Assembly: GCA_964420875.1 (NCBI GenBank)
Contig: CAYQUK010000001.1
Location: 9,946 to 73,945 of the forward strand
Source of the DNA: an uncultured Candidatus Saccharibacteria bacterium
Lineage (GTDB): Bacteria; Patescibacteriota; Minisyncoccia; Phycocordibacterales; UBA5272
Length of the DNA stretch: 64,000 bases
Direction of reading: 5' to 3'
Both the position numbers and the translations under genes were made by a program. The stretch's first letter is position 1. Each line of letters starts with the position of its first letter. Under the pieces are notes generated by a model. That model was not told where the DNA came from, made no database searches, and saw only the letters and a list, made by a program, of their open reading frames with translations. Shown one piece after another: positions 1 through 64,000 of the stretch.

Positions 1-57
1 GGTATAGTTGCTGTGATATACTGTTTTCATTATTTAAAATAAAAAGTAGATCATAAT

Positions 58-2427
58 ATGAAATTATCAGGATTCTTAAAAGGTGTTATATATGCGTCTC
101 TCGCAGTGATACCAATGCTCGCATGGTTTGTTTCTGAGTCGACATTTTTCCCTTATATTACTGGCAAGAATTTTGCTTTCAGGTTCCTGATAGAAATATC
201 TTTGGTTGCATGGGTGGCGCTGGCAATACTCGAGCCGGCGTACAGACCTAAAAAGTCCTTGCTTTTTTATTCTTATACATTCTTTTTAGGTATAATGTGT
301 CTCGCAAATATTTTAGGAGCTAATTCATATTTGTCATTCTTTTCAAATTTTGAACGTAGTGAAGGTTGGTTCACGCATTTGCATTTATTTATTTACTTTA
401 CTATCCTGTATTCTGTTTACAAGACAGATAAAGACTGGTTAAAAATGTTGGGATGGTTTGTGGTTGGTAATGTGGCTGTGTCTATGCAGGGAGTATTTCA
501 AATACTCGGACAAAAAGACTTTTTCTTAACGAGGATATATAGCAGCAAGATGGTGTCATTTATAAACGAGTTCTATCCGACAGCTTCCGGTAATGGGTTG
601 CGTCTAGATTCCACTCTTGGTAACGCTGCGTATTATGGTATATTCACATTATTCTTTGCGTTTATCGGTGCCATGCTTGCTGTAAAGGCTAAAAATTGGA
701 AAGGTGATCAGGGGTGCCGATCTGTATTTATGGTTGTTGGGCCGATTTTCCTTGTGCTCGCTAGTAAATTTTTCAATGGAAACATAAGTCCGTTTATATG
801 GCTTCTTGGTATGATTGGGCTCATTATTGGTGGTTATAGTTTTGTTAAAAAATACTCTGAGGGTCAGATCGGTAGTTGGCCGTTTGCTATTGTTGCATTA
901 TTAAATGCTTTCTTGCTATTTTATACTCAAACTCGTGGTTCGTATTTTGGTTTAGCTGGAGGTATAGCAGTTGCTGTTGTTACATTTATGCTGAGCAAAG
1001 AGGGTAGGCAAAAATATGCAAAGACAGTTAAATATCTACTAGGAGCTACAGCGGCATTAGTAATAGTTGTTGCTGCAATGTTTGCATTGCGTGATACAAG
1101 CATGATGCAAAACTCTGTGATAGTAAAACGTATAGCAACTATCAAATTAGCAAACATAGTATTGCACCCTGTTGATTCGTTTAATATGGTTGCTGACAAC
1201 AGTGTGACTTATCCAGAACTGGTAAATTATTTTGGAGAGGCGACTATAGTATCACGTTTCCTAAATGCAAAGATGAGTATAGAGGGTGTGAGTGAAAGTG
1301 CAAAAAATCTGATTTTGGGATATGGGCAGGAGAATTACACAACTGTTTTCTCAAAACATTTTGACCCTAGGATGTATCAACAGGAGGCATGGTTTGACCG
1401 TGCTCACAATGTTTTCTTTGATTGGTTGGTGGCAGGAGGTGTTATAGGTCTGCTTGCTTACCTCGCTCTATACCTCACACCTGTGTACATGCTCTGGTAT
1501 GGTAAAGGTAAACATAATATCTCACTGGGTGAAAGGAGTATTTTGACTGGGGTCCTCGCTGGGTATTTTATACACAATATATTCGTGTTTGATAGTTTGA
1601 CCAGCCTCATAGTCTTTGTATTGATATTGGCATATATAGCATCACGTACTCGTGACACAGACAGTCATATAAAAGACGAAGGTAAAGACCATAAACATGC
1701 TAGTAATATTGTTATGTATGGATACCTGTCGGTTGCATCTGTTGTGAGCATATTGTTATTTGTGTTTACAGTTTACAAGCCGCTGTCAGCAAATATGGAT
1801 GTTATATCATCACTACGTGCCGTTAACGCTATGAGCACATATGCAGATGTCCCAGCTGCTACAAAGTTAACATTGTCATATTTTAAATCAGCTCTCTCTG
1901 CAAATAGTTATGGTGATAATGAAATATTGGAGCAAATGGTATCTCGTGTTGCAGATTTGGCGTCACTAGATTTTACAAAAGTCCCTGAAGATAAACGTGC
2001 CAGCACAATAGAAGACTATCAAGAGATGAGGTCTTTGGCAGAGACTAGCTATTTAGCCTTTATTAACAAATACCCAGCAGCTAGGGGTTATTCACTTTAT
2101 TCTTCATACATGAGAATAACAGGCGATCTTGATACATCAAAGGAGTATGGCGCGAAAGCAGTAGAACTTGCCCCTAACAAGCAGGCATTGGTAGGTGACT
2201 ATATAGAGACTTTGATGGATAGAAAAGAATATAGTGAGGCTTATGATTTAGCAAAGAAAATGTATGAGTCTGAAAAGACATTCCTGTCTGCAGAAGAGAC
2301 TTATATAGTGACAGCAGCCTATGCTGGTAAAAAAGCTGAAGCCAAGGCTCAATTGGAGAGTTTGCGTCAGCGTAATGGAGAGGCAGCAAAGCAGCTTGAC
2401 GCCAAGCTAGTCGCTCTGTTAAAATAA
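58..2427 (+). CDS. Polytopic membrane protein with O-antigen-ligase (Wzy_C)-like N-terminal TM domain and C-terminal TPR-like helical repeats. Possibly an O-oligosaccharyltransferase/ligase.
   Basis: 789-aa ORF. About 10-12 predicted TM helices in the first ~520 aa, then a soluble repeat-rich (TPR-like) C-terminus. Domain family assigned from recall, not from a search. Confidence 0.5.
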   Translation: MKLSGFLKGVIYASLAVIPMLAWFVSESTFFPYITGKNFAFRFLIEISLVAWVALAILEPAYRPKKSLLFYSYTFFLGIMCLANILGANSYLSFFSNFERSEGWFTHLHLFIYFTILYSVYKTDKDWLKMLGWFVVGNVAVSMQGVFQILGQKDFFLTRIYSSKMVSFINEFYPTASGNGLRLDSTLGNAAYYGIFTLFFAFIGAMLAVKAKNWKGDQGCRSVFMVVGPIFLVLASKFFNGNISPFIWLLGMIGLIIGGYSFVKKYSEGQIGSWPFAIVALLNAFLLFYTQTRGSYFGLAGGIAVAVVTFMLSKEGRQKYAKTVKYLLGATAALVIVVAAMFALRDTSMMQNSVIVKRIATIKLANIVLHPVDSFNMVADNSVTYPELVNYFGEATIVSRFLNAKMSIEGVSESAKNLILGYGQENYTTVFSKHFDPRMYQQEAWFDRAHNVFFDWLVAGGVIGLLAYLALYLTPVYMLWYGKGKHNISLGERSILTGVLAGYFIHNIFVFDSLTSLIVFVLILAYIASRTRDTDSHIKDEGKDHKHASNIVMYGYLSVASVVSILLFVFTVYKPLSANMDVISSLRAVNAMSTYADVPAATKLTLSYFKSALSANSYGDNEILEQMVSRVADLASLDFTKVPEDKRASTIEDYQEMRSLAETSYLAFINKYPAARGYSLYSSYMRITGDLDTSKEYGAKAVELAPNKQALVGDYIETLMDRKEYSEAYDLAKKMYESEKTFLSAEETYIVTAAYAGKKAEAKAQLESLRQRNGEAAKQLDAKLVALLK

Positions 2428-2484
2428 TAGCAGTGAGTTGCACATAAAAGTGTGCTAGCTTGCAACAACAACAAATGTCCTCAT

Positions 2485-2512
2485 AAAATGCGCCATTCGG
2501 CGCATTTTATGT
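2485..2512 (+). terminator. Rho-independent terminator
   Basis: Hairpin aaaatgcgcc-attcg-gcgcatttt followed by T-rich run, downstream of the 58..2427 CDS. Confidence 0.6.
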
Positions 2513-2572
2513 TTCCATTTTTTAAAGTATTTGCTTTTAATTTTAGATGTCTGATATAATTAATTTGTAAAC

Positions 2573-2657
2573 CTGTTTTCAATTCGCAAGCGGACGCACT
2601 CACAAAGGCATTTGTTGTTGGAGTTAGCACCTCGCTTGCGAATTGAGCACAGGTTTT
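2573..2657. repeat. Long inverted repeat: ~21-bp arms (cctgttttcaattcgcaagcg / cgcttgcgaattgagcacagg) around a ~40-nt loop
   Basis: Read directly from the sequence. One or two mismatches between arms. Sits between convergent genes at the 3' end of tsaD. Confidence 0.6.
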
Positions 2658-3724
2658 TATTTTTGGTCTAGGCAGAGATTGCTATTTGCAGACAGGTCTT
2701 TGTTTGAGTCGCTTTTTGTATCGGTGTTTATTTTTACCATAGCTATTATAGCTATCATGAGAGCATTGTCAGTCGACATTTCTCTTTTAGGAAGGTAAAG
2801 ATCTATGTCGTCTCTCTTACAAATATTTGTTATGGCTTCGCGTATGTGATTGTTAGCAGATACTCCGCCGCCGACAATGAGAGATTTGCTGTTATATAAA
2901 AATGTCGCAGTCTCCAATTTCTTTATCAATACATCTGTTACCGCATTTTCAAACTCCATACAGAAAACTTCACGCAGTTCGTCAGTGATTTCATTCTTTT
3001 GTGTAGCATATAGCACTGCAGTTTTTAGTCCTGAAAATGAAAAGTCTAGATTTTTAGAGTTGATCATTGGACGCGGAAGGCGTAAATGTTCAGGCGTTAT
3101 AGCTCCACGCTTTCGAGCGGATTCAGCGAGTTTAGATATTTTTGGTCCGCCAGGATACTCGAGACCCATTGAACGAGCAGCCTTGTCGAACGCTTCACCA
3201 GCTGCGTCATCTAGAGTCTCTCCAATTTTTTGGTATTTGTTGGGTGTGGGCATAAACACTATCTCGGTATGCCCTCCTGAAATTAGTAGCGCGAGTGACG
3301 GGTATGCTGGTAATGTTAAGGTGTAGTGATTTTTCTTTTTCTCTTCGACAAGTGACGCATATATATGTCCCTCCATATGGTTGATGCCGTATAGAGGTAT
3401 ATTGTTTTCTAGTGATATCTTTTTAGCTTCCTCAACACCAACCCAGAGAGCTGGAGCTAACCCGGGACCAGAGGTCACAGCTATAGCATCTATTTTTTTA
3501 ATAGTGATTTTTGCTTTTTCTAAAGCTTTGGCTATTAATATTGGCAGATGTATAAGATGTTCTCTCTTCGCTAGGTTGGGGTACACACCGCCATACTCTT
3601 TGTGTATATCTATTTGGGATATTAGTAGGTTGGATAATAGAACAAACTCACTGCTCCCATATTTCCATTCTATTATGGCTACTCCTGTTTCGTCGCAGCT
3701 GGTCTCTATTGCCAAGATTCGCAT
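2657..3724 (-). CDS. tsaD: tRNA N6-adenosine threonylcarbamoyltransferase TsaD (Kae1/Gcp family)
   Basis: N-terminus MRILAIETSCDETGVAII, HxxH metal motif, and overall length (355 aa) typical of TsaD. Confidence 0.85.
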   Translation of the reverse strand: MRILAIETSCDETGVAIIEWKYGSSEFVLLSNLLISQIDIHKEYGGVYPNLAKREHLIHLPILIAKALEKAKITIKKIDAIAVTSGPGLAPALWVGVEEAKKISLENNIPLYGINHMEGHIYASLVEEKKKNHYTLTLPAYPSLALLISGGHTEIVFMPTPNKYQKIGETLDDAAGEAFDKAARSMGLEYPGGPKISKLAESARKRGAITPEHLRLPRPMINSKNLDFSFSGLKTAVLYATQKNEITDELREVFCMEFENAVTDVLIKKLETATFLYNSKSLIVGGGVSANNHIREAITNICKRDDIDLYLPKREMSTDNALMIAIIAMVKINTDTKSDSNKDLSANSNLCLDQK

Positions 3725-3797
3725 ATTGTGACAATTATATCATAAATATGCTGTATACTGGTAGATAAGTCGCGAGACTTACTTTTAAATAATAAAT

Positions 3798-4250
3798 ATG
3801 CAATTTTTAAAACAATATAATCACAGTGTGTTTTTGTTCCTAGTGCGTGTAGTAGCCGGAGTGGCATTTATAGCTCATGGTTATCCAAAAATCATGAACC
3901 CTGAAATGTTCTCAGGATTTTTTTCATCACTAGGACTTGGTGGTTCTAATATGGTGATGTTTGTCGGTTTGGTGGAGCTGATCGGCGGAGTACTTTTAAT
4001 CGCTGGTGTGTACACTATGTATGCTGGTGTATTGCTAAGTATCGTAATGCTCGTTGCTATTTTCAAAGTTCATTTTGCTAGTGGATACAGCATGATGAAC
4101 AATGGTTATGAGTACCAACTGTTATTACTCGCCGTGTCTCTTGGTATGGTTTTCTCTGGTCCAGGAAAATACTCTCTTTGGGGCGGAAAATGTGGTTGTC
4201 CAAATGGTATGTGTGATCACAAGGGTGGCTCAAAAACTTGTAATTGCTAG
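3798..4250 (+). CDS. DoxX-family membrane protein with Cys-rich C-terminal tail
   Basis: 150 aa, 4 TM helices in a DoxX-like arrangement. C-terminal GGKCGCPNGMCDHKGGSKTCNC. Confidence 0.6.
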   Translation: MQFLKQYNHSVFLFLVRVVAGVAFIAHGYPKIMNPEMFSGFFSSLGLGGSNMVMFVGLVELIGGVLLIAGVYTMYAGVLLSIVMLVAIFKVHFASGYSMMNNGYEYQLLLLAVSLGMVFSGPGKYSLWGGKCGCPNGMCDHKGGSKTCNC

Positions 4251-4272
4251 ATTGGTATAATAGTTAAACACA

Positions 4273-4303
4273 AAAAGCGGCCACGCAGTGGCCGCTTTTT
4301 GTG
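4273..4303 (+). terminator. Rho-independent terminator
   Basis: aaaaagcggccac-gca-gtggccgcttttt perfect hairpin plus U-tract. Confidence 0.8.
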
Positions 4304-4422
4304 TTATTGTATACATATGAATATCAAAAAAAGTGAGATCAAAACCAGAAAAATAAATAGTGAAATGAGAAAAAGTTTGGAGAAATTTAGTAGCAAGAAA
4401 AGTAAAAAAGTAGTCTGGTAAT

Positions 4423-4863
4423 ATGAAAATACTACTGCTCTCGGTCAGCAAAAAGAATATCTCTTTTAAAGACTCTATAGATGAGTACAGGCTGAGACTA
4501 TCTAAATTCGTAGAGATAGAGGAGGAGGCATTGTCACACTCTGATATCAAAACTGAGTCTGAAAATCTAATAAAAAGAATAAGACCTGACGACTATGTTG
4601 TTCTGATGGATGAACATGGCAGCAATTTAAAAAGTGAACAGTTCGCAGAGCTCCTAGATAATAGGATGCAAGATAGTCAAAAGAGGATAGTGTTTATAAT
4701 TGGTGGGGCATATGGTGTTACCGAATACCTCAAACATCGCGCCAACTACACATTAGCATTTGGGAGTATGGTCTGGCCCCATGCCTTGTGCAAGGTTATG
4801 CTTTATGAGCAGATATATCGCGCCTACATGATACTTTCCGGATCATCTTATCATCATGAGTAA
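4423..4863 (+). CDS. rlmH: 23S rRNA (pseudouridine1915-N3)-methyltransferase RlmH (SPOUT family)
   Basis: 146 aa, size and motifs (IVFIIGGAYGV...) match RlmH. Confidence 0.65.
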   Translation: MKILLLSVSKKNISFKDSIDEYRLRLSKFVEIEEEALSHSDIKTESENLIKRIRPDDYVVLMDEHGSNLKSEQFAELLDNRMQDSQKRIVFIIGGAYGVTEYLKHRANYTLAFGSMVWPHALCKVMLYEQIYRAYMILSGSSYHHE

Positions 4864-4887
4864 TATGTGATAATATGTACCTCACAA

Positions 4888-4960
4888 GGGCGGTTAGCTC
4901 AGTTGGTAGAGCGTCACATTGACGTTGTGAATGTCAGAGGTTCGACTCCTCTACCGCCCA
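4888..4960 (+). tRNA. tRNA-Val (anticodon GAC)
   Basis: Cloverleaf folded by hand: acceptor gggcggt/accgccc, D-arm gctc-agttggta-gagc, anticodon stem tcaca/tgtga with loop ttGACgt, T-arm agagg-ttcgact-cctct. CCA not encoded. Confidence 0.85.
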
Positions 4961-4962
4961 CA

Positions 4963-5388
4963 ATGAAAAAGTTACTTCTTTCTATAATTATTTTATTTTT
5001 GTCCATTGGGGCAATATATTATATAGGAGTACGCGGAACATATAGAAATGATTTGTCTATAAACGGTAAAGACTTTTGGGTACAAATAGTAGAGAGAGAT
5101 AGAGATAGACAAATAGGATTGTCAGGTAGATATGACATGTGTGACAAATGTGGAATGTTATTTATTTTTGATTCTATGAATGAGAGGAGTTTTTGGATGA
5201 AAGACATGCGTTTTGATATTGATATTCTATTTTTAGATGCGGATAAAAAGATAGTTAAAATGTATGAGAATGTTGATAAGGAAAAGTTCCCAGAGACATA
5301 CAATGCAAATGCAAAGTATGTTCTCGAGCTAGGTGGGGGTACTGCAAAAAAGAGTGGTATTGTAGTTGGGGATGTGATAGATTGGTAG
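4963..5388 (+). CDS. DUF192-family protein (COG1430)
   Basis: MKKLLLSIIILF N-terminal TM/signal, then DUF192-like core (FIFDSMNERSFWMKDMRFDIDILFLD...YVLELGGG). The start of the tabulated ORF 4867..5388 lies inside the tRNA, so the start was moved to ATG 4963. Confidence 0.55.
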   Translation: MKKLLLSIIILFLSIGAIYYIGVRGTYRNDLSINGKDFWVQIVERDRDRQIGLSGRYDMCDKCGMLFIFDSMNERSFWMKDMRFDIDILFLDADKKIVKMYENVDKEKFPETYNANAKYVLELGGGTAKKSGIVVGDVIDW

Positions 5389-5390
5389 TG

Positions 5391-5698
5391 CTACTTTTGA
5401 TAGGTGCGCGAACCTGGTTTATATCAGGGAGTGAGGAAAGTCCGAACACACAGTTTTGAATTATTCAGAACAAAAGTAGTGGGTAACGCCCACCGTGGGT
5501 GACCATAGCGTTGCGAACAGAGACGAGCCTGTTTAGTCAGGTTGAAACGGCAAAATACGTACTCGTGTGCAAGACCGTGCCGGTCTCGTACCGGAGTCGT
5601 CGCAAATGATCAACATGGTAACATGTTGGCAAGAAAAATACCTATTGGTTTGATAATTCACAAGATCAAACTTTACAGAATTCGGCTTATAAAAGTAG
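5391..5698 (+). ncRNA. rnpB: RNase P RNA (bacterial type A)
   Basis: Conserved P4 strands GAGGAAAGUCCG (approx. 5432-5443) and ACAGAAuuCGGCUUAU (approx. 5675-5690). GGGUAACGCCcACC motif present. 5' ctacttttga pairs with 3' aaaagtag (P1). Begins 2 nt after the stop of the upstream CDS. Confidence 0.8.
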
Positions 5699-5731
5699 AA
5701 AGCCCCACGCCGCAAGGCGTGGGGCTTGTGT
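5699..5731 (+). terminator. Hairpin after rnpB (weak U-tract)
   Basis: gccccacgcc-gcaa-ggcgtggggc followed by ttgtgtt. Confidence 0.4.
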
Positions 5732-5748
5732 TATAATAAGTTTTAATT

Positions 5749-7386
5749 ATGCAAGGAGAGAAAAAGCTACTATTTGCAGCACTGGTATTAGGATTTTTCA
5801 ATCTACTCTCTCTTATATTAGGGCTGATTCGTGATAGGTTGCTGGCATCTAATATTGGTCCAGGAGAGGTGTTGGATACTTATTATGCAGCATTTAAAAT
5901 ACCAGACACCATCCATCTCATCATGATGTCGGTGATATCAACTATCACAATAGTTCCTATATTTTCCAAATTGATACGCGAGGATAATTTTAAAAAGGTT
6001 GGCGAAATGTTCTCGACGTTAATATTATTTGTATCAGGTATATTAATATTTTTTGCATTTGGTATGTATTTTCTTATACCTCATGTTCTCGACTGGTATG
6101 TGCCAGGATTTTCTATTAGTCAAAAAGAAGATTTGATTTGGATCACTAGAGTTTTGATGCTGCAGCCAGTATTTTTGGCAACGTCTTATATTATAGGGTC
6201 AATGCTACAGGTCAAAGAAAAGTTCTTTTATTTCTCGCTAGCACCAGTTCTTTATAATTTGGGTGGTATTATCGGTGTGAGTCTTTTGTATCCTCTATAC
6301 GGCCTCACAGGACTTGGTATGGGCATAGTAATAGGTGCGATATTGCATCTCGGTGTTAACCTTTACGGCATTAGACGTATACCAGAAAAAGTTTGGGCTG
6401 GTTTCAATTTTTCTTTTGCTCATGTACGCGACATTGCTGTTGTTGCGGGACCTAGGTCTCTCGCCCTCGGTGTGCAACAGCTGCGGCTATTAACATTTGC
6501 TACAGCAGGATCTCTTTTACCAGCTGGGGCAATATCTGTTTATAATTTATCTTATAATTTGTATTGGATACCTGTGTCGATAATTGTAATGAGTTACTTG
6601 GTGACTATTTACCCCAGGCTAGCATCTATTGATAATAGACCAGACTTGAGTCATTTTGTTTCTACTGCTGTAAATTATTTTGTTTTCATTTTAGTGCCTA
6701 TTATTTGTTTTGGTTTTGTATTGCGTGCCTATATAGTGCGTATTGCTTATGGTGCTGGGGTATTTGATTGGCAATCTACAAAGCTCATCACTGCAACATT
6801 TGCAGTATTTCTTTTCGTTCTCATTTTTGATGCGATACGAAAACTATTTAGTAGGGTACTGTTTGCAAGAGGTGTAGTGTGGGCGCAGTTCTTAATAGAA
6901 ATAGTTCTGTTAATAGTTCAAACTTTGATTTTCATTTTTGCTTTCAAATATATTATTAACATATCAGGGTCATTTTTGTCTGAACTACTTAGTATATCTA
7001 TATATTCTATTCCTATTATTGCTCTCGCTTTGATATTTTTTATATTGGCTATAGTTGAACTGGGGGTGCTGTATGTTTTTGTCAGGAGACATGTTGATAT
7101 AAAGTTATCAGTATCTGTATTCCATGCAGTATTTGCTAGTCTCGGTGGCGGTTTGGTAATTTACCTAGGACTAAACATATTTGAGGACTGGTCAAAGATA
7201 GGAGTTACAACTGTCGGACTATTGATACAGTCGGGTCTTGCTTTTATTATGGGAGGTGTGACTTGGTATATACTTTTAAAAATATTTAAAAACAAAGAGT
7301 TGGCGATACTCGAGGACGCTGTCAAAAGAAAAATCTGGAGAACAAAGATAGAGGCGGTACAAGAAAATGTGGAGGTGGTGGAGTAA
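5749..7386 (+). CDS. murJ: Lipid II flippase MurJ/MviN family
   Basis: 545 aa, about 14 TM helices. N-terminal LASNIGPGEVLDTYYAAFKIPD region resembles the MurJ signature. Confidence 0.65.
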   Translation: MQGEKKLLFAALVLGFFNLLSLILGLIRDRLLASNIGPGEVLDTYYAAFKIPDTIHLIMMSVISTITIVPIFSKLIREDNFKKVGEMFSTLILFVSGILIFFAFGMYFLIPHVLDWYVPGFSISQKEDLIWITRVLMLQPVFLATSYIIGSMLQVKEKFFYFSLAPVLYNLGGIIGVSLLYPLYGLTGLGMGIVIGAILHLGVNLYGIRRIPEKVWAGFNFSFAHVRDIAVVAGPRSLALGVQQLRLLTFATAGSLLPAGAISVYNLSYNLYWIPVSIIVMSYLVTIYPRLASIDNRPDLSHFVSTAVNYFVFILVPIICFGFVLRAYIVRIAYGAGVFDWQSTKLITATFAVFLFVLIFDAIRKLFSRVLFARGVVWAQFLIEIVLLIVQTLIFIFAFKYIINISGSFLSELLSISIYSIPIIALALIFFILAIVELGVLYVFVRRHVDIKLSVSVFHAVFASLGGGLVIYLGLNIFEDWSKIGVTTVGLLIQSGLAFIMGGVTWYILLKIFKNKELAILEDAVKRKIWRTKIEAVQENVEVVE

Positions 7387-7429
7387 TGTGGGACTCGAAA
7401 AAGGTGACGAAATATGCTAGAGTAGCAAG

Positions 7430-9217
7430 GTGAATATTCGTAATTTCTCCATCATAGCCCATATAGATCACGGTAAATCCACCCTAGCGGACAGGATGCT
7501 CGAGCTGACTGCGACTGTGGAAAAAAGAAAAATGCAGGAGCAAGTCCTAGACAGTATGGAGCTGGAGCGTGAGCGTGGCATAACTATCAAGATGACACCA
7601 GTGCGTATGGACTATACAGCAAAAGACGGTAAAGATTATATTTTGAACTTGATTGACACCCCAGGACATATAGACTTTTCTTATGAGGTGTCACGCAGTC
7701 TCCGTGCGGTGGAGGGGGCCGTGCTGCTTGTTGATGCTACTCAGGGTGTTCAGGCGCAGACAATGACAGTTCTTGAGATGGCAAAGGAGGCAGGACTGAC
7801 TATTATCCCAGTTGTGAACAAAATAGACAGCCCGCTAGCAAAGGTGGATGACACAAAAGATGAGATAGTAAAAATACTTGGCTGTAAATATGAGGACATA
7901 TACGCAGTGAGTGGTAAGACTGGTGAGGGTGTGATGGATCTGTTCGAAGTGATATGCAAAACAGTCCCAGAGCCAAAAAAGATTGATGTAAATGCAAAAG
8001 GGTCTCGCGCTCTCATATTTGATTTTGAATATTCTAATCATCAAGGCGTGATACTTTATGTGCGTATGCTGGACGGCGCTGTGCAGCGTAATGATGAGTT
8101 CGTATTCCTCCAGTCAAAAGCAAAGTTCATAGTAAAAGAGGTGGGATTTTTCAAACCTCAAAAGGTTGAGAACGGTAAGGTGACTGAGGGTGAGATAGGG
8201 TACATTGTGACGGGCATCAAAGAGCCTGGTGTGGCGCGTGTGGGAGACACAGTGACACCATTTGCGCATCAGATGACGGCCTTCCCAGGATATGCCGAGC
8301 CTACACCACTAGTGTTCGCGAGTATCTATCCAGAGTTCCAAGAGTATTTTGATGACTTACGTACAGCTCTCGGTAAACTTCGCCTATCTGATTCATCGTT
8401 AACATATGAAGAGGAAACTAGTGGGGCATTGGGGCGTGGATTTAGAGCTGGGTTCCTCGGGATGCTTCATATGGAAATAGTGACCGAGAGACTGAGACGC
8501 GAGTTTGGATTGTCTCTTGTCATCACTTCGCCGTCTATTACTTATGAGGTAACTGATAAGAACAACAAAACAGAAATGGTGTACACACCTATACATTTCC
8601 CAGATCACGGAGATGTTGCTAGTGTGCGTGAGCCGTGGATATTGACCACAGTTATCACACCACACAGATATATCAGTAATGTGATGGAGATACTTCATAA
8701 ACATGAGGCGACAGTTATGGAAATGGAGGACTGGGGATTTGAACGTGTCAAAATGATACTCGAGATGCCACTGCGTGAGCTGATGCGTAATTTCTTTGAC
8801 GAGATGAAGTCTGTGACTAGTGGTTATGCGTCTGTAGCATATGAAGGCAATGAGCTGCGTCCAGCAAATGTAACACGCATGGATGTTTATGTTGCCGAGG
8901 ACAGGATAGCTGCATTTTCAAAAGTTATACCTGAATATCGCGCACAAGAAGAGGCCGAGGAGGTAGTAGAAAAGCTTGAGAAAATACTTCCAAAAGAAAT
9001 GTTTCGCGTAAAGATACAGTCGTATATAAAGGGTCGCATAGTAGCCAGTCGTTCCATAGCTCCAATGAAAAAAGATGTGACAGGTCATCTGTATGGTGGA
9101 GATATTACTAGAAAGATGAAGCTACGCGAAAAACAAAAAGAGGGCAAAAAGAGAATGATGTCAGAAGGAAAAGTCCATATCAGTCACGATACTTTCCTAA
9201 AGATGATGAAGAACTAG
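7430..9217 (+). CDS. lepA: Translation elongation factor 4 (LepA)
   Basis: N-terminus NFSIIAHIDHGKSTLADR, DTPGHIDF, NKID G-motifs. 595 aa. GTG start. Confidence 0.9.
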   Translation: MNIRNFSIIAHIDHGKSTLADRMLELTATVEKRKMQEQVLDSMELERERGITIKMTPVRMDYTAKDGKDYILNLIDTPGHIDFSYEVSRSLRAVEGAVLLVDATQGVQAQTMTVLEMAKEAGLTIIPVVNKIDSPLAKVDDTKDEIVKILGCKYEDIYAVSGKTGEGVMDLFEVICKTVPEPKKIDVNAKGSRALIFDFEYSNHQGVILYVRMLDGAVQRNDEFVFLQSKAKFIVKEVGFFKPQKVENGKVTEGEIGYIVTGIKEPGVARVGDTVTPFAHQMTAFPGYAEPTPLVFASIYPEFQEYFDDLRTALGKLRLSDSSLTYEEETSGALGRGFRAGFLGMLHMEIVTERLRREFGLSLVITSPSITYEVTDKNNKTEMVYTPIHFPDHGDVASVREPWILTTVITPHRYISNVMEILHKHEATVMEMEDWGFERVKMILEMPLRELMRNFFDEMKSVTSGYASVAYEGNELRPANVTRMDVYVAEDRIAAFSKVIPEYRAQEEAEEVVEKLEKILPKEMFRVKIQSYIKGRIVASRSIAPMKKDVTGHLYGGDITRKMKLREKQKEGKKRMMSEGKVHISHDTFLKMMKN

Positions 9218-9349
9218 TACTGCTTAGTACAAGAAAGTAATAAAATAAGAAGCCACAAGTCCTAGCATCATGATGACTGCTACAACTGAGAAGACCACTC
9301 TTACTATTTTTTGGTTTTGAGATGAGAAAAACATGTTGTACACTATATC

Positions 9350-9757
9350 ATGTTAATGTCTGTCTATCAACAAAGGAAAATTTGGAAAATAATAAAATAT
9401 TCAAAACTTACAGGTTTGATATTTCTAGGTATAGCCATATATTTTGCTATGGAGTCATTGCAATTCTTACAAAAATGGGGTCAGTTGGACGAGAGATTGA
9501 CTGACGCAAAGAGCGAGAGACAGAGGTATGCCGAAAAGCTAAGTAAAAGACAGGGGGAATATGATTTCTTGCAAACAGAGCGTGGGAAAGAGGAATATCT
9601 ACGCAACAACATGCCAGTAGCAAAAGCTGGAGAAAAGGTGGTGATACTTTATGATGCCACATCTAGTCCGGTGCAAGTATTGTCAACGGAAATGCCTTGG
9701 TATGTGACGCTTTTTTCAAATATAAAATACTTTTTTGCAACTTATACCAATATCTAG
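9350..9757 (+). CDS. Septum-formation initiator family protein (FtsB/DivIC-like)
   Basis: 135 aa with one N-terminal TM, a coiled-coil segment, and a conserved KEEYLRNNMPVAKAGEKVVIL tail typical of FtsB/DivIC. Confidence 0.55.
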   Translation: MLMSVYQQRKIWKIIKYSKLTGLIFLGIAIYFAMESLQFLQKWGQLDERLTDAKSERQRYAEKLSKRQGEYDFLQTERGKEEYLRNNMPVAKAGEKVVILYDATSSPVQVLSTEMPWYVTLFSNIKYFFATYTNI

Positions 9758-9771
9758 TAAACTGACGATAT

Positions 9772-10026
9772 ATGGATACAACAACACAACAAGTAGAGAT
9801 TTACAGCACGCCGACATGTCATTTTTGTCACATGGCAAAGGACTGGTTCACAGCTAACAATGTATCATTTGTAGATCATGATGTAGCTGCTGATATGGAG
9901 CGCAGAAAAGAGGTGGTAGAGATGACGGGTCAAATGGGTGTACCAGTTATTAAAATCGGTAATGACATCATTATTGGTTTCAATCAACCAAAACTTGAGG
10001 AGCTTTTGAATATCAAAAGCGCATAG
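9772..10026 (+). CDS. Glutaredoxin-like protein (NrdH/YruB-like thioredoxin fold)
   Basis: 84 aa. CHFC redox motif near the N-terminus, GVPVIKIG motif. Confidence 0.75.
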   Translation: MDTTTQQVEIYSTPTCHFCHMAKDWFTANNVSFVDHDVAADMERRKEVVEMTGQMGVPVIKIGNDIIIGFNQPKLEELLNIKSA

Positions 10027-10036
10027 TATAAAAAAG

Positions 10037-10080
10037 TTTAGCCCCTAGGTCGCTTTGCGACCTAGGGGCTTTTCTTATTT
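10037..10080. terminator. Bidirectional rho-independent terminator
   Basis: Perfect 13-bp stem gcccctaggtcgc/gcgacctaggggc, flanked by an A-run upstream and a T-run downstream, between convergent genes. Confidence 0.8.
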
Positions 10081-10521
10081 GTTCAGCACATATACGCCAG
10101 CTAGCACCAGTACAGTGCCGGAGATTTTTTCGAAAGTGAAGCTTTCCTTGAAAAACATCACAGCACCGATACTGATAATCAGAGGCATCATAGCGAGTAC
10201 GATTGGGATCATTCTCGACATTTCTGCTGACCCATTTTGCGCCTGCTCGATCAGTCGGTAGAACAGTACCAGTCCTATACCGTTAACGATGCCGGCAACG
10301 ATCATCAATAGTCCTTTGGGTTGGGAGATGGTTACGACTATCTCGTTAGCGTTGCCACCAACGAGTGCGTACCACATCAGCGTCGCAAACGCTGTGCCGC
10401 TACCAATCAGTAATGCCATGATAGGGTATGGCATTGGTGCTGCACGTGCGAGGAGTGCGGCTGAACCAAAGAATACAGCGCACATCATAGCTGTGAAAGT
10501 GTTAGACATTATGGTCTCCAA
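10075..10521 (-). CDS. Small DMT/EamA-like 4-TM membrane protein
   Basis: 148 aa, 4 hydrophobic helices with an EamA-half-like pattern. GC content is visibly higher than in neighbouring genes. Confidence 0.45.
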   Translation of the reverse strand: METIMSNTFTAMMCAVFFGSAALLARAAPMPYPIMALLIGSGTAFATLMWYALVGGNANEIVVTISQPKGLLMIVAGIVNGIGLVLFYRLIEQAQNGSAEMSRMIPIVLAMMPLIISIGAVMFFKESFTFEKISGTVLVLAGVYVLNK

Positions 10522-10681
10522 AGCTTAGGAACATTCCTGTTCAGAATCCTATCACAAAAGTAAAATCTTGACATCTATTGCAATATTTTATGTATTGATG
10601 TAATATTTGCATTAGATTGTTCATGTGCTCGTATAGACAAAAAGCAATCGCCAATCCATCGTCACTACTCAGGAGACATTC

Positions 10682-11167
10682 ATGAAGAAACGACACAGTT
10701 TGGCGGCATTCTTTGCTGCCGCACTCGCAAGTATCGGCCTCGCAGCGAGCGCTGCCCAGCCCGACAAGGTCGTCTCGACCCAGATCGACAATCCCGTTGC
10801 AGGTGCAGCTGAAAAACAGTTGCCAGCAATTTCCGTAACTGCTGCACAGGTCTGCGACAAAGAAGTGCCCGCGCAGTACAACGCCATGGACGGCGTGACG
10901 CTGCAAATGAGCTCGAATGTCGCCTCGGTTCAGTACGGCAAGTATCACGGTGCGGCACCCAATGGCACGCCGATAATGCGCACGTCATCGCCGACGGTAA
11001 CGTTCGACCCCCGAACGGCGAAGCCTGTTTATGTTTTGAGTTCCATTTCCAGCGCGTCTCAGGCCAACGTTCAGGCTGCCGTCGGCCGAGGTCATCACGA
11101 TGCCTCAGCCGCGAGCAAGTTCTCGTTCTCGAATCAACCGTTTGCCGGCATCGTCGTTACGACCTGA
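10682..11167 (+). CDS. Secreted hypothetical protein encoded in a GC-rich islet
   Basis: Signal peptide MKKRHSLAAFFAAALASIGLAASAA. AGGAG Shine-Dalgarno 8 nt upstream. Codon usage is strongly GC3-biased, unlike the rest of the window. The minus-strand overlapping ORFs are Arg-rich and look like frame artefacts. Confidence 0.55.
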   Translation: MKKRHSLAAFFAAALASIGLAASAAQPDKVVSTQIDNPVAGAAEKQLPAISVTAAQVCDKEVPAQYNAMDGVTLQMSSNVASVQYGKYHGAAPNGTPIMRTSSPTVTFDPRTAKPVYVLSSISSASQANVQAAVGRGHHDASAASKFSFSNQPFAGIVVTT

Positions 11168-11298
11168 CTTCTCCGCTTGGGCACCACGTAGCCTTGGCTA
11201 CGTGGCCAACAACCTATGCGCACTGGGAGATTAAAAATCTTTCAGTGCGCACAACAAACTCTTTTCAACTCAAAAGGTTGCGAGGCGTTTTTTTTATT

Positions 11299-11373
11299 TG
11301 GTGTCCTCGGCAGGAATTGAACCCACATCAATCCCTTAGGACGGGACTGTTCTATCCGTTGAACTACGAGGAC
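11299..11373 (-). tRNA. tRNA-Arg (anticodon CCU), CCA encoded
   Basis: Reverse complement folds as gtcctcg|ta|gttc-aacggata-gaac|a|gtccc-gtCCTaa-gggat|tgat|gtggg-ttcaatt-cctgc|cgaggac|a|cca. Confidence 0.7.
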
Positions 11374-11393
11374 AATGGTGTATACTATATCAC

Positions 11394-11678
11394 ATGAACA
11401 CACAGGAACAAATGGATGAGCTGATGCGCTTGACCAAGGAAAACAACAAGATGTTGCACTCGCTCAAAACTCATGCCAACGTAGGCATAGTTTTAAAATC
11501 ACTGTATTGGATAATTGTTCTCGGTTTTGTTTTCGGGGCGTATTATTATTTGCAGCCAATTATGGATCTGTTCACAGGGGACACACATGTTACTGACGAG
11601 GCGGTAAATAGATTTAGTCAGGTTGTGCCTATTATCACTAGATTCAAGGAGTTTTTCACCTCTTTAAATACCAATTAA
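11394..11678 (+). CDS. Hypothetical small membrane protein
   Basis: 94 aa, one central TM helix, host-like AT-rich composition. Confidence 0.4.
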   Translation: MNTQEQMDELMRLTKENNKMLHSLKTHANVGIVLKSLYWIIVLGFVFGAYYYLQPIMDLFTGDTHVTDEAVNRFSQVVPIITRFKEFFTSLNTN

Positions 11679-11699
11679 TTTGTGATAATATGGTGGGAT

Positions 11700-11775
11700 G
11701 CTTGGATAGCTCAGTTGGTAGAGCGCTTCCCTGAAGAGGAATAGGTCCCCAGTTCGAGCCTGGGTCCAAGCACCA
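11700..11775 (+). tRNA. tRNA-Phe (anticodon GAA), CCA encoded
   Basis: gcttgga|ta|gctc-agttggta-gagc|g|cttcc-ctGAAga-ggaat|aggtc|cccag-ttcgagc-ctggg|tccaagc|a|cca. Confidence 0.8.
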
Positions 11776-11782
11776 CAAAATA

Positions 11783-11812
11783 AAAACTATCGAGATTATC
11801 GATAGTTTTTAT
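11783..11812. terminator. Bidirectional terminator
   Basis: aaaactatcg-agattat-cgatagtttt with A/T runs on both sides, between tRNA-Phe (+) and hsp20 (-). Confidence 0.65.
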
Positions 11813-11821
11813 TTTATTTAT

Positions 11822-12355
11822 TTAAATGCTTTTTACTTTTATCTTTGCTTGTCTCGCTTTGTCTACTTTTGGCATTCTGATTATAAGTAGTCCATGCTTC
11901 TCGACTGCCTCAGCCTCCTCGATCTCAATCTCATGAGGGAGTAGTATGGTGCGAGAGAAATTGCCCCAATACAATTCACGATAGAAATAGTCATCATCAG
12001 CCACTTGTCCATTAGCCTCACGGCGACCTTTGATAGTTACCATGTCACGAGTGATAGACAGGTGTAGGTCTTCTGGTTTTACTCCTGCTACCATGGCTTC
12101 AATTATTATTTCTGTGCCTGTCTGATATACATCAACAGATAGCTCGCCGACCTCTTCTTCATACTCGTCCTCAACAGCAACATGAGCTGGTCTTTTTACA
12201 GCTTTTGTCTCAGGGGCACTACGACGAGTTTTCATTGGCATCTCGTCCTCATCATCCATCTCATCACTATTAATATCGATGATGTCCTCGTCATCATCTT
12301 CTACTGTTATAGACCCAGCGAGTCTTTCAAAAAAAGTTTTTTTGTCTTTGAGCAT
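11822..12355 (-). CDS. Hsp20/alpha-crystallin small heat-shock protein
   Basis: Alpha-crystallin domain (VDVYQTGTEIIIEAMVAGVKPEDL...GLLIIRMPK) with an acidic N-terminal extension. 177 aa. Confidence 0.8.
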   Translation of the reverse strand: MLKDKKTFFERLAGSITVEDDDEDIIDINSDEMDDEDEMPMKTRRSAPETKAVKRPAHVAVEDEYEEEVGELSVDVYQTGTEIIIEAMVAGVKPEDLHLSITRDMVTIKGRREANGQVADDDYFYRELYWGNFSRTILLPHEIEIEEAEAVEKHGLLIIRMPKVDKARQAKIKVKSI

Positions 12356-12530
12356 GTTGAAATAAAATTATTCTAATACTTGTAGTATATAGACAATATT
12401 TACTCGTTACTAGACAAAAACCAAATCTAACTGTGGATAGGGAATGTTCTGGTATTTTGTTTTTAAATATTTTAAATGCTAGTATTAAATAAGTACTGCA
12501 TCCGTGGTACGTCTACTCTGGGAGAAGTGT

Positions 12531-12968
12531 ATGAAAGTGATTCGTGTTTTGGGGCTCCTGCTTTTGGGGCTCATCTGTTCTTTTTTGCTGGTGCTGGCAC
12601 CAGATCTCGGTTCGGGGCTGAAAGCGTCCGGCACCAACGTTGCGTGGTTGAACATCTGTGCCCTAACTGGCATCGGTCTGGCTGCTTCGGTGCTGTTCGT
12701 TGAAGTCTTTCCGAAAGGTCACGTCAGTGGTTTGCATTTTCCGCAGTCGCTCTCGCTGGCTCTTATGGCAGCCTCGTTAGTCGTTGGATTGATCTCCTCC
12801 GTTTCTGTGCTCACGACTGACTACTCCGGGAACTCGGCAGCCGGTCAGATATTGGCTCGTTCATCGATACTGCTCTCCTTCGTCATGGCGACAGTAGCCA
12901 CACACCTTTCGGTCGCACTCTTCCGCTACGGCGAAAAGCTTCCTGTTCAAGACGGTGTAGCTGCTTAA
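12531..12968 (+). CDS. Hypothetical 4-TM membrane protein in a second GC-rich islet
   Basis: GC-rich codons. Start chosen at ATG 12531 (MKVIRVLG...) with a purine-rich GGGAGAAG Shine-Dalgarno-like sequence upstream. The tabulated ORF 12504..12968 is in the same frame with a longer N-terminus. Confidence 0.45.
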   Translation: MKVIRVLGLLLLGLICSFLLVLAPDLGSGLKASGTNVAWLNICALTGIGLAASVLFVEVFPKGHVSGLHFPQSLSLALMAASLVVGLISSVSVLTTDYSGNSAAGQILARSSILLSFVMATVATHLSVALFRYGEKLPVQDGVAA

Positions 12969-12991
12969 CGCGAAAGCTGACGCAGTCAAAA

Positions 12992-13020
12992 AAGGCGACC
13001 TTCGGGCCGCCTTTTTTCTT
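12992..13020. terminator. Bidirectional terminator (UUCG tetraloop)
   Basis: aaggcgacc-ttcg-ggccgcctt flanked by A6 and T6 runs. Serves the 12531 gene (+) and valS (-). Confidence 0.7.
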
Positions 13021-13028
13021 TTGATATT

Positions 13029-15182
13029 TTATTGGATAGGCCAAGGCTCGATAATTAGGTCCTTGTTTTGATTTTCAAAGTATTGCCACAGCTCCTCGGT
13101 GATGAATGGCATGAATGGATGCAGGGTGATAATGTTTTCACGCAATATTGTCATCAGTAATACCTTTGCAGAGTCAGCGTCCTCATTGTTTTGTATACGT
13201 AGTTTGTGTGTCTCAATTATCACATCACAAAAAGTCTTCCAAAAATAGTCATATATTTTCTCGCTGGCTATGTGAAGTTTGTATTCCTCTATATCAGTTG
13301 TTATCTCTTTTAACTTTTCTTGCCAAGCTTTATACAGGTTTGTGTCTATCTCGTTTAGAGGGGTATCATATTTTATGCCTTCACATTTTTCAAATACAAA
13401 TCTAGTAGCATTCCAGATTTTGTTAGCAAATTTTTTATAAGCTTCTACTTTTTTAGGGTCTAGGTTCATATCTACTCCTGGAGCATTATTAACAATTAGG
13501 CCCATACGTAAAGCATCGGTACCATATATGTCAGATATTTCTAGTGGAGATATTACGTTACCTTTACTTTTGCTCATTTTCATTCCTTTAGCGTCTCGTA
13601 CTAGCCCGTGTAGATATACATCTTTAAATGGAGATTTACCTGTTGTGTATATACCAAGCATTATCATACGCGCTACCCAGAAAAATAGTATGTCAGCACC
13701 TGTCTCCATTAACTGTGTAGGGTAATATTTTTCAAAATCACCATCACGTGTGTTTTGTAATGTTGCAAATGGCCATTGTCCAGACGAGAACCATGTATCA
13801 AATGTATCTGTGTCCTCGGCTAGATCTGAATTACATTTTTCGCATTTTGTTAATTTATTTTCAATGTCTACATATCCAGAGTCACAATTGGTACATATCT
13901 TTGCAGGTATTTTTATACCCCATACTATTTGTCTAGAGATGTTCCAATCTTGTATGTTTTCCATCCAATGGTTGAAAACTTTTTCATGTTGCTCCGTTAA
14001 TATATTCACTTCTCCATTTTTGGCAGCAGCCATAGCTTTTTCTGCTAGTGGCTTCATGCTTACAAACCATTGCGCCTTAATCTGCGGCTCTATTTCACGC
14101 TCACATTTATAACATACAGGCACTTCATGTGTGTACTTATCTTCAACTTTTACCAGTAATCCTTTTGCGTCCAGTTTTTCTACTATTTTTGAACGAGCAT
14201 CTTTTATGCTCATACCAGCGAACTCGCCAGCAATAGGTAATAGTTTGCCGCGCTCATCTATTATTTGTTCCCAATCTAAATTATGTCGTTTAGCTATTTC
14301 AAAGTCTATTGCTGAATGCCATGGTGTTATTGTCATAGCCCCAGATCCTTTTTCTGGGTCGCCAGCAATATCTTTTATCACTGTAGCTTCTATTTCACCA
14401 CTGATCCATTCGAGTTTTATTTTTTGACCATGAGTGAATTCTGCGTACCGTGCATCGTCAGGGTGTACTACGACGTATTTGTCTCCGAACTTCGTCTCTG
14501 GCCTTACTGTACCTATTGTAAATGGTCCGTATTTAAAATAGTAGAACGGATCTATTTTCGTTTTATACTCTGTCTCTAGATTAGACAGTGAAGTCTGATG
14601 CTTGCTACACCAGTTCACAATTCTCTTTCCACGATATAACAACTTGTCATCTTCTAATTTCTTAAAAGTTTTATACACTGTTTTTATTATGCCATCGTCC
14701 AGTGTGAATACCTCACGTGACCAGTCACAACTAGCACCGAGCTGGCGTATTTGCCCTTCCATGAACTGTTTGTTGAAAAGTGTAAAATCCATTATCTCTT
14801 TATATAGATCTGCGCGTTCCATATCAAATCTTGACCTACCTTCTTTTTCTAATTTCTTCTCGTATACAACTTGAGTTTCAAATCCTGCATGATCTGCTCC
14901 AGGCAACCAAAGTGCACGATAGCCATTCATTCTTTTATATCTTGTTAAGATGTCTTGGATTGTTACAAACAACGCATGTCCAGCATGTAGAGATCCATTA
15001 GCATTTGGTGGTGGCATTATTATTGTATATGTTTTTTCTTTGCCATTATCATCAAGCCTTATTTTATCTTGTGGTAATTTGTCCGGGTTAAAATATCCAG
15101 ATTCTTCCCATTTCTTATATATAGCAGGCTCGACACTCTTTGCGTCATAGGGCTTTTTCAAATTTTCTATATTTGTATTCAT
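13029..15182 (-). CDS. valS: Valyl-tRNA synthetase, compact form lacking the C-terminal coiled-coil
   Basis: PPPNANGSLHAGHAL (HIGH) and KMSKSKGN (KMSKS). CP1 editing-domain region present. 717 aa. Confidence 0.85.
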   Translation of the reverse strand: MNTNIENLKKPYDAKSVEPAIYKKWEESGYFNPDKLPQDKIRLDDNGKEKTYTIIMPPPNANGSLHAGHALFVTIQDILTRYKRMNGYRALWLPGADHAGFETQVVYEKKLEKEGRSRFDMERADLYKEIMDFTLFNKQFMEGQIRQLGASCDWSREVFTLDDGIIKTVYKTFKKLEDDKLLYRGKRIVNWCSKHQTSLSNLETEYKTKIDPFYYFKYGPFTIGTVRPETKFGDKYVVVHPDDARYAEFTHGQKIKLEWISGEIEATVIKDIAGDPEKGSGAMTITPWHSAIDFEIAKRHNLDWEQIIDERGKLLPIAGEFAGMSIKDARSKIVEKLDAKGLLVKVEDKYTHEVPVCYKCEREIEPQIKAQWFVSMKPLAEKAMAAAKNGEVNILTEQHEKVFNHWMENIQDWNISRQIVWGIKIPAKICTNCDSGYVDIENKLTKCEKCNSDLAEDTDTFDTWFSSGQWPFATLQNTRDGDFEKYYPTQLMETGADILFFWVARMIMLGIYTTGKSPFKDVYLHGLVRDAKGMKMSKSKGNVISPLEISDIYGTDALRMGLIVNNAPGVDMNLDPKKVEAYKKFANKIWNATRFVFEKCEGIKYDTPLNEIDTNLYKAWQEKLKEITTDIEEYKLHIASEKIYDYFWKTFCDVIIETHKLRIQNNEDADSAKVLLMTILRENIITLHPFMPFITEELWQYFENQNKDLIIEPWPIQ

Positions 15183-15281
15183 ATACCAATACTAACATAT
15201 ACAATATATATGTATAAAGCCTCTCAGTTTTGTGTTCTATATGTATATTGTGTTAGTATAGTCAGACTAAAAGATTTTAAA

Positions 15282-15725
15282 ATGCAAAAAACACAATCAA
15301 AGATAAGCAAGGCAGACAGCAATCATATATTTAAAAAAGTAAAAGCTAAAAAGGGGGTAGATGGACTAGGGCTATTTGCTGCTGAGGATATCAAAAAGGG
15401 CGAGATCATAATCGAGTACACTGGCAATATATTGTTAGGCAAAGAGTCTCGTGAGGCCAAGGCCAACATGTATCTGTTTGAGATTAATAGAGACAAGACC
15501 ATAGACGGGTCACCAAGGTGGAATCTGGCGAGATATTGCAACCATAGTTGTGATGGTAATGCAGAGAGCGAGATTAAAAAGGGGCGCGTATTTATAATCG
15601 CTACAAAAAATATAAAAGATGGTGAGGAGATAGTCTATGACTATGGCAAGGAGTTCTTTGAAGAGTACATTGCTCCAAAGGGCTGCATGTGTGGTACTAA
15701 AAAGTGTAAAAAACCGAGACAGTAG
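15282..15725 (+). CDS. SET-domain protein-lysine N-methyltransferase
   Basis: GLGLFAAEDIKKGEII, NHSCDGNA (NHSC pseudoknot motif), EEIVYDYG (ELxxDY-like), and a post-SET Cys cluster CMCGTKKC. Start at the internal ATG of the tabulated ORF 15210..15725. Confidence 0.7.
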   Translation: MQKTQSKISKADSNHIFKKVKAKKGVDGLGLFAAEDIKKGEIIIEYTGNILLGKESREAKANMYLFEINRDKTIDGSPRWNLARYCNHSCDGNAESEIKKGRVFIIATKNIKDGEEIVYDYGKEFFEEYIAPKGCMCGTKKCKKPRQ

Positions 15726-15760
15726 ATATATAGGGTGTTATACTTTGAGTATATTAGCGT

Positions 15761-17692
15761 ATGCCAGTATCACCAACAGCGCCACCTTTAACACGTAGTC
15801 CGGCACCAGCTCCACCTGACAGATTAGATGCCAGTTTTTGGGAGTCTGAGTTTAATAGAAGAGAAGCAAGAGTAGAAACTTTTATTAATTTAGCCTTCAT
15901 TCAATATAAAACAAATATTGATTCCAACATCGAGGATGCTGATAGGCTTTATAATCAGGAAATAATAGATGCTGTTGAGGAGATTTATGATATCGATTTT
16001 CCTGCTGACTATGAGGTAGATGCCAGCACAAAGACTCAACCAGAAAAGAAAATGATAAAGGGTAAGTTAAAAGATCTGCGAACCCGTAAAGAAAAGGTTA
16101 TTAGGGGCTGTATGGATAGATCCCCTTTTGGTTCGCGTAAAGATGAGATAAAAGATGCCAAAGAAAATACTTTAGAAAAAATAGCTGAGAGAAATAGGGT
16201 AAGTCTCGGTAAAATTAGATCCGCTGTCGGCACTTCTTATAAAAATATTGCAAAAGTTTTAGGAGATATAGAAAAAAGAAAAAATGAAGGTAAGAAAATT
16301 TCAGATGCAGAAAGAATAATTTTCGAAGAAGATGTTAGTCGCAACTTGTCAGAGTATCAAACAAGCATGGCTAGCCTCGATAGGTTAATGAGTATACCTG
16401 CTACTGATAGAGCTTGTCTGATGTTGGCTGGTTCAGCTACTCCAGACTCTGAGCAAATTAAATTTGTAGATACTATTAACACTATAAAAACTCAGGTTGA
16501 GGGTGCCGGTCCAGCAGACCCTAATTCTATTTTAGTAAAGATTAAAACTTCATTAGATAAGCCATTTGACGAAACAAAAGAAAAGTTTGTAAAAGCTGCT
16601 GAGTCTATGGATGCTATTACAAAGCAACTACAAAAAATCCAGTCAGACATAGAAGAAGAAATAAAGAAAGAGAAAAAAGTTGACCCAGACAATAGGGCTG
16701 AATTTTTAATGCGTATAAGTATGGAAGAGTCCAATCTTGATCTGGCTAGGATTGATTTTGCGAACGCTTGGACAAAGCTCAGTGTAGACTTGATGGCAAT
16801 AGGGGAATTACCAACACCAAAACAATTTGGACAACATGACGCTCTGGAGAGTCGAGATAATTATTTGCGAAATGACCTTATTGTTAAGTTGAAAGAAAAA
16901 GTTAATGGGCATATTTCTCCGAAAGATCAACGTGAGAATGCGAAGTCTTTAAATACACGTGTGAGTGATATAGAAAAAATGATGAAGACTGATTATGACA
17001 GTCTAGAGATAGGTAAGGGGTATACAGATAGCCAAAAAGACACATATAGGATACTCATAGACGTCGAAGAGATAGCTATTGCTGATATGGAGGAAGAGTT
17101 AACACATTTAACACCTGTCGTAGATGACCCAACAAAAACAATGATAGAAGGTGTGGTGTTGAGAGCTAAAGAGAGAATAGAAAAAGCTAAAGAAAAAGTA
17201 GAAAAGAAAAGAGTCGCAAAAGAAAAAGAGATACAAGAAAAATTTGACTCAATAGATAAAGGCATAGAGGAAGTTGAGAGCAGGTTAAGAGATATAACCA
17301 GAAAAGATGCAGAGGGTAAAGCTCAGTTTGAGGAAAACAAAGAGCGTGCTGGAGTATTACAAAAACTTTGGGCACCAACTAAAAAGTATGACGGTGGCAC
17401 AAAATACCAAGACCACGCGTCTATGGTTGATACTTTGTTTGATCCAAGAGAAGAATCTAATAAAGTAAAAGAGTGGATAAAAGATTTACCAGAAACAAAT
17501 GAAGGAGAGTTAAAGTTGAAAAAGAAAATGATGAAAAAAGCTCGTCGTTTATCTAGAAGAATAACCTCAGCTAAGTGGAGACATTATTTTTCAATGGATA
17601 CAAAAAATCAAGCAAAGTATTGGGGAGATATGGCGAGGAATAAAACTTTTGACATAATGGGTAATGCTATAGATAGAATTGTTTACCCATAG
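15761..17692 (+). CDS. Large hypothetical protein. Pro-rich N-terminus, then a highly charged K/E-rich predicted coiled coil. No TM helix.
   Basis: 643-aa ORF with no recognisable catalytic motifs. Heptad-like charged segments. Confidence 0.5.
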   Translation: MPVSPTAPPLTRSPAPAPPDRLDASFWESEFNRREARVETFINLAFIQYKTNIDSNIEDADRLYNQEIIDAVEEIYDIDFPADYEVDASTKTQPEKKMIKGKLKDLRTRKEKVIRGCMDRSPFGSRKDEIKDAKENTLEKIAERNRVSLGKIRSAVGTSYKNIAKVLGDIEKRKNEGKKISDAERIIFEEDVSRNLSEYQTSMASLDRLMSIPATDRACLMLAGSATPDSEQIKFVDTINTIKTQVEGAGPADPNSILVKIKTSLDKPFDETKEKFVKAAESMDAITKQLQKIQSDIEEEIKKEKKVDPDNRAEFLMRISMEESNLDLARIDFANAWTKLSVDLMAIGELPTPKQFGQHDALESRDNYLRNDLIVKLKEKVNGHISPKDQRENAKSLNTRVSDIEKMMKTDYDSLEIGKGYTDSQKDTYRILIDVEEIAIADMEEELTHLTPVVDDPTKTMIEGVVLRAKERIEKAKEKVEKKRVAKEKEIQEKFDSIDKGIEEVESRLRDITRKDAEGKAQFEENKERAGVLQKLWAPTKKYDGGTKYQDHASMVDTLFDPREESNKVKEWIKDLPETNEGELKLKKKMMKKARRLSRRITSAKWRHYFSMDTKNQAKYWGDMARNKTFDIMGNAIDRIVYP

Positions 17693-17885
17693 TAACTCAA
17701 AAAACTTAATATATTAATTTGCAAATGCAAAGCATTCGCATTTAGTAAATATGAGTTATCCACAAGTGAATATGTGTAAAAGTATTGTGTGAAATTTTAA
17801 GCATGTGATACTTGAATGGAGAGTGATACGATCATGGTCAAATCAATGCTAGCACTCTCGCAAAAAAATTTACATTACATATACT

Positions 17886-18038
17886 ATGGCAGTAACAAAA
17901 AAGAAAACAGCTAAAAAAGTTGCGAAGAAATCTCCAGCTAGAAAGGTTGCTAAAAAAGCAGTTAAGAAAACTGCTAAGAAGGCAGTCAAGAAAGCAGCAA
18001 AGAAATCTCCAGCTAAAAAAGCTGCTAAAAGAAAATAG
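17886..18038 (+). CDS. Histone H1-like / Hc1-like lysine-alanine-rich DNA-binding protein (50 aa)
   Basis: Translation MAVTKKKTAKKVAKKSPARKVAKKAVKKTAKKAVKKAAKKSPAKKAAKRK: AKK/SPAKK repeats as in H1 C-tails and bacterial Hc1/AlgP/BpH1. Below the 60-aa cutoff of the ORF table. Followed by a clean terminator. Confidence 0.55.
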   Translation: MAVTKKKTAKKVAKKSPARKVAKKAVKKTAKKAVKKAAKKSPAKKAAKRK

Positions 18039-18059
18039 TTTTAAACACGATTTTCTAAC

Positions 18060-18088
18060 AAAACCCTCGCATCCCACGCGAGGGTTTT
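18060..18088 (+). terminator. Rho-independent terminator
   Basis: aaaaccctcgc-atcccac-gcgagggtttt. Confidence 0.75.
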
Positions 18089-18106
18089 GTATACTATAAA
18101 ATACAA

Positions 18107-19159
18107 ATGATGTTCGACACTCAATCCTATATGAATATAGGTCTCGATATAGGTGATACAGGCATAAAGCTCGTCGAGCTATATAGGAGAGGCGACTCAC
18201 TACAACTGGGTACATATGCTGAGGTTATGCTCGGTACATATGCTGGTCGTGAAGCAGGAGAGATAACCAGGCTCGGTGAAGAGAAATTGAGATATGCAGT
18301 AAAAGACGCTTATACTGGAGCAAAAGCCGTTGCAAAAAATATAACAGTTGGACTGTCTATGGGGTCTTGCCAATTGATACATCTCACTTTACCAAAAGCA
18401 GCGGAAAGTATACTCGAGACTGTTGTACCTATTGAGGTCAGGAGATATGTGTCTATACCTTATTCAGAGTTAATAGTCTCTTATGAAAAGTTGCCACCAC
18501 ATCCACATCAAAAAGAAGACAGTCTAAACATCTTAGTATTAGCCGCAAAACAAAGTTCGGTTGATATGTTGCATCGCATAGTGGATAACATAGTGCCAGA
18601 GGCAGAGGTGATAGTAGAGCCCGGCATCTTTGGGGCTCTACGATCTATACCGTTAGACAAAAACAAAGTTAGTCTAGTTATTGATCTCGGCGCTACATTA
18701 ACTACCGTAGCCTTTGTATACGAAGGTGTATTGTATGGCGTCGAGACAACTATGAAGGGTGTATATAGTATAACTGAACATATAAAAGAGTCTCTAGGTA
18801 TGACATTCACCGAAGCAGAACTGATGAAAAAGGAATACGGCATACTCGGGTCACCTGCTCAGCCACTATTGCGTGATGTGGCAGTATTTGCTGCGAGGAG
18901 GGTGATAGAAGAAGTTATACACATACGTTCTCGCTTCGAGACGAGGTATACTACTACATGTACAGACGTATGGTTAACGGGAGGAGGTGCTCGTACAAAA
19001 GGTATACAAGAATTATTTACTCAGGAGACGGGGCTAGATGTAAAAATAGCTCGCCCGTTTGAAAGAGTGGAGATACCTAAAACTTTAGAAGAAAATCTTT
19101 TAGAAGGTTCACCAAGTTTCTCTCATGCTATTGGTCTAGCAATGTCACGTTTAATTTAA
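18107..19159 (+). CDS. pilM: Type IV pilus assembly protein PilM (actin-like ATPase fold)
   Basis: IGLDIGDTGIKLVEL N-terminus. 350 aa. First gene of the pilMNO arrangement. Confidence 0.75.
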   Translation: MMFDTQSYMNIGLDIGDTGIKLVELYRRGDSLQLGTYAEVMLGTYAGREAGEITRLGEEKLRYAVKDAYTGAKAVAKNITVGLSMGSCQLIHLTLPKAAESILETVVPIEVRRYVSIPYSELIVSYEKLPPHPHQKEDSLNILVLAAKQSSVDMLHRIVDNIVPEAEVIVEPGIFGALRSIPLDKNKVSLVIDLGATLTTVAFVYEGVLYGVETTMKGVYSITEHIKESLGMTFTEAELMKKEYGILGSPAQPLLRDVAVFAARRVIEEVIHIRSRFETRYTTTCTDVWLTGGGARTKGIQELFTQETGLDVKIARPFERVEIPKTLEENLLEGSPSFSHAIGLAMSRLI

Positions 19160-19163
19160 TTTT

Positions 19164-19898
19164 ATGCCACCACTAAGAACAACAACTTTTGTAGCGAAGC
19201 CAGCCAATGCAGTGCTTGAGGCAAAACCAGTCGATCCATTTTTCATATTAGGTTGTGTTTTTGTTGGGGCATCATTACTTTTTACTTTGTCTGCGTATGG
19301 TTACGGTTTATTAACAGAGTCCAACACAACAAAGATACAAGGTGAAATACAAAACATAGAGCAGGATCTCAAAAAGTATCCCCTGCAAGACATGTTGAAT
19401 TTCAATACAAAAATGACTACTGTTCAAGCCCTGCTTCGTAATCACACTTTCCCAGAGACTATATTCGCCGCACTTAGTAGTGGTGTTGAGAAAAATGTCT
19501 ATTATAATAGTTTTAGTTTGACGTACTCTCCTGGTGTTGGCCATACATTAGTATTGTCAGCTATTGCACCAGACTATGCCTCTGTTGCTAGACAAATAGA
19601 TGCTTTGAAAAATACAGCTTATGGCTCATTGTTTAAAAACGTAGAAATGACGTCTCTGGGCGATGACCAGTTTGGCAATAAGTTGGTAGATATACGCATA
19701 ACAGTAGCTGGAAGTTTGAGAAAATTTGACCTACCTACTACTGTTAGATCTATTAATGGTACCGTAAATACTTTACCATCTATTGTAACAACACCTACTA
19801 ATATAGGTACTCCGTCTGTTAGAATAGATACTCCTTTACCGCCAGCTGCCACAACAACCGCTGCGACATCAACCAACACATCATTAGAAAACCTATGA
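19164..19898 (+). CDS. pilN: PilN-like pilus assembly protein
   Basis: Single N-terminal TM, then coiled-coil, with a Thr/Pro-rich tail. Position after pilM. Confidence 0.5.
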   Translation: MPPLRTTTFVAKPANAVLEAKPVDPFFILGCVFVGASLLFTLSAYGYGLLTESNTTKIQGEIQNIEQDLKKYPLQDMLNFNTKMTTVQALLRNHTFPETIFAALSSGVEKNVYYNSFSLTYSPGVGHTLVLSAIAPDYASVARQIDALKNTAYGSLFKNVEMTSLGDDQFGNKLVDIRITVAGSLRKFDLPTTVRSINGTVNTLPSIVTTPTNIGTPSVRIDTPLPPAATTTAATSTNTSLENL

Positions 19899-20488
19899 AA
19901 CAATCATACATAAATTTAGCACTGTTTGCGCTCGGAGGACTCATAATGTGGTTCTTTGCTTTTCCTCTTTATGCCGGCAATGGACAAAGTATTTTGAATA
20001 GAAAATCAGTGATAGATTTGAATAAAGAAAATGCACAAAAACAAAACGAATTAAAATTGGCAAAAGATTTACAAGAGAGAGCGGCAGAAGAGACTGCTGC
20101 CTATGAAGCTATAGACACTGATTTGAAAGAAAAAATAAATAAAATGATATTTACGACAGTAGATATACCTAGGCTATTTAATGACATATCTATTTTAGTT
20201 AAAAATTCTGGATTAAAAATGGGGGCTATAAGCTATAGCAAAACATCTGCTCCAGACGGACTCAATCAGCTAAACTCTTACAAAATAAGTTTAAGTGTTA
20301 GTGGCGACTATTTAAAATTTAGAGAGTTTATGAAATCTATGCAAAACAGTTTGCAATTGTATAGAATCAGCTCTATATTTTTCACTTCTGTTAAATCTAC
20401 AGACACTAGAAACACTCAGGATCCTAGCGGTATATCTGGGGGGCAGAAATTTAATATAGTTTTTGATGTTTATGAATTTAAAAATTAA
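19895..20488 (+). CDS. pilO: PilO-like pilus assembly protein
   Basis: N-terminal TM, coiled coil. Position and size match PilO. Confidence 0.5.
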   Translation: MKQSYINLALFALGGLIMWFFAFPLYAGNGQSILNRKSVIDLNKENAQKQNELKLAKDLQERAAEETAAYEAIDTDLKEKINKMIFTTVDIPRLFNDISILVKNSGLKMGAISYSKTSAPDGLNQLNSYKISLSVSGDYLKFREFMKSMQNSLQLYRISSIFFTSVKSTDTRNTQDPSGISGGQKFNIVFDVYEFKN

Positions 20489-20496
20489 TAACTAAT

Positions 20497-20832
20497 ATGA
20501 AAATAAATTTTGATTTTTTGAATGATGTAAAGCTTGTAATATCTGGAGGGACCTTGGTTATACTTTTAACATTGACCGGATACATAGTTTATACTCAGAT
20601 TAATGATGAGGCTGTTTCGGGGGGGTCAACATTACAAGGTGAATTTTTCAATATGATTAGTAAATTTAACACAGAAAATATACGTTTTGAAAATGCTAAT
20701 CAAGCGTTGCGTGAGGCTACAGAAGACATGAATTCAACAAAGAATTTTATATGTCCAATAGATTCATCTGATCCCAAAGGTGAGAGATGTCCTTTGGGTG
20801 CTGGAGAGAGATCTGACCCATTTGCTCCATAA
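20497..20832 (+). CDS. Small TM protein in the pilus operon (PilP-like position)
   Basis: 111 aa, one TM helix, sits between pilO and pilB. Confidence 0.35.
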   Translation: MKINFDFLNDVKLVISGGTLVILLTLTGYIVYTQINDEAVSGGSTLQGEFFNMISKFNTENIRFENANQALREATEDMNSTKNFICPIDSSDPKGERCPLGAGERSDPFAP

Positions 20833-20840
20833 TAAGTTTT

Positions 20841-22598
20841 ATGTTAATCATCAATGAATTAGTACGAGCTGGTGTGATTAACGATTTGATAGCTCGCGAC
20901 GCCGAGCTGTCTTTTACTAATGGTGAGACTACAACAATAGACGAAGCATTGCTGCAAAGAGGTGTACAAGGAGAAGTGCTGAGAGCAAAACGTGCTGAGA
21001 TGTACGGGTTATCAGAGTACACAAAATCAATATTCGTTGATCCTGAGGCAGCGAGTCTCGTGCCAGAGGAGATAGTGAGGCGCACTCATGCTCTACCTAT
21101 AGAGACAGTGCAAAAACGAGATCACGTTCTCGTCGGTATAGTTGACCCAGAGATACCGGATGCATTAGATATATTGCAAACAACATTGGGTGCAAAAAAT
21201 GCCCGATATCGTTTGGTGGTTATAACTTACCAGCAATTTTTGCAAGGTCTGGATAGCTATCTCAGCTCACAAAAAGTTCAAATGGGAGACGAGTCTATAA
21301 AATTAAAATCTCCTAGTATGATGTTAGAAGAGGTGACGAAAGACGTAGTAAAAAAAGATGATGGAGAGGAGGAAGATTTGGACTTGACTACAATAGATGG
21401 CACCATTACACCAGAATTAAAAAATGAATCAGTGGGAGTTATTGTGAATACATTGATACGTCATGCTATAGATGAGTCCGCATCAGATATACACATAGAA
21501 CCAGGAGACAAAAACATGAGAGTTCGCATGCGTATAGACGGTATATTAGAAGAGGTGATATCTTTTCCTGCGTACATAGAGCAAACAATAACAGCTAGAT
21601 TTAAAATACTTTCTAATATGAGATTGGACGAAAAGAGAAAGCCTCAAGATGGACGTTTTTCTTCAAAACTTGATAATCATAAGGTGGATTTTCGTGTATC
21701 TGTTATGCCTTCTTATTATGGCGAGAAAGTGGTTATACGTATCCTCGACTCTTTTAGAGGGGTAAAACCATTGAATGAAATCGGTTTTTCAGAGGCACAT
21801 TTGAAAGATATACGACGTGCACTTGAGAGGCCGTATGGTATGGTTTTGATATCTGGGCCAACAGGATCAGGAAAGACAACTACCCTTTATTCGATGTTAA
21901 ATGAGATAGACAGAAAGACTCGCAATGTGGTATCTCTTGAGGATCCGGTGGAGTACAAATTGGGCGATGTCACACAGTCACAGATATTCCCAGAGATTGG
22001 ATATACTTTTGCAACAGGGTTGCGTTCAATATTGCGTCAGGACCCGGATGTAATTATGGTGGGAGAGATACGTGATGCAGAGACAGCTCAACTAGCTATT
22101 CAGGCCGCACTCACAGGTCACCTTGTGTTTTCTACTATTCACACCAACAATGCCGCGGGTGTTGTGTCGCGCCTCAAAGATATGAATGTTGATCCGTATC
22201 TGATAGCTCCGACATTGTGCCTAGCTGTAGCGCAGCGTCTGGTACGAAAGATCAGTCCTTCGTCTGAGAATCCACTGGTTATGGATCCAGCAAAGAAGGC
22301 TTTGATAGATGAGGTTTTCAAGGATTATCCAGAAGAGTTTAAAAAAGATTTGAAACTCGATAGACCACTACATGAAGCCATTCCTTCCCCTATGAGTCCA
22401 ACAGGATTAAAAGGTCGTATACCAGTAGTCGAGACTATGTATATAGAGGACGACATACAAGAGGCAATACTCAACAATAAAACAGATGATGAGTTGTGGG
22501 CCTTGGCAGCAAAGAGGGGTGCCATATCTATACAACAGGATGCAGTTTTGAAATCAATGGATGGTCTTGTTCCTTTTGTGGAAATCAATTCACTTTAA
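20841..22598 (+). CDS. pilB: Type IV pilus assembly/extension ATPase PilB (GspE family)
   Basis: Walker A GPTGSGKTT. Asp/His boxes. N-terminal GSPII_E-like domain. 585 aa. Confidence 0.85.
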   Translation: MLIINELVRAGVINDLIARDAELSFTNGETTTIDEALLQRGVQGEVLRAKRAEMYGLSEYTKSIFVDPEAASLVPEEIVRRTHALPIETVQKRDHVLVGIVDPEIPDALDILQTTLGAKNARYRLVVITYQQFLQGLDSYLSSQKVQMGDESIKLKSPSMMLEEVTKDVVKKDDGEEEDLDLTTIDGTITPELKNESVGVIVNTLIRHAIDESASDIHIEPGDKNMRVRMRIDGILEEVISFPAYIEQTITARFKILSNMRLDEKRKPQDGRFSSKLDNHKVDFRVSVMPSYYGEKVVIRILDSFRGVKPLNEIGFSEAHLKDIRRALERPYGMVLISGPTGSGKTTTLYSMLNEIDRKTRNVVSLEDPVEYKLGDVTQSQIFPEIGYTFATGLRSILRQDPDVIMVGEIRDAETAQLAIQAALTGHLVFSTIHTNNAAGVVSRLKDMNVDPYLIAPTLCLAVAQRLVRKISPSSENPLVMDPAKKALIDEVFKDYPEEFKKDLKLDRPLHEAIPSPMSPTGLKGRIPVVETMYIEDDIQEAILNNKTDDELWALAAKRGAISIQQDAVLKSMDGLVPFVEINSL

Positions 22599-22625
22599 TA
22601 CTAGTCGTTAGTATATACTGTCATT

Positions 22626-23684
22626 ATGGATAGCGCTCAATTACTCGATACTATTATTATGTCCCTGGTGAAGGAGACTGGTTCAGATATACATCTCGTG
22701 AGCGGTGTGTATCCGGCTATTAGAGTGCATAGTGAGATATTACCTCTCACTAAATTAAAAATACTTGACCCCACTGACACACTTGGCTGTTTGCGTGAGA
22801 TGATCAATGACACACAGTATGAGATGTTGATACACAATCAACAGTTGGATTTTGCATATACACATCGTGGCGAGTATCGCCTTCGTGGGAATGCCTTTTT
22901 CCAAAAAGGCAGCATAGCTGTTGTTATGCGTCTCATTACAAAGATAAAATCTCTGGGTGATCTTAATTTACCAGATGTGTTGTTAGACTTTGCACACAGG
23001 AAACAAGGATTCTTTTTAGTTGTGGGTCCGGTGGGTCAAGGTAAAACGTCTACTCTCGCAGCAATGATAGATGACATCAATCAAAAAGACAGAAAAATGA
23101 TAGTCACTATCGAGGACCCAATAGAGTATATTTATGAGCCAAAGAATAGTTATATAATGCAACGTGAAGTTGGTTTTGATACTTTAGATTTTGAGTCAGG
23201 ATTGCATGCGTCATTCAGACAAGATATAGATGTTTTACTTATTGGTGAGATGCGCAATACAGAGACAATGCGTGCGGCTGTTACTGCTGCTGAGACAGGA
23301 CATCTTGTGTTCTCTACTTTGCATACAAACTCTGCTAGTCAGACTATTGATCGTATTATTGACAGCTTTCCAGCTGAACAGCAGGGTCAGATCAGGTCAC
23401 AATTGGCAGCGTCTTTGATCGGTATTTTCTCGCAGCGTCTCATACCAAAAATAGGAGGGGGACTGGTTCCGGCATATGAATTGCTAGTTGCGACTCCGGC
23501 GGTACAAAACTTGATCAGAGAGAAAAGGACTTTTGAAATAGATACAGTTATAGAGACTGGTAGAGAAAATGGTATGATTAATTTTGATAGTTGTCTTTCT
23601 GATCTTGTTAGACGTGGAGACATAACTTTAGAGTCGGCCATGAGAATAGCTAAAAATCCAAAAGTGTTTGGTGAGATGCTATAG
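22626..23684 (+). CDS. pilT: Twitching-motility retraction ATPase PilT
   Basis: VGPVGQGKTSTLAAMID Walker A, LVFSTLHTNSASQTIDRI. 352 aa. Confidence 0.85.
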   Translation: MDSAQLLDTIIMSLVKETGSDIHLVSGVYPAIRVHSEILPLTKLKILDPTDTLGCLREMINDTQYEMLIHNQQLDFAYTHRGEYRLRGNAFFQKGSIAVVMRLITKIKSLGDLNLPDVLLDFAHRKQGFFLVVGPVGQGKTSTLAAMIDDINQKDRKMIVTIEDPIEYIYEPKNSYIMQREVGFDTLDFESGLHASFRQDIDVLLIGEMRNTETMRAAVTAAETGHLVFSTLHTNSASQTIDRIIDSFPAEQQGQIRSQLAASLIGIFSQRLIPKIGGGLVPAYELLVATPAVQNLIREKRTFEIDTVIETGRENGMINFDSCLSDLVRRGDITLESAMRIAKNPKVFGEML

Positions 23685-23686
23685 AT

Positions 23687-24895
23687 ATGAAGTTTAATTA
23701 TAAAATTTTCAACAAAGATACACAGATGGTAGAAGGGATAGCAGAGGCTGCCTCAAAAGATGATCTTATCGGCAAACTTCAAAGTGAAGGCAATATTATA
23801 GTTTCTGTAGATGAGGCGCCATCTGATATGTCTTCGACTTTCTTTGAAAAGTTAACAGAGAGAATATCAGAAAAAGATGTTGTGATGGCGTCAAAACAGT
23901 TAGCAACTCTTATTTCTGGCGGGATACAAGCATTGCGTAGTTTTCGTTTGATGGCATCAGAGAGTTCCTCAAAGGCTCTTGGTAAAAGATTTACTATTAT
24001 TGCTGACGATGTGCAGTCTGGTATACCGGTTTACAAGGCACTTGCTCGCCATCCAGATGTGTTTAACAATTTTTATATATCAATGGTTCATGCCGGTGAA
24101 GAGTCTGGTAAATTGCGTGAGGTGCTCGAGTATCTGGCCGATTATCTGGAGCGTAATTATGAGTTGATGCAAAAAACAAAAAAAGCATTAACCTATCCGA
24201 CATTTGTGATCTTTACTTTTATTGCGGTGATGTTAATCATGTCAGTGTTTGTATTACCAAAGCTTGCAGAACTTCTAACTCAACAAGGACAAGCTTTACC
24301 TGTATATACTCAGGCTATAGTTGATTTTAGTGCATTTATTATTGCTTATTGGTGGATGATAATACCTGCTATTATCATACTCGGTTACTACCTGTTTACG
24401 TATATCAAAACTCCAAACGGAACAGCTTATTTTGATAATTTTAAATTGCGCATACCAGCTATTAGTAACCTATACAAAAAACTCTATTTATCGCGTATGT
24501 CTGACAACATAGAGACAATGCTCGCTTCTGGTGTGCCAATTGTCCAGGCACTACAGATTACTAGTGAGGTGGTGGACAATTATGTATTTAGAAAAATGCT
24601 TGAGCGTGTAGAGAGCAAGGTACGCCAAGGTAAATTGCTATCTGTTGCTTTTAGTGAGGAGCCGCTGATACCAACAGTTATGGTTCAGATGACGAGAATA
24701 GGTGAAGAGACTGGAGAGTTAGGGTATATGTTGAAAAATTTATCAAAGTTTTATAAACGTGAACTCGAGCAGACTATTGAGAGCACTCTTGCATTGCTCG
24801 AGCCAGTAATGATAGTTGTGATGGGTCTCGGGGTAGGTATACTCGTTTTGTCAGTACTGTCACCAATGTATAACCTAACAACATCTATACAATAA
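23687..24895 (+). CDS. pilC: Type IV pilus platform protein PilC (GspF family)
   Basis: Two T2SSF repeats, 3 TM helices, 402 aa. Confidence 0.8.
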   Translation: MKFNYKIFNKDTQMVEGIAEAASKDDLIGKLQSEGNIIVSVDEAPSDMSSTFFEKLTERISEKDVVMASKQLATLISGGIQALRSFRLMASESSSKALGKRFTIIADDVQSGIPVYKALARHPDVFNNFYISMVHAGEESGKLREVLEYLADYLERNYELMQKTKKALTYPTFVIFTFIAVMLIMSVFVLPKLAELLTQQGQALPVYTQAIVDFSAFIIAYWWMIIPAIIILGYYLFTYIKTPNGTAYFDNFKLRIPAISNLYKKLYLSRMSDNIETMLASGVPIVQALQITSEVVDNYVFRKMLERVESKVRQGKLLSVAFSEEPLIPTVMVQMTRIGEETGELGYMLKNLSKFYKRELEQTIESTLALLEPVMIVVMGLGVGILVLSVLSPMYNLTTSIQ

Positions 24896-24976
24896 TTTTT
24901 TTGGGGATAAGTTTTGCTCTCATAAGGTGTTTAGTTTTATACTTAGAGTAAGTTTTTATGATCAAGTAATATTGCC

Positions 24977-25576
24977 GTGCAAAAAAATAAAAAACAAATT
25001 AGAGGTTTTACTTTACTTGAGCTGATTGTAGTTATAGCCATTGTGGGTGTCTTGTCTGTTATCATTCTCCCATCATTCACAACAGCATTAGCGAGATCAA
25101 GAGACGGTAGAAAAATATCTGAGTTAGTTGGCATACAAAAGTCTCTCGCCCAGTGGGCTAATAACAATAGCGGCAGATATCCTGCAACATCAACTATGCC
25201 AACAAAGGCCGCAGGTTGCGCAGGGTCTATCACATCTCTTTGTGCACTTGTCACACATAACATAACCACAAAACTACCAGACGGAGCATTTAATGGTAGT
25301 GGTCCTGGTGGATCAGGTACTCTTTATAACTATGTTGGTGTTGCATGTTTTACTGGTGGTCTGTGTCAGTCATATCAATTGTGGGTTGACCTCGAAAAGA
25401 CAAACACCTCACTAGCTAGCGACTCTGACGCATCCGGTACAGCTACCACCACATGGCGCGGCGTTGATTGGACTGCGAGCGGTATGATATTACCTGTTAC
25501 AAACAGTATGGCAAATGGAGAAACTGAAACTTGTACTGGTACTGCAAACACTTGTGTATTTGATTTGCGTCCGTAG
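24977..25576 (+). CDS. pilA: Type IV major pilin (paralogue 1), GTG start
   Basis: Class III signal MQKNKKQIRG|FTLLELIVVIAI with Phe+1/Glu+5. Ser/Thr/Gly-rich variable C-terminal domain with Cys pairs. Confidence 0.8.
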   Translation: MQKNKKQIRGFTLLELIVVIAIVGVLSVIILPSFTTALARSRDGRKISELVGIQKSLAQWANNNSGRYPATSTMPTKAAGCAGSITSLCALVTHNITTKLPDGAFNGSGPGGSGTLYNYVGVACFTGGLCQSYQLWVDLEKTNTSLASDSDASGTATTTWRGVDWTASGMILPVTNSMANGETETCTGTANTCVFDLRP

Positions 25577-25597
25577 TTTATAATGTATTTCAAAAAT

Positions 25598-25630
25598 AAA
25601 ATCTCATAATTTTTTGAGATTTTATTTTGT
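25598..25630 (+). terminator. Probable terminator between the tandem pilin genes
   Basis: aaaatctc-(AT loop)-gagatttt followed by T-run. Confidence 0.45.
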
Positions 25631-25673
25631 ATGTGTATAAGAATGAGTTTATTTTTTTGTTTTATGAGTATAC

Positions 25674-25701
25674 TTGATATTAGTAATCGAAAGATTATAA
25701 A
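25674..25701 (+). promoter_or_regulatory. Putative sigma70-type promoter for pilin paralogue 2
   Basis: TTGATA, 16-nt spacer, TATAAA, about 18 nt upstream of ATG 25719. Confidence 0.35.
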
Positions 25702-25718
25702 TTTATAATTAAAAAAGT

Positions 25719-26330
25719 ATGATTAAAAACAAAACATCACTACGCGGCTTTACTCTCCTAGAGCTTATCGTTGTGATTGCTATTATCGGTGTTCTATCTG
25801 TTATCATCCTCCCATCATTCACAACAGCACTAGCTCGTTCACGTGATGGTAGAAAGATTTCAGAACTTCGTGGTATTCAAGCTGGGTTGGTGCAATTTGC
25901 TCAAAACAATAATGGATTCTATCCTGCAGCAACAGCTATGCCAACACAAACTGCTGGTTGTTCTTCTATAACAGTAGCAACCACATCACTTTGTGCGATA
26001 ATAAATAGCGGTATAGATAATAGACTTCCATCAGGGGTTTATTCAAATAACGCTGTTTATAATTACGTTGGAGTTGCTTGTACAACTGGTACAGGAGGTA
26101 TGTGTTTATCGTATCAGCTTTGGACAAACCTAGAACAAAGTAACGCTGGGCTAACTAGTGACGCAGATGTTACAACATCAAATGCTACAAGTACATACAG
26201 TACAACAACATTGACGACTTCTGGAGTAATAGCTAGTACTACAGCTAATACTTTTGGAGGTATTCAAAATGGATCAACAGAGACATGTAACGGAGGTACA
26301 AATACATGTGTATTTGATCTAGTCCCATAA
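25719..26330 (+). CDS. pilA: Type IV major pilin (paralogue 2)
   Basis: MIKNKTSLRG|FTLLELIVVIAI. First ~55 aa nearly identical to paralogue 1. The C-terminal half is divergent and very Thr/Ser-rich. Confidence 0.8.
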   Translation: MIKNKTSLRGFTLLELIVVIAIIGVLSVIILPSFTTALARSRDGRKISELRGIQAGLVQFAQNNNGFYPAATAMPTQTAGCSSITVATTSLCAIINSGIDNRLPSGVYSNNAVYNYVGVACTTGTGGMCLSYQLWTNLEQSNAGLTSDADVTTSNATSTYSTTTLTTSGVIASTTANTFGGIQNGSTETCNGGTNTCVFDLVP

Positions 26331-26354
26331 TCGTTTCTTAAAAAGAATAACAAC

Positions 26355-27134
26355 GTGAACATATTATTTGCTTTTGTCTTTGGTGCTGCGCTAGGGAGCT
26401 TCGCGAATCTCTGTGCAGACAGACTGCGGGTCAAATCCGTATGGACAGGCAGAAGTGAATGTATGTCATGCGGAAAAAAGCTCTCCCCGGGGGAGCTTTT
26501 TCCCATATTATCATTCCTTTTAATTAGAGGTAAATGTAAATCATGTGGCTCAAAGCTGTCCCCAGTGTATTTATATAGCGAGACACTCTCTGGTGCGTTG
26601 GTTGCTATTGCTTATGTTGTTGCGACGTCTTTGCCATTTACTTTCCTTGCTCAATTAATTATATTTTTAGTTACTTCCTTCGTGATCTGTTTGTCCATGA
26701 TTATCATCATCTATGACATCAGACATACCATTGTCCCTGTTGAGGTGGTCAGTATATTGATAGCGACGGGCTTGTTTTTGACAGCTGTCAGGGCGTTCAT
26801 GTATGGATTCAACGCTTATGATATTTTGTCAGGTGTTATTGTTGCTGCTCCATTTGCAATTCTTTACGCGGTATCAAAGGGTAAGTGGTTGGGTATGGGC
26901 GATATACTGGTTTATGTTGCTTTTGGTTTCATACTTGGGTTACCATTTGGTATCACGATGTTCCTCTATTCTGTATGGTTGGGGGCATTTGTAGCTGTGC
27001 TCCTTATGATATTCCATGGTGATAAATATGGAATGAAAAGTGAAATGCCCTTTACTCCATTTATAATAATTGCAGCTTTATTAGTGTGGTACACTCAAAC
27101 TGATATACTAAATCTGCATGAAATTATTTATTAG
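26355..27134 (+). CDS. pilD: Prepilin peptidase PilD (A24 family, with N-terminal Cys4 Zn motif)
   Basis: CxxC...CxxC (ECMSCGKKL...GKCKSCGSKL), catalytic Asp-containing TM core, 259 aa. Confidence 0.8.
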   Translation: MNILFAFVFGAALGSFANLCADRLRVKSVWTGRSECMSCGKKLSPGELFPILSFLLIRGKCKSCGSKLSPVYLYSETLSGALVAIAYVVATSLPFTFLAQLIIFLVTSFVICLSMIIIIYDIRHTIVPVEVVSILIATGLFLTAVRAFMYGFNAYDILSGVIVAAPFAILYAVSKGKWLGMGDILVYVAFGFILGLPFGITMFLYSVWLGAFVAVLLMIFHGDKYGMKSEMPFTPFIIIAALLVWYTQTDILNLHEIIY

Positions 27135-27789
27135 ATTCAAAAATAGACTTGCCGGATTCTCTCTTGTCGAGATGGTAATATCGATGAGTATTATATCTAT
27201 ACTTTCCATCATTTTGTATGGTAATTATCCATCTATGAATAAATTTGTGAGTTATGCTACTGCAATTAATGACTTTGCTTCTCAAATAAAAGAGGTACAA
27301 ATATATGGGGCCTCCCGTGGAGGTGATACAGCAAAAGGTGATGGTATATACATAGCAACTAGTACACCTTATAACTATTATCTTTTTAATGATGCCATCA
27401 ACTCATCATCTACCACCACAGGTATAGGCACATCAAATCTAAGATGGGATGGTGCGTCTCTAGAGCCAACAACAACAAAAACTTTCCTCAACTCTACATA
27501 CATAACCAGACTATGTTATAACAATTCATTTACTTATGACCCAACTACAGGGACATCTACTGAAAGTGGGGCTTATGTATGTACGATATCTAACATAATG
27601 ATTACATTTGCTCGTCCGAAACTAAATGCAAACATAGCATATGTTACTAGTGGTGGAGCCACCACTACTGTTAACCGAATGTGTTTAGAAATGGGGCAGG
27701 TTGGAGTCAGCACTAGTACTCAGCAGAGATCCATAATAGTAAAGTCATCAGGACAAGTTATAGTACAAAGAGTGAGGTGTACCCCATAA
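27118..27789 (+). CDS. Minor pilin / pseudopilin
   Basis: Prepilin-type N-terminus ...AGFSLVEMVISMSI. Confidence 0.65.
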   Translation: MKLFIRFKNRLAGFSLVEMVISMSIISILSIILYGNYPSMNKFVSYATAINDFASQIKEVQIYGASRGGDTAKGDGIYIATSTPYNYYLFNDAINSSSTTTGIGTSNLRWDGASLEPTTTKTFLNSTYITRLCYNNSFTYDPTTGTSTESGAYVCTISNIMITFARPKLNANIAYVTSGGATTTVNRMCLEMGQVGVSTSTQQRSIIVKSSGQVIVQRVRCTP

Positions 27790-27807
27790 TTGTAGTAATA
27801 TATTTAT

Positions 27808-28536
27808 ATGATCAAGGTTTTATTTAAAAACAAAATAATAAAAGATGAGGTAAGAGGATTTACTTTGGTTGAGCTGATGGTTGCTGTGTCACTGTTTTCT
27901 TTTGTTGCTCTTATGGTTGGTAGTATAGTTTTCAGTGCTAATGCTATTAATGATAGACTGGCAGCCAGTCGTGCTGTGTACGAGTCTATTAATTTAGTAT
28001 TAGACGATATGTCTCGTGAGATATCTCAAGGTACTAAATATCGCTGTTTGTTATCCAATGAATTCATTGTTAATGTGCCAACAGATCTTAATAAAACTAG
28101 AGATTGTGACAACGGTATCTATGGTGTAGCATTCAAGCCATCAGAATATAGCGCATACGCTATTGTTCCTACGCCAGATATAACATATACAAATCCAGTA
28201 TCATCGGTAGGGTATGTTTTAGATAATGGAGCAATAAGGCGTTATCTAGGTTATGTAAATGTTGACGGGTCTAATAATGTTACGGCATCTAACTTTGGTA
28301 GAGGTGTTGCTGAAAACTTTGCTTCAGTGCCAGGGAGAAACGAAGTTATCAGCCCCTCAAATATAACAGTAACAAAATTTTCAATAACAGCCACTAATAC
28401 ATTGTCATATGTAGAGGATAGCAGCAATATAGGGCAGGCATATGTACAAGTTGTGATAGAGGGTCAAACAAATACAAAACCAATAGTGCCATTTTCTGTG
28501 CAGGCGACAATAACTCAACGTGAACCTGAAAATTAA
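27808..28536 (+). CDS. Minor pilin / pseudopilin
   Basis: ...VRGFTLVELMVAVSLF prepilin N-terminus. Confidence 0.65.
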   Translation: MIKVLFKNKIIKDEVRGFTLVELMVAVSLFSFVALMVGSIVFSANAINDRLAASRAVYESINLVLDDMSREISQGTKYRCLLSNEFIVNVPTDLNKTRDCDNGIYGVAFKPSEYSAYAIVPTPDITYTNPVSSVGYVLDNGAIRRYLGYVNVDGSNNVTASNFGRGVAENFASVPGRNEVISPSNITVTKFSITATNTLSYVEDSSNIGQAYVQVVIEGQTNTKPIVPFSVQATITQREPEN

Positions 28537-28539
28537 TAT

Positions 28540-29151
28540 ATGAAAAATATCTTTAAAAACAAAAGAGTGAGAGGATTTGCAATGGTGGAAGCCATGGTTG
28601 CTATTACTATACTTCTTGTTGTTGTTACAGCCCCACTCACTCTCGCATATCAAATAGAAAAGAGATCGAGGATAGCTAGCACCAGAGCCCAAGCTACATA
28701 CCTTGCGAACGAAGGGATAGAGCTTATGATATTTTTTAGAAAGTCTCTGGAGACTTATTGCACTACTTATCCAACTGTGGACGAGTGCGCACAGGGGTCG
28801 TCCGCTGCCACTACTTCTTTTGCTATGTTCTTATCAAAAATGTCTGCAGTTTGTTTAGATACCGGTACGTGTCGTTTTGATAAGACCAGTTTTGATCCAA
28901 ATAATGCATCCTATGCGGATAACCCTACCTGTACACTGCTGTATCGTAACTCTTTTGGTGAGTATGTCTGTAATCAAACAGCAAGTAGTACTAGATTTTC
29001 TAGGTATGTGTCACTGTCTAGGTCTGATAGATGGAAAGATAGATCTGCTGCTAATCAGTGGTACACAGGTGTAAAAATTATCTCCACAGTATGTTATGAC
29101 AATGGTATATGCAATGATAAAATACAATTGACCTCATATGTCTATCAATAA
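28540..29151 (+). CDS. Minor pilin / pseudopilin
   Basis: ...VRGFAMVEAMVAITIL prepilin N-terminus. Confidence 0.65.
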   Translation: MKNIFKNKRVRGFAMVEAMVAITILLVVVTAPLTLAYQIEKRSRIASTRAQATYLANEGIELMIFFRKSLETYCTTYPTVDECAQGSSAATTSFAMFLSKMSAVCLDTGTCRFDKTSFDPNNASYADNPTCTLLYRNSFGEYVCNQTASSTRFSRYVSLSRSDRWKDRSAANQWYTGVKIISTVCYDNGICNDKIQLTSYVYQ

Positions 29152-29758
29152 ATTTAAAAATAAAAACAGAGGTTTTGTTCTTGGCATTGCCATGATAGTT
29201 TTGACTGTGCTACTCACTCTCTCCATATCAATCACAATCATACTGTTGCGCGATCTAAAGGGTAGCAATATTAGCTATGACACCAGAGTGGCTAGTGCTC
29301 TGGCTGATTCGGCATTAATGTGCGCAGAGTCAATTTTTAAGAATTTTAAGAGTAACTCTAATGATAGAAGTCTGTTCCCTATAGATATGTCCGAAGCTCC
29401 AAACTATCATTTTAATACTTCTGGTAAGTTTGCATATGTTGACCCTACTACTGTCGGATGTTTTGATGTTCCTATTTTCCCGGCATCTTTACATGCTGGT
29501 GCGGCGCCGGCCACCGGGACAGTGTCTACGTCAAACTACAGTAGCATTACAACAATAACTTATTCTACTGTAGGGTCGTACTCACAGGGTACCAAAGTCT
29601 GGTCTCAGATAAAAAGAAATGATTTTGCCAGGTCCGCATGTGCTGAAATAGAGATGCACACTACATCTACCGGTGCAGTGCTGATAATAGGACGTGGTAA
29701 GGTCCCTTGCGACTCCACATCTAGGGTAGAGCGTGTGGTAGTAAAAAGATACAATTAA
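29138..29758 (+). CDS. PilX-like minor pilin (no Glu+5)
   Basis: ...NRGFVLGIAMIVLTVLL prepilin-like N-terminus lacking E5. Confidence 0.5.
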   Translation: MSINKFKNKNRGFVLGIAMIVLTVLLTLSISITIILLRDLKGSNISYDTRVASALADSALMCAESIFKNFKSNSNDRSLFPIDMSEAPNYHFNTSGKFAYVDPTTVGCFDVPIFPASLHAGAAPATGTVSTSNYSSITTITYSTVGSYSQGTKVWSQIKRNDFARSACAEIEMHTTSTGAVLIIGRGKVPCDSTSRVERVVVKRYN

Positions 29759-29778
29759 ATTTGCTATAATATAGCAAT

Positions 29779-31776
29779 ATGGCAGGAGATAGTAATGAAA
29801 TAAAAAGATTGCTGGCATTACGCGCCGAGCTGGATAAACACAGGCATTTGTATCATGTTTTAGACAAGCCTAGTATTAGTGACGAGGCATATGATGGCAT
29901 GATGACAGAGTTGTTAGAGTTGGAAAATAAGTACCCAGAATACAGAGATAAAAATTCTCCAACTACGCGAGTGGGCGGTGATGTGCTAGATAGTTTTAAA
30001 AAAGTAAAACATGAGATTAGACAGTGGAGTTTTGATAATGTTTTTTCATATGAAGAGCTTCGTAATTGGGAAGATAGGAATATAAAAATTTTAGAAAAAG
30101 ATAATATTAAAATTAAACCAAATTATATTTGTGAGCTAAAAATAGATGGTCTAAAAGTGGTTTTGACTTATAAAGCTGGAGTGCTGGTAATGGCAGCAAC
30201 TCGTGGTGATGGTGAAGTGGGGGAGGATGTGACGCACAATGTGCGCACCATCAGGTCTATACCTTTAGAGCTAAGTAAAAAAATAGACATGATAGTTGTC
30301 GGTGAATGCTGGATAAAGAAAAGTGATTTAGAAAAGTTTAATCAACAATTAGTAAAAGATGGGGAGGAAGAGTATGCTAATCCGCGCAACTTGGCGGCAG
30401 GGACACTTCGTCAACTTGACTCATCTGTGGCGGCAAAACGTAATTTACAATTTTTTGCATATGATATAGACAAATGTTCGACAGGTATGAAGCAAACTCA
30501 AAAAGAGGAGTTAGATTTTTTACATGAGATGGGATTTATGGTTAATGATAATTCAAAATTTGCAGACAGTATTGAAGGTGTGCAAAAAATATATGATGCC
30601 TTTGTTGAGAAGAGAAATGATTTCCCGTTTGGGGTGGATGGTATGGTTATAAAAATTAATCAAAGAGAGATTTTTGAAAGTCTTGGCTATACAGCAAAGG
30701 CGCCGCGTGCTGGTATCGCTTACAAGTTCCCTGCAGAGCAGGCTGTGACTGTTGTGGAGGATATTACAGTACAGGTTGGACGTACTGGTGCTATTACACC
30801 AGTCGCACATCTAAAAAAGGTCTTGATAGCTGGCAGCCAGGTCAGTCGAGCTACACTTCATAATCAAGATGAGATAGACAGACTAGATGTGCGCGTTGGT
30901 GACACTGTGATAATACAAAAAGCAGGCGACATCATACCAGAGGTGCTTGAGGTGGTTATGAGTCTGCGCCCCGAGAAAACTAAAAAGTATTCGCTTCCAA
31001 GTGTGTGCCCAGCATGTCAGTCGCAACTCACAAAGCGTGACGACAGCGTGGCGCTTTACTGTTTGAACGCTGAGTGTCCTGCAAAGCATCTCGAGCAGTT
31101 GGTGCACTTTGTTTCTAAAAAGGCTATGAATATTGACGGCTTAGGAGAAAAGATAATATATGAATTTAACGAGCTCGGCCTCATCACTGATATGGCATCA
31201 ATATATGAATTAAAGGTTGAAGACATAAAAGATTTATTTGGATATGGAGAAAAGAGTGCGGAGAATATTATATCCTCTGTGAACATTAGTAAGAATGTAA
31301 CACTTTCAAAGTTTATTTATGCACTCGGCATTATACATATTGGTGAGACTACGGCCAAGCTGTTGGCAAAGCATTATAAAAGTTTTGAGAAGTTTAGAAA
31401 TACAAATGAGAACGAGTTGCTCGAGGTTGACGGTGTTGGTGAGGAGTCTGTAAAAAGCATCTTGTCATATTTTGCTGATAACAAAAACAAAACTTTATTA
31501 GAAAGACTTTTAAAATATATAAAAGTCTCAGATGAGAAAAATGAGAACGTGTCAGAAAAGTTACAGGGTAAAACATTTGTAATAACAGGCACTCTCAGCC
31601 AGTCTCGTGACTATTTTAAAAATGAGATCGAAAGCAATGGTGGTAAGGTCTCGAGCAGTGTGTCTGCAAAAACTGATTATTTGCTTGCAGGCGAAAATGC
31701 TGGGTCAAAGCTCTCTGATGCGACAAGGTTGGGCATTAAAATCCTGGACGAAAACGAATTTAAAAAGTTATTTTAG
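29779..31776 (+). CDS. ligA: NAD-dependent DNA ligase LigA
   Basis: KxDG adenylation motif (ELKIDGLKV). OB, Zn-finger (CPACQSQL...C...C), HhH and BRCT regions. 665 aa. Confidence 0.9.
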   Translation: MAGDSNEIKRLLALRAELDKHRHLYHVLDKPSISDEAYDGMMTELLELENKYPEYRDKNSPTTRVGGDVLDSFKKVKHEIRQWSFDNVFSYEELRNWEDRNIKILEKDNIKIKPNYICELKIDGLKVVLTYKAGVLVMAATRGDGEVGEDVTHNVRTIRSIPLELSKKIDMIVVGECWIKKSDLEKFNQQLVKDGEEEYANPRNLAAGTLRQLDSSVAAKRNLQFFAYDIDKCSTGMKQTQKEELDFLHEMGFMVNDNSKFADSIEGVQKIYDAFVEKRNDFPFGVDGMVIKINQREIFESLGYTAKAPRAGIAYKFPAEQAVTVVEDITVQVGRTGAITPVAHLKKVLIAGSQVSRATLHNQDEIDRLDVRVGDTVIIQKAGDIIPEVLEVVMSLRPEKTKKYSLPSVCPACQSQLTKRDDSVALYCLNAECPAKHLEQLVHFVSKKAMNIDGLGEKIIYEFNELGLITDMASIYELKVEDIKDLFGYGEKSAENIISSVNISKNVTLSKFIYALGIIHIGETTAKLLAKHYKSFEKFRNTNENELLEVDGVGEESVKSILSYFADNKNKTLLERLLKYIKVSDEKNENVSEKLQGKTFVITGTLSQSRDYFKNEIESNGGKVSSSVSAKTDYLLAGENAGSKLSDATRLGIKILDENEFKKLF

Positions 31777-31794
31777 TTGTGATATAATATCCCT

Positions 31795-32085
31795 ATGAAC
31801 AAAGAAGAATTTGCTTATTTGGAGGGGTTGGCAAAGGTTACAATTGATGAGAGTAAGCGCGAGCAGTATGCAAAAGAGATATCTGATATTTTGGCATATG
31901 TAAAAGAGGTGCAAGATGTGGATACTAGTAGTGTGGATGGTACAGTCGTGGCTGATGGTACGCCACATGATGTTTATAAGGGTGACGAAGTGATGTTTGA
32001 CGGTGAGCATAGAGACAAGGCTTTGGCCAATGCCCCAGCAACACAAAACGGATATTATAAAGTATCACAAGTAATCAAACAATAA
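31795..32085 (+). CDS. gatC: Asp/Glu-tRNA(Asn/Gln) amidotransferase subunit C
   Basis: 96 aa. Position directly upstream of gatA. EISDILAYVKEVQDVDT motif. Confidence 0.75.
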   Translation: MNKEEFAYLEGLAKVTIDESKREQYAKEISDILAYVKEVQDVDTSSVDGTVVADGTPHDVYKGDEVMFDGEHRDKALANAPATQNGYYKVSQVIKQ

Positions 32086-32086
32086 T

Positions 32087-33478
32087 ATGAAAGACTCGAT
32101 AATTTTAGGACTTGCAGAAAAAATTAAAAACTCATCAGTACATGATGTGGTATTTGAATATGTAAATGTTATCAAAAGCAAAGACGCTGAGATAAAGGCT
32201 TTGCTCGAGCTTTACAGTGATGAGGACATAGAGGCGCAGATCGCTGTAGCTCAGGCTATGCTCGACGCTGGTAAAGGGACTACGATGACAGGTGTCCCGA
32301 TAGTAATAAAAGACAATATATGTTTTGATGGACACACAGCGAGCGCAGGAAGCAAGATGCTCGAGAATTATCGCGCGACATATGACTCGACAGTAGTAAA
32401 GAAATTAAAAGAAGCTGGAGCGATAATAGTCGGTCGTGCGAACATGGATGAGTTTGCAATGGGTAGCTCAACTGAAAATAGTGCTTATCAAAAGACATTG
32501 AACCCGATAGACAAGTCATGTGTACCAGGTGGGTCATCGGGTGGGTCTGCGGCCGTGGTGGCATATGGTGGTGTGCCTGTGTCGCTCGGATCTGATACAG
32601 GAGGATCAGTGCGTCAGCCAGCATCATTTACCGGGACCGTTGGATTAAAGCCTACATATGGATCAGTGAGCCGTTACGGACTAATCGCAATGGGGTCATC
32701 ATTAGACGTTATAGGAACATTCACAAATACTGTAGCAGACTCAAAAATCATTTTTGATATTATAAGTGGGCAAGATAAAAAAGACGCTACAACTATTACG
32801 GATATTCCTAAAAAAGAATTTAGAAAGAAAATCGGTGTGCCGATGGGATTCATAAATCAAGAAGGAGTGGATGCTGAAATAAAGGCGAATTTTGATAAAG
32901 TTGTACAAGGTTTAAAGACCTCTGGTTATGAAGTTGTAGATATTAATATTAAGAATATAGAAAAAGCTTTGGCTGTGTATTATATTTTGATGCCAGCAGA
33001 AGTTAGCAGCAACCTAGCTAGATTTGAAGGTGTGAGATATGGTAAGCATGTTGATGGCAGGTCACCAACAGAGAGTATGATGCTAAGTCGTGGGGCAGGA
33101 CTGGGTCCCGAGCCCACACGCAGATCACTACTCGGCGCATATGTGCTCTCTAGCGGATACTATGATGCGTATTATTACAAAGCTGTATCAGTGCGTGATA
33201 TGTTGAAAAAAGAATTTGTAAAAACATTTTCTGATGTAGATGTTATATTGACACCAACATCACCTATTTTACCTTGGAAGTTTGGAGATAAACATGATCC
33301 ACTATCAATGTATTTGGCTGACATATTTACAGTGCCAGCTAACATTGTAGGTGTCCCGGGTATCAGTGTCCCATCAGGTAAATCAGAATCAGGGCTACCA
33401 TTTGGAGTGCAGGGGTTAGCAGCATGGGGACAAGAGGAGCACTTATTCACTATCGGAGAGGATATCGAAAGGTTATAA
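32087..33478 (+). CDS. gatA: Asp/Glu-tRNA(Asn/Gln) amidotransferase subunit A (amidase)
   Basis: Amidase signature GGSSGGSAAVVA with a Ser-cisSer-Lys triad context. 463 aa. Confidence 0.85.
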   Translation: MKDSIILGLAEKIKNSSVHDVVFEYVNVIKSKDAEIKALLELYSDEDIEAQIAVAQAMLDAGKGTTMTGVPIVIKDNICFDGHTASAGSKMLENYRATYDSTVVKKLKEAGAIIVGRANMDEFAMGSSTENSAYQKTLNPIDKSCVPGGSSGGSAAVVAYGGVPVSLGSDTGGSVRQPASFTGTVGLKPTYGSVSRYGLIAMGSSLDVIGTFTNTVADSKIIFDIISGQDKKDATTITDIPKKEFRKKIGVPMGFINQEGVDAEIKANFDKVVQGLKTSGYEVVDINIKNIEKALAVYYILMPAEVSSNLARFEGVRYGKHVDGRSPTESMMLSRGAGLGPEPTRRSLLGAYVLSSGYYDAYYYKAVSVRDMLKKEFVKTFSDVDVILTPTSPILPWKFGDKHDPLSMYLADIFTVPANIVGVPGISVPSGKSESGLPFGVQGLAAWGQEEHLFTIGEDIERL

Positions 33479-33485
33479 TAGATGT

Positions 33486-34871
33486 GTGTATTCTTTTAGC
33501 TTAGACTATATTTTTAATCGCGTATATGATGGACTTCTTTGGCTAAAATATATTTGGTATTTTTGGATTAAGAGAATGTCTCCAGAAGATTATCTTTTGA
33601 ATGTACAAGGCGAAGAGTGGGATGGTTTACGGGATAGAGCGTGGTTGGCAACTTCTACCAGTGAGACAGGTGGGTCTGGTTTAGGGGTGCTTGATAATTT
33701 TGGTATCAACACAACTCGTGATACAGATGGTGACGGTATACCTGATATACGTGATTCAAAGACTTTTGATGCCAACAACCTAACAACAGAAAAAATAAGA
33801 GAGCTTTTTGGAGATCAATTATCATGGACAGACCATGTGCGCATGTTTTTCGGTATGGACCCTAGAGATTTTGATGGTGACGGGATACCGGACAGTGTAG
33901 AGTTGGATAAAGGCATGGATGCTAATAGTCCGGACACTGATCATGATGGTGTTCTGGATGGAGACGAGATATTCAAAGGTCTTGACCCTCTTAACAAGGA
34001 TACAGATGGTGACGGTGTAATAGATGGGCGTGATGCATACCCAGCAGACAGTTATAGATCTGTAGAATACGATGACATAGACACTGATGGTGACGGTATA
34101 GGTGATAAATATGAAAAGTTAATAGGGTCTAATATTAACAGTGTTGACACTGATAGTGATGGGATAATGGACAATTATGATTTTTATCCAAATGACGCAA
34201 ACAACACATCAAATGTCACAGATACCTTGCATGCTGTAGTTTCAAACAGTACTAGCGGTTTTACATTGTCTATACAAAATAACTTTTTGTCATTCCTAAC
34301 AGACGTTTTGACAATACTCTCGCTATTCATGTTGCCGCTGTTTATATTTATATTCTATTTGTGGTTAATGAGAATGCGTGCAGCTGTGGAGCATTATGAG
34401 CATATGTTCCAGGGTGCCATAGGTTATGACGATGTATACGGTAAACATGCAAAACACGATACTGATGACAGTCACCATGACAATACAAAAACTGAAGTGA
34501 TACATGCACATAACCCTAGAGTCGTAGCGCATGAGATAGACCCACCAAAAGAGTCTGAGTATGTAAAACATCCACGCTGGGCAATGGTAGAGGACTACAT
34601 GTCTAGTGACCACGATGCATTGTGGAGAATAGGCATACTTGAGGCTGACAACCTATTACATGATGTTATGCGTACCGCAGGGTATCCAGGACAGGACCTC
34701 GGCGAAATGCTAAAAGAGGCCAACTTTAGATCTATTGACCTGGCATGGGATGCACATAAAATACGCAATAAAATAGCTCATGAGGGCATGCAATACACAT
34801 TAACAGAAAGAGAGGCCAGGAGAGCTTTTGCTATGTATGAGGCTGTATTTAAAGAGTTGAAAGTTATCTAA
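33486..34871 (+). CDS. Membrane protein with thrombospondin-type-3-like Ca-binding repeats and a C-terminal HEPN-like domain
   Basis: At least five DTDGDGIPD/DTDHDGVLDGDE/DTDGDGVIDGRD/DTDGDGIGD/DTDSDGIMD repeats. A hydrophobic segment near the N-terminus and a clear TM at LTDVLTILSLFMLPLFIFIFYLWLM. C-terminal ~150 aa contains HKIRNKIAHEG, i.e. an R-N-xxx-H HEPN catalytic-type motif. The true start may be the internal ATG (MSPEDY...). Confidence 0.55.
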   Translation: MYSFSLDYIFNRVYDGLLWLKYIWYFWIKRMSPEDYLLNVQGEEWDGLRDRAWLATSTSETGGSGLGVLDNFGINTTRDTDGDGIPDIRDSKTFDANNLTTEKIRELFGDQLSWTDHVRMFFGMDPRDFDGDGIPDSVELDKGMDANSPDTDHDGVLDGDEIFKGLDPLNKDTDGDGVIDGRDAYPADSYRSVEYDDIDTDGDGIGDKYEKLIGSNINSVDTDSDGIMDNYDFYPNDANNTSNVTDTLHAVVSNSTSGFTLSIQNNFLSFLTDVLTILSLFMLPLFIFIFYLWLMRMRAAVEHYEHMFQGAIGYDDVYGKHAKHDTDDSHHDNTKTEVIHAHNPRVVAHEIDPPKESEYVKHPRWAMVEDYMSSDHDALWRIGILEADNLLHDVMRTAGYPGQDLGEMLKEANFRSIDLAWDAHKIRNKIAHEGMQYTLTEREARRAFAMYEAVFKELKVI

Positions 34872-34899
34872 TACTGTGTTATTGTGTATATACACAGAT

Positions 34900-34970
34900 C
34901 GCGGGGTAGAGTAGAGGTAGCTCGGGAGGCTCATAACCTCCAGGCGGACGTTCGATTCGTCCCTCCGCAA
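34900..34970 (+). tRNA. Initiator tRNA-fMet (anticodon CAU)
   Basis: cgcgggg acceptor with C1xA72 mismatch. A11:U24 in the D-stem. Anticodon loop ctCATaa. T-arm ggacg-ttcgatt-cgtcc. CCA not encoded. Confidence 0.7.
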
Positions 34971-34981
34971 CAAGAATAGAC

Positions 34982-35010
34982 AAAGGCCGTCGCGTAGCGA
35001 CGGCCTTTGT
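34982..35010 (+). terminator. Hairpin terminator after tRNA-fMet
   Basis: aaaggccgtcgc-gta-gcgacggccttt then tgtctt. Confidence 0.6.
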
Positions 35011-35050
35011 CTTGAAAATATCTCAGTTTTATGTTATTTTACTATGTATC

Positions 35051-35124
35051 GTCGGCATAGCTCAGTTGGTTAGAGCGTGGGACTCATAAGCCCAAGGTCG
35101 GTGGATCGTTCCCACCTGCCGACA
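35051..35124 (+). tRNA. tRNA with anticodon CAU (elongator Met or lysidine-modified Ile2) with an atypical T-loop
   Basis: gtcggca|ta|gctc-agttggtta-gagc|g|tggga-ctCATaa-gccca|...|ggtgg-atcgttc-ccacc|tgccgac|a. Perfect canonical D-arm. T-loop begins with A instead of T54. 31:39 is an A·G mismatch. Confidence 0.6.
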
Positions 35125-35182
35125 CAAATAGACTGTTAGGAATAGCCATATTCAAGCTTCGCTTTGATGTTATACTTTCTAT

Positions 35183-36289
35183 ATGTTAAGTAAAATAAAA
35201 CAAGCGATAAGTAATAGTGAGATATTAACTGGCAACAGGAAAACTCGCGTAGCGATAAATGGTTTTGGTCGTATTGGGCGCGCATTTTTAAAGGTCGCTA
35301 TAGAGAGAAATGAATTGAATGTTGTAGCTGTGAACGATCTCGGTGACATACACAACATGGCATACCTGCTCAAATATGACACAGTATACGGTATCAGTGA
35401 CTTTGATGTTGATGTAGAGGAGGTGAGTGAGATAGAGAAATATCTCATAATCAAAACAGATGTAGACCACAAGATAAAATTTGTACAGCAAAAAGATCCC
35501 ACATTGTTACCTTGGAAAGATCTAAATATTGATATTGTTATCGAGAGTACAGGGCTCTTCACCTCATGGGATAAAGCAAAAGTTCATATCGCCAGCGGAG
35601 CAAAACGCGTAGTTATATCAGCGCCTGCAAAGGCTGGGGAGGATGCATCTGTAAATGGTGAGACAGTCTTGCTCGGTGTAAATGAAAACAAGTTATCATC
35701 TTGCGATATATCTTCTAATGCATCATGCACTACTAATGCATCGTCACCAGTCATAGCGATACTGGATGAAGCGATAGGAATTGAGAAGGCGATACTCTCG
35801 ACTACGCACGCATATACAGCATCACAATCAATAGTCGACGGTCCAAATAAAAAAGATTATCGTGAAGGTCGCGCTGGAGCCCAAAATATTGTCCCATCAT
35901 CAACAGGTGCTGCTATAGCAGTCACAAAGGCATTCACTCAGCTGTCGGGTAAGTTCGACGGTATATCTATTCGTGTGCCTGTGCCAGCGGGATCAATAGC
36001 TGATATCACATTCATTGCAAAGCGCAACACCACAGCAGAGGAGGTTAATGATATATTGCGTAAAGCTGCACGGACAGATAGATGGAAAATGATTTTTGAT
36101 GCAACAGATGAGGAGTTGGTGAGTAGTGACATACAGGGCAACATTCATGCATCAATAGCAGACCTTAAGATGACACGTGTAGTAGATGGTAATCTAGTAA
36201 AAGTTCTGGCTTGGTATGATAATGAGATGGGGTATACTCACACACTAGTTGAACACGCTGTTAAGGCTGGTAAACTTATAACTGATTAA
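35183..36289 (+). CDS. gap: Glyceraldehyde-3-phosphate dehydrogenase
   Basis: INGFGRIGR NAD-binding motif, ASCTTNA catalytic Cys. 368 aa. Confidence 0.9.
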   Translation: MLSKIKQAISNSEILTGNRKTRVAINGFGRIGRAFLKVAIERNELNVVAVNDLGDIHNMAYLLKYDTVYGISDFDVDVEEVSEIEKYLIIKTDVDHKIKFVQQKDPTLLPWKDLNIDIVIESTGLFTSWDKAKVHIASGAKRVVISAPAKAGEDASVNGETVLLGVNENKLSSCDISSNASCTTNASSPVIAILDEAIGIEKAILSTTHAYTASQSIVDGPNKKDYREGRAGAQNIVPSSTGAAIAVTKAFTQLSGKFDGISIRVPVPAGSIADITFIAKRNTTAEEVNDILRKAARTDRWKMIFDATDEELVSSDIQGNIHASIADLKMTRVVDGNLVKVLAWYDNEMGYTHTLVEHAVKAGKLITD

Positions 36290-36290
36290 T

Positions 36291-36746
36291 ATGAAAATAT
36301 ATCTCGCAACAGATCATGCAGGTTTTGAATTAAAAGAGATGGTCAAGAGCTATTTAGAGACTAACTATACTGATTGTGAGATAGAGGACTGTGGAGCATA
36401 TGTTTACGATGAGCTAGATGACTACCCTATATATATCAAACAGGCTCGTGAGGCTTTGGCTTATGATATAGAAAATGGACTGGACTCTAGAGCTATAGTG
36501 TTCGGAGGGTCTGGTGAAGGTGAGGCGATAGTTATGAATAGACAAAAAGGCGTCAGGTGTACGACGTACTATGGTACTAATTTAGATATTGTTAGGCTTG
36601 GGCGTGAACACAATGACGCTAATGCCATATCTTTTGGTTATAGATTTGTAGAAGAAGAGGAGTGCTACAAGGCTGTTGATATGTTTTTGAGTACAGATTT
36701 TGAAGGAGGTCGTCACGTAGCAAGGGTGGATGAAATAGATAACTAA
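36291..36746 (+). CDS. rpiB: Ribose-5-phosphate isomerase B
   Basis: MKIYLATDHAGFELKE N-terminus. 151 aa. Confidence 0.8.
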   Translation: MKIYLATDHAGFELKEMVKSYLETNYTDCEIEDCGAYVYDELDDYPIYIKQAREALAYDIENGLDSRAIVFGGSGEGEAIVMNRQKGVRCTTYYGTNLDIVRLGREHNDANAISFGYRFVEEEECYKAVDMFLSTDFEGGRHVARVDEIDN

Positions 36747-36749
36747 TAT

Positions 36750-37358
36750 ATGAAAATAATGATAACTCCAGCAATACTTGAAAACAGTTTTGATAATGTT
36801 TGTTTTCAATTAGATAGATATGTTGAGGTGGCAAAACGTGTTCAGATTGATCTCGTAAAATGGAAACCAACTGGCACTGAGGAGTTGCCACATTGGGATA
36901 TATATGATTTTGAATTTGACTTACTTGGGCAAAGCGACATGGAGACTTTAGAAAAAGTAAAAGACATGGGCGCGGCTTTTGTGGTCTGGCATTTGAATGA
37001 TAAAGTAACAGCAAAAGAGGCCCATGAATACTGCAGAGAATATGAGATGCAAATGGCTATTTGTGGCGATGTCGATAGCGTCTTAAAAGATATAGACAAT
37101 TGTGACTATGTGCAGCTGATGGGTATAGATCATGTCGGTTTCCAAGGGCAAGCATTCAGAGAGGGGGTGATAGATGATATTAAAAAGGTCTGTCAAAACT
37201 CAGATAAGAATATTCAAATAGATGGAGCGATGAATGAAGATACAATAAAGAGATGCCTTGATGTTGGCGCTACACAATTTGCTGTAGGTAGCGCCCTTAA
37301 GAATACGTTAGATGTTGTATCCACATATCGCAAACTCAAAAACATAGTACACTCATAA
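36750..37358 (+). CDS. rpe: Ribulose-phosphate 3-epimerase-like TIM-barrel protein
   Basis: LMGIDHVGFQGQAF resembles Rpe VNPGFGGQ. 202 aa. Pentose-phosphate context. Confidence 0.5.
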   Translation: MKIMITPAILENSFDNVCFQLDRYVEVAKRVQIDLVKWKPTGTEELPHWDIYDFEFDLLGQSDMETLEKVKDMGAAFVVWHLNDKVTAKEAHEYCREYEMQMAICGDVDSVLKDIDNCDYVQLMGIDHVGFQGQAFREGVIDDIKKVCQNSDKNIQIDGAMNEDTIKRCLDVGATQFAVGSALKNTLDVVSTYRKLKNIVHS

Positions 37359-37359
37359 G

Positions 37360-38214
37360 ATGAGTTTGACTGATATTGAAATACATAAACTAGAGGCACG
37401 AGCAAAAGAGATCAGAGTTTCAATCATTGAGATGTTGCTTGAGGCAAAAAGTGGGCACACAGCTGGACCACTAGGCATGACTGATGTGTTTACGGCTCTT
37501 TATTTTAAAGTATTGAAACATGATCCAAAGGCTTCAGACTGGATACATCGTGACAGATTGATACTTTCAAATGGCCATATCGCTCCTGTATTGTATGCGA
37601 CCATGGCTCATGCGGGATATTTTGCTGTCTCAGAGTTGAAAACCTTAAGAAAATTTGGTTCCAGATTGCAAGGTCACCCACACAGAGAATTCTTGCCATC
37701 TCTCGAAACCTCCAGTGGACCACTCGGTTGCGGACTGTCTCAAGCTATAGGTATGAGTCTGGCAGATAAAATGTTGGGAGGTTTACCAAAGAACTTTTAT
37801 TGCCTCATGGGGGATGGAGAGATGAATGAGGGTAATGTTTGGGAGGCGATGCTTAACCTATCTAAATATAATCTTACAAATATAATAACTATTATTGACA
37901 GAAATGGTATACAAATAGATGGTAGAACAGAAGATGTGTTGCCACTCGAGTCATTATCCGAAAAGCTAAAGGCTTTTAATTTTAATGTTTTAGAAATAGA
38001 TGGACACAATATGATGGAAATAGTAAATGCTATAAACATAGCAAAGAGTAACAGCATACAACCGACTATGATAGTAGCTCACACTGTTCCTGGTCGCGGT
38101 TACAAAGACATAGAGGGTGATTATCATTGGCATGGCAAAGCGCCAAATAAAGAGGAGGCGAGAGCTGCATTGCGAGAGATCAGAACTATGGGAGGGAAAA
38201 TTAATTTTGAATAA
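37360..38214 (+). CDS. Transketolase, N-terminal (TPP-binding) subunit of a split enzyme
   Basis: SGHTAGPLGMTD and GDGEMNEG motifs. 284 aa. Confidence 0.8.
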   Translation: MSLTDIEIHKLEARAKEIRVSIIEMLLEAKSGHTAGPLGMTDVFTALYFKVLKHDPKASDWIHRDRLILSNGHIAPVLYATMAHAGYFAVSELKTLRKFGSRLQGHPHREFLPSLETSSGPLGCGLSQAIGMSLADKMLGGLPKNFYCLMGDGEMNEGNVWEAMLNLSKYNLTNIITIIDRNGIQIDGRTEDVLPLESLSEKLKAFNFNVLEIDGHNMMEIVNAINIAKSNSIQPTMIVAHTVPGRGYKDIEGDYHWHGKAPNKEEARAALREIRTMGGKINFE

Positions 38215-38215
38215 A

Positions 38216-39190
38216 ATGCTAAATAAAAATCTATTTACAACGGAACAAGAAATGAAGGCTACGCGTGAAGGTTTTGGTTTGGCGTTGTGTGACATTGGAG
38301 ATGAAGATAATAAAGTTGTTGCCCTTTGTGCTGATCTGACCGAGAGTGTGCAAATGCATTTGTTCAAAGAAAAGTTTGCATCTAGATTCGTAGAGGTTGG
38401 CATCACCGAGCAGAATATGGCCGCTATGGCTAGCGGTATGGCAGCAATGGGAACCATGCCATTTATAGCCAGCTATGCAATGTTTAATCCAGGACGCAAT
38501 TGGGAACAGATCAGAACAACTATTGCTTATAATAATCAAAAAGTTGTTATTGTGGGGGCTCATGCTGGATTATCAGTCGGGCCAGACGGTGGGACTCATC
38601 AAGCTGTTGAAGATATAGCTTTGATGCGAGTTATGCCAAATATGACAGTGTTGTCACCATGCGACTCTAGAGAGGCGTATCTGATGACTCGTCTCGCTCA
38701 CGATATAGATGGCCCAGTATATATCAGACTAGCAAGAGAAAAGTCACCTGTTATATTTTCTCCAGAATATAAAAAGATAGATATTAAAAAGCCAGAGATA
38801 TTGTTCGTCTCCCCAGAGCCTCAGGCAAAAAAAGTCTGCATATTTGCAACTGGGCCGATAATATACGAAGCATTACTCGCTGCTCGTGAGCTGGAGAAAA
38901 AAGACATACAGGTTGCTGTGGTAAATTTATCTGTTATAAAGCCATTGCCAGATGAGGCGATAGTTAGATTTGCATCGCAGTATAAAAATATCATTACTTT
39001 GGAAGAACATCAGAAAGTGGGAGGAATGGGAAGTGCTGTGTGTGAGCTCTTGGCAGATCGTCACCCGACAAAAGTCATACGCATGGGTATAGATAATAGA
39101 TTTGGTCAGTCTGGAGTATCTGCAGAGCTGTACAAAGAATACAGCATTTCAAAAGATGATATAATCAAAACATGTTTGGAAAATATTTAA
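38216..39190 (+). CDS. Transketolase, C-terminal (pyrimidine-binding/C-domain) subunit
   Basis: Start reset to ATG 38216 (MLNKNLF...), 1 nt after the upstream stop. The tabulated ORF began inside the N-subunit gene. Confidence 0.75.
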   Translation: MLNKNLFTTEQEMKATREGFGLALCDIGDEDNKVVALCADLTESVQMHLFKEKFASRFVEVGITEQNMAAMASGMAAMGTMPFIASYAMFNPGRNWEQIRTTIAYNNQKVVIVGAHAGLSVGPDGGTHQAVEDIALMRVMPNMTVLSPCDSREAYLMTRLAHDIDGPVYIRLAREKSPVIFSPEYKKIDIKKPEILFVSPEPQAKKVCIFATGPIIYEALLAARELEKKDIQVAVVNLSVIKPLPDEAIVRFASQYKNIITLEEHQKVGGMGSAVCELLADRHPTKVIRMGIDNRFGQSGVSAELYKEYSISKDDIIKTCLENI

Positions 39191-39585
39191 CACATTTTTA
39201 TAATGATTTTCTATCTGGTAATTTTTGGTTAAAAAAACAAGAAAAGAAAATAGAGAGTAAGGTGGAGATAAAAATAAAAGAGAGTAAAAATATACAGGCT
39301 CCAGCAGAGTATATTGATTGTAAATTAGAAAATATTTCGGTTGAAGGTCTTCATCAAAAATATAATATAGTTTTGAAAAGTATTAGTATTGAAAACAAGC
39401 TATTTGTACAGAGCTTGATATTACTGAATGAGCCAAAAGAGTTTGACTGTTATGCTGATGGTGAAAATGCATCCATTGAAATAAAAGAAATAGATGACAA
39501 CTTGTTATCTGTTTTAGTAAAAGAAAAATCCGGCAATCAAGAGAAATTTTATATACGAGACGGTAAAATAGAAATAAAGCTCTAA
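39172..39585 (+). CDS. Hypothetical protein
   Basis: 137-aa ORF, K/E-rich. Overlaps the end of the transketolase gene by 19 nt. Confidence 0.35.
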   Translation: MFGKYLTHFYNDFLSGNFWLKKQEKKIESKVEIKIKESKNIQAPAEYIDCKLENISVEGLHQKYNIVLKSISIENKLFVQSLILLNEPKEFDCYADGENASIEIKEIDDNLLSVLVKEKSGNQEKFYIRDGKIEIKL

Positions 39586-40577
39586 AGCTTTTTGACTACA
39601 TAGTCAGCAGGCGCCTGCCCCAGCAGATTTTCTATGTCTTTCTTTTTTAGTAGTCCTTTTTGTGCTCCGATATATTGCACAACATTCATACTGTTAATTG
39701 GCCCCCAACGTAACGCTTCAACTGGGTCAACTCCAGATACTATCGCCGCAGCAAATGTACTAGCAAATGCATCTCCTGCACCAGTACGCTCGAGTGGAGG
39801 CGTAGGATCAGGGTAAATAGGCAAGAAATAGTTCTCATCTTTGTATCTCATATAACTACCATCCTTACCATCTGTTATACATGTGACCTTTGGACCGAGT
39901 AATGATATTCCTAGTAATAATGTAGGCAAGTCGCGTACATCAGTTCCGAGTATTTGCATAGCTTCTTCGACATTACAACAAAAAAAGTTGGTACGACTGT
40001 ATATTGGTGCTAACAATTCTTTACCCATTTTAATTTGAAATGTTCCAGGCTGAAAAGCTAGCTGCACCTCCGGGTTCTCGCTCAGGTAATGCGCTAATTC
40101 AAAATGTAAGTCCTTTGCATGTTCACCAAGAGAAGAGAGATATATCCATTTAGGAGCCTTTGTGATCGGTGGTAAGAAAGTTTTGAATGTTTCGTGTTTG
40201 ATTAGTATTGTGCGCTCGTCCCCAAACCACAAAACATAGTGATAATTTGTCATCTTCCCATTTTCCATTACAACATACTCGGTATCAACATTTTCCTGCT
40301 CAAGTTGGAATTTACACTCTCTACCATTAACGTCATTACCGAGGAATGTTATTAGGCCTGATTGTAGTCCTAGTCTAGCTGCAGATACGGCTGCATTAGC
40401 CGAGTTGCCAACAGCTGGGATGATGGTCACGCTCTCATAAGGCACTTTTGCCCCAAAGGCCATACATATTTCGCAGCTGGCATGGTCTATATTGCAGCTG
40501 ACGTGAGCCTCTTTTAATCTGATAAATGCGTCCACGACTGTATCTCCAATAGCCAAAAAGTCTAACTCTTTATTCAT
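39582..40577 (-). CDS. PfkB-family carbohydrate/nucleoside kinase (ribokinase-like)
   Basis: N-terminal GG-type motif (AIGDTVVDAF) and C-terminal TGAGDAFASTFAAAI anion-hole motif. 331 aa. Confidence 0.75.
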   Translation of the reverse strand: MNKELDFLAIGDTVVDAFIRLKEAHVSCNIDHASCEICMAFGAKVPYESVTIIPAVGNSANAAVSAARLGLQSGLITFLGNDVNGRECKFQLEQENVDTEYVVMENGKMTNYHYVLWFGDERTILIKHETFKTFLPPITKAPKWIYLSSLGEHAKDLHFELAHYLSENPEVQLAFQPGTFQIKMGKELLAPIYSRTNFFCCNVEEAMQILGTDVRDLPTLLLGISLLGPKVTCITDGKDGSYMRYKDENYFLPIYPDPTPPLERTGAGDAFASTFAAAIVSGVDPVEALRWGPINSMNVVQYIGAQKGLLKKKDIENLLGQAPADYVVKKL

Positions 40578-40636
40578 ATTATATATTCTATATTAGAGCC
40601 AGCATTATATGTTAAACTTATACACATAAAACAGAT

Positions 40637-41524
40637 ATGCAAAATCAAACAGGTGAGTATTATGAATTAATAAAAAAGTATGAAGCGCAGGGTAAAGCCA
40701 TTGCCCATTTTAATATATCAAGCCTGGATCAATTGCGTGCTATATGTGAAGTTGCTGATGATTTGCGTGAGCCAGTTATAATAGGTCTCTCAGAAGGTGA
40801 GCGTGAATATCTAGGTATTGAGATGGCGCGTAATATAGTAGATGAGATGAAGCGTGAGTACACTGTGCCAATATTTTTGAACGCTGATCACACTTACAGT
40901 TTTGAAAAAGTAAAAGAGGTTGTGGAGGCAGGATATGACAGTGTGATAGTTGATGGGGCAAAGCTTGCATATGAGGACAATGTAAAACTTGTAAAGACAT
41001 GTGTCGACTGGGTGCGTGAATATGAAGAAAAAAACAGAAAGAGAGTATTGGTTGAGGCAGAGCTTGGATATATTGGTCAGTCTTCGTCTCTTAATTCAAA
41101 ATTACCAGAAGGTGTTAGTGAGACAAATTTAACAACACGCGATCAAGCGAGGGATTTTGTGTTGCGTACCGGCATAGACCTATTTGCTCCTGCTATTGGG
41201 AATGTTCACGGTATGCTCGTCGACGCCCCAGAGCCAAAGCTTCATGTAGACAGGATAAGTGAGATACGTGATGTGGCCGGAGTGCCTCTAGTACTTCATG
41301 GAGCCAGTGGCAACACAGATGAGGACCTGCTCAACAGTATCAAGGCTGGTATCAGTGTCATACATATCAATACTGAGATTAGAAAAGCATTCAGAGACGG
41401 CATCAAGGAGTACATAGACGAGAATCCAAATGAAATAGCCCCGTACAAGTTCGACCGTGCCGGTGCTGAGGAGATGAAAAAGGTGGTTCGCGCCAAGATG
41501 GAACTTTACAAGAATAGTATCTAG
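40637..41524 (+). CDS. fba: Class II fructose-bisphosphate aldolase
   Basis: Class II FBA/tagatose-BP aldolase motifs (HxDH-type, LVLHGASG). 295 aa. Confidence 0.8.
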   Translation: MQNQTGEYYELIKKYEAQGKAIAHFNISSLDQLRAICEVADDLREPVIIGLSEGEREYLGIEMARNIVDEMKREYTVPIFLNADHTYSFEKVKEVVEAGYDSVIVDGAKLAYEDNVKLVKTCVDWVREYEEKNRKRVLVEAELGYIGQSSSLNSKLPEGVSETNLTTRDQARDFVLRTGIDLFAPAIGNVHGMLVDAPEPKLHVDRISEIRDVAGVPLVLHGASGNTDEDLLNSIKAGISVIHINTEIRKAFRDGIKEYIDENPNEIAPYKFDRAGAEEMKKVVRAKMELYKNSI

Positions 41525-41532
41525 AAAAATAA

Positions 41533-42693
41533 ATGTCAGAAAATCATGATTACAATGCCGAAGCATTAGAGCTTCATAAGCAGTATGGTGGGAAATTGGA
41601 AACAGTTAGTAAATTAAAACTAGATAATCGTGAGGCATTGTCTCGAGCGTATACTCCTGGCGTGGCGGCTGTGTGTAATGCTATTGCGGCTGACAAGTCT
41701 CTCGATAAAGTTCTAACTCTCAAGAAAAATACTGTAGCCATAGTGAGTGACGGGTCTGCTATATTAGGACTTGGTAATCTCGGTGCATCGGCCGCTATAC
41801 CAGTGATGGAGGGCAAGGCAGCCATATTAAAAGAGTTTGCAAATGTAGACGCATTTCCAATTTGTATCGACACTCAGGATACTGAGGAGATAATAAAAAT
41901 TATCAAAAATATAGCCCCAGTTTTTGGTGGTATCAATCTTGAGGACATTGCCAGTCCAAAATGTTTTGAGATAGAGGAGAGGCTGCGTGCTGAGCTATCT
42001 ATCCCTGTGATGCATGATGATCAATGGGGTGCGGCCACCGTTGCGCTCGCTGCATTTATCAACTCTATAAAATTGGCTGACAAGAAAAAGGAGGATGTGC
42101 GAGTGGTCCTGTCTGGTGTTGGTGCAGCAGGGGTTGCGACAGCGCGCCTCTTGAACGCATATGGAGTTAAAAATATTGTTTACGTTGATAGCAAGGGGAT
42201 AATCAATGAGTCTCGCGCAGACTTGAACAAAGAGAAACTAGAGCTACTTAATAATTCAAGTGTTAAAAATCTTTCCGGAGACCTCACTATTGCTGTATCA
42301 GGCGCTGACGTTTTTATTGGACTATCTAAACCAAATGTCCTGACGGCTGACATGGTTAAAACTATGAATAGTAAATCCATAATATTTGGCCTCGCTAATC
42401 CAACACCAGAGATAATGCCAGAGCTGGCTCACGAGGCTGGTGCATTCATTGTTGCCACCGGTCGCAGTGACTATGCAAATCAGATCAACAACTCATTAGT
42501 ATTCCCAGGATTTTGGCGCGGCGTACTTGATGCTCAATCAGCAGGAACTTATAAGAAAATAGAGCTCGAGACTTTTGTGACTATCGGCGAGACCTTGGCT
42601 AGCTATGTCACTGACTTGCGTACTGATAACATACTTCCAAATATGTTCGACAAAGGTGTGGTGAAGGTCATAGCGGATATAGTTAGTAAATAA
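41533..42693 (+). CDS. NAD(P)-dependent malic enzyme (short bacterial form)
   Basis: SRAYTPGVA near the N-terminus. Rossmann segment GVGAAGVA. 386 aa. Confidence 0.8.
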
Positions 42694-42703
42694 TTTAAAA
42701 AAT

Positions 42704-43393
42704 ATGGAACAAATAATTAATTTTTTAAGTGGGGAGTTCTTAATTACATATTTACCAGTTATTGCCTCACTGGCTGTTATTGAGGTCTTGCTATCAATTG
42801 ATAACGCACTCGTTAATGCCTCACTCGCCGAGCCGCTACCTGAAAAGCAACGCAAGCTGGCAATCAGATTGGGAATACTTGGAGGGGCGGGGTTGCGCCT
42901 CGTGGCATTATTTTTCGCGACCCTGATTATTCAAAACAAATGGATATTGATTATTGGTGGACTGTATCTCATATACCTAGCAGTTGATCATCTTTATATT
43001 AAAAAGGCTGATGATGGGCACAACTTGAAATACAAGACCACATTTGCGGCTGTGATAATGCAGATAGTTTTTGCTGATGCGGTATTCTCGATTGATAATG
43101 TTGTCTCTGCTGTTGGGCTATCTCACAATTATTATGTGGTTGTGTCTGGTGTGCTGATCGGTATAGTGTCTATGCTTTTTGTTACCACTCTGGTATCGGC
43201 TATTATTCACAAACATCCACCACTCAAAAAGGCAGCATATGTGATAGTCGGGCTGATCGGCGTTGTATTGCTATTCGAGACTGTTGTTGGTGTACATATT
43301 GGAGAAATTGTAAAGTTCGCAGTCATAATGAGTGTGCTATTTACTGCTTATATTTTCAGTCATAGGCAAAACAAGAAAAAGCTAATATACTAG
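42704..43393 (+). CDS. TerC-family integral membrane protein
   Basis: Two SIDNA-containing repeats ([18 protein letters not shown]). 6-7 TM helices. Confidence 0.65.
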
Positions 43394-43397
43394 TAGT

Positions 43398-43853
43398 ATG
43401 TTAAGGGTAGGAAATAAAGCTCCCAAATTCGAACTCCCAGATCAAGATGGCAAGACTCACAAGTTGTCTGACTATCTCGGCAAAAAGGTATTGATATATT
43501 TTTATCCAAAAGACGATACACCGGGGTGTACTACAGAAGCGTGCAACTTTCGTGACAATTTTGCAGACATGTCAAAGATGGGTCTAGTTGTATTAGGTGT
43601 GAGTAAGGATAGTGTAAAGAGTCACAAGAAATTTGTAGACAAATATGATCTCAATTTCCCAATATTGTCTGATGAGTCTACAGAGATGATACAGGCTTAT
43701 GGTGCGTGGAGACTAAAGAAATTCATGGGCCGCGAATACATGGGTATCGAGCGTATGAGTGTACTCATCGATGAGACTGGCAAGGTAGCAAAAATATACG
43801 AGGCCGTAAAACCTGCAGTACATACCCAGGAGGTGATGGGTGACATGAAGTAA
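43398..43853 (+). CDS. bcp: Peroxiredoxin Bcp (thiol peroxidase)
   Basis: [15 protein letters not shown] peroxidatic Cys motif. 151 aa. Confidence 0.85.
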
Positions 43854-43857
43854 AAGT

Positions 43858-44430
43858 ATGCAAACAGCGATAATTATTCATGGGATGCCGGACAAAGACG
43901 AGTATTTTAATGTGGAAGGGGATTCACAGTCTAATTCACATTGGATACCGTGGCTGCAACAGCAATTGATTGTTAATGACGTCAGTACTCAGACACCGGA
44001 TATGCCAGAAGCATATGAACCAGATTATCAAAAGTGGTTAAGTGTTTTTGATAACTTTAAAATAAATGAGAATACTATTCTGGTTGGACATAGCTGTGGT
44101 GCTGGATTTATAATTAGATATTTGTCAGAGAATAATGTAAAAGTTGGTGATGTGTATTTGGTTGCTCCATGGCTAGATACTGATAAAACCTTAAACACAA
44201 ACTTTTTTGATTTTGAAATAGACGATAGTATTGCCGACAAAACAAAAGGTATCAATCTGATCTATTCAACAGACGACTATGCAGATGTGATAAGTAGTGT
44301 AAGTAAAATAGTAGAAAAAGTGGATGGTGTTAATGTTATTAAATTTGAAAACAAAAAACATTTTACATTTGAAGATATGAAAACCGCAAAGTTTCCAGAG
44401 TTGCTAGATTTAATTTTAAGTAAAAAGTAA
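43858..44430 (+). CDS. Alpha/beta-hydrolase, YdeN/RBBP9-like serine hydrolase
   Basis: GHSCG nucleophile elbow. 190 aa. Confidence 0.6.
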   Translation: MQTAIIIHGMPDKDEYFNVEGDSQSNSHWIPWLQQQLIVNDVSTQTPDMPEAYEPDYQKWLSVFDNFKINENTILVGHSCGAGFIIRYLSENNVKVGDVYLVAPWLDTDKTLNTNFFDFEIDDSIADKTKGINLIYSTDDYADVISSVSKIVEKVDGVNVIKFENKKHFTFEDMKTAKFPELLDLILSKK

Positions 44431-44431
44431 A

Positions 44432-45064
44432 ATGCAAAAGGAAATTAATTATCTTAAAAAAGTTGATCCGAAATTGGGAGAGGTATTGCATGGAAAACTT
44501 GAGAAAATAGTACCCGAGTTATCGGTGTACGAGTCACTACTTTCATCCATCATCAGTCAGCAGGTGTCGACCGCAGCAGCGAGGAGTATTAAAAATAAAT
44601 TTAAGGGTGTGTTTGGTGACAAGTGGCCAACATGTGAGCAATTAATAAAAGTAAAACCAGAAAAATTGCGAGCGGCTGGATTGTCAGGACAAAAATGTGG
44701 CTATGTTAAAAATGTGGCGACTTTTTTTAAAGAGAAGGATTTGCATCAATATGACTTTGATAGTATGTCTGACGAGGAGATAATTGAGATGCTGACTGAG
44801 ATAGTTGGAGTGGGTAGGTGGACTGTGGAGATGATATTAATATTTACTCTCGGCAGAGCAGATGTATTTGCTATAAAAGATGGAGGTCTGATCAATGGTG
44901 TGATGAGGCTTTATAAACTTGAAAAGTATCACCCAAAATCAGGGGATGCAAAAGCATTGAAACAAAAAGACTTTGAAAAGAAAATACTCAAAATCACTGA
45001 CAAGTGGTCTCCATATCGCTCGACAGCGAGTAGATATATTTGGGCGTATAAGGATGGTGAGTAA
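44432..45064 (+). CDS. HhH-GPD base-excision DNA glycosylase (AlkA/3-methyladenine glycosylase II-like)
   Basis: Helix-hairpin-helix GVGRWTVEM plus a catalytic Asp region. 210 aa. Confidence 0.7.
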   Translation: MQKEINYLKKVDPKLGEVLHGKLEKIVPELSVYESLLSSIISQQVSTAAARSIKNKFKGVFGDKWPTCEQLIKVKPEKLRAAGLSGQKCGYVKNVATFFKEKDLHQYDFDSMSDEEIIEMLTEIVGVGRWTVEMILIFTLGRADVFAIKDGGLINGVMRLYKLEKYHPKSGDAKALKQKDFEKKILKITDKWSPYRSTASRYIWAYKDGE

Positions 45065-45081
45065 GGGTGTATAATTAAGAT

Positions 45082-45549
45082 ATGAAAAATACCACATTGT
45101 TATTTTTGATAAAAAAAGACTCTGATAGAGTTAGTGATGTTATGCTCGCAATGAAGAAAATAGGTTTTGGAATAGGTAGATATAATGGTGTAGGAGGAAA
45201 AGTGAAAGAGGGTGAGAGTGTTGAGGACGCAACAGTCCGAGAGACAAGTGAAGAGATAGGCGTTAGTGTGGATATAAAAGATTTGAACAAGGTCGGAGAA
45301 ATTGAATTTCGATTTCAAGATAAAAGTGAGTGGAATCAAGTGGTACACATATATACAACAGAGATATGGTCTGGCGAGCCAACAGAGTCAGAAGAGATGA
45401 AGCCATACTGGTACAAGGTGGAGGATATACCATACAATGACATGTGGGAGGATGATAAGTATTGGTTACCAAAAGTTTTAAATGGTGAATATGTTAAGGG
45501 TTACTGCCTATTCGATAGTAATCAGAAAATAATCGAACATAATTTATAA
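45082..45549 (+). CDS. NUDIX hydrolase (MutT-like)
   Basis: Nudix box GGKVKEGESVEDATVRETSEEIGV. Confidence 0.8.
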   Translation: MKNTTLLFLIKKDSDRVSDVMLAMKKIGFGIGRYNGVGGKVKEGESVEDATVRETSEEIGVSVDIKDLNKVGEIEFRFQDKSEWNQVVHIYTTEIWSGEPTESEEMKPYWYKVEDIPYNDMWEDDKYWLPKVLNGEYVKGYCLFDSNQKIIEHNL

Positions 45550-45550
45550 T

Positions 45551-45850
45551 ATGAAAAAAGTCATTGCAAAAGTTAGCTTTAGAGAAAAGGTGTTGGGTGT
45601 GGTGAGGGGCATCAAAGAAGGGAAGGTAATGACTTATAAATCTGTCGCCGAAAAGGCTGGGAATAAAAATGCGAGTAGATCGGTGGGGAACTTTATGAAG
45701 GCTAATTATGACAAGACTGTGCCATGTCATCGTGTGGTGCGTAGCGATGGAGTGGTAGGTGATTATAATCGTGGAGGCAAAACAAAAAAGATATCAATAC
45801 TCAAAAAAGAAGGTGTAAGGTTTAATGGTGAAAAAGTAGTTTTGAAATAA
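45551..45850 (+). CDS. Methylated-DNA-protein-cysteine methyltransferase (DNA-binding/active-site domain only)
   Basis: PCHRVV active-site motif. 99 aa. Confidence 0.75.
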   Translation: MKKVIAKVSFREKVLGVVRGIKEGKVMTYKSVAEKAGNKNASRSVGNFMKANYDKTVPCHRVVRSDGVVGDYNRGGKTKKISILKKEGVRFNGEKVVLK

Positions 45851-45854
45851 GTCT

Positions 45855-46103
45855 ATGAAAGGGAATAAAGTAGAAATACCAAAAGATGCACCAGAAATAG
45901 GAAAGGTTTACAGGCATTATAAAGGTGACCTGTATAAGGTTTATTGTTTAGCTTTGGACTCAGTACTCGATACTTATACTGTTGTCTACGAACCAATGTA
46001 TGAAAACCCAGACGCAAAGTATTTTGTAAGGCCAATTGAAATGTGGTTTGAAGAAGTTGACTATAATGGGCAGATTTTGAAAAGATTTACTTTAGTGGAC
46101 TAA
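45855..46103 (+). CDS. DUF1653-like small protein
   Basis: YRHYKGDLYKV...YEPMY motif pattern. 82 aa. Confidence 0.5.
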   Translation: MKGNKVEIPKDAPEIGKVYRHYKGDLYKVYCLALDSVLDTYTVVYEPMYENPDAKYFVRPIEMWFEEVDYNGQILKRFTLVD

Positions 46104-46143
46104 AGAATCATTTTGGTTTTTGTGTTAGAATCCAGACAAAGAA

Positions 46144-47403
46144 ATGGAAAAGAAATTTGGATTTACAATAGAAAAGAAAAGTAGTGAGGCGGTGCTCGCT
46201 AGGGTCGGGGTGATACATACTCCGCACGGTGACATACAGACTCCAGCATTTATCCCAGTTGGAACGAAGGCAACTGTGAAGGCTTTGTCTGTGGCTGATA
46301 TCAAAAATACTTTGGGGCAGGCAGTACTCGCCAACACTTATCATCTATATCTACAGCCAGGGGTAGAGATAGTTGCAAAGCATGGAGGGTTCGCAAAGAT
46401 GATGCATTGGGAACAAAATGGCAGAGTATTACCAACTTTTACTGACTCAGGAGGATTCCAAGTTTTCTCACTTGGCGCTGCATATGATACAGGTGTAAGT
46501 AAAATAGCAACAAGTGCACAGTTGTCAGCTAAACAAAAACAAACAACTGATGAAAAAGGTGAGGTAAAAATCAAGGCCTCAAATAGTCAGATGGCGCGCA
46601 TCGACGAGGATGGGGTGACTTTTAAATCATTTGTCGACGGATCATCACACAGGTTCACTCCAGAAAGCAGTATGCAAATACAGCATGCACTCGGGGCTGA
46701 TATATTTTTTGCATTTGACGAGTGTACTTCACCACTCGCACCATATGAATATCAGATCAAGGCGATGGAGAGGACACATCGCTGGGCAAAGAGATGTATA
46801 GATGAGCACAAGAGGTTGGGAGTGAGCGAGGCGACGGGTGAGCAGCAGGCTTTGTTTGCTGTTGTCCAAGGTGGGGCATTTGAGGACCTTCGTAAACAGA
46901 GCGCGGAGACACTTGGTGCCATGGATTTTGACGGATTTGGTATCGGTGGGTCATTTACAAAAGAGGACATGGGTAAAACTGTAAAGAGTGCGACGGAGAA
47001 CTTGCCAGAGGGCAAGCCTCGCCATCTCTTGGGCATAGGTGAGCCAATAGACTTCTTTTTAGGTGTGGAGTACGGTATAGATACTTTTGACTGTGTATCG
47101 CCAACTCGCATCGCTAGACATGGTGTAATATATACATATGATGGTAAGGTAAATATATCTAATGCAAAATACAAAGATGACATGAGCCCTATATCAAATG
47201 ACATCAACTCACCATATCACGACTATACAAAAAGCTATCTCGCGCATCTATTCAGAGCAGAGGAAATGCTAGCTGGCACTATTGCCTCGGCACACAATCT
47301 ATATTTTATGATAAAACTTGTGAGCGATATACGCCAATCAATAATTGATGATAGATTTTTCGAATTTAAAAAAGAATTCTGCGATAGGTACTATAAAAAA
47401 TAA
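46144..47403 (+). CDS. tgt: Queuine tRNA-ribosyltransferase, lacking the canonical CxCxxC zinc site and carrying an internal insertion
   Basis: Catalytic DSGGFQ, FDCVSPTR and LxHL motifs present. The region where CxCxxC normally sits reads NSPYHDYTKS. ~35-aa low-complexity insert (SAKQKQTTDEKGEVKIK...). Confidence 0.8.
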   Translation: MEKKFGFTIEKKSSEAVLARVGVIHTPHGDIQTPAFIPVGTKATVKALSVADIKNTLGQAVLANTYHLYLQPGVEIVAKHGGFAKMMHWEQNGRVLPTFTDSGGFQVFSLGAAYDTGVSKIATSAQLSAKQKQTTDEKGEVKIKASNSQMARIDEDGVTFKSFVDGSSHRFTPESSMQIQHALGADIFFAFDECTSPLAPYEYQIKAMERTHRWAKRCIDEHKRLGVSEATGEQQALFAVVQGGAFEDLRKQSAETLGAMDFDGFGIGGSFTKEDMGKTVKSATENLPEGKPRHLLGIGEPIDFFLGVEYGIDTFDCVSPTRIARHGVIYTYDGKVNISNAKYKDDMSPISNDINSPYHDYTKSYLAHLFRAEEMLAGTIASAHNLYFMIKLVSDIRQSIIDDRFFEFKKEFCDRYYKK

Positions 47404-47429
47404 ACGGTGACGGAAATGCGTCACCGTTT
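47402..47429. terminator. Bidirectional terminator
   Basis: aaacggtgacg-gaaat-cgtcaccgttt. Confidence 0.6.
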
Positions 47430-47594
47430 GGCGAAAAATATTGCCCAGATTATGAAGCCGAGAAATGTCCCGTTCAAGAGGAGACAGACAGCCCAGTTGG
47501 CAATCCTTTGTGGCAAGCTGTCTTCCCAGACGAACATTTCCAGCTCTGTTTTTATCTTTTGTGAACAGTATTCCCAGAACTCTGGTGTATACAT
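47421..47594 (-). CDS. Small (57 aa) membrane peptide
   Basis: Own translation: MYTPEFWEYCSQKIKTELEMFVWEDSLPQRIANWAVCLLLNGTFLGFIIWAIFFAKR. Strong SD aaaggagaaaatcATG. Stop lies inside the terminator hairpin. Not in the ORF table (<60 aa). Confidence 0.4.
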   Translation of the reverse strand: MYTPEFWEYCSQKIKTELEMFVWEDSLPQRIANWAVCLLLNGTFLGFIIWAIFFAKR

Positions 47595-47741
47595 GATTTT
47601 CTCCTTTCTGCTTTAAAATACTACTCCTTTTATCAAATGTTGGCAATATTGGATATTGTAAAATCAATGCGTGATATACTTTATAGATACTAACTCTGGT
47701 CCAAACCATTTAGTAGATTATTAAATTAAAAAACAAAAAAT

Positions 47742-48551
47742 ATGAAAAAATATCAAGTATTAGGATTAGCTGTTATGGCAACATTTGCTTTGGCTAGTGC
47801 ACAGGATGGCATGATGCCACCTACTTCTGTATCAGCAGAATTGAGAGCGTCAACAACGATGCCAAAACCAAAAATTATGCCACCACTTAGGCAGGAAATC
47901 AAAGAGATTAGAAATACTGCTCGTGATGCAGAGATGGAAAAATGGGAAGGTAAGTCTGCCTCGAGTACAGGCCCAAGACGTGAACTGATCGAGGACAGAA
48001 AAGAAATGCGTGATCAAAATCAAGGAGATAGAAAAGAATTGCGTATGGATACACGTGAGCAAATGAAAAATGCCTCATCTTCAGATGAGCGCCGTGCAAT
48101 AATGGAAGACGCTAGGGGTAAACGTGAAGATATGCGTGCCTCAAATACAGAAGAGAGAAAAGAGATGAATGAGAGATCTAGAGAGTTAGCAAAAAATAGA
48201 GTTGCTCAAACTGTAGAGAGATTAAAAATGGTAACTGTGCACCTTGAAAATGCATTAACTAGAACTGAGAAATTCATAGCAGATAAAAAGGCCTCTACAA
48301 CAGTGGATATGTCTAAATACGAAACAATGCTAACAAAAGCTAAATCATCTTTAGCTAATGTAAAGTCAGGCATAGCTGGTGTCGAGGTTATGGTGTCAGC
48401 ATCTACAACATTAACAGTTGAAAACAAAGATGCTATTAAGGTCTCTGTTAAGTCAGTACAAGATAATATTAAAATTTTCCAAGATGATTTGAAGGTTTTA
48501 TTAAGTGGTCTAAAGGACAGATCTATGTGGGATTTAAAGTCAGCAAAATAA
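47742..48551 (+). CDS. Secreted repetitive charged protein
   Basis: Signal peptide MKKYQVLGLAVMATFALASA. Recurring [E/D]RKE[M/L]R units (DRKEMRDQ, DRKELRMD, ERKEMNER). Confidence 0.5.
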   Translation: MKKYQVLGLAVMATFALASAQDGMMPPTSVSAELRASTTMPKPKIMPPLRQEIKEIRNTARDAEMEKWEGKSASSTGPRRELIEDRKEMRDQNQGDRKELRMDTREQMKNASSSDERRAIMEDARGKREDMRASNTEERKEMNERSRELAKNRVAQTVERLKMVTVHLENALTRTEKFIADKKASTTVDMSKYETMLTKAKSSLANVKSGIAGVEVMVSASTTLTVENKDAIKVSVKSVQDNIKIFQDDLKVLLSGLKDRSMWDLKSAK

Positions 48552-48558
48552 TAATTCT

Positions 48559-48801
48559 ATGAACAAAACAACTATAATTAGTACGGTGATTGTAATAGTG
48601 TTAGTGGTTGGGGGTTGGTATTTTTATACAACAATGAATACTGAGCCAGCTGTAGATGTAAAAGCAGAAATGCAAAGTGTTATAAAAAGTGATGCGACAA
48701 AGGACCAGAGCACACAACCAGAGGATATTTCTGCATCAGTTGATAATGTAGACATGGATGCACTCAATGCTCAGATCAGCGCTGATATGGGTAGTTTCTA
48801 A
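48559..48801 (+). CDS. Small single-TM protein
   Basis: 80 aa, N-terminal TM helix. Confidence 0.4.
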   Translation: MNKTTIISTVIVIVLVVGGWYFYTTMNTEPAVDVKAEMQSVIKSDATKDQSTQPEDISASVDNVDMDALNAQISADMGSF

Positions 48802-48871
48802 TTAAATATTCTATAATTTAGTTAACAAAAAAGTGGTCGAAAAGGCTGCTTTTTTGTGTTAGTATTAATAT

Positions 48872-50449
48872 ATGAACAAAGAGCTAGCAGACCTACTTTT
48901 CCCAGATATTGTGAAGCATCGTAAGGATTTTGAGGCTGTGTATCCAAAGCGTAACTTGCCATCTGGTGCTGAGGTGTTGCGCGTTGCCCCATCTCCGACA
49001 GGGCCTATGCATATCGGCACTGTGTATATGTCACTAGTGAGCAAAGCTGTTGCGGTAAATACTGGTGGAGTATTCATGTTGCGTATCGAGGACACTGATA
49101 CTGCGCGTGAGCTGGACGGCGCAAGAGAGTACATCATAAAAACTTTAGACGACTATGATCTTACACCAAATGAGGGTGAGAAAATGGATGGTAGCGAGAC
49201 GGGTGATTATGGTCCATACAGGCAAAGCAAAAGAAAAGACATATATGCAGCATTTGCATATGATTTTGTTTTGAATGGCTATGCATACCCATGTTTTATA
49301 AGTGAAGAAGAGTTGTCTGAAATGCGTGATCAGCAGACTGCAAATAAAATCAGAACCGGGGTGTATGGCGAGTATGCAAAACATCGCGATTTGTCACTAG
49401 AAGAAGTGAAAACAAAAATTGCTAATGGTGAGAAATATGTATTGCGTCTAAAGGCATCAGGATATCATTTAAAGAAAACGAAATTTGTAGATGAATTTTT
49501 GGGTGAACAAAATATCCCGGAGAATGACGAGGACTTTGTTTTGATTAAAAAAGACGAATTGCCAACTTATCATTTTGCTCATGTGGTAGATGATTACCTA
49601 ATGAGAACAACATTTGTAACCCGTGGTGAGGAGTGGTTATCATCAATGGGTAAACATATAGAGCTGTGGCAAAAAATAGGTACTCCTGTACTAAAATATG
49701 GTCACATAATGCCAATTAACAAACATGCTGGTGGTGGTGTTAGAAAGTTATCAAAGAGAAAAGACAGCGAGGCTACAATGAGTTTTTATCAAGAGAGCGG
49801 ATACACCAAAGAAAGCATTATCGCCTATCTTTACAGACTGGCTAATCCAGATTTTGACTCTTGGTGGGAAACAAATAGAGATGTATCAAAATATGTTCTA
49901 GATACAGATGCTATGAAGCGCAGCAGCCGTGGGCCGCTACTCGATTTTAAAAAGTTAGACGACATATCTAGTGATGTTATTGCTAGCAAGAGCGCGAGTG
50001 TGGTCGCAGACGAACTCCTCGCATGGGCGGAAAAATATGACACAGAGTTTTACAATGTTATATCAAAAGATAGGGCGTATCTAGAGCAGGTTTTAAACAT
50101 TGAAAGAGAGACAGAGAACCCACGTAAAGACATAGTGCGTTATGGTGTGGCACGCGAGCAAATAGAGTATTTCTTTGATGAGCTATACAAATCTGTAGAT
50201 ATTGATGCCGGCATAAAGACAAAGATACAAAGCCTATTAAACCAAGACTATTGGTATGATATGTCTCTAGACCTAGATGCTTGGATATTAAAAGTAAAAG
50301 AGGATGTTGCGGCTGCTGCACCAGATATGAAGTTCGGCGCATTCATGATGGAGATGCGTAAAGCGGTAACAGGAAAAGATAGAACCCCAAATATGTATTA
50401 TCTGTTAAATGTTTTGGGTAAAGAGAGGGTGTTAAAAAGGTTTGTATAA
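48872..50449 (+). CDS. gltX: Glutamyl-tRNA synthetase (probably non-discriminating, given gatCA)
   Basis: PSPTGPMHIGT (HIGH), KLSKRK (KMSKS). 525 aa. Confidence 0.85.
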   Translation: MNKELADLLFPDIVKHRKDFEAVYPKRNLPSGAEVLRVAPSPTGPMHIGTVYMSLVSKAVAVNTGGVFMLRIEDTDTARELDGAREYIIKTLDDYDLTPNEGEKMDGSETGDYGPYRQSKRKDIYAAFAYDFVLNGYAYPCFISEEELSEMRDQQTANKIRTGVYGEYAKHRDLSLEEVKTKIANGEKYVLRLKASGYHLKKTKFVDEFLGEQNIPENDEDFVLIKKDELPTYHFAHVVDDYLMRTTFVTRGEEWLSSMGKHIELWQKIGTPVLKYGHIMPINKHAGGGVRKLSKRKDSEATMSFYQESGYTKESIIAYLYRLANPDFDSWWETNRDVSKYVLDTDAMKRSSRGPLLDFKKLDDISSDVIASKSASVVADELLAWAEKYDTEFYNVISKDRAYLEQVLNIERETENPRKDIVRYGVAREQIEYFFDELYKSVDIDAGIKTKIQSLLNQDYWYDMSLDLDAWILKVKEDVAAAAPDMKFGAFMMEMRKAVTGKDRTPNMYYLLNVLGKERVLKRFV

Positions 50450-50479
50450 TAAAGTATATTTTATACTTTAAAACGAAAC

Positions 50480-51244
50480 CTAGTTCTCATTTTTATTTAG
50501 TAGTATAACTATTTTTGTCAGGTTCACTATATCGTCAACACTGCATCCACGAGATAGGTCCATCATGGGCTTGTTCAGACCTTGTATTACTGGTCCTATA
50601 GCTTTTGCGCCACCTATACGCTCGGCTATTTTGTAGCCTATGTTTGCACTGTTTAGATCTGGGAATATAAATATATTTGCGTGTCCTGCTACTGTGCTGT
50701 TGCTAGATTTTATTTTGGCTGTGTTAATATCATAGGCCGCATCAAATTGCATCTCCCCATCAATATTTAGGTCCGGTCTCAAGGCTTGTATGTTATTTTT
50801 TACTATTCGCATTTTCTCGACACTTTCACCATCAGCAGAGCCAAGAGTTGAGTACGAGAGTAGAGCGATAGCCGGTACCTGTTTTGTTATTTTATAAAAG
50901 TTGTCTGCAGTGTTGATTGTTATTTGTGTCAGTTGTTCCGCTGTTGGGCTCGGTACCACAGCGCAGTCGGCAAATGCAAAAGTCTTGTCACTATGAGTCA
51001 TGAGCATAAAGCTAGATACCAGACCATTTCTTGTGCCAACTGTTTTGATACCTGCACGCAATACGTCCGCTGTGCTGTTTGCGGCCCCAGCTATAACAGT
51101 ATCCACCTTTCCATCCAGCAAGTCCTTTGCAGCGATAGAGAGGTCGTTATCGCCAAGTATCGCCTCACAGATATTTTCTTTGTTCAGGATATTTACAGCC
51201 TCAACTATTCTGGTGTCATCTTTTTCTGGAAAAAGTATTTTCAT
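50480..51244 (-). CDS. pta: Phosphate acetyl/butyryl-transferase family protein (short Pta-like)
   Basis: 254 aa. PTA_PTB-like C-terminal region (AGHANIFIFPDLNSANIGYK...GPVIQG). No acetate kinase seen nearby. Confidence 0.55.
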   Translation of the reverse strand: MKILFPEKDDTRIVEAVNILNKENICEAILGDNDLSIAAKDLLDGKVDTVIAGAANSTADVLRAGIKTVGTRNGLVSSFMLMTHSDKTFAFADCAVVPSPTAEQLTQITINTADNFYKITKQVPAIALLSYSTLGSADGESVEKMRIVKNNIQALRPDLNIDGEMQFDAAYDINTAKIKSSNSTVAGHANIFIFPDLNSANIGYKIAERIGGAKAIGPVIQGLNKPMMDLSRGCSVDDIVNLTKIVILLNKNEN

Positions 51245-51245
51245 A

Positions 51246-51977
51246 TTATTTGGTTAATGCTTTCATGCTCCTCAGTGTTAGGTATAAAAACATTTTCCAA
51301 TTTAGTTTTTCCTTCCAGAGGTTATTTGTGTTTTCTTTGTATTTGTTTTTTAATACATCAGTGAGGCCGTTAACGGTGTATCCATTTGAGTCAGTAGAGT
51401 TAATGTTTCTGTAGATAAAGTCAAAAGGTAACTGTGCAAAATAGTAAAGCTCCTCACCATTTTTAACATGCTTAGAAAATTTGTACTTTACAGCCTCTCT
51501 CGTTTTGATTGTGTGTGTCGCATCGCCATATATATTGCGCAACATTAACATATCCCAAAAGTAGTTGTACTTTTCTTTTTTAGTTTTAACTTTGGTTAAG
51601 TTTTCGTTACCTGTCGTTCTGTTTGTTATGAGCCAGTTGTGACTTTCTTTTTCCAAGACGTTGTTTATATTTTCTAAGGCATCGCCATATAGCCAGTCAT
51701 CGTCGTCTAGGAATATCACATAGTCACTCTCTAAATCTTTTGCTTTCTCTAATGCTGTATTGCGAGAAAAGTTAACCCCAGAGTTTTTATTATTCTTTAT
51801 ATATATTATTTTATCGTTGCCAGTGTAGTTGTTTTCAAAGCTTGTGTAATCATAATCAGGGGAGTCGTTGATGATAACCATTTGAAAGTTTTGATATGTC
51901 TGATCCAAGGCACTCTCTACGGCACGGGTCAGCTCATCAGGCCTGTTATATGTTGGTGTTATGATTGTGAATTTCAT
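51246..51977 (-). CDS. Family 2 glycosyltransferase
   Basis: IITPTYNRPDELTRAVESALDQTY, DDD region. Confidence 0.75.
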   Translation of the reverse strand: MKFTIITPTYNRPDELTRAVESALDQTYQNFQMVIINDSPDYDYTSFENNYTGNDKIIYIKNNKNSGVNFSRNTALEKAKDLESDYVIFLDDDDWLYGDALENINNVLEKESHNWLITNRTTGNENLTKVKTKKEKYNYFWDMLMLRNIYGDATHTIKTREAVKYKFSKHVKNGEELYYFAQLPFDFIYRNINSTDSNGYTVNGLTDVLKNKYKENTNNLWKEKLNWKMFLYLTLRSMKALTK

Positions 51978-51978
51978 A

Positions 51979-52680
51979 TTATATTACTCGGAATATTTTT
52001 TTGAGTACCTTTTTTACACCCAGCTTTTCTGATACTGTAACGCCGAGCTTGTGTAGACCTACTCTCTTTGCCAGCTTTATCATCGGGTGCCCCCATGAAT
52101 AGTTCCACATATGTACTGCATAGCTTTCGCTAGGTGCATTGGTATAGTTAAACTTTTTAATATTCTCTGCGGTGTATGGGTAAAAGTATTTTGATTCGAA
52201 GACTTTTACGTTACTAAGTTTGTCTTTATTTTCATTATAAATTTGTGTCAGGACTCGAGGTATAGTTATCAGTGTTTTGGTATTCGCATTGTAGTACTCC
52301 AAACATTTGTCTATGAATAAGCTGTGTGGGGTGGACGCTACCATACCAGCACTGATATGTATCTCGTCCTCTTTCCCTAACACTAGATCATTATCTAAAA
52401 AGTCATCAAAAGATTTTAATACAAACATGTCAGTGTCGAGATATATGCCCCCATGTTCACGCAGTATGATGAGGCGGGCATAGTCAGCCACGAATGCCCA
52501 TTTTCTTTGTGCATAGACATTGCGAGTGTATTCGTATTTGCTGATATCAAAGTTACTTTCATTCCACTCTATTATCTCGTACTCAGGCAACAGCTTTCGC
52601 CATGAGGCTATGCATCTCTCAATCAGCTCGCCTTTCTGTCCATTACCAAACCAGCAATAGTGTATAGTTTTGGGTATCAT
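51979..52680 (-). CDS. GT32-like glycosyltransferase (DXD sugar-binding region, OCH1-like)
   Basis: IPKTIHYCWFG hallmark, DTD motif. Confidence 0.65.
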   Translation of the reverse strand: MIPKTIHYCWFGNGQKGELIERCIASWRKLLPEYEIIEWNESNFDISKYEYTRNVYAQRKWAFVADYARLIILREHGGIYLDTDMFVLKSFDDFLDNDLVLGKEDEIHISAGMVASTPHSLFIDKCLEYYNANTKTLITIPRVLTQIYNENKDKLSNVKVFESKYFYPYTAENIKKFNYTNAPSESYAVHMWNYSWGHPMIKLAKRVGLHKLGVTVSEKLGVKKVLKKIFRVI

Positions 52681-52681
52681 A

Positions 52682-53740
52682 TTATTTATACAAAAACAAA
52701 GTCTTTTCTATCATCTTCTCAAAATCAAAACGTTTGTCATCCCATTTAAAATCTGTAGGGAGTGGCTCGTTCAGTATATCCATCAGGTCTGTATCGTATT
52801 TGTATAGGCGGGCATAAGGTAGGTCACGTATTATCTCTGGCACACCTCCAACATGGCGGGCTATGACTGGTATGCCGGCTTGTAATGCCTCGAGCAACAC
52901 ATAGCCGAGAGCCTCAGTGCGTGAGGGTAATAGGAATGCATCGTATTGAGGAAGTAGGGACTTTGCATTATTGATATGGCCATAGAGAGTGACACGTTTT
53001 TCTAATTTTTTCTCACGGATTAACTTTTCAAGTTTGCCCCTGCTGCTACCTTCACCTATGATGTGATACTGTATATTTTTGATTTGCGGCAATATGCGCA
53101 GCACTGTATCGTGGGCCTTGTTGTGATTGAGTTCGCCAATACTGACTATGTGTTTTATTTTTTTATTCTTATCTCCATCTGAAAGTTTTGGTAACTGTTT
53201 ATAGTCACCTTTTTGTATGCCGTTGTATACCACTACCATTTTCTTTTTGATAAAGCTTGGAGCACGCAAAGACTGCACAACATTTTCTGATACGGCTATA
53301 GTGCGATGTGACAACGACACCGTCATCCACATGAGTAGTCGTAGTACAGTCTTTGTAAAAATATTTCTGTCCTCGTTATGTGGCCAACCGTGAGCTGTGA
53401 ATATTATAAGAGGCACACTAGCAAGTCTCGCTGCAATCGCTCCAAACATTGATATTTTTGAGCTATGCAGATGTACTATGTCCGGCTTTTCTTTATCCAG
53501 ATAAAAATAAAGATCAAATAAATTTTTGAATGCCGTAAAGGGATTCATGTTATTTTTAATTTTTAGATTTACTGTGCGTATTTTTTTGCTAGATATTTTT
53601 TCTAAAAGCTCGCCGTCATTTCCGCTAGCTACAACTACCTCATAGTTATTGTATATCTTTGGATGGGTGGCCAAATCATGAACTGCTTTTTGAGCTCCGC
53701 CCCAGTTGGACTTGGTAATCAGATATACTATCTTTTTCAC
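52682..53740 (-). CDS. Family 4 (GT-B) glycosyltransferase
   Basis: EALGYVLLEALQAGIPVIA motif. Start set at GTG (VKKIVYLITK) to avoid the CATATG start shared with the divergent gene. The tabulated ORF runs to 53974. Confidence 0.65.
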   Translation of the reverse strand: MKKIVYLITKSNWGGAQKAVHDLATHPKIYNNYEVVVASGNDGELLEKISSKKIRTVNLKIKNNMNPFTAFKNLFDLYFYLDKEKPDIVHLHSSKISMFGAIAARLASVPLIIFTAHGWPHNEDRNIFTKTVLRLLMWMTVSLSHRTIAVSENVVQSLRAPSFIKKKMVVVYNGIQKGDYKQLPKLSDGDKNKKIKHIVSIGELNHNKAHDTVLRILPQIKNIQYHIIGEGSSRGKLEKLIREKKLEKRVTLYGHINNAKSLLPQYDAFLLPSRTEALGYVLLEALQAGIPVIARHVGGVPEIIRDLPYARLYKYDTDLMDILNEPLPTDFKWDDKRFDFEKMIEKTLFLYK

Positions 53741-53779
53741 ATATCCATTATAGCAGATGGATGTTATACTTATACACAT

Positions 53780-54844
53780 ATGCAGAAAACCCTTTTTATT
53801 ACAGGCGGAGCCGGATATATAGGCCAAATGTTGGTGGATTTGTACGCTGCCCGCCCAGATGTAAAGATGATAATAGCTCTCGATAAGGAGTCTGAGCCTG
53901 ACATGTATAAGACTCACGCAAATAGAGATAAATTGGTCTATATACACGCAAATACTAGTGATAAAACTTGGCAATCAAAAGTGGCACAGTACTCTCCAGA
54001 GATAGTAATACACACAGCATGGCAGATACGTGAGATATATGGTAACAGACCGCTGTCGTATAAATGGAATATTGATGGGTCTGACGAGATATTTGATTTT
54101 TGTTTTGAAAATAAATTTGTAGAGAGACTGACTTATTTTTCTACTGTTGCATCATATGGGGCATTTGCAGACAATAGCCTGGACTACAGATATGTTGAGA
54201 CTGACCCATTTAGAAAGACAAATTATCTTTATGCCGAAGAGAAGAGATGGGTAGAGGAACATCTAGAGAAAAAAATAAAAGAGAATAATGAGAAGGGTGG
54301 GCATATGCCGACAATATCTGTTGTGCGTCCTGCAGCTATATCCGGTCCACGAGGAAGGTACGATCGTGTACGTTTTGGTTTGCAATCAGCTCTCTCTGGG
54401 GCGTTAAAGGGAAATTTTGTTTACAAGATTGTTTCAGCGATGGTTTCATTTGTTCCTGTGACTCCAAAATGGTTGAGGCAATATATACATGAGGACGATG
54501 TGGCTGATCTGGTCGCTCTCCTTTCTTTTGATCCAAAAGTAAATCATAAATATGAAGTGTTCAATATATGTCCTCCTGGCGACGTGGTTCTCGGTCCTGA
54601 TATGGCAAAGGCAGTAGGTAAAAAGACATTGCCGATATATCCGTGGATGGCGAGATTGGCGTTTTTCTTTTTCTGGCACGCGACTAGAGGCAGAATACCA
54701 ACAGCGGAAGGAAGCTGGAAAGGTTATAGCTACCCGATAGCAGTTGACGGCAGCAAGCTGACCCGTATGTATGGATACAATTATAAATTTGGATCTAGGG
54801 ATGCCTTTGCAAAAAATGAAGGACGTTATGCTAAACTTAAATAA
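53780..54844 (+). CDS. NAD-dependent epimerase/dehydratase (extended SDR)
   Basis: TGGAGYIG Rossmann motif 4 residues after ATG 53780. YxxxK region. Confidence 0.75.
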   Translation: MQKTLFITGGAGYIGQMLVDLYAARPDVKMIIALDKESEPDMYKTHANRDKLVYIHANTSDKTWQSKVAQYSPEIVIHTAWQIREIYGNRPLSYKWNIDGSDEIFDFCFENKFVERLTYFSTVASYGAFADNSLDYRYVETDPFRKTNYLYAEEKRWVEEHLEKKIKENNEKGGHMPTISVVRPAAISGPRGRYDRVRFGLQSALSGALKGNFVYKIVSAMVSFVPVTPKWLRQYIHEDDVADLVALLSFDPKVNHKYEVFNICPPGDVVLGPDMAKAVGKKTLPIYPWMARLAFFFFWHATRGRIPTAEGSWKGYSYPIAVDGSKLTRMYGYNYKFGSRDAFAKNEGRYAKLK

Positions 54845-54847
54845 CAT

Positions 54848-55012
54848 ATGGAATTACTATTAGTTGCAATATTAGTTTTTATTATCATCAAGTTGTATGT
54901 TATGCATCACAAGATATCTGAGATGCAAAAAGACATTCATCTCATATCTATGGGCAAGTTAAAATCAATGTCGCAGACTGAGATGCATCCAGGTCATCAT
55001 AAAGAAAATTAA
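54848..55012 (+). CDS. Possible 54-aa membrane peptide
   Basis: MELLLVAILVFIIIKLYVMHHKISEMQ... ATG 3 nt after the upstream stop. Speculative. Confidence 0.25.
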   Translation: MELLLVAILVFIIIKLYVMHHKISEMQKDIHLISMGKLKSMSQTEMHPGHHKEN

Positions 55013-55046
55013 TCTGGTGTTTATGTTTGTGGTATAATCAGCAAAT

Positions 55047-55670
55047 ATGAATACATTTTTGAACTCCCTTGACTGGAGATTTGCTGTCAAAGAATTTGAT
55101 ACCAATAAAAAAGTCTCATCAGAAGACATACAGAAAATAAAAGACGCGATTAGATTTGCTCCGTCTTCGTTTGGCATACAGCCTTTTCGTGTGATTGTAA
55201 TAGAAGATCAAAAATTAAAAGATGATTTAAAGGAGGCGAGTTTTGGTAATAAACAAGTCAACACTTGTTCTCACCTTTTTGTTTTTGTTGCAAAAACTGA
55301 TTTACAAAAAAGAATAGGGGAATATGCTGAGCTCATAAAATCTAAAAGCGACGCAGGTCTATTTGATAGAATGAAATTTGAAATGGGAGCTAGAGCATTT
55401 TTTGGTTTGGTTGGCATGAGTGATGAGAAAAAGCTTCGCGTAGCTAGTAATCAGGCCTACATAGCCCTCGGTTTCGCCCTGGCGGCATGTGCTGAGCTAC
55501 GAATAGACAGCGCTCCTATGGAGGGATTTTCAGCTGACCAATACAAAGAGATACTATGTCTGGCTGATGATGAGTACGCTGCGGTTATAATGGGTGTCGG
55601 TTATCGCATATCCGAACCAGCTTTTACAAAGACTAGATTTAGCGAAGAGGAGATATTTGAGAGTAAATAG
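55047..55670 (+). CDS. Nitroreductase-family FMN oxidoreductase
   Basis: N-terminal LNSLDWRFAVKEF...IQPFRVIVI pattern of NfsB-like nitroreductases. 207 aa. Confidence 0.75.
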   Translation: MNTFLNSLDWRFAVKEFDTNKKVSSEDIQKIKDAIRFAPSSFGIQPFRVIVIEDQKLKDDLKEASFGNKQVNTCSHLFVFVAKTDLQKRIGEYAELIKSKSDAGLFDRMKFEMGARAFFGLVGMSDEKKLRVASNQAYIALGFALAACAELRIDSAPMEGFSADQYKEILCLADDEYAAVIMGVGYRISEPAFTKTRFSEEEIFESK

Positions 55671-55976
55671 TCTGCTTTACATTTTAAATACAAAAGAGTA
55701 GGATTGATGTTAGGGTGAAGTTGTGAGGATCTTTTACTGAGAGAGCAAGAAACAGACCTTCGTTTCCTTTTGGTCTGTTAAGATTCAGGATATATGTGTT
55801 GCGGCCTTGTAAGTGCCTTGGGTCAATGCATAGATACTTCTGACTTGCTGTTTCGGCTTTAACTCATCGTGAAAAGTCGAAAAAGGGTTAATCATACCTA
55901 ATTTATATTTGCAAAGCTGATTACCGTCAGCTAAGCGAAGACAGCGGCATGCTTTACATCTTCACCCTACCCCCTG

Positions 55977-56007
55977 GTCGCCCCAAAAGGCGACTTTTGT
56001 TTTTCTT
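55977..56007 (+). terminator. Rho-independent terminator inside the long rpoB upstream region
   Basis: gtcgcc-ccaaaa-ggcgac followed by ttttgtttttctt. Confidence 0.7.
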
Positions 56008-56028
56008 CAGTTTTCCACTGAAAATCGC

Positions 56029-56056
56029 TTGTGTTATCTATAGAATATGGTATAAT
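56029..56056 (+). promoter_or_regulatory. Putative sigma70 promoter (extended -10) for rpoBC
   Basis: TTGTGT, 16 nt spacer, TGgTATAAT, about 90 nt upstream of the rpoB ATG. Followed by a cgcgct/agcgcg hairpin in the leader. Confidence 0.45.
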
Positions 56057-56143
56057 TCCCAAGCGCTGATTACGATTGTGTATTGGATAGCGCGCTTGAG
56101 AGTCATATTAATAGCGCGTTTATAATTTTTAAAATTTAAATTT

Positions 56144-59100
56144 ATGCAAAAAAGTGTCGCCACACTTCCAAAAAAGACTTTCTCGAAATACAGAAAGCCA
56201 TTAGCAGATTTACCAAACCTAGTCGAAAATCAATTGATGTCTTATAAGACACTCATCGACAGAGACATTCCTGAAATATTCAAAGAGTTTAGCCCTATAA
56301 AGGACTACTCGGAGAAAAAGTTTGAACTTGAGTTCCTTTCTTTTGAGATCTCAAGTCCAAAATATGACGAAGTTCACGCAAAGGAGAACAAGTTGACCTA
56401 TGAAGCCCCAATGCGTGTCAAGTTGCGTCTTAAAAATAAGATTTTAAATACAACAAAAGAGCAAGAGATATTCATGGCGGATTTTCCACTCATGACTGTT
56501 CACGGTACATTTATCGTTAACGGTGTTGAGCGTGTAGTAGTGCCACAGCTTGCTAGATCATTCGGTGTTTTCTTTGACGCTGATGAGATCAAGGGTCATA
56601 GATATTTCGGTGCCAAGATCATACCATCTCGTGGTGTGTGGGCAGAGGTATTGTCAGAGCCTGACAATCAGATGTCAGTTCGTATCGACAAAAAGAGAAA
56701 GTTCGGTATCGTTCCTATGCTACGCGCTATGGGATTCGGTTCTGATGATGCTATTGTCAATGCATTTGTATCTGATGAAGCAAAAGCATATGTAAAAAGC
56801 TTGCTAGAAAAGGACTTGATAAAGACTTCTCATGAGGCTTATGTTGAGATATACAAACGTTTGCGTGATGGTGACATGGCAACACCAGAGAATGCAAAAG
56901 AGTATTTTGACACTCTATTTTCAGCCGAGAGATATGACCTCTCGCCTGTTGGACGTTTCCGTTTCAACAAGAGATTTGGAATGCCTTTAGAAGGTAAAGA
57001 TTCTGAGCGTCGCACTCTTTCAAAAGAGGACGTTGTTAAGATAATCGAGCATGTTATCACACTCAATGCTACAACAAATGCGGTAGAGGACGATATCGAT
57101 CACCTCGGATCAAGCCGTGTACGTTTTGTAGGAGAAATGATGGCCGCAAAGGTGCGCACAGGTATGACACAGATGAAGAGAAATATTCAGGATAAGATGT
57201 CAGTTATCGATACAGATACAACATTGCCAGTATCTATTGTAAATCAGAGACCACTACAGGCTCGTATCAAAGAGTTCTTTACGACAAATCAATTGTCACA
57301 GTTCATGAATCAGGAGAACTTGCTAGCAGAGGTAGAGCATCTACGCACTTTGTCAGCCCTCGGTCCCGGCGGTCTCACTCGTGAGCGTGCAGGATTCGAA
57401 GTTCGTGACGTGCATACATCACACTATGGCCGCGTATGTCCAATTCACACACCAGAAGGTCCAAATATCGGTCTAATATTGCGTCAGTCTAACTATGCTC
57501 GTATTAATGATTTCGGTATTATCGAGTCACCATATGTAAAGGTAAAGGCAGGCAAGATTACAAAAGAGATAGTTTATATGAATGCATTGGAGGAGGAGAA
57601 ACATGTTATCGCTCCAGCGTCAGTAGAGTACGGCAAAGACATGATTATAATAGGTGAAAGAGTGCCAGCTCGTAGATATGCTCAGCCAGCTATCGTTGAT
57701 GTTTTGGATGTTGAGTATGTGGATGTTGCCACAAATCAGGCGTATTCTATTGCTACATCTATGATCCCATTCTTAGAGCATGACGATGCGAATCGTGCGC
57801 TCATGGGTTCAAACATGCAACGTCAAGCAGTACCACTCATTATTCCAGAGGCACCATATGTGTCTACTGGTATGGAGGCAGAGGCTGCAAAAAATATCGG
57901 CCGCCTAATATATGCTGATGAGGACGGAGTTGTGACTCATGTTGATGCTGACTCTGTAGTTGTTAAGAGTGGTAAAGTAGAAAAAGAATACAAACTCATT
58001 ACTTTTGCTCGTACAAATGCATTTAATATTTTCCACCAAAGACCAGTAGTTGATAAGGGGCAAGAAGTTAAAAAGGGAGATCTGCTCGCTGACTCAGCGA
58101 CATCAGACAATGGGCAGATAGCATTGGGACAAAATGTTCGTGTTGCATTCATGACTTGGAACGGTGCAAATTACGAGGATGCGATTATTATCTCGGAGAG
58201 ATTAGTAAAAGAAAGCAAATTTACTTCTATTCACATTGAGGAGCTGGTTTGTAATGTTCGTGATACAAAGCTAGGTGTTGAGGTTACTACTCACGACATA
58301 CCAAATGTTGGAGAGGTAAAACTACGCAACCTAGATGAGGACGGTATTATCCGTGTTGGTGCTGAGATCAGACCAGGAGATATTTTGGTTGGTAAGATCA
58401 CACCAAAGGGTGAGACAGAGTTAACTCCAGAGGAGAGATTGCTCCGTTCTATTTTCGGTGAGAAAGTGCGTGATGTAAAAGACTCATCACTGCGCCTCGA
58501 TAATGGTAAACGTGGACGTGTTATCGGTGTAAAAGTATTCTCAAGAGAAAGAGGGGACAATCTAGAGAGTGGTATAGTAAAACGTATACATATTGAAATA
58601 GCTCAGACTAGAAATATTACTGTCGGAGACAAATTAGCGGGACGTCATGGTAACAAAGGTGTTATATCACGTGTGTTACCAATAGAGGAGATGCCGTACA
58701 TGGCTGACGGTACACCTATTGATATCATATTGACTCCACTCGGTGTGCCATCACGTATGAATCTTGGACAAATACTAGAGATGCACTTAGGTCATGCCGC
58801 AGAGACTCTCGGTTATCAGGCTGTGGTGCCATCATTCCAAGGTGCAACAGTAGAAGAGATACAAACAGAACTCGAAAAGTCTGGTATGGACAAATCAGGA
58901 ACAGTTACACTGTTCGACGGACGCACAGGTGAAGAGTTTGAAAAACCTATTGCAGTTGGAACTATGTATATGTTGAAACTCCATCACATGGTTGAAGATA
59001 AAATACATCAACGTTCAATCGGTCCATACTCACTCATCACACAACAACCACTCGGTGGAAAGGCTCAAGGTGGAGGTCAGAGATTTGGAGAAATGGAGGT

Positions 59101-59350
59101 GTGGGCTCTCGAGGGATACGGTGCTGCAAATGTACTAAGAGAAATGCTCACTATTAAATCAGACGATATAGAGGGTCGTGCTGCGGCGTTCGATAGTATT
59201 ATTAAAGGTGAAGATATGGGTGAGCCAGGAACTCCTGCATCATTCATAGTGATGCTCAACACTCTTCGCGGTTTAGGTTTTGATGTTATACCAAAAGGTC
59301 AAAACTTACCAGAAGAAAAACTTATTGGTGAGGACGTTATTAATGATTAA
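56144..59350 (+). CDS. rpoB: DNA-directed RNA polymerase subunit beta
   Basis: 1068 aa with canonical RpoB blocks (e.g. GDKLAGRHGNKGVIS, NMQRQAVPL). Confidence 0.95.
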   Translation: MQKSVATLPKKTFSKYRKPLADLPNLVENQLMSYKTLIDRDIPEIFKEFSPIKDYSEKKFELEFLSFEISSPKYDEVHAKENKLTYEAPMRVKLRLKNKILNTTKEQEIFMADFPLMTVHGTFIVNGVERVVVPQLARSFGVFFDADEIKGHRYFGAKIIPSRGVWAEVLSEPDNQMSVRIDKKRKFGIVPMLRAMGFGSDDAIVNAFVSDEAKAYVKSLLEKDLIKTSHEAYVEIYKRLRDGDMATPENAKEYFDTLFSAERYDLSPVGRFRFNKRFGMPLEGKDSERRTLSKEDVVKIIEHVITLNATTNAVEDDIDHLGSSRVRFVGEMMAAKVRTGMTQMKRNIQDKMSVIDTDTTLPVSIVNQRPLQARIKEFFTTNQLSQFMNQENLLAEVEHLRTLSALGPGGLTRERAGFEVRDVHTSHYGRVCPIHTPEGPNIGLILRQSNYARINDFGIIESPYVKVKAGKITKEIVYMNALEEEKHVIAPASVEYGKDMIIIGERVPARRYAQPAIVDVLDVEYVDVATNQAYSIATSMIPFLEHDDANRALMGSNMQRQAVPLIIPEAPYVSTGMEAEAAKNIGRLIYADEDGVVTHVDADSVVVKSGKVEKEYKLITFARTNAFNIFHQRPVVDKGQEVKKGDLLADSATSDNGQIALGQNVRVAFMTWNGANYEDAIIISERLVKESKFTSIHIEELVCNVRDTKLGVEVTTHDIPNVGEVKLRNLDEDGIIRVGAEIRPGDILVGKITPKGETELTPEERLLRSIFGEKVRDVKDSSLRLDNGKRGRVIGVKVFSRERGDNLESGIVKRIHIEIAQTRNITVGDKLAGRHGNKGVISRVLPIEEMPYMADGTPIDIILTPLGVPSRMNLGQILEMHLGHAAETLGYQAVVPSFQGATVEEIQTELEKSGMDKSGTVTLFDGRTGEEFEKPIAVGTMYMLKLHHMVEDKIHQRSIGPYSLITQQPLGGKAQGGGQRFGEMEVWALEGYGAANVLREMLTIKSDDIEGRAAAFDSIIKGEDMGEPGTPASFIVMLNTLRGLGFDVIPKGQNLPEEKLIGEDVIND

Positions 59351-59370
59351 TCAAAACTCCATATAAAAAT

Positions 59371-62300
59371 ATGAAAACAATCAATGCAACAAATGTCGAC
59401 GCTCGTGAGATAAAAGTAGCGTCACCAGAAGCAATACGTGGGTGGAGTTTTGGTGAAGTCACAAAGCCGGAGACTATCAATTATCGTACAGGACGCAGCG
59501 AGAGATACGGTCTATTTGATGAGCGTATCTTTGGACCTGAGAAAGATTACGAGTGTTACTGTGGTAAATATCGCCGTATCAGATACAAGGGTATAATCTG
59601 TGAGAAATGTGGAGTAGAGGTAACAAAGTCTATTGTTCGTCGTGAGCGTATGGGTCATATTGAGCTAGCTGTTCCTGTGGCTCATATTCTTTTCCTTCGC
59701 AATGTACCATCTCGTATCGCTATGGTTATCGGTGAGACTTTGACTAACGTTGAAAAAGTAGTTTATTTCTCGGGATACATCATTACTAATGTAAATGAGT
59801 CTCAAAAAGAAGAGGTTATTAAAAATCTTGAGAGCGAGTTCAAGGCGAAAATCAAATCTGCAACAGATGAGAAAACTCGTGAGAGATTGCAAGAGCTGAT
59901 GGATGCTGCTAAAAAAGAAATAGCAGAGCTACGCCCTTGGAAAATCCTTGATGAGGTGGTGTATCACAGGTACGCAATGAAATACGGCGCATGTTTTGAT
60001 GCAAAGATAGGCGCAGAGGCATTGTATGAAGTGTTCAAGGCTATAAATTTAGATGACTTGGAAAAAACTCTAACTGCAAATGTTGAGAAGGCTGGATCAG
60101 TAGAAAGAGAGAAACTTGAAAAAAGACTTTCACTTGTTCGTGCATTTAAAAATGCAGGTATCAGACCTGAGTGGATGATGATGACGGCATTACCAGTGAT
60201 ACCTCCAGGTATACGCCCTATGGTTGCCCTTGAGGGTGGACGTCATGCAACATCAGATGTGAATGACCTTTATCGTCGCGTTATCAATCGTAACAATCGT
60301 CTAAAGAAATTGATGGAGATTGATGCTCCGGATGTTATCTTGCGTAATGAGAAGCGTATTTTGCAGGAGGCCGTTGATGCTCTTATTGATAACTCTGCTC
60401 GTCATGGTGATGCCGCAGTAGCATTGACTGGTCAAAAGAGAGTTCTAAAGTCACTGTCAGACAACTTGAAAGGTAAACAAGGTTTGCTACGTGGAAATCT
60501 ACTCGGTAAACGTGTGGACTATTCAGCTCGTTCAGTTATTGTGGTTGGTCCAGACTTGTCACTCGCTGAGTGTGGTCTGCCTAAAAACATGGCACTCGAG
60601 CTATTCCGTCCATTTGTTGTATCTAAACTTATCGAACGTGAGTTAGCGTTTAATATTCGTGGCGCTAACAAGCTTGTCGAGGATGGTATACCAGAAGTGT
60701 GGGCGATACTTGAAGAGGTTATCGAAGGCAAATATGTATTGCTCAATCGTGCGCCAACTTTGCACAGACTAGGTATACAGGCATTCCGCCCAAGACTGAT
60801 AGAGGGTAAAGCTATACAGCTACATCCACTAGTGTGTGAGGCGTTCAACGCGGACTTTGATGGAGACCAAATGGCGGTACATCTTCCACTTTCTGTTGCT
60901 TCACAGCAAGAGGCTCGTGAGTTGATGGCGGCAGATAGAAATCTATTAAAACCAGGATCTGGAGAGTCTATTGTTACTCCTCGTATGGATATGGTACTCG
61001 GTGCATATTGGATGACAACTATTGTTGAAGGTGAAAAAGGTGAAGGTAAATATTTTGCATCACCAAATGAAGCTATCACTGCTCACGATTTTGATATCGT
61101 AGGCTATAGAGCAAAGATAACAATAATGCCTAGTGATAAAGAGAAATATGCAGCATTCGAGGGTAAGCCATTTGAGACGACTGTCGGTAGATTGCTTTTT
61201 AATGCAATATTCCCAAATGATTACGCATATATTAACGAAGAGGTAGATAAAAAAAGAGTCAACAAAATACTTGATGACGTGTTTGCTAGATACGGAGTAT
61301 CTGGTGCCCCTGTTATTATCGACAAGATAAAAGCTTTCGGATTCAAATACGCGACAATCTCAGGAACAACATGGAGTCTGACTGCTGTAGAGCAACCAAA
61401 AGAAAAAGCTCCACTAGTTGCAAAAGGATGGAAGAAAGTTGCTGATATCGAGGAGAATTATAATGATGGTCTTTTGTCGGAAGATGAGAAACATGTCAAG
61501 ACTATTGAGGTGTGGCAAGCTATTAGAAAGGAGATACAAGAAGTGTTGGAGCAAAAACTAAAAGGTAGTCGCAGCTCGGTCTCAGACTTGATCACTTCAG
61601 GTGCTCGTGGACAAGTGTCACAGCTGATTCAGCTTGCAGGTATGAAGGGTATTATGGTTAACAACTCAGGAGGACAAATGGAGTTCCCTGTTATCGGATC
61701 GAATATCGAAGGGTTTACACCACTGGAGTACTTTATTACTACATACGGAGCTCGTAAAGGTAACTCAGATACAGCGCTTAAAACTGCTCAAGCTGGATAT
61801 CTTACACGTCGTTTAGTAGATGTTGCTCAAGATGCCATCATCACAGAAGACGATTGTGGTACAACAAAATCAAAACTATTTACTCGTAAAAATGTACTTG
61901 GTAATGATATATCATTAGCTAAAGCAGTTCGTGGACGTATATTAGCGGAAGATTTGACAGTGGGAGAAAAGAAATTTAAAAAAGGCGATCTCATTTCAAC
62001 AAAAGACGCTATTGATATCGAGAACAGCAATGTGGAGTCAGCTCGTGTCTATACTCCTATCATGTGTGAGTCATTGCACGGCGTGTGTCGTAAATGTTAC
62101 GGACTAGATATGGGTCGCTCAAAGATGGTGGACATGGGTGAGGCGGTTGGTATCGTCGCTGCTCAGGCTATCGGTGAGCCGGGTACACAGCTAACAATGC
62201 GTACATTCCACTCTGGAGGTGTGGCTGGTACAGATATCACTCAAGGTCTACCACGTGTTGAGGAGATTTTCGAGCGTCGCGCTCCAAAGTCGCCAGCTGT

Positions 62301-62970
62301 TGTTGCTCATGAGAACGGTGAAGTGTTTGAGATCAGAGTAGAAAAAGGTCAAAAGACTATTGTTATACTAATGGATGAGAATGAGTCAAAAGGTAACAAA
62401 AAAGGAAAATTGGTAGAGTATGAGGTATTGCCACGTCGTACACCGCTTATCAAAAAAGGCGACAGAGTCATGAAGGGTCAGATACTAACTGACGGATCTG
62501 CTGACATCGAAGAGGTGTTCAAATACGCTGGCCGTGAGGCTGCTGAGGACTATATCGTCCAAGAGATCTTGAAAGTATACGAGCTTCAAGGCGCATCTAT
62601 CAGTCGTAAACATATCGAAGTTATCATCAAGCAGATGACTGGTCGTGTGAAGATACAAAAGCCAGGTGCTAGTAGATTTAGCCAAGGAGATGTTATCGAG
62701 ATCTCAAAGTTTAGAGGTGAAAATAACAACAACAAAGCTATGGGTGGTGAAGAGGCTTTGGCGACACCAATGATACTTGGTGTGTCAGATGTAGCTCTCA
62801 CAACCACATCTTGGCTATCTAGTGCTTCATTCCAAAACACTACTCGTGTATTGATAGCGGCTTCTACAAAAGGTCAGGTAGACGATCTACGTGGTCTCAA
62901 GGAGAATGTTATTATCGGTAAGCTGATCCCAGCTGGTACAGGTATCAGAGGGCTCGAGGGTAATAATTAA
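59371..62970 (+). CDS. rpoC: DNA-directed RNA polymerase subunit beta'
   Basis: Zn-finger [32 protein letters not shown] catalytic loop. 1199 aa. Confidence 0.95.
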
Positions 62971-62997
62971 TATAATAAATAGCTGTTTTTTATAAAT

Positions 62998-63027
62998 AAA
63001 GCCGCCCCTTCGGGGCGGCTTTATTTC
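62998..63027 (+). terminator. Rho-independent terminator after rpoC
   Basis: aaagccgcccc-ttcg-gggcggcttt plus T-run. Confidence 0.8.
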
Positions 63028-63065
63028 TGTCTTGATATCTACATTCTGAGTGTTATAATTAAAAA

Positions 63066-63386
63066 ATGGACGTAAATGAAGAATTTATGAATAAATTTGT
63101 AGAGCAAGTTGGGGGACTTGTTGAAACAAAATTAACACAATCTCGAAACGAGTATGGTGTAATGTTGGAACAAAAAATGGACGAGTTTAGAATATATCAA
63201 GACCAGCTCAATACTATGAGTAGTAAGTTGGATGCGGTAATAAAAGATGTCTCGGAAATTAAAAGTGACATTGTTGAAATGAAAAACGATATTCATGATT
63301 TGAAACAAGATAACAAACAAATAAAAGAATATCTGATGACCAATCTCGAGCCTCGTGTAAATATTCTAGAAAGCGTTGTTGCTTAG
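63066..63386 (+). CDS. Hypothetical coiled-coil protein
   Basis: 106 aa, heptad-rich, no TM. Confidence 0.35.
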   Translation: MDVNEEFMNKFVEQVGGLVETKLTQSRNEYGVMLEQKMDEFRIYQDQLNTMSSKLDAVIKDVSEIKSDIVEMKNDIHDLKQDNKQIKEYLMTNLEPRVNILESVVA

Positions 63387-63399
63387 TTAAACAAAATAT

Positions 63400-63660
63400 A
63401 TGAAATTAAATAATAATAAAATTTTACTCGTTACAATTACTGTTTTAATTCTTGTTTCTTTAGCATATCTCTTTTTGAAAGCCAGTTGTAACGACACAAT
63501 TTTATTTGTTCCTAAGGGTGAAAAAGTTGGATTTAATTTAGTTGACACATCTTATTACACAAATGGCAAACACGAAGAAAATAACTTTTTTAATTTAATA
63601 AAATTTGCAACAAGAGAAGAAGCTGCTACAAGTTGCGTTTACTCTAAGCTAGGTTTTTAA
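63400..63660 (+). CDS. Hypothetical small secreted/membrane-anchored protein
   Basis: 86 aa with an N-terminal hydrophobic segment. Confidence 0.35.
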   Translation: MKLNNNKILLVTITVLILVSLAYLFLKASCNDTILFVPKGEKVGFNLVDTSYYTNGKHEENNFFNLIKFATREEAATSCVYSKLGF

Positions 63661-63666
63661 AATCTT

Positions 63667-64000
63667 GAAAGAAGAAATAGTAAAACGTTGGTACGAAAAA
63701 GCAGAGGATGAGGATGTGCCGATGGATAAATTTATTTGTTACTGGATCTCTTTTAACTGTTTTTTTAGAATTAAGCCATCGGCAAAAGGAGAAAGAATGG
63801 TTATAGAGGAACTTTCAAAAGATCAAATATTTTTATCCTATTTTACAGAGGGTATAGACGAAAGCCTTTTTAAGTATATAAAAGTAAAAGAACATAACAA
63901 GGGTTTTGTGCAAGATTTAAGACATAAATTAGGTACGCAAAAGGAGATTGAAAACAGGGCGACGTATGACAAGGTGTCAGATTTAAAACAGTTTTTATTC
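63667..64000 (+). CDS. Partial hypothetical protein (runs off the window end)
   Basis: Open frame ...EEIVKRWYEKAEDEDVPMDKFICYWISFNCFFRIKPSAKGERMVIEEL... with no stop before 64000. Start is uncertain (TTG 63667 or ATG about 63730). Confidence 0.3.

Follow-up and report, generated by a model that had tools for sequence, protein, structure and literature searches.

The GC-rich DNA beside a tRNA-Arg gene of this uncultured Candidatus Saccharibacteria bacterium probably belongs to an ancient, variable locus of cell-envelope genes at a tRNA hotspot, with two accessory islets set into a conserved housekeeping block. This reading draws on the composition of the window (the entire stretch of 64,000 nucleotides that was analysed), on the geometry of insertion, on the distribution of the islets among relatives and on substitution patterns, all of which were observed directly. 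Islet 1 (approximately 10071-11298) would comprise the gene of a half-size EamA/DMT-like protein and the P2 gene, bounded by the grx terminator on one side and the 3' end of tRNA-Arg(CCU) on the other, and islet 2 (12442-13040) would be a 599-bp cassette carrying P3, inserted into the last codons of valS with an 8-bp duplication at its ends (Table 1). Both would have entered ancestors of a roughly genus-level clade, before this genome, with the P2-family gene as the oldest resident and the EamA gene as a later arrival in one sub-clade. Since insertion, cargo beside the tRNA would have been gained, lost or replaced, making this a variable cell-envelope locus.

Table 1. Features of the two islets and of the native genes around them, in window coordinates
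Feature	Position	Strand	Properties
Bidirectional terminator hairpin	10040..10070	.	14-bp stem, T-runs on both strands
EamA/DMT-like half-size membrane protein	10075..10509	-	144 aa from ATG; GC 0.48, GC3 0.54
EamA-like crude ORF	10075-10521	-	GC 0.48, GC3 0.54, z = 2.5
AT-rich spacer between divergent EamA and P2	10510..10681	.	GC 0.34; motifs TTGACA...TTGCAA...GTAATATT
P2, 161-aa protein with predicted Sec signal peptide	10682..11167	+	GC 0.58, GC3 0.64; AGGAG ribosome-binding site
P2 crude ORF	10682-11167	+	GC 0.58, GC3 0.64, z = 5.4
P2 3' region	11168..11298	+	hairpins 11184-11205 and 11217-11251, T-run; adjoins tRNA 3' end
tRNA-Arg(CCU)	11299..11373	-	ARAGORN and Rfam; anticodon CCT in DNA
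Native block between islets	11394..12355	.	same order in outgroup L029, insertion sites empty
p94, conserved 94-aa membrane protein	11394-11678	+	
tRNA-Phe	11700-11775	+	
Hsp20	11822-12355	-	
Direct repeat, left copy TGGATAGG	12434..12441	.	8 bp; belongs to leftover valS 3' end
P3 cassette (islet 2)	12442..13032	+	599-bp insertion with one repeat copy
P3 crude ORF	12504-12968	+	GC 0.54, GC3 0.59
P3, 145-aa 4-TM orphan	12531-12968	+	GC 0.54, GC3 0.59
Bidirectional terminator in P3 cassette	12988-13017		
Direct repeat, right copy TGGATAGG	13033..13040	.	within last valS codons
valS	13029-15182	-	

The window has a GC content of 39.6%. In a scan by 500-bp windows with a step of 50 bp, 22 of the 25 GC-richest positions fall into 10.05-11.0 kb or 12.4-12.7 kb, with a peak of 0.59 at 10701 over a background of mean 0.393 (sd 0.034, maximum 0.488). 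Among 66 crude ORFs (GC3 mean 0.357, sd 0.079), only the EamA-like, P2 and P3 frames exceed the mean by more than two standard deviations. From their own amino acids and the codon choice of the window a GC3 of 0.30 is expected for these three genes, compared with an observed 0.58, so the shift is an effect of codon choice beyond mere richness in Ala and Gly. The tetranucleotide deviation of islet 1, 0.39 versus a maximum of 0.37 among the 1.2-kb chunks of the window, is weak evidence at this short length. A first-pass annotation of the sequence had described one GC-rich islet at about 10.05-11.25 kb, with GC3-biased codons in the P2 frame; sliding GC and per-ORF GC3 bear out both the anomaly and the codon bias (0.64 against the mean of 0.357). 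The islet is GC-rich overall but not uniformly so, as the spacer at 10522-10681 is AT-rich (GC 0.34), and within the supposed GC-rich pair P2 is extreme (z = 5.4) but EamA moderate (z = 2.5). Moreover, the description of a single islet overlooked the second, similar one at 12442-13040 that includes P3.

An assembly or binning chimera, with a high-GC fragment placed on a low-GC contig, would account for the abrupt change in GC and for nothing else, and its probability is negligible. Five assemblies of other samples, from three JGI metagenomes and two SRA runs and all of one strain, reproduce the joins at an identity of at least 99.9% wherever they reach a junction. Relatives at a DNA identity of about 91%, which stem from unrelated projects, have the arrangement too, as do more diverged ones from four or more other projects, so a chimera, the artefact against which a check had been proposed at the outset, is excluded. 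In addition, both the AT-rich spacer and the terminators are integrated with the neighbouring genes. The good LepA matches are all CPR MAGs, in agreement with the earlier surmise of a CPR organism and with the assignment of the genome to Patescibacteria.

The left border of islet 1 is a terminator hairpin; the two genes that converge on it are grx (9772-10026) and EamA. The latter, which with an alternative TTG start at 10521 encodes 148 aa, was rightly called EamA-like, as residues 9-147 match the EamA domain PF00892 with 32.1 bits (Pfam gathering cutoff 28.2, E = 1.6e-7). The AF2 model (pLDDT 62) has five long helices and found no match with E < 0.4 in a Foldseek search of the PDB, the non-significant matches being an SMR protein (Gdx) and a nucleotide-sugar transporter. 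With the EamA/DMT superfamily the protein shares one domain above threshold and five hydrophobic helices in the model; while canonical members possess two domains and 10 TM helices, it is single-domain and half-size, so that it would have to dimerise, and has only 4 close homologues. Searches of 5.8 billion sequences returned 3-4 homologues, every one at the same locus in relatives, where GC3 is 0.54-0.57 and dN/dS 0.14-0.24. The spacer between the divergent genes probably harbours the promoters of EamA and P2; its P2-proximal part is recognisably conserved 5' of the P2-family genes of L022, L025 and L026, which are devoid of EamA.

The signal peptide formerly assigned to P2 stands as a prediction with n-region, h-region and AXA motif all present: a KKR n-region, hydrophobic residues 6-25 and a cleavage motif with ASA before and AQ after the cut (N-terminus MKKRHSLAAFFAAALASIGLAASA followed by AQ), conserved in five family members. 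Homologues of P2 are clade-restricted among 1.84 billion representative proteins, and in these together with the 5.8 billion sequences no homologue was found outside the clade except for weak repeat matches. Those weak matches fall on giant Bacteroidota-type adhesins with Ig_7/CHU_C domains. Profile comparison of P2 with an Ig_7 repeat gave a probability of 3.5% at 38% identity over 53 residues, a lead and no match, and the AF2 model (pLDDT 35) is unusable. By virtue of a common predicted signal peptide and upstream motif, the secreted ORFs that occupy the locus in relatives can be grouped into one P2 family, with a GC3 of 0.63-0.74 in the relatives. With a dN/dS of 0.43-0.55 and DNA-level gaps between orthologues that are all multiples of 3, P2 belongs to an orphan, fast-evolving family, which diverges very fast but keeps its frame. 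Precisely in the region 3' of P2, L005 and L017 carry 351 extra bp; an Rfam search with the segment of L005 found no match.

The GC-rich segments might alternatively be structured non-coding RNAs in which the ORFs are accidental, as GC-rich islands by tRNAs in an AT-rich genome match a known RNA pattern, 10660-11298 has a folding z of -5.5 and the EamA mRNA one of -3.6. However, the z of -5.5 is due to the terminator and signal-peptide hairpins, and the value is -1.7 for the coding region of mature P2 and +0.55 for P3. Searches with Rfam 15 leave the tRNAs alone at the gathering score, with nothing credible at E <= 1 in 9900-13100. The ORFs, in turn, are open in every lineage with in-frame indels only and a dN/dS below 1, and among them show a Pfam domain, a predicted signal peptide and a regular TM pattern, which makes an RNA origin highly improbable.

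The tRNA-Arg(CCU) gene at 11299-11373 was confirmed on the minus strand and its 3' end consequently faces islet 1, as the first-pass annotation had stated; the distance of about 70 bp given there corresponds to the GC-rich terminator hairpins, which end approximately 50-70 bp away, and the P2 stop codon lies 131 bp from the tRNA. The surrounding housekeeping order lepA, p135, grx, tRNA-Arg, p94, tRNA-Phe, hsp20, valS (lepA and valS named from precomputed Pfam matches) is conserved. In the outgroup L029 (LepA identity 73%) the sites of both islets are empty, with gaps of 57 bp from grx to tRNA-Arg and of 154 bp from hsp20 to valS; as the empty islet-1 site is seen in this one outgroup only, a lineage-specific loss there is possible.

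Elsewhere in the clade the cargo varies. Some closer relatives have P2 together with EamA at the same place, L026 has a 150-aa secreted ORF alone (GC 0.61), L022 a secreted ORF of 176 aa without EamA, L025 a secreted ORF with a low-GC short-chain dehydrogenase (SDR) gene, and L010 EamA with a low-GC ORF and a different tRNA-Arg in inverted orientation. A low-GC 136-aa ORF of L012, LAGLIDADG-like in appearance, has no Pfam match. EamA is sporadic within the clade and absent from L022, L025, L026 and L029. A repeat of the tRNA-Arg 3' end is perfect over 19 nt in L025 and present as decayed copies in L005 and L017; these repeats bracket just 111-125 nt beside the tRNA, with the GC-rich genes excluded. 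The empty site of L029, the varying cargo and the 19-nt repeat of L025 support the notion, already put forward from the sequence alone, that the 3' flank of tRNA-Arg is an integration hotspot. In the window itself no second copy of the tRNA 3' end occurs at up to 3/25 mismatches, nor in 9001-13200 at up to 8/29 mismatches. The earlier remark that neither integrase nor direct repeat is found is likewise matched at islet 1: by Pfam and NCBIfam, none of the ORFs of 9350-12968 and none in the islets of relatives has a recombinase domain, and no att-like repeats or terminal inverted repeats were found in the window. As the window lacks integrase, att-type repeat and terminal inverted repeats, the mechanism of insertion is an inference; so is any lateral origin of the islets.

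At islet 2, the empty site of L026 (...CTGTGGATAGGCCAAGG...) has a single occurrence of TGGATAGG, and both junctions of the P3 cassette show the perfect 8-bp duplication predicted from it. The valS remnant at the left repeat reads, as reverse complement, CCT ATC CAC AGT TAG (PIHS*), the C-terminus encoded at the empty site, compared with PIQ* in the valS of the window. L021 (88% identity) and L020 (52% identity) carry the cassette, while L026 and L029 are without it. The P3 protein has no match in Pfam or NCBIfam, and its 3-4 matches among 5.8 billion sequences are all at the same locus. A perfect direct repeat at the junctions is shared with transposon-type insertions, from which the cassette differs as neither a transposase nor terminal inverted repeats were found in it; microhomology-mediated insertion could also have produced the repeat.

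That a high-GC donor, such as an actinobacterial or proteobacterial host, recently passed these genes to this genome, as proposed by the first-pass annotation, would be in line with the foreign-looking codon usage, the position next to a tRNA 3' end, the CPR affiliation of the genome and the GC-rich mobile DNA that is found beside tRNAs at other CPR loci such as L063. At L063, an ORF of 503 aa (GC 0.59), resolvase-like and by inspection serine-recombinase-like, runs into tRNA-like sequence. Against a recent transfer, the same genes with the same GC reside at the same site in relatives at a dS of about 0.5 and a LepA identity of 87-88%; the sister-genome comparison suggested for this proposal returned equally GC-rich homologues at the same locus in all relatives down to approximately 87% LepA identity, which is largely the outcome that the annotation itself had named as an argument against recent transfer. 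No homologue outside the clade was detected in the protein or DNA collections searched: metagenome contigs scanned with the alignments of P2 and of EamA, viral contigs, and plasmids and phages searched by tblastn and blastn gave no match. Nor does the window hold an integrase or att repeat. Clade-wide high-GC orthologues, the failure to find a donor and synonymous changes without decay toward the genome composition speak against the proposal, which we regard as very improbable; an old lateral origin of the islets is possible.

The substitution patterns bear on age and on the persistence of the anomaly. Between the window and L005, the dS of P2 (0.50) equals that of the flanks (0.31-0.51), and its dN/dS is 0.55 compared with 0.01-0.06 for housekeeping genes. 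Between L005 and S3 (the L016/L017 lineage), however, dS is 0.04-0.24 in the flanks, 0.41 in EamA and 0.68 in P2, from which the P2 alleles appear to predate the flanks in at least one lineage pair. Across the locus the tree of these three lineages, the closest ones, changes from L005 and S3 as sisters, with the window outside, on the left flank to the window and S3 as sisters, with L005 outside, on the right flank, which points to recombination breakpoints inside the locus. Of 64 parsimony-polarised synonymous changes in the islet genes (three-taxon sets, dS about 0.3-0.8), 31 are GC-to-AT and 33 AT-to-GC, whereas 69-73% would be GC-to-AT under the substitution process of the flanks (binomial p 5e-4 to 3e-5). 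As part of the favoured explanation, the high GC3 is rather likely at equilibrium and actively held by selection or a biased process; such a GC3 does not record a recent donor whose imprint is being lost.

The apparently stationary GC3 also suits native genes, the GC3 of which would have been raised locally by GC-biased gene conversion at a hotspot of recombination or by selection on mRNA or codons of these envelope genes, the empty outgroup sites being deletions. The recombination breakpoints and old alleles within the locus, the lack of a detectable donor and the native neighbour p94, with a GC3 that is also elevated (0.44-0.50), fit as well. Yet the P3 cassette, with its 8-bp duplication and leftover valS end, marks an insertion and not a deletion in relatives, EamA is sporadic in the clade, and MurJ, DoxX and Wzy, other membrane proteins encoded in the window, have an ordinary GC3. 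Furthermore, the observed shift in GC3 of +0.25-0.3 is far above the bacterial shifts ascribed to biased gene conversion. We therefore consider a native origin unlikely, and retain the variable envelope locus with two inserted islets as the preferred explanation.

A broader reading, improbable at present, is that in this clade, and perhaps widely in CPR, small accessory genes for secreted and membrane proteins at tRNA hotspots are held approximately 0.25-0.3 in GC3 above the genome by a non-mutational force, be it selection on their codons or mRNA or a recombination hotspot with strongly GC-biased conversion. A survey of 80 other CPR lepA loci yielded 29 ORFs with outlying GC3; among the larger of these, several encode proteins with a predicted signal peptide, and the enrichment of signal peptides among the outliers is not significant (8/29 versus 206/1131, p = 0.22).

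Genomic islands have been reported in Patescibacteria (PMC12455944). With integrase-mediated tRNA-linked islands, the locus shares an atypical composition, the position at a tRNA 3' end, a sporadic and variable occurrence among relatives, an empty outgroup site and, in relatives, a partial repeat of the tRNA 3' end. It differs from them in that the islets are tiny (1.2 kb and 0.6 kb), lie in a window without integrase or att repeat, are old and clade-wide with a stationary instead of a decaying composition, and have orphan envelope proteins as cargo and not recognisable mobile-element or metabolic genes. Marine and other free-living bacteria have flexible or hypervariable islands that encode cell-surface components and whose exchange proceeds by homologous recombination in the conserved sequences on either side. 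Such flanks, alleles of surface or secreted proteins that have diverged deeply, a change of tree and the replacement of cargo at a fixed site are common to those islands and this locus, which, in contrast, consists of 2-3 tiny genes and not of a glycosylation or O-antigen cluster, and has its GC shifted upward in an AT-rich genome; a role in phage or host recognition is hypothetical here.

As to function, the encoded proteins can be inferred to be a small exporter-like membrane protein together with secreted and membrane proteins of the cell surface, which may take part in interaction with a host or phage such that variation is favoured. A sharp anomaly in GC and codon usage beside a tRNA on its own neither dates nor proves a transfer, and the anomaly described here stays at equilibrium across lineages at a dS of at least 0.5. 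If the broader reading were true, a 'foreign-looking' composition would lastingly characterise a hypervariable surface locus and would not indicate transfer; and should a stable high GC3 prove general, one would have to ask what determines the base composition of streamlined genomes. As a compact, recombining and fast-evolving envelope locus of an uncultured CPR lineage, the region is a candidate for an interface with host or phage, which is poorly known in these organisms.

The window has a GC content of 39.6%, and 22 of its 25 GC-richest 500-bp windows fall at 10.05-11.0 kb (peak 0.59) and 12.4-12.7 kb (peak 0.54), the remainder outside these two peaks having a mean of 0.393 (sd 0.034) and a maximum of 0.488. 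Among 66 crude ORFs (mean GC3 0.357, sd 0.079) three lie more than 2 sd above the mean, namely an EamA-like gene, the secreted orphan P2 and the orphan P3 (Table). GC3 of these genes is 0.58, whereas 0.30 is expected from their own amino acids with the window's normal codon preferences, so the shift sits in codon choice (preferred codons TCG/TCC, ACG, CTG/CTC, CCC/CCG and ATC). The GC-rich anomaly near 10.05-11.25 kb described in the first-pass annotation is therefore confirmed in 500-bp windows and ORF GC3, but the second islet with P3 had been overlooked. As the 172-bp EamA-P2 spacer is AT-rich (GC 0.34), islet 1 is really two GC-rich genes flanking an AT-rich control region.

Table. Coordinates of features in the window and in homologous or other CPR lepA loci
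Feature	Locus	Coordinates	Strand	GC	GC3
EamA-like gene	window	10075-10521	-	0.48	0.54
P2	window	10682-11167	+	0.58	0.64
Ig_7-like region of P2	window	10889-11047			
tRNA-Arg(CCT)	window	11299-11373	-		
tRNA 3' CCA	window	11299-11302			
tRNA 3' end (…ACACAT or similar)	L005	10948-10952			
Leftover valS end	window	12427-12441			
8-bp repeats	window	12434-12441, 13033-13040			
P3 cassette (islet 2)	window	12442-13040			
P3	window	12504-12968	+	0.54	0.59
valS compared	window	13029-15182			
valS compared	L021	3244-5385			
valS compared	L026	14565-16748			
SET-domain gene	L021	1584-1979			
P2 replacement	L010	385-831			
Mini-ORF	L005	about 10664-10729			
Mini-ORF	L022	about 357-407			
Mini-ORF	L025	about 5186-5254			
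Repeat/core	L025	6463-6616			
Repeat/core	L005	10805-10975			
Repeat/core	L017	1426-1596	reverse		
Core	L026	13323			
GC3-outlier ORF	L032	13256-13987			
GC3-outlier ORF	L047	11623-12390			
GC3-outlier ORF	L071	15609-16268			
GC3-outlier ORF	L064	15886-16752			
GC3-outlier ORF	L065	15310-16299			
GC3-outlier ORF	L078	18906-20060			
GC3-outlier ORF	L063	14385-15896			

The EamA-like protein (144 aa; 148 aa if started at an upstream TTG) matches Pfam EamA with 32.1 bits (threshold 28.2) and has five long hydrophobic helices, so it is predicted to belong to the DMT superfamily at half the usual size. In P2, an AGGAG ribosome-binding site goes with a typical Sec signal peptide (MKKRHSLAAFFAAALASIGLAASA/AQ), and neither Pfam nor NCBIfam gives a match; P3 contains four hydrophobic segments and is likewise without family match. 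Residues 70-122 of P2 weakly resemble repeats in giant adhesins, of the CHU_C-associated Ig-like type Ig_7 (38% identity across 53 residues, hhalign probability only 3.5%); a low-confidence AF2 model is beta-rich in this region. The neighbours are the housekeeping genes lepA, p135 (conserved, 135 aa), the YruB-type glutaredoxin grx, p94 (conserved 94-aa membrane protein), tRNA-Phe, hsp20 and valS, and the 3' end of tRNA-Arg points to P2.

A chimeric join, against which the first-pass annotation had cautioned, is ruled out, as five assemblies of the same strain, made from other samples (three JGI metagenomes, two SRA runs), span the region partly or wholly at an identity of at least 99.9% with every junction that they reach as in the window, and diverged relatives from unrelated projects show the same arrangement. 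All good LepA matches in a search of 185,579 species genomes were Patescibacteria (CPR) MAGs, in agreement with the CPR organism considered earlier; protein identity to the window is 99% for the nearest, 87-88%, 83% and 73-74% for others and about 60% for the remainder.

In AT-rich genomes, GC-rich islands near tRNAs are sometimes structured RNAs; in favour of this unlikely alternative, the folding z-score of 10660-11298 is low (-5.5) and the EamA mRNA (10075-10509, minus strand) has z = -3.6 with 0 of 100 shuffled controls as stable. However, Rfam matched the tRNAs alone, the value of -5.5 stems from the terminator and signal-peptide hairpins (z = -1.7 for the P2 mature coding region and +0.55 for P3), and EamA, despite its stable mRNA, has a Pfam domain. 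Decisive are the coding signatures: between the window and L005, a relative of about 91% DNA identity, dN/dS is 0.55 for P2, 0.20 for EamA and 0.01-0.06 for housekeeping genes, and when P2 orthologues are aligned as DNA without constraint, every gap is a multiple of three, which argues that P2 is, judged from its sequence, a real, fast-evolving coding gene.

Relatives differ in what the two islet sites contain. In the outgroup L029 (LepA 73%) the housekeeping order is as in the window and both sites are empty, with 57 bp between grx and tRNA-Arg and 154 bp between hsp20 and valS. L026 (LepA 88%) has, in the grx/tRNA-Arg gap, one 150-aa signal-peptide ORF (GC 0.61, GC3 0.74) without EamA, and it has no P3; L025 (LepA 87%) has a related signal-peptide ORF with a low-GC short-chain dehydrogenase (SDR) gene, and L021/L022 (contig without lepA; P3 present, 88% identity) a 176-aa signal-peptide ORF (GC 0.56) without EamA. 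Both EamA and P2 are present in L005 (88% and 60% identity) and in the L016/L017 lineage, S3 (EamA 90%). In L010, EamA has 50% identity and a GC still of 0.51, and P2 is swapped for a low-GC (0.32) ORF of 125/136 aa without Pfam match, a replacement that brings a sequence-divergent, inverted tRNA-Arg(CCT), likewise in L011-L014. The signal-peptide ORFs have their signal peptide in common, as well as the motif TTGCAA...GTAATATTAAT.GTGGA upstream, and thus form one rapidly diverging P2 family (GC3 0.63-0.64 in four lineages, 0.74 in a fifth). This family is the oldest GC-rich occupant of the islet-1 site, and EamA joined later, within a single sub-clade, in the stretch from the grx terminator to the predicted P2 promoter.

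Variation may extend beyond islet 1. Breaks of three sister assemblies in tRNA-Phe (end of L005, start of L010, end of L025) and the additional low-GC SET-domain gene directly past tRNA-Phe in L021/L022 suggest a second variable site downstream of this tRNA. The ValRS of L026 shares only 56% identity with that of the window, compared with 74% for the more distant L029, and that of L021 diverges sharply by eye, its first 26 residues being identical to those of the window; this pattern suggests that most of valS was swapped by recombination or transfer in the L021 and L026 lineages. GC-rich mini-ORFs of 16-22 aa with the common motif …ILE.FG…RRP.GP…, each followed by terminator-like hairpins, occur in the variable region of relatives; none was seen in the window, and the L005 segment scanned matched no Rfam family.

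Between the window and L005, dS of P2 is 0.50 and that of flanking genes 0.31-0.51, so P2 was inherited with its flanks since their split. From lepA to grx the closest pair is L005 and S3 (95-99% DNA identity), while over p94 and the P2 3' region it is the window and S3, and dS between L005 and S3 is 0.04-0.24 in the flanks, 0.41 in EamA and 0.68 in P2. The switch of the tree and the higher islet dS place recombination breakpoints inside islet 1, with alleles older than the flanks. Old alleles with internal breakpoints are typical where diversifying selection acts.

Islet 2, the P3 cassette, was cleanly inserted. L026, whose site is empty, has ...CTGTGGATAGGCCAAGG... where the sequence of the window is ...CTGTGGATAGG/gaatg...(P3)...ttttat/TGGATAGGCCAAGG..., a 599-bp insertion with the 8-bp repeat TGGATAGG on both sides; a leftover valS end (PIHS-stop) lies left of P3, and the live valS ends PIQ-stop. 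Neither inverted repeats nor a transposase were found in the cassette.

At the window tRNA-Arg, no repeat of the gene's 3' end was found, nor was a recombinase. At a distance of 135 nt from the tRNA, on its outside, L025 possesses a perfect 19-nt copy of this end, GTGTCCTCGGCAGGAATCG; the copies of L005 and L017 are decayed, and in all three the copy is followed by a conserved core, CGACCCCGTATTCGATTCCT, also present in L026; the window, L022 and L029 have neither copy nor core. The core, located between copy and tRNA, is partly an inverted copy of a T-arm segment. L005 and L017 contain 351 bp more than the window precisely at the tRNA 3' end. These copies and the extra 351 bp show that the tRNA-Arg flank is, within the clade, a site of active integration and replacement, as the proposed hotspot had anticipated. 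The partial tRNA repeats enclose only about 111-125 nt and not the GC-rich genes, so they do not give the arrival route of EamA and P2. The window tRNA-Arg gene encodes its 3' CCA (…ACACCA), all relatives having …ACACAT or similar, and the difference starts right after the discriminator base, at the breakpoint of the 351-bp indel.

Searched against 5.8 billion sequences and against 1.84 billion representative proteins, P2 matched clade members only, besides weak Ig_7-repeat matches; EamA and P3 had 3-4 matches each, every one at the same locus, and no match came from plasmids, phages or contigs of viral or metagenomic origin. For Patescibacteria, genomic islands as well as gene transfer have been reported as common (PMC12455944), which makes an old lateral origin of the islet genes plausible. 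At other CPR lepA loci isolated GC3-outlier ORFs were seen, several of which encode signal-peptide proteins (enrichment not significant, p = 0.22); one family is common to L032, L047 and L071, and one ORF of 503 aa is resolvase-like (serine-recombinase-like by inspection), its end entering tRNA-like sequence.

Synonymous third-position changes, polarised with three-taxon sets, number 31 GC-to-AT versus 33 AT-to-GC in EamA, P2 and P3 and 96 versus 76 in the flanks (implied equilibrium GC3 about 0.39). At a GC3 of 0.59, 69% GC-to-AT changes are expected by the flank process and 73% if the equilibrium is 0.35, from which the islet genes depart with binomial p of 5e-4 and 3e-5, respectively. Since parsimony tends to over-count common-to-rare changes, this test of GC decay is, if anything, conservative. 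At face value, with small counts and high divergence, the high GC3 would be maintained rather than be a decaying donor signature. Recent acquisition from a high-GC host, initially held plausible, is thus not borne out, given no donor in these searches, no sign of GC decay and a P2 inherited with its flanks.

Overall, the locus consists of two envelope-gene islets that are old, recombining and restricted to the clade, in the tRNA-Arg/tRNA-Phe block of a CPR genome. It belongs to a known type, the small tRNA-linked flexible islet, with the apparently stable high GC3 as its sole unusual feature. Its products may comprise, at the cell surface, a half-size DMT exporter that acts as a dimer, together with one secreted and one small membrane protein.

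Follow-up and report, generated by a model that had tools for sequence, protein, structure and literature searches.

A GC-rich membrane-protein gene whose versions are distributed against the genomic backbone in Candidatus Saccharibacteria

In replacement flexible genomic islands, described by Lopez-Perez, Martin-Cuadrado and Rodriguez-Valera in 2014, the same locus is occupied in all strains by divergent content between conserved flanks, this content is exchanged by homologous recombination, and it usually encodes exposed structures (PMC4033161). Among the known kinds of system, these islands are the best match for a single membrane-protein gene between hsp20 and valS of an uncultured Candidatus Saccharibacteria bacterium, from which one stretch of 64,000 nt was analysed (the window, GC 39.6%). 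As in such islands, the cassette lies at the same locus, with flanks of 96-100% identity around a core of 48-65%, the distribution of its versions conflicts with the backbone (93.6% identity to the distant lineage L003, 64.4% to the close lineage L007), and its content is predicted from hydropathy to be associated with the envelope. However, replacement flexible genomic islands are multi-gene, span tens of kb and have recognisable functions, O-antigen or glycosylation for example, whereas the cassette is a single gene of 0.44 kb (438 nt). Unlike the islands, it also has a compositional anomaly common to all of its versions, and the surface exposure of its product is presumed.

A second comparison is with compositionally atypical, horizontally acquired islets and orphan genes, for which amelioration of the Lawrence-Ochman type is the model. 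Like these, the cassette has a GC content and codon usage far from those of the genome, is an orphan, and is situated in a variable region with tRNA genes nearby; unlike them, it comes without a donor, mobility gene, flanking repeat, empty site or clear sign of amelioration. Orphan genes in variable regions are common in CPR genomes, and the gene is a modest curiosity that represents no new kind of system. What is new here is the comparative result, as the gene versions are distributed against the backbone. If true, the locus would be a compact example of how a competent epibiont with a reduced genome varies its envelope via single-gene cassettes in fixed slots.

The gene, its product and its flanks

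The features of the locus, including a first GC-rich patch upstream (islet 1), are as follows.

10075-10509, minus strand: islet-1 single-domain EamA (DMT superfamily) membrane protein, 144 aa, Pfam EamA E = 1.5e-7, GC3 0.54
10682-11167, plus strand: islet-1 signal-peptide protein, 161 aa, GC 58%, GC3 0.64, hypervariable
11299-11373, minus strand: tRNA-Arg(CCT), native composition
between tRNA-Arg and tRNA-Phe: ORF of 94 aa, native composition
11700-11775, plus strand: tRNA-Phe, native composition
11822-12355, minus strand: hsp20, native composition
12356-12530: AT-rich intergenic region between the divergent hsp20 (minus) and membrane-protein gene (plus)
12457-12485, plus strand: candidate sigma-70-type promoter (TTGTTT, 17 nt, TAGTAT)
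12520-12526, plus strand: Shine-Dalgarno-like GGGAGAA, ending 4 nt before ATG 12531
12531-12968, plus strand: membrane-protein CDS, version A, from the ORF list, 145 aa, GC 53.9%, GC3 0.59
12620-12955, plus strand: cassette core, spanning TM2 to the C-tail and strongly divergent between classes A and B, 48-65% nucleotide identity to L006/L007
12988-13017: bidirectional intrinsic terminator, from inverted repeat and fold
13029-15182, minus strand: valS

The plus strand of 12476-13025 contains one long conserved ORF, the stop of which ends at 12968. In a preliminary description of this DNA the gene began at 12476 and its protein had 146 aa; both values need correction. The ATG at 12476 opens a separate, out-of-frame ORF of 75 aa, and in the alignment relatives carry an 8-nt and a 1-nt indel between 12476 and 12531. 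As these indels shift the frame, only ATG 12531 is conserved as a start, which gives a protein of 145 aa. Its location between hsp20 and valS was described correctly, and all copies, drawn from JGI, Logan and NCBI assemblies of many runs, occupy this same slot, with valS (end at 13029) convergent to the gene. With type IV pilus genes, a short ValRS and a SET-domain protein, the gene content of the window agrees with an assignment to the Saccharibacteria.

Hydropathy predicts four hydrophobic helices (residues 1-30, 37-61, 70-96 and 111-131), in line with the initial reading as a 4-TM membrane protein, and from the positive-inside rule the topology is probably N-in/C-in. The AlphaFold secondary structure concurs on the helices, while the AlphaFold2 model itself, built from a 3-sequence alignment, has a pLDDT of 47 and a pTM of 0.29 and is unusable for structural inference. 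An internal 2+2 helix duplication has a weak signal in version A (z of 2.8, p of about 0.02) and none in version B (z = 0.45). With about 145 aa and four hydrophobic helices, the protein is like the small DMT/SMR transporters, such as the islet-1 EamA protein, in size and topology only; a conserved acidic residue at the end of TM2 and a conserved Arg and His in TM4 also enter this comparison. Unlike those transporters, it matches no Pfam or NCBIfam family at E <= 1, and its hhalign alignment to the islet-1 EamA protein has a probability of 0.3%. An idea that the two islet membrane proteins form a paired small transporter was rejected, as they are unrelated.

The homologue search that had been proposed did find relatives, but none beyond the Saccharibacteria clade. 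A word-indexed search of 5.8 billion proteins returned three clusters, and 1.84 billion representative proteins, searched exhaustively with an HMMER profile, yielded only two relatives, both from Saccharibacteria and both from the hsp20-valS slot. Profile searches of PHROGs, PADLOC and the PDB gave nothing credible, the best sub-credible matches being to phrog_8793 (E 0.008) and a CorA-like model (E 0.016), for version B only. A phage origin was tried and rejected, with no match by tblastn against 50,697 phage records or in a scan of IMG/VR. Among genome contigs, the scan yielded a single MAG, GCA_964368915.1 (uncultured Candidatus Saccharibacteria bacterium), and two scans for an empty site or distant relatives, one of metagenomes with an hsp20 alignment and one with the invariant promoter region as a DNA pattern, had no match in a collection that apparently does not contain the lineage. 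The family is thus restricted to a narrow Saccharibacteria clade, with no relatives detectable beyond it in these searches.

Across the three lineages, few parts of the locus are as well conserved as the divergent intergenic region upstream. Its identity is 96-100% to L006/L007 and still 91-97% to the distant L003, where the hsp20 coding sequence is 85% identical. It presumably holds the promoters of both divergent genes, and its strong conservation suggests either a regulatory region or a position inside a recombination tract. The candidate promoter at 12457-12485, which would serve the membrane-protein gene, was read by eye from the sequence and is absent from the consensus-scan list. A TG lies one base upstream of its -10 hexamer (extended -10), and the hexamers, spacer and TG are invariant in the three-lineage alignment. 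Further down, the GGAG at 12521-12524 lies 6 nt ahead of ATG 12531, and GGAGAA is kept in all three gene versions, with indels in the sequence just upstream.

At the other end of the gene, the terminator reads AAAAAAGGCGACC-UUCG-GGCCGCCUUUUUU, with the layout A6, stem GGCGACC, loop UUCG (cUUCGg), stem GGCCGCC and U6. Its stem has 6 GC base pairs and one mismatch, and with U6 downstream and A6 upstream it qualifies as an intrinsic terminator on both strands. Because of the A run on one side and the U run on the other, it is bidirectional and common to the membrane-protein gene and the convergent valS. A default terminator scan omitted it, probably through the stem mismatch. The preliminary description had counted this UUCG hairpin as part of the GC-rich islet. 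The hairpin is indeed present, but it belongs to the conserved backbone and not to the cassette: in L007 one stem base and one base of the A run are changed, and it is otherwise identical across the three lineages.

Gene versions and the backbone

The relatives compared were the close L006, L007 and L008, of which L007 and L008 belong to the MAG, and the distant lineage of L003 and L004. Three versions of the gene are found: version A, in the window and in identical copies elsewhere, version A′, with 88% amino acid identity, and version B, with 51-52%. The reading frame is whole in all three across 145 codons, the sole indel being of 3 nt (one codon). In codons 1-30, A differs from B by 10 synonymous changes and 1 non-synonymous change (dS 0.5, dN/dS 0.03), as against a dN/dS of about 0.48 beyond codon 30; between A and A′, where changes are few, dN/dS is about 1.1. 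Amino acid identity of A and B accordingly falls from 96% in TM1 and 92% in loop 1 to 17-58% from TM2 to the C-tail, although conserved residues are dotted through this variable part (W39, C43, H69-F70, D97-Y98, R110, H125 and the C-terminal FRYGxKxP). Judged from a frame retained at 52% identity and from the dN/dS of the first 30 codons, the ORF is a real gene. The fast-evolving part from TM2 to the C-tail may have a role in the envelope or at the interface with host or phage.

Over about 23 kb, the median identity between the window and the MAG (L007 and L008) is 0.89-0.92. All blocks below about 0.75 identity lie inside 10.6-16.2 kb, and there are four of them, at about 50-75%.

10,600-11,250: islet-1 secreted protein
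12,500-12,975: exactly the membrane-protein gene
13,400-15,100: core of valS
15,750-16,150: 5′ end of an ORF of 643 aa

The stretches between these four blocks are 93-100% identical and thus exceed the genome median. In the mismatch profile the block at the membrane-protein gene has sharp edges, at about 12,500 and 12,975. The left one lies around 12,490-12,620 and the right one between the last four codons and the terminator, and the core of the cassette is flanked by sequence with 96-100% identity to L006/L007.

The versions do not follow the relatedness of the genomes that carry them. Compared with L007, the window has nucleotide identities of 94.4% in hsp20 (100% at the amino acid level) and 93.5% in the SET gene, and of only 64.4% in the membrane-protein gene. 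Compared with L003, the order is turned around: hsp20 is 85% and SET 87% identical, other genes are 64-81% identical, and the membrane-protein gene, at 93.6%, is the most identical of the nine genes compared. A close relative with flanks of about 94% identity thus carries B, whereas a far more distant relative carries A′. Moreover, the samples include some in which A, and others in which B, stands next to one identical hsp20 protein. As the distribution of the versions contradicts the backbone, and as the identical hsp20 occurs with both A and B, the versions have been exchanged between lineages. The earlier suggestion of a recombination hotspot is supported by this conflict, together with the confinement of the low-identity blocks to 10.6-16.2 kb. 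The other three blocks seem to have undergone replacement of the same kind.

The reading that I consider probable, with some reserve, is that of a replaceable single-gene cassette in a fixed slot, exchanged by homologous recombination, whose GC-richness stems from an ancient acquisition from a higher-GC source. There are at least two deeply diverged classes, A and B, and conserved flanks would have allowed homologous recombination to carry them from one lineage to another. On the left, the flank would be the intergenic region; the first ~30 codons are conserved as well, but this would be due to purifying selection. On the right, it would run from the last codons through the terminator into the 3′ end of valS. 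Saccharibacteria are naturally competent and integrate DNA by homologous recombination with flanks of about 1 kb (PMC10633639), and the window contains type IV pilus genes, which makes such a cassette exchange plausible. Natural competence could account for both the uptake of the DNA and its later shuffling.

A target of a diversity-generating retroelement was considered separately and rejected. There is no second copy of any part of either islet in the 64-kb window (word size 7), and no reverse transcriptase is found among the genes called in 2.5-23 kb.

The valS gene itself is a further observation from this region. Its core (13400-15100) has about 66% nucleotide identity to valS of L003 and likewise to that of L007, although these two share 86% identity. 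At the 3′ end (13029-13400) and in the first ~80 nt (15100-15182), most 50-nt bins have an identity of 90-98% to L007, and one hsp20, 100% identical, occurs with a valS type of 717 aa and with one of 713 aa. The gene is a mosaic, in which recombination seems to have replaced the core of an essential aminoacyl-tRNA synthetase with that of a divergent, AT-rich lineage. Adjoining valS is the SET-domain protein (15210-15725, plus strand, Pfam SET E = 3e-24), followed by the ORF of 643 aa (15761-17692, plus strand), a protein without a Pfam family. A sharply bounded divergent block takes up the first ~400 nt of this ORF, with about 25-32 mismatches per 50 nt against L007, and the remainder is about 90-95% identical. 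L003 and L004 possess a second, AT-rich SET-domain gene (L003 1584-1979) between tRNA-Phe and hsp20, a difference in presence and absence.

Origin of the GC-rich codons

That the second islet is compositionally anomalous, with GC-rich codons, had been noticed by eye and can now be confirmed. Against the background of all 438-nt windows (mean GC 0.396, sd 0.041), the ORF at 12531-12968 departs significantly, with z = 3.5 for its GC of 53.9%, a value reached by only 0.7% of these windows. In a 400-nt GC profile from 7 to 19 kb, values of at least 0.54 occur in the two patches only. The GC3 of 0.59 compares with 0.342 ± 0.058 (maximum 0.495) for 60 other ORFs of the window (z = 4.2). When the amino acids of the protein itself were recoded with the native codon usage of the window, a GC3 of 0.336 ± 0.038 was expected, from which the gene deviates by z = 6.8. 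Its serine codons illustrate the difference, as 13 of the 17 are TCG or TCC, as against about 11% in the background. The anomaly is the same as that of islet 1, as was proposed, the two genes of which have GC3 values of 0.54 and 0.64. It is not an effect of amino acid composition or hydrophobicity, because other membrane proteins of the window have native values (MurJ 0.31, DoxX 0.36, and a Wzy-like protein within the range 0.31-0.36).

The description of the patch as foreign-looking thus holds for its composition, and a foreign origin is plausible, but neither a donor nor a mobility signature nor an empty site accompanies it. No integrase was called in the neighbourhood, and there are no significant flanking direct repeats or att-like repeats. 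About 755 bp, which include hsp20, separate the gene from tRNA-Phe, so that it is not inserted directly at the 3′ end of a tRNA gene. In every related contig recovered, from a backbone identity of about 94% down to about 65-85%, the gene is present between hsp20 and valS. A donor homologue outside the Saccharibacteria was found neither among the 1.84 billion proteins nor in phage or IMG/VR.

In favour of a transfer I counted how far the codon usage departs from the native one, that the gene is an orphan, that its surroundings are variable and rich in tRNA genes, and that Saccharibacteria are competent and live on Actinobacteria. A transfer that was simple and recent has against it the missing donor, empty site and mobility genes, a GC3 that is equally high at a dS of about 1 and the balance of polarised changes described below. 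The GC-rich, rare-codon composition would most likely derive from an ancient acquisition from a higher-GC source. Actinobacteria are high-GC organisms and, as hosts of cultivated Saccharibacteria, would be the obvious suspects as donors. Saccharibacteria grow on Actinobacteria hosts (PMC10633639).

Alternatively, the gene may be native, with its GC-rich rare codons kept by selection and no relic of a transfer at all. This appears unlikely to me, though it deserves serious attention; the codons might, for example, slow translation and so aid membrane insertion or secretion, or keep the expression of a costly envelope protein low. The high GC3 is found in all versions of the membrane-protein gene (0.56-0.59, despite the A-B dS of about 1) and of the islet-1 secreted protein in spite of saturating synonymous divergence. 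The products of the three anomalous genes are without exception membrane or exported proteins, and the lack of a donor, mobility signature and empty site is also what a native gene would show. Polarised changes point in the same direction. GC>AT and AT>GC changes are nearly balanced (11:8, 39:34 and 22:16, pooled 72:58), with ratios similar to those of a lepA control, in a test that is small, parsimony-based and dependent on distant outgroups, which weakens its weight for a native gene. If the composition were decaying towards the native GC, about 85:45 would be expected (calculated with an assumed equilibrium GC of 0.40), and the observed ratio therefore fits maintained GC-richness better than a fading signature of transfer.

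Several observations speak against a native gene, however. Other membrane-protein genes in this genome, those of MurJ, DoxX and the Wzy-like protein, have a fully native GC3. There is no excess of mRNA secondary structure, as the folding energy is no different from that of shuffled sequences (z = -0.08 for version A and -1.66 for version B), and GC enrichment over the whole gene has no known mechanism that would demand it. An old acquisition from a very GC-rich donor that is partly ameliorated fits the data; selective maintenance fits too.

A further possibility, to which I give rather little credence, is that the GC-rich codons are a maintained property of shuffled envelope cassettes, namely those of the 4-TM protein and of the islet-1 secreted protein, which would set the specificity of the epibiont towards host or phage, and no residue of one transfer long ago. 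The codons would then be kept by repeated import from the gene pool of the high-GC Actinobacteria hosts or by codon selection. In any case there is a puzzle, as foreign-looking genes stay GC-rich across deeply diverged versions, contrary to simple amelioration. The two cassettes are candidate determinants of host range or phage resistance in the Saccharibacteria, which are now genetically manipulable (PMC10633639).

Relation to islet 1

In the preliminary description the two islets, which bracket tRNA genes, were thought to be possible remnants of one larger insertion. The corresponding explanation, in which one larger piece of foreign DNA was inserted and then split or lost in part, so that only its ends survive as islets 1 and 2, is very improbable. 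Both islets have similar GC3 excess and rare-codon preferences, lie within 3 kb and flank tRNA genes, and both contain fast-diverging orphan envelope proteins. Yet the segment between them, which the same description rightly called native-looking (tRNA-Arg, the 94-aa ORF, tRNA-Phe and hsp20), is native in composition and is found in the same order in every relative (tRNA-Arg, small gene, tRNA-Phe, an optional SET gene and hsp20). The islets are adjacent in no relative examined, integrase and att repeats are missing, and the two membrane proteins are unrelated by hhalign. Nor are the versions of the islets linked: B occurs with two versions of the secreted protein, and A and A′ with two others, where L006 was paired with L013-L016 on a shared run-accession series only.

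The 161-aa protein of islet 1 is itself variable. Its versions are 60% and 42% identical at the amino acid level, and that of L003, which gives no tblastn match at E 1e-5, was aligned by MAFFT only. The N-terminal signal-like segment is conserved, GC3 is 0.63-0.64 in all four versions, and no homologues were found beyond the clade. The EamA relatives, in comparison, are 88-90% identical, while in the L003/L004 lineage no EamA gene was called or detected by tblastn.

Finally, it is scarcely credible that the patch is no protein gene and represents instead a structured RNA rich in GC, an ORF that is spurious or a chimeric assembly: although long chance ORFs do arise in GC-rich DNA (an antisense ORF of 187 aa in L007 is an example) and the protein has no family match or confident fold, it is the plus frame alone that is conserved across versions, codons 1-30 are under strong purifying selection, and the same junctions occur in at least eight independent assemblies from three sources (JGI, Logan and NCBI), which disposes of the chimerism raised at the outset. 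Structured RNA as the cause of the GC-richness was likewise rejected on the folding energies, which equal those of shuffles, and on Rfam, where only tRNAs reach the gathering score and the weak sub-threshold matches are confined to the terminator.

Other small GC-rich elements occur around islet 1. In the place of EamA, L004 has about 400 bp (220-616) with a tiny GC-rich ORF (MEDWILEVFGVRPVRR) and GC-rich hairpins, and in the MAG contig L008 (reverse complement, 3890-4249) the islet-1 terminator is followed, ahead of tRNA-Arg, by 359 additional bp with another tiny GC-rich ORF (MSFFQELLALLEGRRPTGPRG). These ORFs may be remnants of other cassettes. In the window, a perfect 14-bp GC-rich hairpin, AGCCCCTAGGTCGC-TTT-GCGACCTAGGGGCT, lies at 10040-10070 between the convergent glutaredoxin and EamA genes, where it marks the left border of islet 1 and acts as another bidirectional terminator.

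Follow-up and report, generated by a model that had tools for sequence, protein, structure and literature searches.

Several basic, low-complexity proteins that lack a globular domain, among them kinetoplastid H1, Pseudomonas AlgP and Coxiella Hq1 and ScvA, associate with DNA or polyphosphate. They differ from the lysine/alanine-rich (K/A) peptide described here in being mostly longer and in carrying KPAA or other repeat types, and to our knowledge none of them is encoded next to a SET gene, expressed from a DnaA-box promoter or part of a structured-leader cassette. Lysines in the K/A/P repeats of the mycobacterial proteins HbhA and HupB are methylated, and the methyl groups protect against proteolysis. 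The AKKA repeats of both proteins have been found to be both required and sufficient for DNA binding that is independent of sequence (PMC10665949). HupB and HbhA share with the K/A peptide their K/A(/P)-rich AKKA/PAKKA repeats, but these are tails appended to a folded domain (HU fold or coiled coil), whereas the K/A peptide is repeat throughout, and no SET enzyme is linked to them.

Bacterial SET enzymes have been discussed mostly as effectors acting on the histones of a host; few endogenous substrates are clear, and the chlamydial one is contested. For the cpnSET enzyme of Chlamydia pneumoniae, binding to both Hc1 and Hc2 and methylation of Hc1 were reported (PMC3980110), whereas NUE, its orthologue in C. 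trachomatis, failed to methylate Hc1, and the chlamydial results have been called discordant (PMC6426960); the preliminary description of the present locus, which took methylation of Hc1/Hc2 by a SET enzyme as established, was therefore too firm on this point. The chlamydial pair resembles our locus in combining a bacterial SET enzyme with an endogenous lysine-rich, H1-like DNA condenser. It differs in that Hc1 and Hc2 are 125–237 aa long and have Pfam families of their own, neither of which the K/A peptide matches, in that no comparable conserved adjacent micro-gene cassette has been reported, and in host lineage and lifestyle. The Go1-SET enzyme of Methanosarcina mazei methylates the chromatin protein MC1-alpha, and BaSET-H1 provides a further precedent (PMC3980110). 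Go1-SET is likewise a minimal prokaryotic SET enzyme acting on a small endogenous DNA-binding protein, although MC1 is archaeal, folded and about 90 aa long and the K/A peptide is a low-complexity repeat. No description of a SET gene paired with a K/A micro-gene was found in the literature searched.

The window (the whole 64-kb stretch of DNA that was analysed) contains the three open reading frames listed in the preliminary description, all confirmed in position and on the same strand (+), together with a series of regulatory elements around the last of them:

15282–15725, + strand: predicted SET-domain lysine methyltransferase gene, 147 aa, with a SET core and a post-SET Zn cluster (C90 of NHSC with C135, C137 and C142)
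15761–17692, + strand: K/E-rich all-alpha orphan protein, 643 aa, between the SET and K/A genes; lineage-specific insertion
17718–17743, no strand assigned: imperfect palindrome TTTGCAAATGC-AAA-GCATTCGCATTT upstream of the K/A promoter (consensus in relatives TTATGCAAAT..ATTTGCATAA)
17756–17764, + strand: TTATCCACA, a perfect DnaA-box consensus 9-mer (consensus TTATNCACA)
17785–17812, + strand: promoter-like TTGTGT-N16-GATACT with TGn before the -10 hexamer (extended -10), as read from the sequence
17819–17885, + strand: 5' leader, with an outer stem GAGAGT (17819–17824) / ACTCTC (17854–17859) around a small hairpin with a GGUC loop (17836–17839)
17886–18038, + strand: K/A-rich micro-protein, 50 aa, MAVTKKKTAKKVAKKSPARKVAKKAVKKTAKKAVKKAAKKSPAKKAAKRK, with (A/V/T)(A/V/T)KK tetrapeptide repeats and two SPA(R/K)K motifs
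18058–18090, + strand: putative intrinsic-terminator hairpin acaaaaccctcgc-ATCCCAC-gcgagggttttgt with a conserved loop

Judged by its motifs, the 15282–15725 product is a lysine methyltransferase with intact SET and post-SET parts, under strong constraint, so that its assignment in the preliminary description holds. A Pfam search matched it to PF00856 with 86.3 bits (E 2e-24, cutoff 22.4), covering profile positions 1–105 of 105, and the catalytic Tyr and Asn and the post-SET Cys cluster are all present. The nearest solved structures are the SET plus post-SET regions of KMT2D, KMT2C and KMT2A (E 1e-19 to 1e-16). In the alignment with KMT2D/KMT2C (E 1e-19) the GLGLFA, NHSC, EIVYDYG and CMCGTKKC segments are all matched; G28-L-G30, N87-H88-S-C90 and E116-I-V-Y119-D-Y121 pair residue for residue with KMT2D, and the post-SET CxCx4C element (C135-M-C137-GTKK-C142) pairs with its CHCGAWNC. 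The AdoMet-binding and catalytic motifs (GxG, NHSC and the Tyr of ELxYDY) are invariant in 24 homologues, and the invariant residues of the homologue alignment include N87, H88, C90, Y119, D120, Y121, C135 and C137. The catalytic module of KMT2/MLL, with its shared GxG, NHSC, YDY and CxCx4C motifs, is thus the best sequence match. The window protein differs from it in being a stand-alone enzyme of 147 aa without WRAD-binding or other domains, and most of its orthologues differ further in ending the post-SET element in His instead of Cys (CxCx4H). A lysine-rich N-terminal tail is common to most orthologues. A longer reading of 171 aa, starting at 15210, is possible, but homologue alignments start at MQKTQSK. 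An AF2 model built from the 24-sequence alignment had low confidence (pLDDT 63) and was left unused. The statement that SET domains are rare in bacteria fails for the Patescibacteria lineage: a protein search returned 323 homologues with 62–98% identity, and in a collection of species-representative genomes at least 568 SET loci, nearly all in Patescibacteria, were confirmed among the at least 599 pattern matches listed.

Orthologous (A/V)(A/V)KK-repeat reading frames of 21–58 aa are present at 44 loci, corresponding to 41 species-level genomes and three metagenome contigs, and at all 44 the frame follows SET in the same orientation. A strict K/A-ORF finder applied to 1.39 Mb of SET-centred sequence identified none away from this position. 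The two genes are direct neighbours in 34 loci (189–548 nt apart) and are separated by 0.9–3.7 kb in the other 10; two more contigs break off inside the K/A cassette. The pair occurs in at least two upstream contexts, ValRS (- strand) and GluRS (+ strand), and in at least three downstream ones, with SecA-like, HPF plus PPIase, or PilMNO genes. What is conserved is a two-gene neighbourhood of SET and the K/A gene, and to this extent the synteny proposed in the preliminary description extends to related genomes, the pairing being kept in more than 40 related species of a large uncultured radiation. A reverse test, scanning metagenomes with the cassette pattern independently of SET, was weak, as the 120 listed matches were mostly chance matches and only three were true cassettes; two of these three had ValRS-SET directly upstream.

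Neighbourhood conservation, together with the Chlamydia and Methanosarcina precedents, leads us to propose tentatively, at somewhat less than even confidence, that the SET enzyme methylates the K/A peptide. The broader account in which this proposal is embedded, namely an MLL-like SET enzyme next to an independently transcribed K/A micro-gene whose peptide it would methylate, with the 643-aa orphan uninvolved, we regard as evenly balanced between right and wrong. Its strongest competitor holds that the linkage is inherited synteny only, that the K/A peptide serves as a general nucleoid protein or polyanion binder, and that SET methylates some other target (a ribosomal protein, translation factor, pilin or other nucleoid protein) or its own K-rich tail. 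The HSP20-ValRS-SET block is conserved as widely as SET-K/A, and much of the SET-K/A adjacency may therefore reflect inheritance and not selection. The same reading would account for the separate transcription units and the terminators after SET described below, for the toleration of six or more different insertions between SET and the K/A gene, for the intact SET genes of four same-clade loci (L006–L009) without a cassette within 6–10 kb and of about 30 more distant loci (L052–L082) that also lack it, and for one cassette (L178) with no SET within 10 kb. It sits less well with the persistence of the pair through the insertions and through changes of both upstream (ValRS/GluRS) and downstream (SecA, HPF-PPIase, PilMNO) context, and with the finding that the only K-rich protein within 10 kb of SET in the SET-K/A loci is always the K/A peptide. 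We consider inherited synteny alone rather unlikely, though it has to be taken seriously.

With a predicted promoter, leader and terminator of its own, the K/A micro-gene is its own transcription unit as far as sequence features can tell, and in no fewer than 17 of the 32 directly adjacent loci SET, too, is followed by a terminator-like hairpin. Both observations speak against the co-directional block being a single transcription unit, as had been supposed. The promoter was missed by a consensus scanner because only three of six positions match the -35 consensus, so its assignment is one that we infer; the arrangement TTGT(G/A)T ... TGn(C/G)ATA(C/A)T recurs at equal distance in all aligned intergenic regions. 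The TTATCCACA element upstream of it occurs once in the 64-kb window and is found in perfect form in all 43 cassettes examined, 127–154 nt before the ATG and, in 42 of the 43, 52–57 nt before the leader stem. Across 1.4 Mb, 45 DnaA boxes were located at cassettes versus 19 elsewhere. In roughly 27 of 45 cassettes a related palindrome precedes the DnaA-box motif by 20–30 nt; this count was made by eye because an automated finder, which made no call in the window itself, often picked unrelated A/T-rich repeats. The palindrome is missing in the subclade formed by L041–L051 and L073. These features suggest that DnaA may control K/A expression, perhaps coupling it to replication. A replication origin at this site was considered and rejected, as the window holds a single box and no cluster, and the cumulative GC skew rises on both sides.

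The leader was analysed by per-sequence folding and explicit pair counting, RNAalifold having given no pairs on a gappy MAFFT alignment. The fold was seen in every leader; by explicit counting, pairing was maintained in 87.8% of cells versus 28–48% in slid controls, and six of eight inner-helix pairs showed compensatory changes, with the observed values reached by 0–4 of 500 shuffles. An Rfam search of 17650–18150 produced sub-threshold matches only, mostly to the terminator. The motif is confined to the K/A gene, which disposes of a wider regulon with copies upstream of SET or other genes. At the 3' end, the terminator stem covaries across loci, while about 40 of 43 retain the loop (C)TCCCA(C/T); in 30 loci such a hairpin (stem of at least 6 pairs) lies no more than 120 nt from the K/A stop, and 41 other matches to the hairpin pattern were mostly short chance stems. 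Leader, fixed-loop terminator and DnaA box together make up an elaborate conserved control region on a widespread micro-gene.

The conserved 5' hairpin with its invariant GGUC loop and the strong promoter would also be expected of a small RNA-binding or ribosome-associated protein, not a chromatin protein, that regulates its own synthesis through a structured leader as ribosomal proteins do, and mycobacterial RplV also carries AKKA repeats (PMC10665949). We hold this reading to be improbable, given that length and repeat number of the K/A peptide vary among close relatives (21–58 aa), which would be unusual for a stoichiometric ribosomal component, and that no similarity to ribosomal protein families was detected in Pfam or NCBIfam.

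An A/T-rich stretch follows the leader stem-loop, and no Shine-Dalgarno sequence precedes the K/A gene. Together with the structured 5' end, the terminator and the absence of the peptide from the protein collections that were searched (none of four K/A peptides was retrieved by exact sequence), this could indicate that the 50-aa frame is untranslated, the locus being a small structured RNA or the frame a chance product of A-rich sequence. We find this very hard to credit, since substitutions fall predominantly on third codon positions (61/51/168), codon changes are synonymous in 138 cases versus 83 non-synonymous, one and the same peptide is encoded by DNAs differing at 8 synonymous sites, and the frame contains no stops, against 74–88 in three of the other five frames and 20 and 9 in the remaining two; the N-terminus MA(A/V)..KK and the C-terminus AKR(A/K) are kept across the 44 loci (as in AAKKKAAKKVAKK...AKRA from a direct-neighbour locus), and neighbouring genes of the same genome equally lack Shine-Dalgarno sequences. 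Third-position bias and the stop-free frame led us to reject a non-coding reading, and the 50-aa frame is, on this coding signature, a real gene and not a chance one. The preliminary description, which had drawn attention to its AKK/SPAKK repeats and H1-tail-like composition, was right on this gene, and the same kind of frame recurs at the same place in all 44 loci. Lysine codon bias, considered as a sign of high expression, was uninformative in the window (AAG 36% versus 32% genome-wide).

Pooled K/A peptides consist of 47% K, 29% A and 11% V, and the 50-aa protein resembles the C-terminal tail of histone H1, a likeness in composition only. The suggested relationship to Hc1 or linker histones found no support in profile searches: there was no HMM match to Hc1 (PF07432), Hc2 (PF07382) or linker histone H1/H5 (PF00538), and the uninterrupted repeats leave no room for a winged-helix globular domain. 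More broadly, no family was assigned in Pfam, NCBIfam (both to E 1), PHROG or PADLOC, searches in which the HMMER composition correction may suppress low-complexity matches. A homology search with the peptide yielded 4394 candidates, none of them significant, probably because of low-complexity correction.

The 643-aa protein, which starts 35 nt after SET, had been described as lacking recognisable domains, and no match was found in Pfam, NCBIfam, PHROG or PADLOC. A search of 5.8 billion clustered proteins gave one homologue, and 11 were found in 1.84 billion representatives. An AF2 model shows a chain of long helices (pLDDT 81, pTM 0.41), for which Foldseek searches of the PDB and profile-against-PDB searches gave nothing significant, the best match being spectrin-repeat-like at E about 1, within coiled-coil/spectrin-like noise. 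At the SET-K/A locus the orphan is found only in the window and in L001–L005, its own small lineage (80, 58, 45 and 34% identity); other lineages carry different, unrelated genes at its position. It is a fast-evolving gene inserted into an intergenic hot spot between SET and the K/A gene, outside the conserved pair, and the three-gene synteny once anticipated in relatives does not extend beyond this lineage. The suggestion that the three genes form one functional module of writer, scaffold and substrate draws on their shared orientation and close spacing in the window, and it deserves almost no credence, given that the orphan is missing from all 34 loci in which SET and the K/A gene are directly adjacent, that in the genome from which L009 also comes a homologue (P0122) is distant from SET, on another contig and next to a UvrD-like helicase, and that window and L001 are identical in K/A gene DNA while their orphans are only 58% identical.

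Under the explanation that we favour, in which SET methylates the K/A peptide, the latter would be an abundant, sequence-nonspecific polyanion binder, with DNA as first and RNA as second ligand, and would correspond in function to the C-terminal tail of H1 and to the AKKA repeats found in HupB and HbhA. The extended -10 promoter, with its DnaA box at fixed distance, may tie expression to replication, the 5'-terminal stem-loop with its conserved GGUC loop may act in mRNA stability or autoregulation, and the dedicated terminator would close the transcription unit. SET would methylate K/A lysines, tuning charge, binding or protease resistance, and the K-rich N-terminal tail of most orthologues would bring the enzyme to the same polyanion as the peptide; the 643-aa helical protein would have landed in an intergenic hot spot with no part in this function. 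The K/A peptide, a widespread micro-protein in Patescibacteria, may be a major nucleoid component of these ultra-small cells. In its most far-reaching form, which we regard as unlikely to hold in full, the proposal would give many Patescibacteria (Paceibacteria/Nomurabacteria-type) a minimal chromatin system of writer plus tail: a replication-timed, H1-tail-like micro-protein under a DnaA-box promoter, controlled post-transcriptionally by a leader hairpin and a 3' stem-loop, and methylated on its lysines by the adjacent MLL-like SET enzyme. If true, these bacteria would have, in domain-free form, their own equivalent of histone supply coupled to replication and of methylation on histone tails.

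The pairing supplies a candidate endogenous enzyme and substrate, consisting of a 147-aa enzyme and a synthesizable peptide of 20–57 residues. Since the pair is conserved over dozens of uncultured species, the questions whether histone-like proteins are methylated by the bacteria that make them, and to what end, become directly testable in vitro. Should the linkage reflect synteny alone, the locus would still define a new family of small basic proteins and a regulatory RNA motif in Patescibacteria.

A correlation between the post-SET variants (Cys or His) and the termini of the K/A peptide was looked for among the orthologues, and none was seen. Within the far-reaching reading above, the mature K/A N-terminus (A-V-T-K in the window, mostly A-A-K-K in relatives) would recall A-R-T-K of histone H3, the sequence read by MLL-type enzymes.

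The window carries, almost certainly as judged from its sequence, a complete SET-domain lysine methyltransferase, a conserved and separately controlled micro-gene for a lysine/alanine-rich (K/A) peptide, and an unrelated gene inserted between the two. All three open reading frames were recovered on the window sequence where the preliminary description had placed them, and the locus is laid out as follows (related loci, mostly SET-centred, are numbered L001 onwards).

Features of the SET-K/A locus
13029-15182, minus: valyl-tRNA synthetase (ValRS), upstream of SET and divergent
15282-15725, plus: SET ORF, 147 aa
15761-17692, plus: orphan ORF, 643 aa
17718-17743: imperfect palindrome, upstream of the DnaA box
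17756-17764: perfect DnaA-box 9-mer, TTATCCACA, single copy in the 64 kb
17785-17812: predicted extended -10 promoter, TTGTGT-N16-TGt-GATACT (inferred; a consensus scanner made no call)
17819-17824 / 17854-17859: leader outer stem, GAGAGT/ACTCTC, beginning near the expected transcription start and enclosing a hairpin with GGUC in its loop
17886-18038, plus: K/A ORF, 50 aa, MAVTKKKTAKKVAKKSPARKVAKKAVKKTAKKAVKKAAKKSPAKKAAKRK
18058-18090: terminator hairpin, downstream of the K/A ORF
18107-19159: PilM, downstream of the K/A gene, first gene of a type IV pilus operon

By all sequence-level criteria the enzyme is a SET family member. Its Pfam SET score is 86.3 bits (cutoff 22.4), its closest solved relatives are the catalytic SET and post-SET modules of KMT2D, KMT2C and KMT2A (E-values 1e-19 to 1e-16), and its GLGLFA, RYCNHSC, GEEIVYDYG and CMCGTKKCKK motifs line up with the matching MLL motifs, bearing out the earlier claim of a genuine SET domain. 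Residues invariant in orthologues include N87, H88, C90, Y119, D120, Y121, C135 and C137. In most of these proteins the post-SET motif closes with His, not Cys, and most also have a lysine-rich N-terminal extension of ~40 aa. An AF2 model built from 24 sequences (pLDDT 63) was too weak to use. A protein search returned 323 matches, the best 120 of them at 62–98% identity, and at least 568 SET loci were confirmed among the 599 pattern matches listed from a one-genome-per-species collection. The gene evidently belongs to a large, tightly conserved patescibacterial family, and the statement that SET domains are rare in bacteria is therefore untrue for this lineage. In the literature searched, no paper mentions both SET domains and Patescibacteria or one of its subgroups; a single paper uses "SET domain" and "candidate phyla radiation" once each, in another context.

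Eighty SET loci with 10-kb flanks, together with contigs of the closest relative, were scanned on both strands with a strict K/A finder (ATG-to-stop ORFs of 18–80 aa, K ≥30%, K+A+V+T+S+P+R ≥88%). This yielded 44 ORFs in 1.39 Mb, all 44 downstream of SET and on its strand, at 189–548 nt from the SET stop codon in 34 loci and at 0.9–3.7 kb in 10, the window among them; two further contigs (L022 and L038) break off within the control region upstream of the K/A gene. Downstream of the pair lie a SecA-like gene (25 loci), HPF and PPIase (7) or PilMNO (6), and at least two contexts occur upstream, ValRS on the minus strand in most loci and GluRS on the plus strand in L033. Analogy with known enzyme-substrate pairs makes methylation of the K/A peptide by SET a tentative proposal, somewhat short of an even chance. 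A rather less probable reading, still to be taken seriously, is that the two genes share synteny only and that SET acts on another substrate. The HSP20-ValRS-SET order is conserved to about the same extent as SET-K/A, so much of the SET-K/A adjacency is probably inherited synteny. When cassettes (the K/A gene plus its control region) were recovered without reference to SET, 2/3 among the matches listed had ValRS-SET directly upstream. No cassette was found at L006-L009, which retain the order SET-(other gene)-HPF-PPIase, nor at ~30 more distant SET loci. A divergent cassette at L178 (minus strand, 10354-10477 of the reverse complement), comprising a CTTATCCACA box, promoter, GAGAG..CTCTC leader, 41-aa ORF (MATKKKVAKRPAKK...) and terminator, has no SET gene within 10 kb, so that the micro-gene family appears to reach beyond the SET neighbourhood. 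The sequence marks SET and the K/A gene as separate transcription units; where the two are direct neighbours, a terminator-like hairpin follows SET in at least 17 of 32 loci.

Four distant cassette-less SET loci carry a conserved basic ORF of 42–44 aa on the opposite strand, 1.3–4.7 kb from SET (L057:14981-15115, L063:15020-15148, L074:11651-11779 and L077:12203-12331, all minus). One form reads MGKRATSLGPKKKS..KKRLA.KK.ML..RAAKKKKR (L063, L074) and the other MAWNPGKQGVSPKKKRKSPPKTKKRL... (L077, with a variant in L057); none had a Pfam match.

In the control region of the micro-gene, a perfect DnaA box is present in 43 of 43 cassettes examined, in 42 of which it precedes the leader stem by 52–57 nt; it occupies the equivalent position in L001-L051, L073, L117 and L158. 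A box at such a fixed distance suggests that expression of this histone-like gene is coupled to replication. An origin of replication at this site was considered and rejected, since there is only one box and cumulative GC skew has no inversion there. The palindrome, TTATGCAAAT..(CTTCG/GAA)..ATTTGCATAA, is a possible operator or hairpin; it occurs in ~27 of 45 cassettes, ~20–30 nt upstream of the DnaA box in relatives, and is missing from the L041-L051/L073 subclade. All leaders examined fold alike, with an invariant outer stem and a conserved GGUC loop: 87.8% of cells are paired, against 28–48% in slid controls, six of eight inner-helix pairs show compensatory changes (e.g. UGAUCAU/GUGAUCA, UGAUCGU/GCGAUCA, GACC/GGUC), and only 0–4 of 500 shuffles reached the observed values. 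Rfam gave no credible match for the cassette region or leader, and the motif was not found upstream of SET or other genes; the leader (17819-17859) seems to be a cis-regulatory RNA of a kind not described before and confined to the K/A gene. Between leader and ORF the sequence is A/T-rich and lacks a Shine-Dalgarno motif. Hairpins of the terminator type are likewise specific to the K/A gene, with a stem that covaries between species and a loop, (C)TCCCA(C/T), kept in ~40 of 43 loci; a fixed loop is unusual for an intrinsic terminator. That the peptide is instead RNA-binding or ribosome-associated, with an autoregulatory leader, we consider unlikely.

In the mechanism we propose, the K/A peptide would bind DNA or another polyanion non-specifically, akin to H1 tails and to the AKKA repeats of HbhA and HupB, which are necessary and sufficient for DNA binding in those proteins (PMC10665949). 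The DnaA box would couple its synthesis to replication, the 5' hairpin would stabilise or autoregulate its mRNA, and SET would methylate its lysines. Precedents for such methylation are cpnSET-Hc1, Go1-SET-MC1-alpha and BaSET-H1 (PMC3980110); NUE left Hc1 unmethylated, and the data on Chlamydia have been termed discordant (PMC6426960), so calling SET methylation of histone-like proteins in Chlamydia established was too strong. The system would work most like cpnSET/Hc1 or Go1-SET/MC1, from which it differs in its putative substrate, a domain-free micro-protein (21–58 aa across loci), in its linkage as a gene pair conserved across dozens of species, and in the elaborate control region of the substrate gene.

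The 50-aa ORF is clearly a real, conserved coding gene by its pattern of substitution. Same-length orthologues differ at 61, 51 and 168 sites in codon positions 1, 2 and 3, changed codons comprise 138 synonymous and 83 non-synonymous cases, and L029 and L040 encode an identical 37-mer from DNA with 8 nucleotide differences. The K/A frame has 0 stops; of the other five frames, three have 74–88 and the last two have 20 and 9. A non-coding locus is highly improbable. The consensus is MAAKKKAAKKVAKKAVKK...AKRA (MAVTKKK...AKRK in the window's group), with a pooled composition of K 47%, A 29% and V 11%. No Pfam or NCBIfam family matched the peptide, Hc1, Hc2 and H1 included, a homology search returned nothing, and the exact peptides were not found in the protein collection searched. 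The peptide is, on these profiles, not an Hc1, Hc2 or H1 family member, its likeness to the H1 tail being one of composition.

The 643-aa orphan is evidently an unrelated gene inserted between SET and the K/A gene in the window's lineage. Near SET its relatives are confined to the window's small group (L003 80%, L001 58%, L004 45%, L005 34%); searches gave one match among 5.8 billion clustered proteins and 11 among 1.84 billion representatives. The K/A gene DNA is identical in the window, L001 and L003, whose orphans are 58–80% identical. The interval itself behaves as an insertion hot spot: L001 has an additional 441-aa membrane protein there, and L010, L012, L014 and L023 hold assorted unrelated ORFs. 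AF2 models the orphan as a succession of long helices (pLDDT 81, pTM 0.41), and no significant structural or profile match was found. This distribution, the other inserts elsewhere and the lack of a fold match leave the proposed scaffold role unsupported; of the three-gene synteny, the SET-K/A pair is conserved across related genomes and the orphan is not, and a three-gene module is very doubtful indeed.

In L011:11995-13357 and L047:5977-7375 the interval holds a bAvd-like four-helix-bundle ORF (weak Pfam match) beside an ORF that looks reverse-transcriptase-like by eye and matched no RT family; together they may be a diversity-generating retroelement. The assembly that contains SET locus L009 also encodes, on a different contig, one of the orphan's relatives (P0122, 34% identity). 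The stretch around it, L203:2805-13896, has large unannotated ORFs of 976, 82, 631, 315, 523 and ≥860 aa and a UvrD-like helicase, and may represent variable or mobile DNA.

The window has a G+C content of ~38–41%, and related contigs are labelled as Paceibacterota, Nomurabacteria or "Saccharibacteria" MAGs (Patescibacteria/CPR), the nearest being L003 (87–92% DNA identity). The type IV pilus cluster (18107-23684: PilM, an unassigned 244-aa ORF at the PilN position, PilO and two PilB/PilT-like T2SSE-family ATPases) adjoins the K/A gene directly, a downstream context confined to the window, L001-L005 and L033, its place being taken in other lineages by SecA or HPF-PPIase. The ValRS body (13430-15061) encodes a protein only ~60% identical to those of L001 and L003, with DNA that cannot be aligned despite flanks at 88–92% identity, and shares 84% protein and ~77% DNA identity with the otherwise more distant L004, a pattern suggesting that recombination has replaced the allele. 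The window has a single SET gene, and its closest relative has a second, divergent one of 131 aa (L001:1584-1979), inserted beside tRNA-Phe at a junction matching window position 11775, just after tRNA-Phe (11700-11775).

Follow-up and report, generated by a model that had tools for sequence, protein, structure and literature searches.

A 64,000-nucleotide stretch of DNA, referred to below as the window, was analysed around a gene that encodes a 461-residue protein and whose GTG start codon lies 7 nt past the gatA stop (table 1). The assigned start is backed by the N-terminal sequence MYSxS(I/L)DY, which is kept in 20 relatives. The window is housekeeping chromosome of uniform GC content, its only ORFs of more than 1,000 residues being rpoB and rpoC, with a type IV pilus cluster a short way upstream of the gene.

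Table 1. Features of the locus and of the encoded protein, with positions in the window.
Feature	Residues	Position	Strand	Remarks
ligA		29779-31776	+	conserved upstream context (ligA to gatA, 29779-33478)
gatC		31795-32085	+	conserved upstream context
gatA		32087-33478	+	conserved upstream context
Whole gene		33486-34871	+	GTG start, TAA stop 34869-34871; homologues known
Conserved N-terminal module	1-53	33486-33644	+	alignment of 21 sequences
Six TSP3-like DxDxDG repeats, Ca-binding type	79-232	33720-34181	+	predicted extracytoplasmic; 24 related genomes
TM helix	267-296	34284-34373	+	hydropathy, alignment, structure model
His-rich linker	297-356	34374-34553	+	predicted cytoplasmic; alignment, structure model
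HEPN domain	360-461	34563-34868	+	all-alpha bundle
LEAD, with candidate auxiliary acidic residues	E386/D388	34638-34649	+	alignments
RNKIAH, Rx4H motif of the predicted active site	R427, N428, H432	34764-34781	+	alignments
tRNA-Met(CAT)		34900-34971	+	C1xA72 mismatch, initiator-like
16-bp GC-rich palindromic hairpin		34978-35012		between the two tRNA-Met genes
tRNA-Met(CAT), second		35051-35125	+	pair spans 34900-35125

The N-terminal module has the consensus MYSxSxDYIFNRVYDxLLWxKYxWxF...Y...WDGLRDRxW, with S3, D7, Y8, F10, Y14, L18, F26, Y36, G47, L48 and R51 invariant in the 21 aligned sequences. It contains a 23-residue helix (aa 6-28) that was modelled with confidence (pLDDT ~90) and is amphipathic at first (hydrophobic moment 0.62 for aa 6-17), then moderately hydrophobic. 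The mean hydrophobicity was 0.54 for aa 16-29, compared with 0.90 for the true TM helix, and the segment may either cross the membrane as a weak first TM helix or lie at its interface. Searches outside the family for fusions of this module to other output domains gave no candidates with the single sequence and just five short fragments with a profile.

An earlier note, made from the sequence alone, had counted at least five DxDxDG repeats; six were found, at aa 79, 128, 150, 172, 197 and 221, in the context typical of bacterial TSP3 (D-T-D-x-D-G-x-x-D-x-x-E/D...G-x-D/N-P). Three to six copies are retained in 24 related species genomes, so the repeats are not a chance occurrence. Matches to Pfam TSP_3 (E=8.4e-5, 22.6 bits) and to TSP3_bac (E=0.0033, 17.7 bits) both fell below the cut-off of 25 bits, and the relative P0032 scored 62.8 bits with TSP3_bac. 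The OmpA-family protein in PDB entry 5wtl matched aa 127-243 (E=1.6e-5) and CglD matched the repeats (E=2.2e-7, local); the region came out with low confidence in the structure model. Downstream of the repeats lies one strong hydrophobic segment, as the note had claimed, with Kyte-Doolittle values of up to 2.59; it was modelled as a continuous helix (aa 258-308), and a conserved juxtamembrane motif, SIQN(P)xLxF with N265 invariant, stands in front of it. The following linker, with 9 His in 60 residues, is poorly conserved; it opens with a conserved HYEH(H/M)F, past which the structure model has low confidence. The C-terminal domain, put at ~150 residues in the note, was narrowed to a conserved part of ~100 residues by assignment of aa 297-356 to this linker.

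Since the sole TM helix between them separates the repeats from the HEPN domain, the two modules lie on opposite sides of the membrane, in agreement with the layout first proposed. Lys and Arg residues averaged 3.0 on the HEPN side of the helix and 1.26 on the other (n=294 members), a bias that by the positive-inside rule would place the HEPN domain in the cytoplasm. The N-terminal region of ~260 residues is acidic and carries no classical signal peptide, which counts against the proposed crossing of the membrane.

The C-terminal domain is an all-alpha, up-down helical bundle of HEPN type, the fold on which the first reading of the gene had been staked. The sequence HKIRNKIAHEG, singled out in that reading as a match to the RNxxxH signature, is present, and RNxxxH was found in all 95 first-round homologues and in 234 of the 235 members of a wider set, which was scanned over a 60-residue stretch. 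The single exception, P0169, is extended at its C-terminus, which could displace the motif from the scanned stretch. The R, N and H of RNKIAH are invariant in three alignments (A1, A2 and A3), a polar residue follows the R, and the motif sits inside an invariant AWDAHK(I/V)RNxIAHEG. Across 37 diverse domains the invariant positions (alignment numbering) were E39, D41, W74, H77, R80, N81, I83, A84, H85 and G87, and the family-specific signature was AWDAHK(V/I)RNxIAHEG together with WR(L/I)(A/G)ILEAD. An acidic residue upstream of the motif, typically in Ex3[KR], and a polar residue after the R are features of HEPN active sites (PMC3710099). In the present family D388 is invariant and E386 nearly so (fully in the closer sets A1 and A2), both of them in the long helix that precedes the motif; their context is not Ex3[KR], and from the alignments both are candidates for the auxiliary acidic residues of the site.

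Scans of the full protein with Pfam, NCBIfam and PADLOC returned no model for the C-terminal domain. In the comparison with HEPN family models suggested in the earlier note, no curated HEPN model rose above threshold for any of 37 members, and the sub-threshold Pfam matches were concentrated on HEPN families, namely HEPN_Swt1 (16/37 members, best 0.042; P0138 in a separate scan, 0.0054), RiboL-PSP (8/37), Hypoth_Ymh (5/37) and DUF4145 (3/37, best E=4.3e-4). No HEPN chain came up when the PDB was searched by sequence, either with the protein or with a profile of the domain, the sole match being that of the TSP3 part to 5wtl. Foldseek against the PDB gave no match at E<=0.001 (best 0.25). HepT toxins, Csm6, AbiA and LsoA were among the best structural matches.

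The region before the TM helix varies across the family, and consists of TSP3 repeats in this clade, of three to eight bacterial SH3 or GW repeats elsewhere, and of near nothing in most members. The median length is 218 residues, and 191 of 235 members have 260 residues or fewer and no sizeable region before the helix. Where SH3_3 or GW repeats are present, they stand between a charged, Lys/Glu-rich N-terminal tail with a first TM helix and a second TM helix followed by the HEPN domain. SH3 and GW repeats are known wall-binding modules. The HEPN domain is the slow-evolving part of the protein (mean column identity 56%). Because most members essentially lack an ectodomain, sensing by a large outside domain is neither ancestral nor general, and outside sensing as a core function, as the note had it, was not upheld. 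Since the surface module is mostly absent and the HEPN R, N and H are invariant, selection acts on the cytoplasmic domain.

The family, with clusters defined at 50% identity, comprised 3,014, 2,097 and 764 representatives at E<=1e-3, 1e-10 and 1e-30, respectively, and of the 150 best matches listed nearly all have the domain at the C-terminal end or close to it. Relatives were found in at least 588 species genomes; all named ones are Patescibacteria (CPR) and fall in the Parcubacteria group. Phage, plasmid and IMG/VR collections contained no relative, and literature searches on this HEPN family in CPR/Patescibacteria turned up nothing relevant.

The gene immediately follows ligA-gatC-gatA, in the same orientation, in 85 of 86 loci, with a median gap of 22 nt after gatA; this order is fixed although GatA is just ~50% identical, and Pfam annotation of the neighbours agrees with gatA upstream. 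At the remaining locus (L018) the gene is separated from its usual neighbours by a block of ORFs on the opposite strand, of which two show DPPY-type DNA-methyltransferase motifs recognized by eye; the block has the appearance of an insertion and not of another native context. No gatB was detected in the window or in the 86 loci by tblastn with an approximate B. subtilis GatB query, a rather weak negative; GatB Pfam domains were likewise absent from three annotated loci, and the downstream genes identified in the window are others. The gene is usually followed by a tRNA-Met/Met/Asp cluster, with a tRNA-Met within 1.5 kb downstream in 57 of 71 related loci and within 500 nt in 46 of them, and no downstream protein family was common to more than 11 of 83 loci. 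The arrangement of ligA, gatCA, the gene and the tRNA genes may simply be inherited gene order, and operon position is no proof of functional linkage.

With moderate confidence, these data are best explained by a chromosomal, vertically inherited, membrane-tethered HEPN protein specific to Patescibacteria, which is most likely an RNase and carries an accessory surface module. Its core consists of the short N-terminal motif, the TM helix and the C-terminal HEPN domain with an intact R-N-x3-H. Its most likely role is that of a metal-independent endoribonuclease that would cleave RNA at the inner surface of the membrane. If it resembles other HEPN RNases, two HEPN domains would have to pair face to face for activity, and the membrane anchor and linker would control this pairing. 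The region before the TM helix would be an interchangeable accessory, the probable role of which is to anchor or cluster the protein at the envelope or at a zone of host contact, and which may modulate the predicted activity. The gene is proposed to be expressed as the last cistron of ligA-gatC-gatA, beside the tRNA-Met/Met/Asp cluster, and such a position would point to housekeeping or translation-linked RNA processing or turnover rather than to defence.

HEPN RNases are typical of toxin-antitoxin and abortive-infection systems and of CRISPR effectors (PMC3710099), and the earlier note had accordingly considered a transmembrane abortive-infection system. A membrane HEPN toxin that is held in check and, once freed by phage infection or stress, kills the cell or arrests it would be in keeping with those precedents and with the toxins and effectors among the best structural matches, and is nevertheless highly improbable here. 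The housekeeping-operon position is fixed across deep divergence, and a neighbouring antitoxin-like gene, for which the note had advised a search, was not found: no such partner is conserved beside the gene in 83 loci, and NTP_transf_2/MNT was absent from the neighbours in three annotated loci. A PADLOC scan gave no match, the family is missing from the phage, plasmid and IMG/VR collections, and the slow evolution of the nuclease domain is the opposite of that of fast-evolving conflict toxins. The gene resembles a core gene more than a suicide system directed against phages. A polymorphic toxin, with a secreted C-terminal HEPN domain and an immunity gene, was also considered and rejected: the HEPN domain is the part that is conserved, it is put on the inside by the Lys/Arg bias, and the gene is not followed by any immunity-like gene. 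There is similarly very little chance that the protein is a surface adhesin or envelope anchor, with TSP3 repeats binding wall or host in a Ca-dependent manner and the HEPN fold serving as a structural anchor or nucleotide-binding module; TSP3, SH3 and GW are typical surface-binding modules and the pilus cluster is close by, but the surface module is missing from most of the family and it is the HEPN domain with its R, N and H that is invariant.

Readings that give the HEPN domain a different or a more tightly controlled role were weighed in the same way. That the protein is a pore or scaffold like Csx28, whose non-cutting HEPN ring under the membrane serves as a gate for ions or small molecules or as a dock for RNA or for protein partners such as the GatCAB/tRNA machinery, is quite unlikely. 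The minimal members (~185-230 aa) share the layout of Csx28, which is an octameric pore with face-to-back HEPN domains, and members read by eye show a Y-(S/L)-x-(I/V/L)-R sequence where the TM helix enters the cytoplasm. The Csx28 motif, however, is divergent and Csx28 depends on Cas13b, whereas the motif of this family is canonical, with R-N-x3-H and acidic residues upstream of it, and invariant, in the pattern of catalytic HEPN domains, and no cas13 was found in the window. A signal-regulated RNase analogous to Ire1 or RNase L, in which the ectodomain senses the envelope, calcium or host contact and dimerization triggers an RNA cleavage that throttles translation, is somewhat less improbable, though still unlikely; its proposed substrate is possibly tRNA. 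The opposite-side architecture, the ligand- or wall-binding type of the ectodomains, the translation-related neighbours (gatCA and an initiator-like tRNA) and an earlier proposal of the same model for other TM-HEPN groups (PMC3710099, section 15) all favour it. Against these stand the scarcity of ectodomains in the family, the free swapping of the ectodomain beside a constant HEPN domain, which an anchoring accessory would fit equally, and the lack of a conserved signalling partner nearby. It is unlikely that a core, single-copy, membrane-tethered HEPN RNase, in the usual slot of gatB after gatC-gatA and beside the initiator-tRNA cluster, couples the state of the surface or host contact, by way of swappable ectodomains, to translation through cleavage of tRNA or mRNA at the membrane; if true, bacteria would have in it a housekeeping equivalent of Ire1/RNase L and not a conflict system.

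To our knowledge, bacterial HEPN RNases come almost only from conflict systems, namely toxin-antitoxin and abortive-infection systems and the CRISPR effectors Cas13, Csm6 and Csx1. The present family, with thousands of sequence clusters, has the behaviour of a core gene in a very large radiation that is mostly uncultured. If an active RNase, the protein would be a lineage-specific part of RNA metabolism in minimal-genome bacteria, a candidate counterpart in function to the membrane-bound RNase Y or RNase E, and a tractable case of surface modules joined to a cytoplasmic nuclease. A family model is merited, as none of the curated libraries examined covers the family and thousands of 'hypothetical proteins' would be annotated by it.

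Within the HEPN superfamily (Pfam clan CL0291) the nearest sequence families are HEPN_Swt1, DUF4145 and RiboL-PSP-HEPN, all of them short of threshold. The repeats resemble those of TSP3_bac proteins (OmpA-family 5wtl, CglD and MtsD) in the DxDxDGxxDxxE/D...G-x-D/N-P pattern; there, the repeats are accompanied by OmpA-like or adhesin modules and not by a HEPN domain, and the repeats in the window are a clade-specific insert below the Pfam cut-off. HepT-MntA (HEPN-MNT) toxin-antitoxin pairs have an adjacent MNT nucleotidyltransferase, whereas the window protein has no MNT gene next to it, is membrane-anchored and occupies a fixed chromosomal position. The architecture had been described in the note as unrecognized, and this was true in part: neither this family nor the combination of TSP3 and HEPN was found in the libraries and literature examined, but a paper of 2013 (PMC3710099, section 15) had already described bacterial HEPN proteins fused to TM segments and put forward the Ire1-like idea, and Csx28 is built alike. 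The groups of 2013, from Proteobacteria and Planctomycetes, comprise DUF4145 with a WP-signature TM, Abi2/Swt1 HEPN behind a TM helix and an alpha-helical N-terminal domain, and HEPN-2TM-Zn-ribbon (PMC3710099). [quoted passage not shown] By their descriptions they are set apart from it, the present family having no WP signature in the TM helix, no Zn-ribbon, an N-terminal motif of its own, TSP3, SH3 or GW ectodomains and a fixed housekeeping operon. The WP signature is absent from the TM helix in the window (FLSFLTDVLTILSLFMLPLFIFIFYLWLMR), where an LP occurs that is not conserved, and alignment A2 has no conserved W-P. Csx28 has a cytoplasmic, four-helix HEPN-like C-terminal domain behind an N-terminal TM helix (10.1101/2021.11.02.466367), the layout of the minimal family members; it is a type VI-B2 CRISPR accessory encoded next to cas13b, whereas the gene in the window is flanked by gatA and tRNA genes. 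Csx28 exemplifies those proteins that have a HEPN fold with an R/H motif yet are no nucleases, which counts against the RNase reading here. The KEN domains of Ire1 and RNase L, and C6orf70, offer a functional analogy only, in that a dimerization-activated HEPN RNase and a sensor or anchor lie on opposite sides of a membrane; the present family is bacterial, belongs to a different HEPN subfamily and has neither a kinase or pseudokinase nor ankyrin repeats.

The GTG start of the studied gene was supported by the N-terminus of its product, which is strongly conserved in relatives as MYSxS(I/L)DY. Six DxDxDG motifs (aa 79, 128, 150, 172, 197 and 221) were found in the usual context of bacterial thrombospondin-type-3 (TSP3) repeats, as the earlier note had described. 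Pfam TSP_3 (E 8.4e-5, 22.6 bits) fell just under its 25-bit cut-off and TSP3_bac (E 0.0033) just under threshold; the TSP3 proteins CglD and MtsD were matched locally in NCBIfam, and aa 127-243 matched 5wtl, a TSP3-containing OmpA-family structure (E 1.6e-5). The single strong TM helix claimed earlier was recovered as one strongly hydrophobic stretch at aa ~267-296, and the HKIRNKIAHEG segment holds R427-N428-x3-H432, the RNxxxH signature read there before.

Homologue searches were performed using the TM-plus-C-terminal part of the protein as query. All 95 homologues, none of them a named protein, carried RNxxxH, and those few with a source name were Patescibacteria. When 37 diverse C-terminal domains were aligned (A1), columns E39, D41, L44, G55, F67, A73, W74, H77, R80, N81, I83, A84, H85 and G87 were invariant; residues E386, D388, W421, H424, R427, N428 and H432 of the protein are among them. 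None of the curated sequence models reached threshold on the C-terminal domain. Scanning A1 member by member gave sub-threshold matches throughout, mostly to HEPN families: HEPN_Swt1 (16 of 37 members), RiboL-PSP-HEPN (8), Hypoth_Ymh (5), DUF4145 (3, best 4.3e-4) and pEK499_p136 (2). With A1 as input, AlphaFold2 gave a confident, all-helical model of the domain (pLDDT 91.2, pTM 0.82; helices 16-25, 30-51, 58-64, 70-89 and 94-110). Structural matches of this model were the HepT toxins 5yep (9.2), 8xdj (9.0) and 7ae2 (8.1), a kanamycin nucleotidyltransferase chain (6nlt, 8.6), Csm6 (8.3), Csx1-Crn2 (8.0) and the sacsin HEPN domain (8.0), with Roquin, AbiA, LsoA and Las1 ranked lower. Foldseek matches were weak (best E 0.25), the top ones being the HEPN proteins 1wty, 2hsb and HepS. 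The all-helical model, the matches to HEPN structures and the R-N-x3-H motif bear out the earlier assignment of the C-terminal domain to HEPN by predicted fold and motif. Judged by sequence, it forms a separate family.

The repeats and the HEPN domain are predicted to lie on opposite sides of the membrane, as proposed before, because the only strong TM helix sits between them. Among 294 members, the 15 residues flanking the TM helix held a mean of 3.0 K+R on the HEPN side versus 1.26 on the other, with the bias toward the HEPN side in 74% of members and reversed in 14%; the HEPN domain was therefore placed in the cytoplasm. Elsewhere in the family, proteins begin with a charged tail rich in Lys and Glu and an evident TM1; next come 3-8 repeats, then another TM helix and, last, the HEPN domain. 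SH3/GW-like tandem repeats (3-8 between the two TM helices, consensus G..G.V..GP....G.RYWYVDF..G.DGWV.E..L) replace TSP3 in members P0136, P0138, P0149, P0166, P0192, P0199, P0211, P0219, P0220 and P0228. Those of P0149 matched bacterial SH3_3 (E 6.6e-11) and those of P0220 matched GW, both over cut-off; SH3 and GW domains are extracytoplasmic wall-binding modules, which agrees with a HEPN-inside orientation. Instead of such a TM1, the clade of the window has a highly conserved 53-aa N-terminal module, in which residues 6-28 form a confident helix, amphipathic in its first half and moderately hydrophobic in its second. This helix may be interfacial rather than membrane-spanning, because the N-terminal motif sits after a true TM1 in some related loci (L057, L067, L072 and L077). 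Export of the acidic 260-aa N-terminal part may use the helix as a weak signal anchor, or N-tail translocation. In the studied protein, the cytoplasmic linker that joins the TM helix to the HEPN domain (aa 297-356) is His-rich, with 9 His in 60 aa, and opens with a conserved HYEH(H/M)F. His-rich linkers are common to the TSP3 clade, and Lys/Glu-rich ones take their place in other branches; metal binding by the His-rich linker is possible.

A profile search of 1.84 billion representative proteins returned 3,014 family representatives at E<=1e-3, 2,097 at <=1e-10 and 764 at <=1e-30, and almost all of the best 150 of the 3,014 matches had the HEPN domain at, or close to, their C-terminal end. Relatives occurred in at least 588 genomes when one genome per species was scanned; those named among the matches listed were Paceibacterota, Nomura-, Kaiser-, Taylor- and Zambryskibacteria and the Parcubacteria group. 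Locus L007 is related to the window and nearly identical to it (97%). Median member length was 218 aa (<=260 aa in 191 of 235), with two or more TSP3 motifs in only 4 and SH3-like repeats in 14 of the 235. The TSP3 clade of the window (455-540 aa, 3-6 repeats) accounted for 24 of the best 80 genome loci. The TSP3 module was therefore regarded as an addition, particular to this clade, to a minimal core made up of the N-terminal motif, the TM helix and the HEPN domain.

The gene immediately upstream, on the same strand, was gatA (Pfam Amidase) in 85 of 86 loci, mostly with gatC and ligA ahead of it, even though GatA and LigA were only ~50% and ~45% identical to the window's proteins. The gap from the gatA stop to the family gene had a median of 22 nt (<=30 nt in 49 and <=100 nt in 74 of 82 loci). 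gatB normally completes gatCAB. A search with an approximate GatB query gave no match in the 64-kb window, nor up to 8 kb from the gene in any of the 86 related loci; the absence of gatB was backed by Pfam annotation of three loci and by the downstream genes identified in the window. The membrane HEPN gene sits in the slot where gatB normally comes next. The sole locus without gatA upstream, L018, has three opposite-strand ORFs inserted directly before the gene (3133-6468), two of which (249 and 431 aa) show, on visual inspection, DPPY-type DNA-methyltransferase motifs, the third (404 aa) being unknown; this looks like a restriction-modification or mobile insertion. In L001 (717-kb contig, 2030-5987) ligA and gatA are each broken into several short called genes, which look like assembly frameshift errors, not biology; downstream of its HEPN gene there are two genes of PF05635 (23S rRNA intervening-sequence protein).

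No conserved protein gene was found downstream, the most widespread family occurring in 11 of 83 loci. Of 71 loci, 46 had a tRNA-Met(CAT) no more than 500 nt downstream and 57 had one no more than 1.5 kb downstream; another tRNA-Met as well as tRNA-Asp and tRNA-Thr often came next, on either strand. The Met/Met/Asp(/Thr/Thr) cluster is kept in most relatives (L007-L085), in either orientation. In the window, ligA is immediately preceded by a type IV pilus cluster that looks complete, and in loci L002 and L004 it likewise comes after N_methyl pilin-like genes. The remaining window, of even GC content, is housekeeping chromosome (rpoB/C, lepA, murJ, aminoacyl-tRNA synthetases, tgt, pentose-phosphate genes). 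It includes a pentose-phosphate/glycolysis block with gap, rpiB, a short ribulose-phosphate-epimerase-like gene and a split transketolase, and one long ORF lacking a Pfam match in an otherwise well-annotatable housekeeping region.

Features of the window around the studied gene
Feature	Position	Remarks
ORF, 643 aa	15761-17692	no Pfam match at E<=1e-8
Type IV pilus cluster	20841-29758	
pilB-like ATPase	20841-22598	pilus cluster
pilT-like	22626-23684	pilus cluster
pilC-like	23687-24895	pilus cluster
N-methyl pilin-like genes (5)	24977-25576, 25719-26330, 27118-27789, 27808-28536, 28540-29151	
Prepilin peptidase	26355-27134	pilus cluster
gatC-gatA operon	31795-33478	without gatB
Studied gene	33486..34871 (+)	461 aa, GTG start 7 nt past stop of preceding gene
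His-rich linker	34374-34553	within studied gene
tRNA-Met(CAT)	34900-34971	72 nt, C1xA72 mismatch, initiator-like by eye
GC-rich perfect palindromic hairpin	34978-35012	16 bp, between the two tRNA-Met, no clear T-tract
tRNA-Met(CAT)	35051-35125	
Pentose-phosphate/glycolysis block	35183-39190	
Transketolase, N-terminal half	37360-38214	ORF calls of the halves overlap ~98 nt
Transketolase, C-terminal half	38117-39190	

We infer that the studied protein is a membrane-tethered HEPN endoribonuclease, its RNase activity and substrate being predicted and its activity probably governed by pairing of HEPN domains. In catalytically active HEPN domains, R is followed by a polar residue and an acidic position lies upstream (PMC3710099), and the family motif is like them in both. 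An Ire1-like signal-regulated RNase is a rival reading of the same layout, as is a Csx28-like pore or scaffold; in Csx28, a TM helix and a HEPN-like domain form an octameric pore and the motif is not catalytic (10.1101/2021.11.02.466367). A mainly adhesive role is a further rival and would put the weight on the ectodomain. The alignments indicate that selection clearly acts on the cytoplasmic HEPN domain, the outside part being exchangeable or missing, since mean column identity in the HEPN domain is 56%, R, N and H are invariant and the outside part varies. Within the endoribonuclease reading, the TSP3 repeats would be an accessory module for the envelope or host surface.

The earlier proposal of an abortive-infection or toxin-antitoxin effector was not supported. 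The gene holds a fixed operon position with no partner gene, a PADLOC scan of the studied protein gave no match, and no relatives were found in phage records, plasmids or IMG/VR contigs. These four findings speak against such an effector; they favour a core function that is inherited vertically.

TM-fused bacterial HEPN domains were catalogued in 2013 in three groups, for which RNA processing at the inner membrane face upon surface stimuli was proposed (PMC3710099, section 15). No paper or library entry on the present family was found in Pfam, NCBIfam or the CPR/Patescibacteria literature; it is a new, large, unannotated family whose superfamily and architectural theme are both known. Its function here is predicted; specialists would be surprised by a HEPN protein that has a core rather than a conflict role in CPR bacteria and is associated with gatCA and tRNA genes, should it prove to be an RNase with a part in translation. 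The family shares its general layout with the 2013 groups and Csx28 but differs from them in its canonical, invariant motif, its own N-terminal module, its TSP3, SH3 or GW ectodomains, its restriction to Patescibacteria and its housekeeping operon context.
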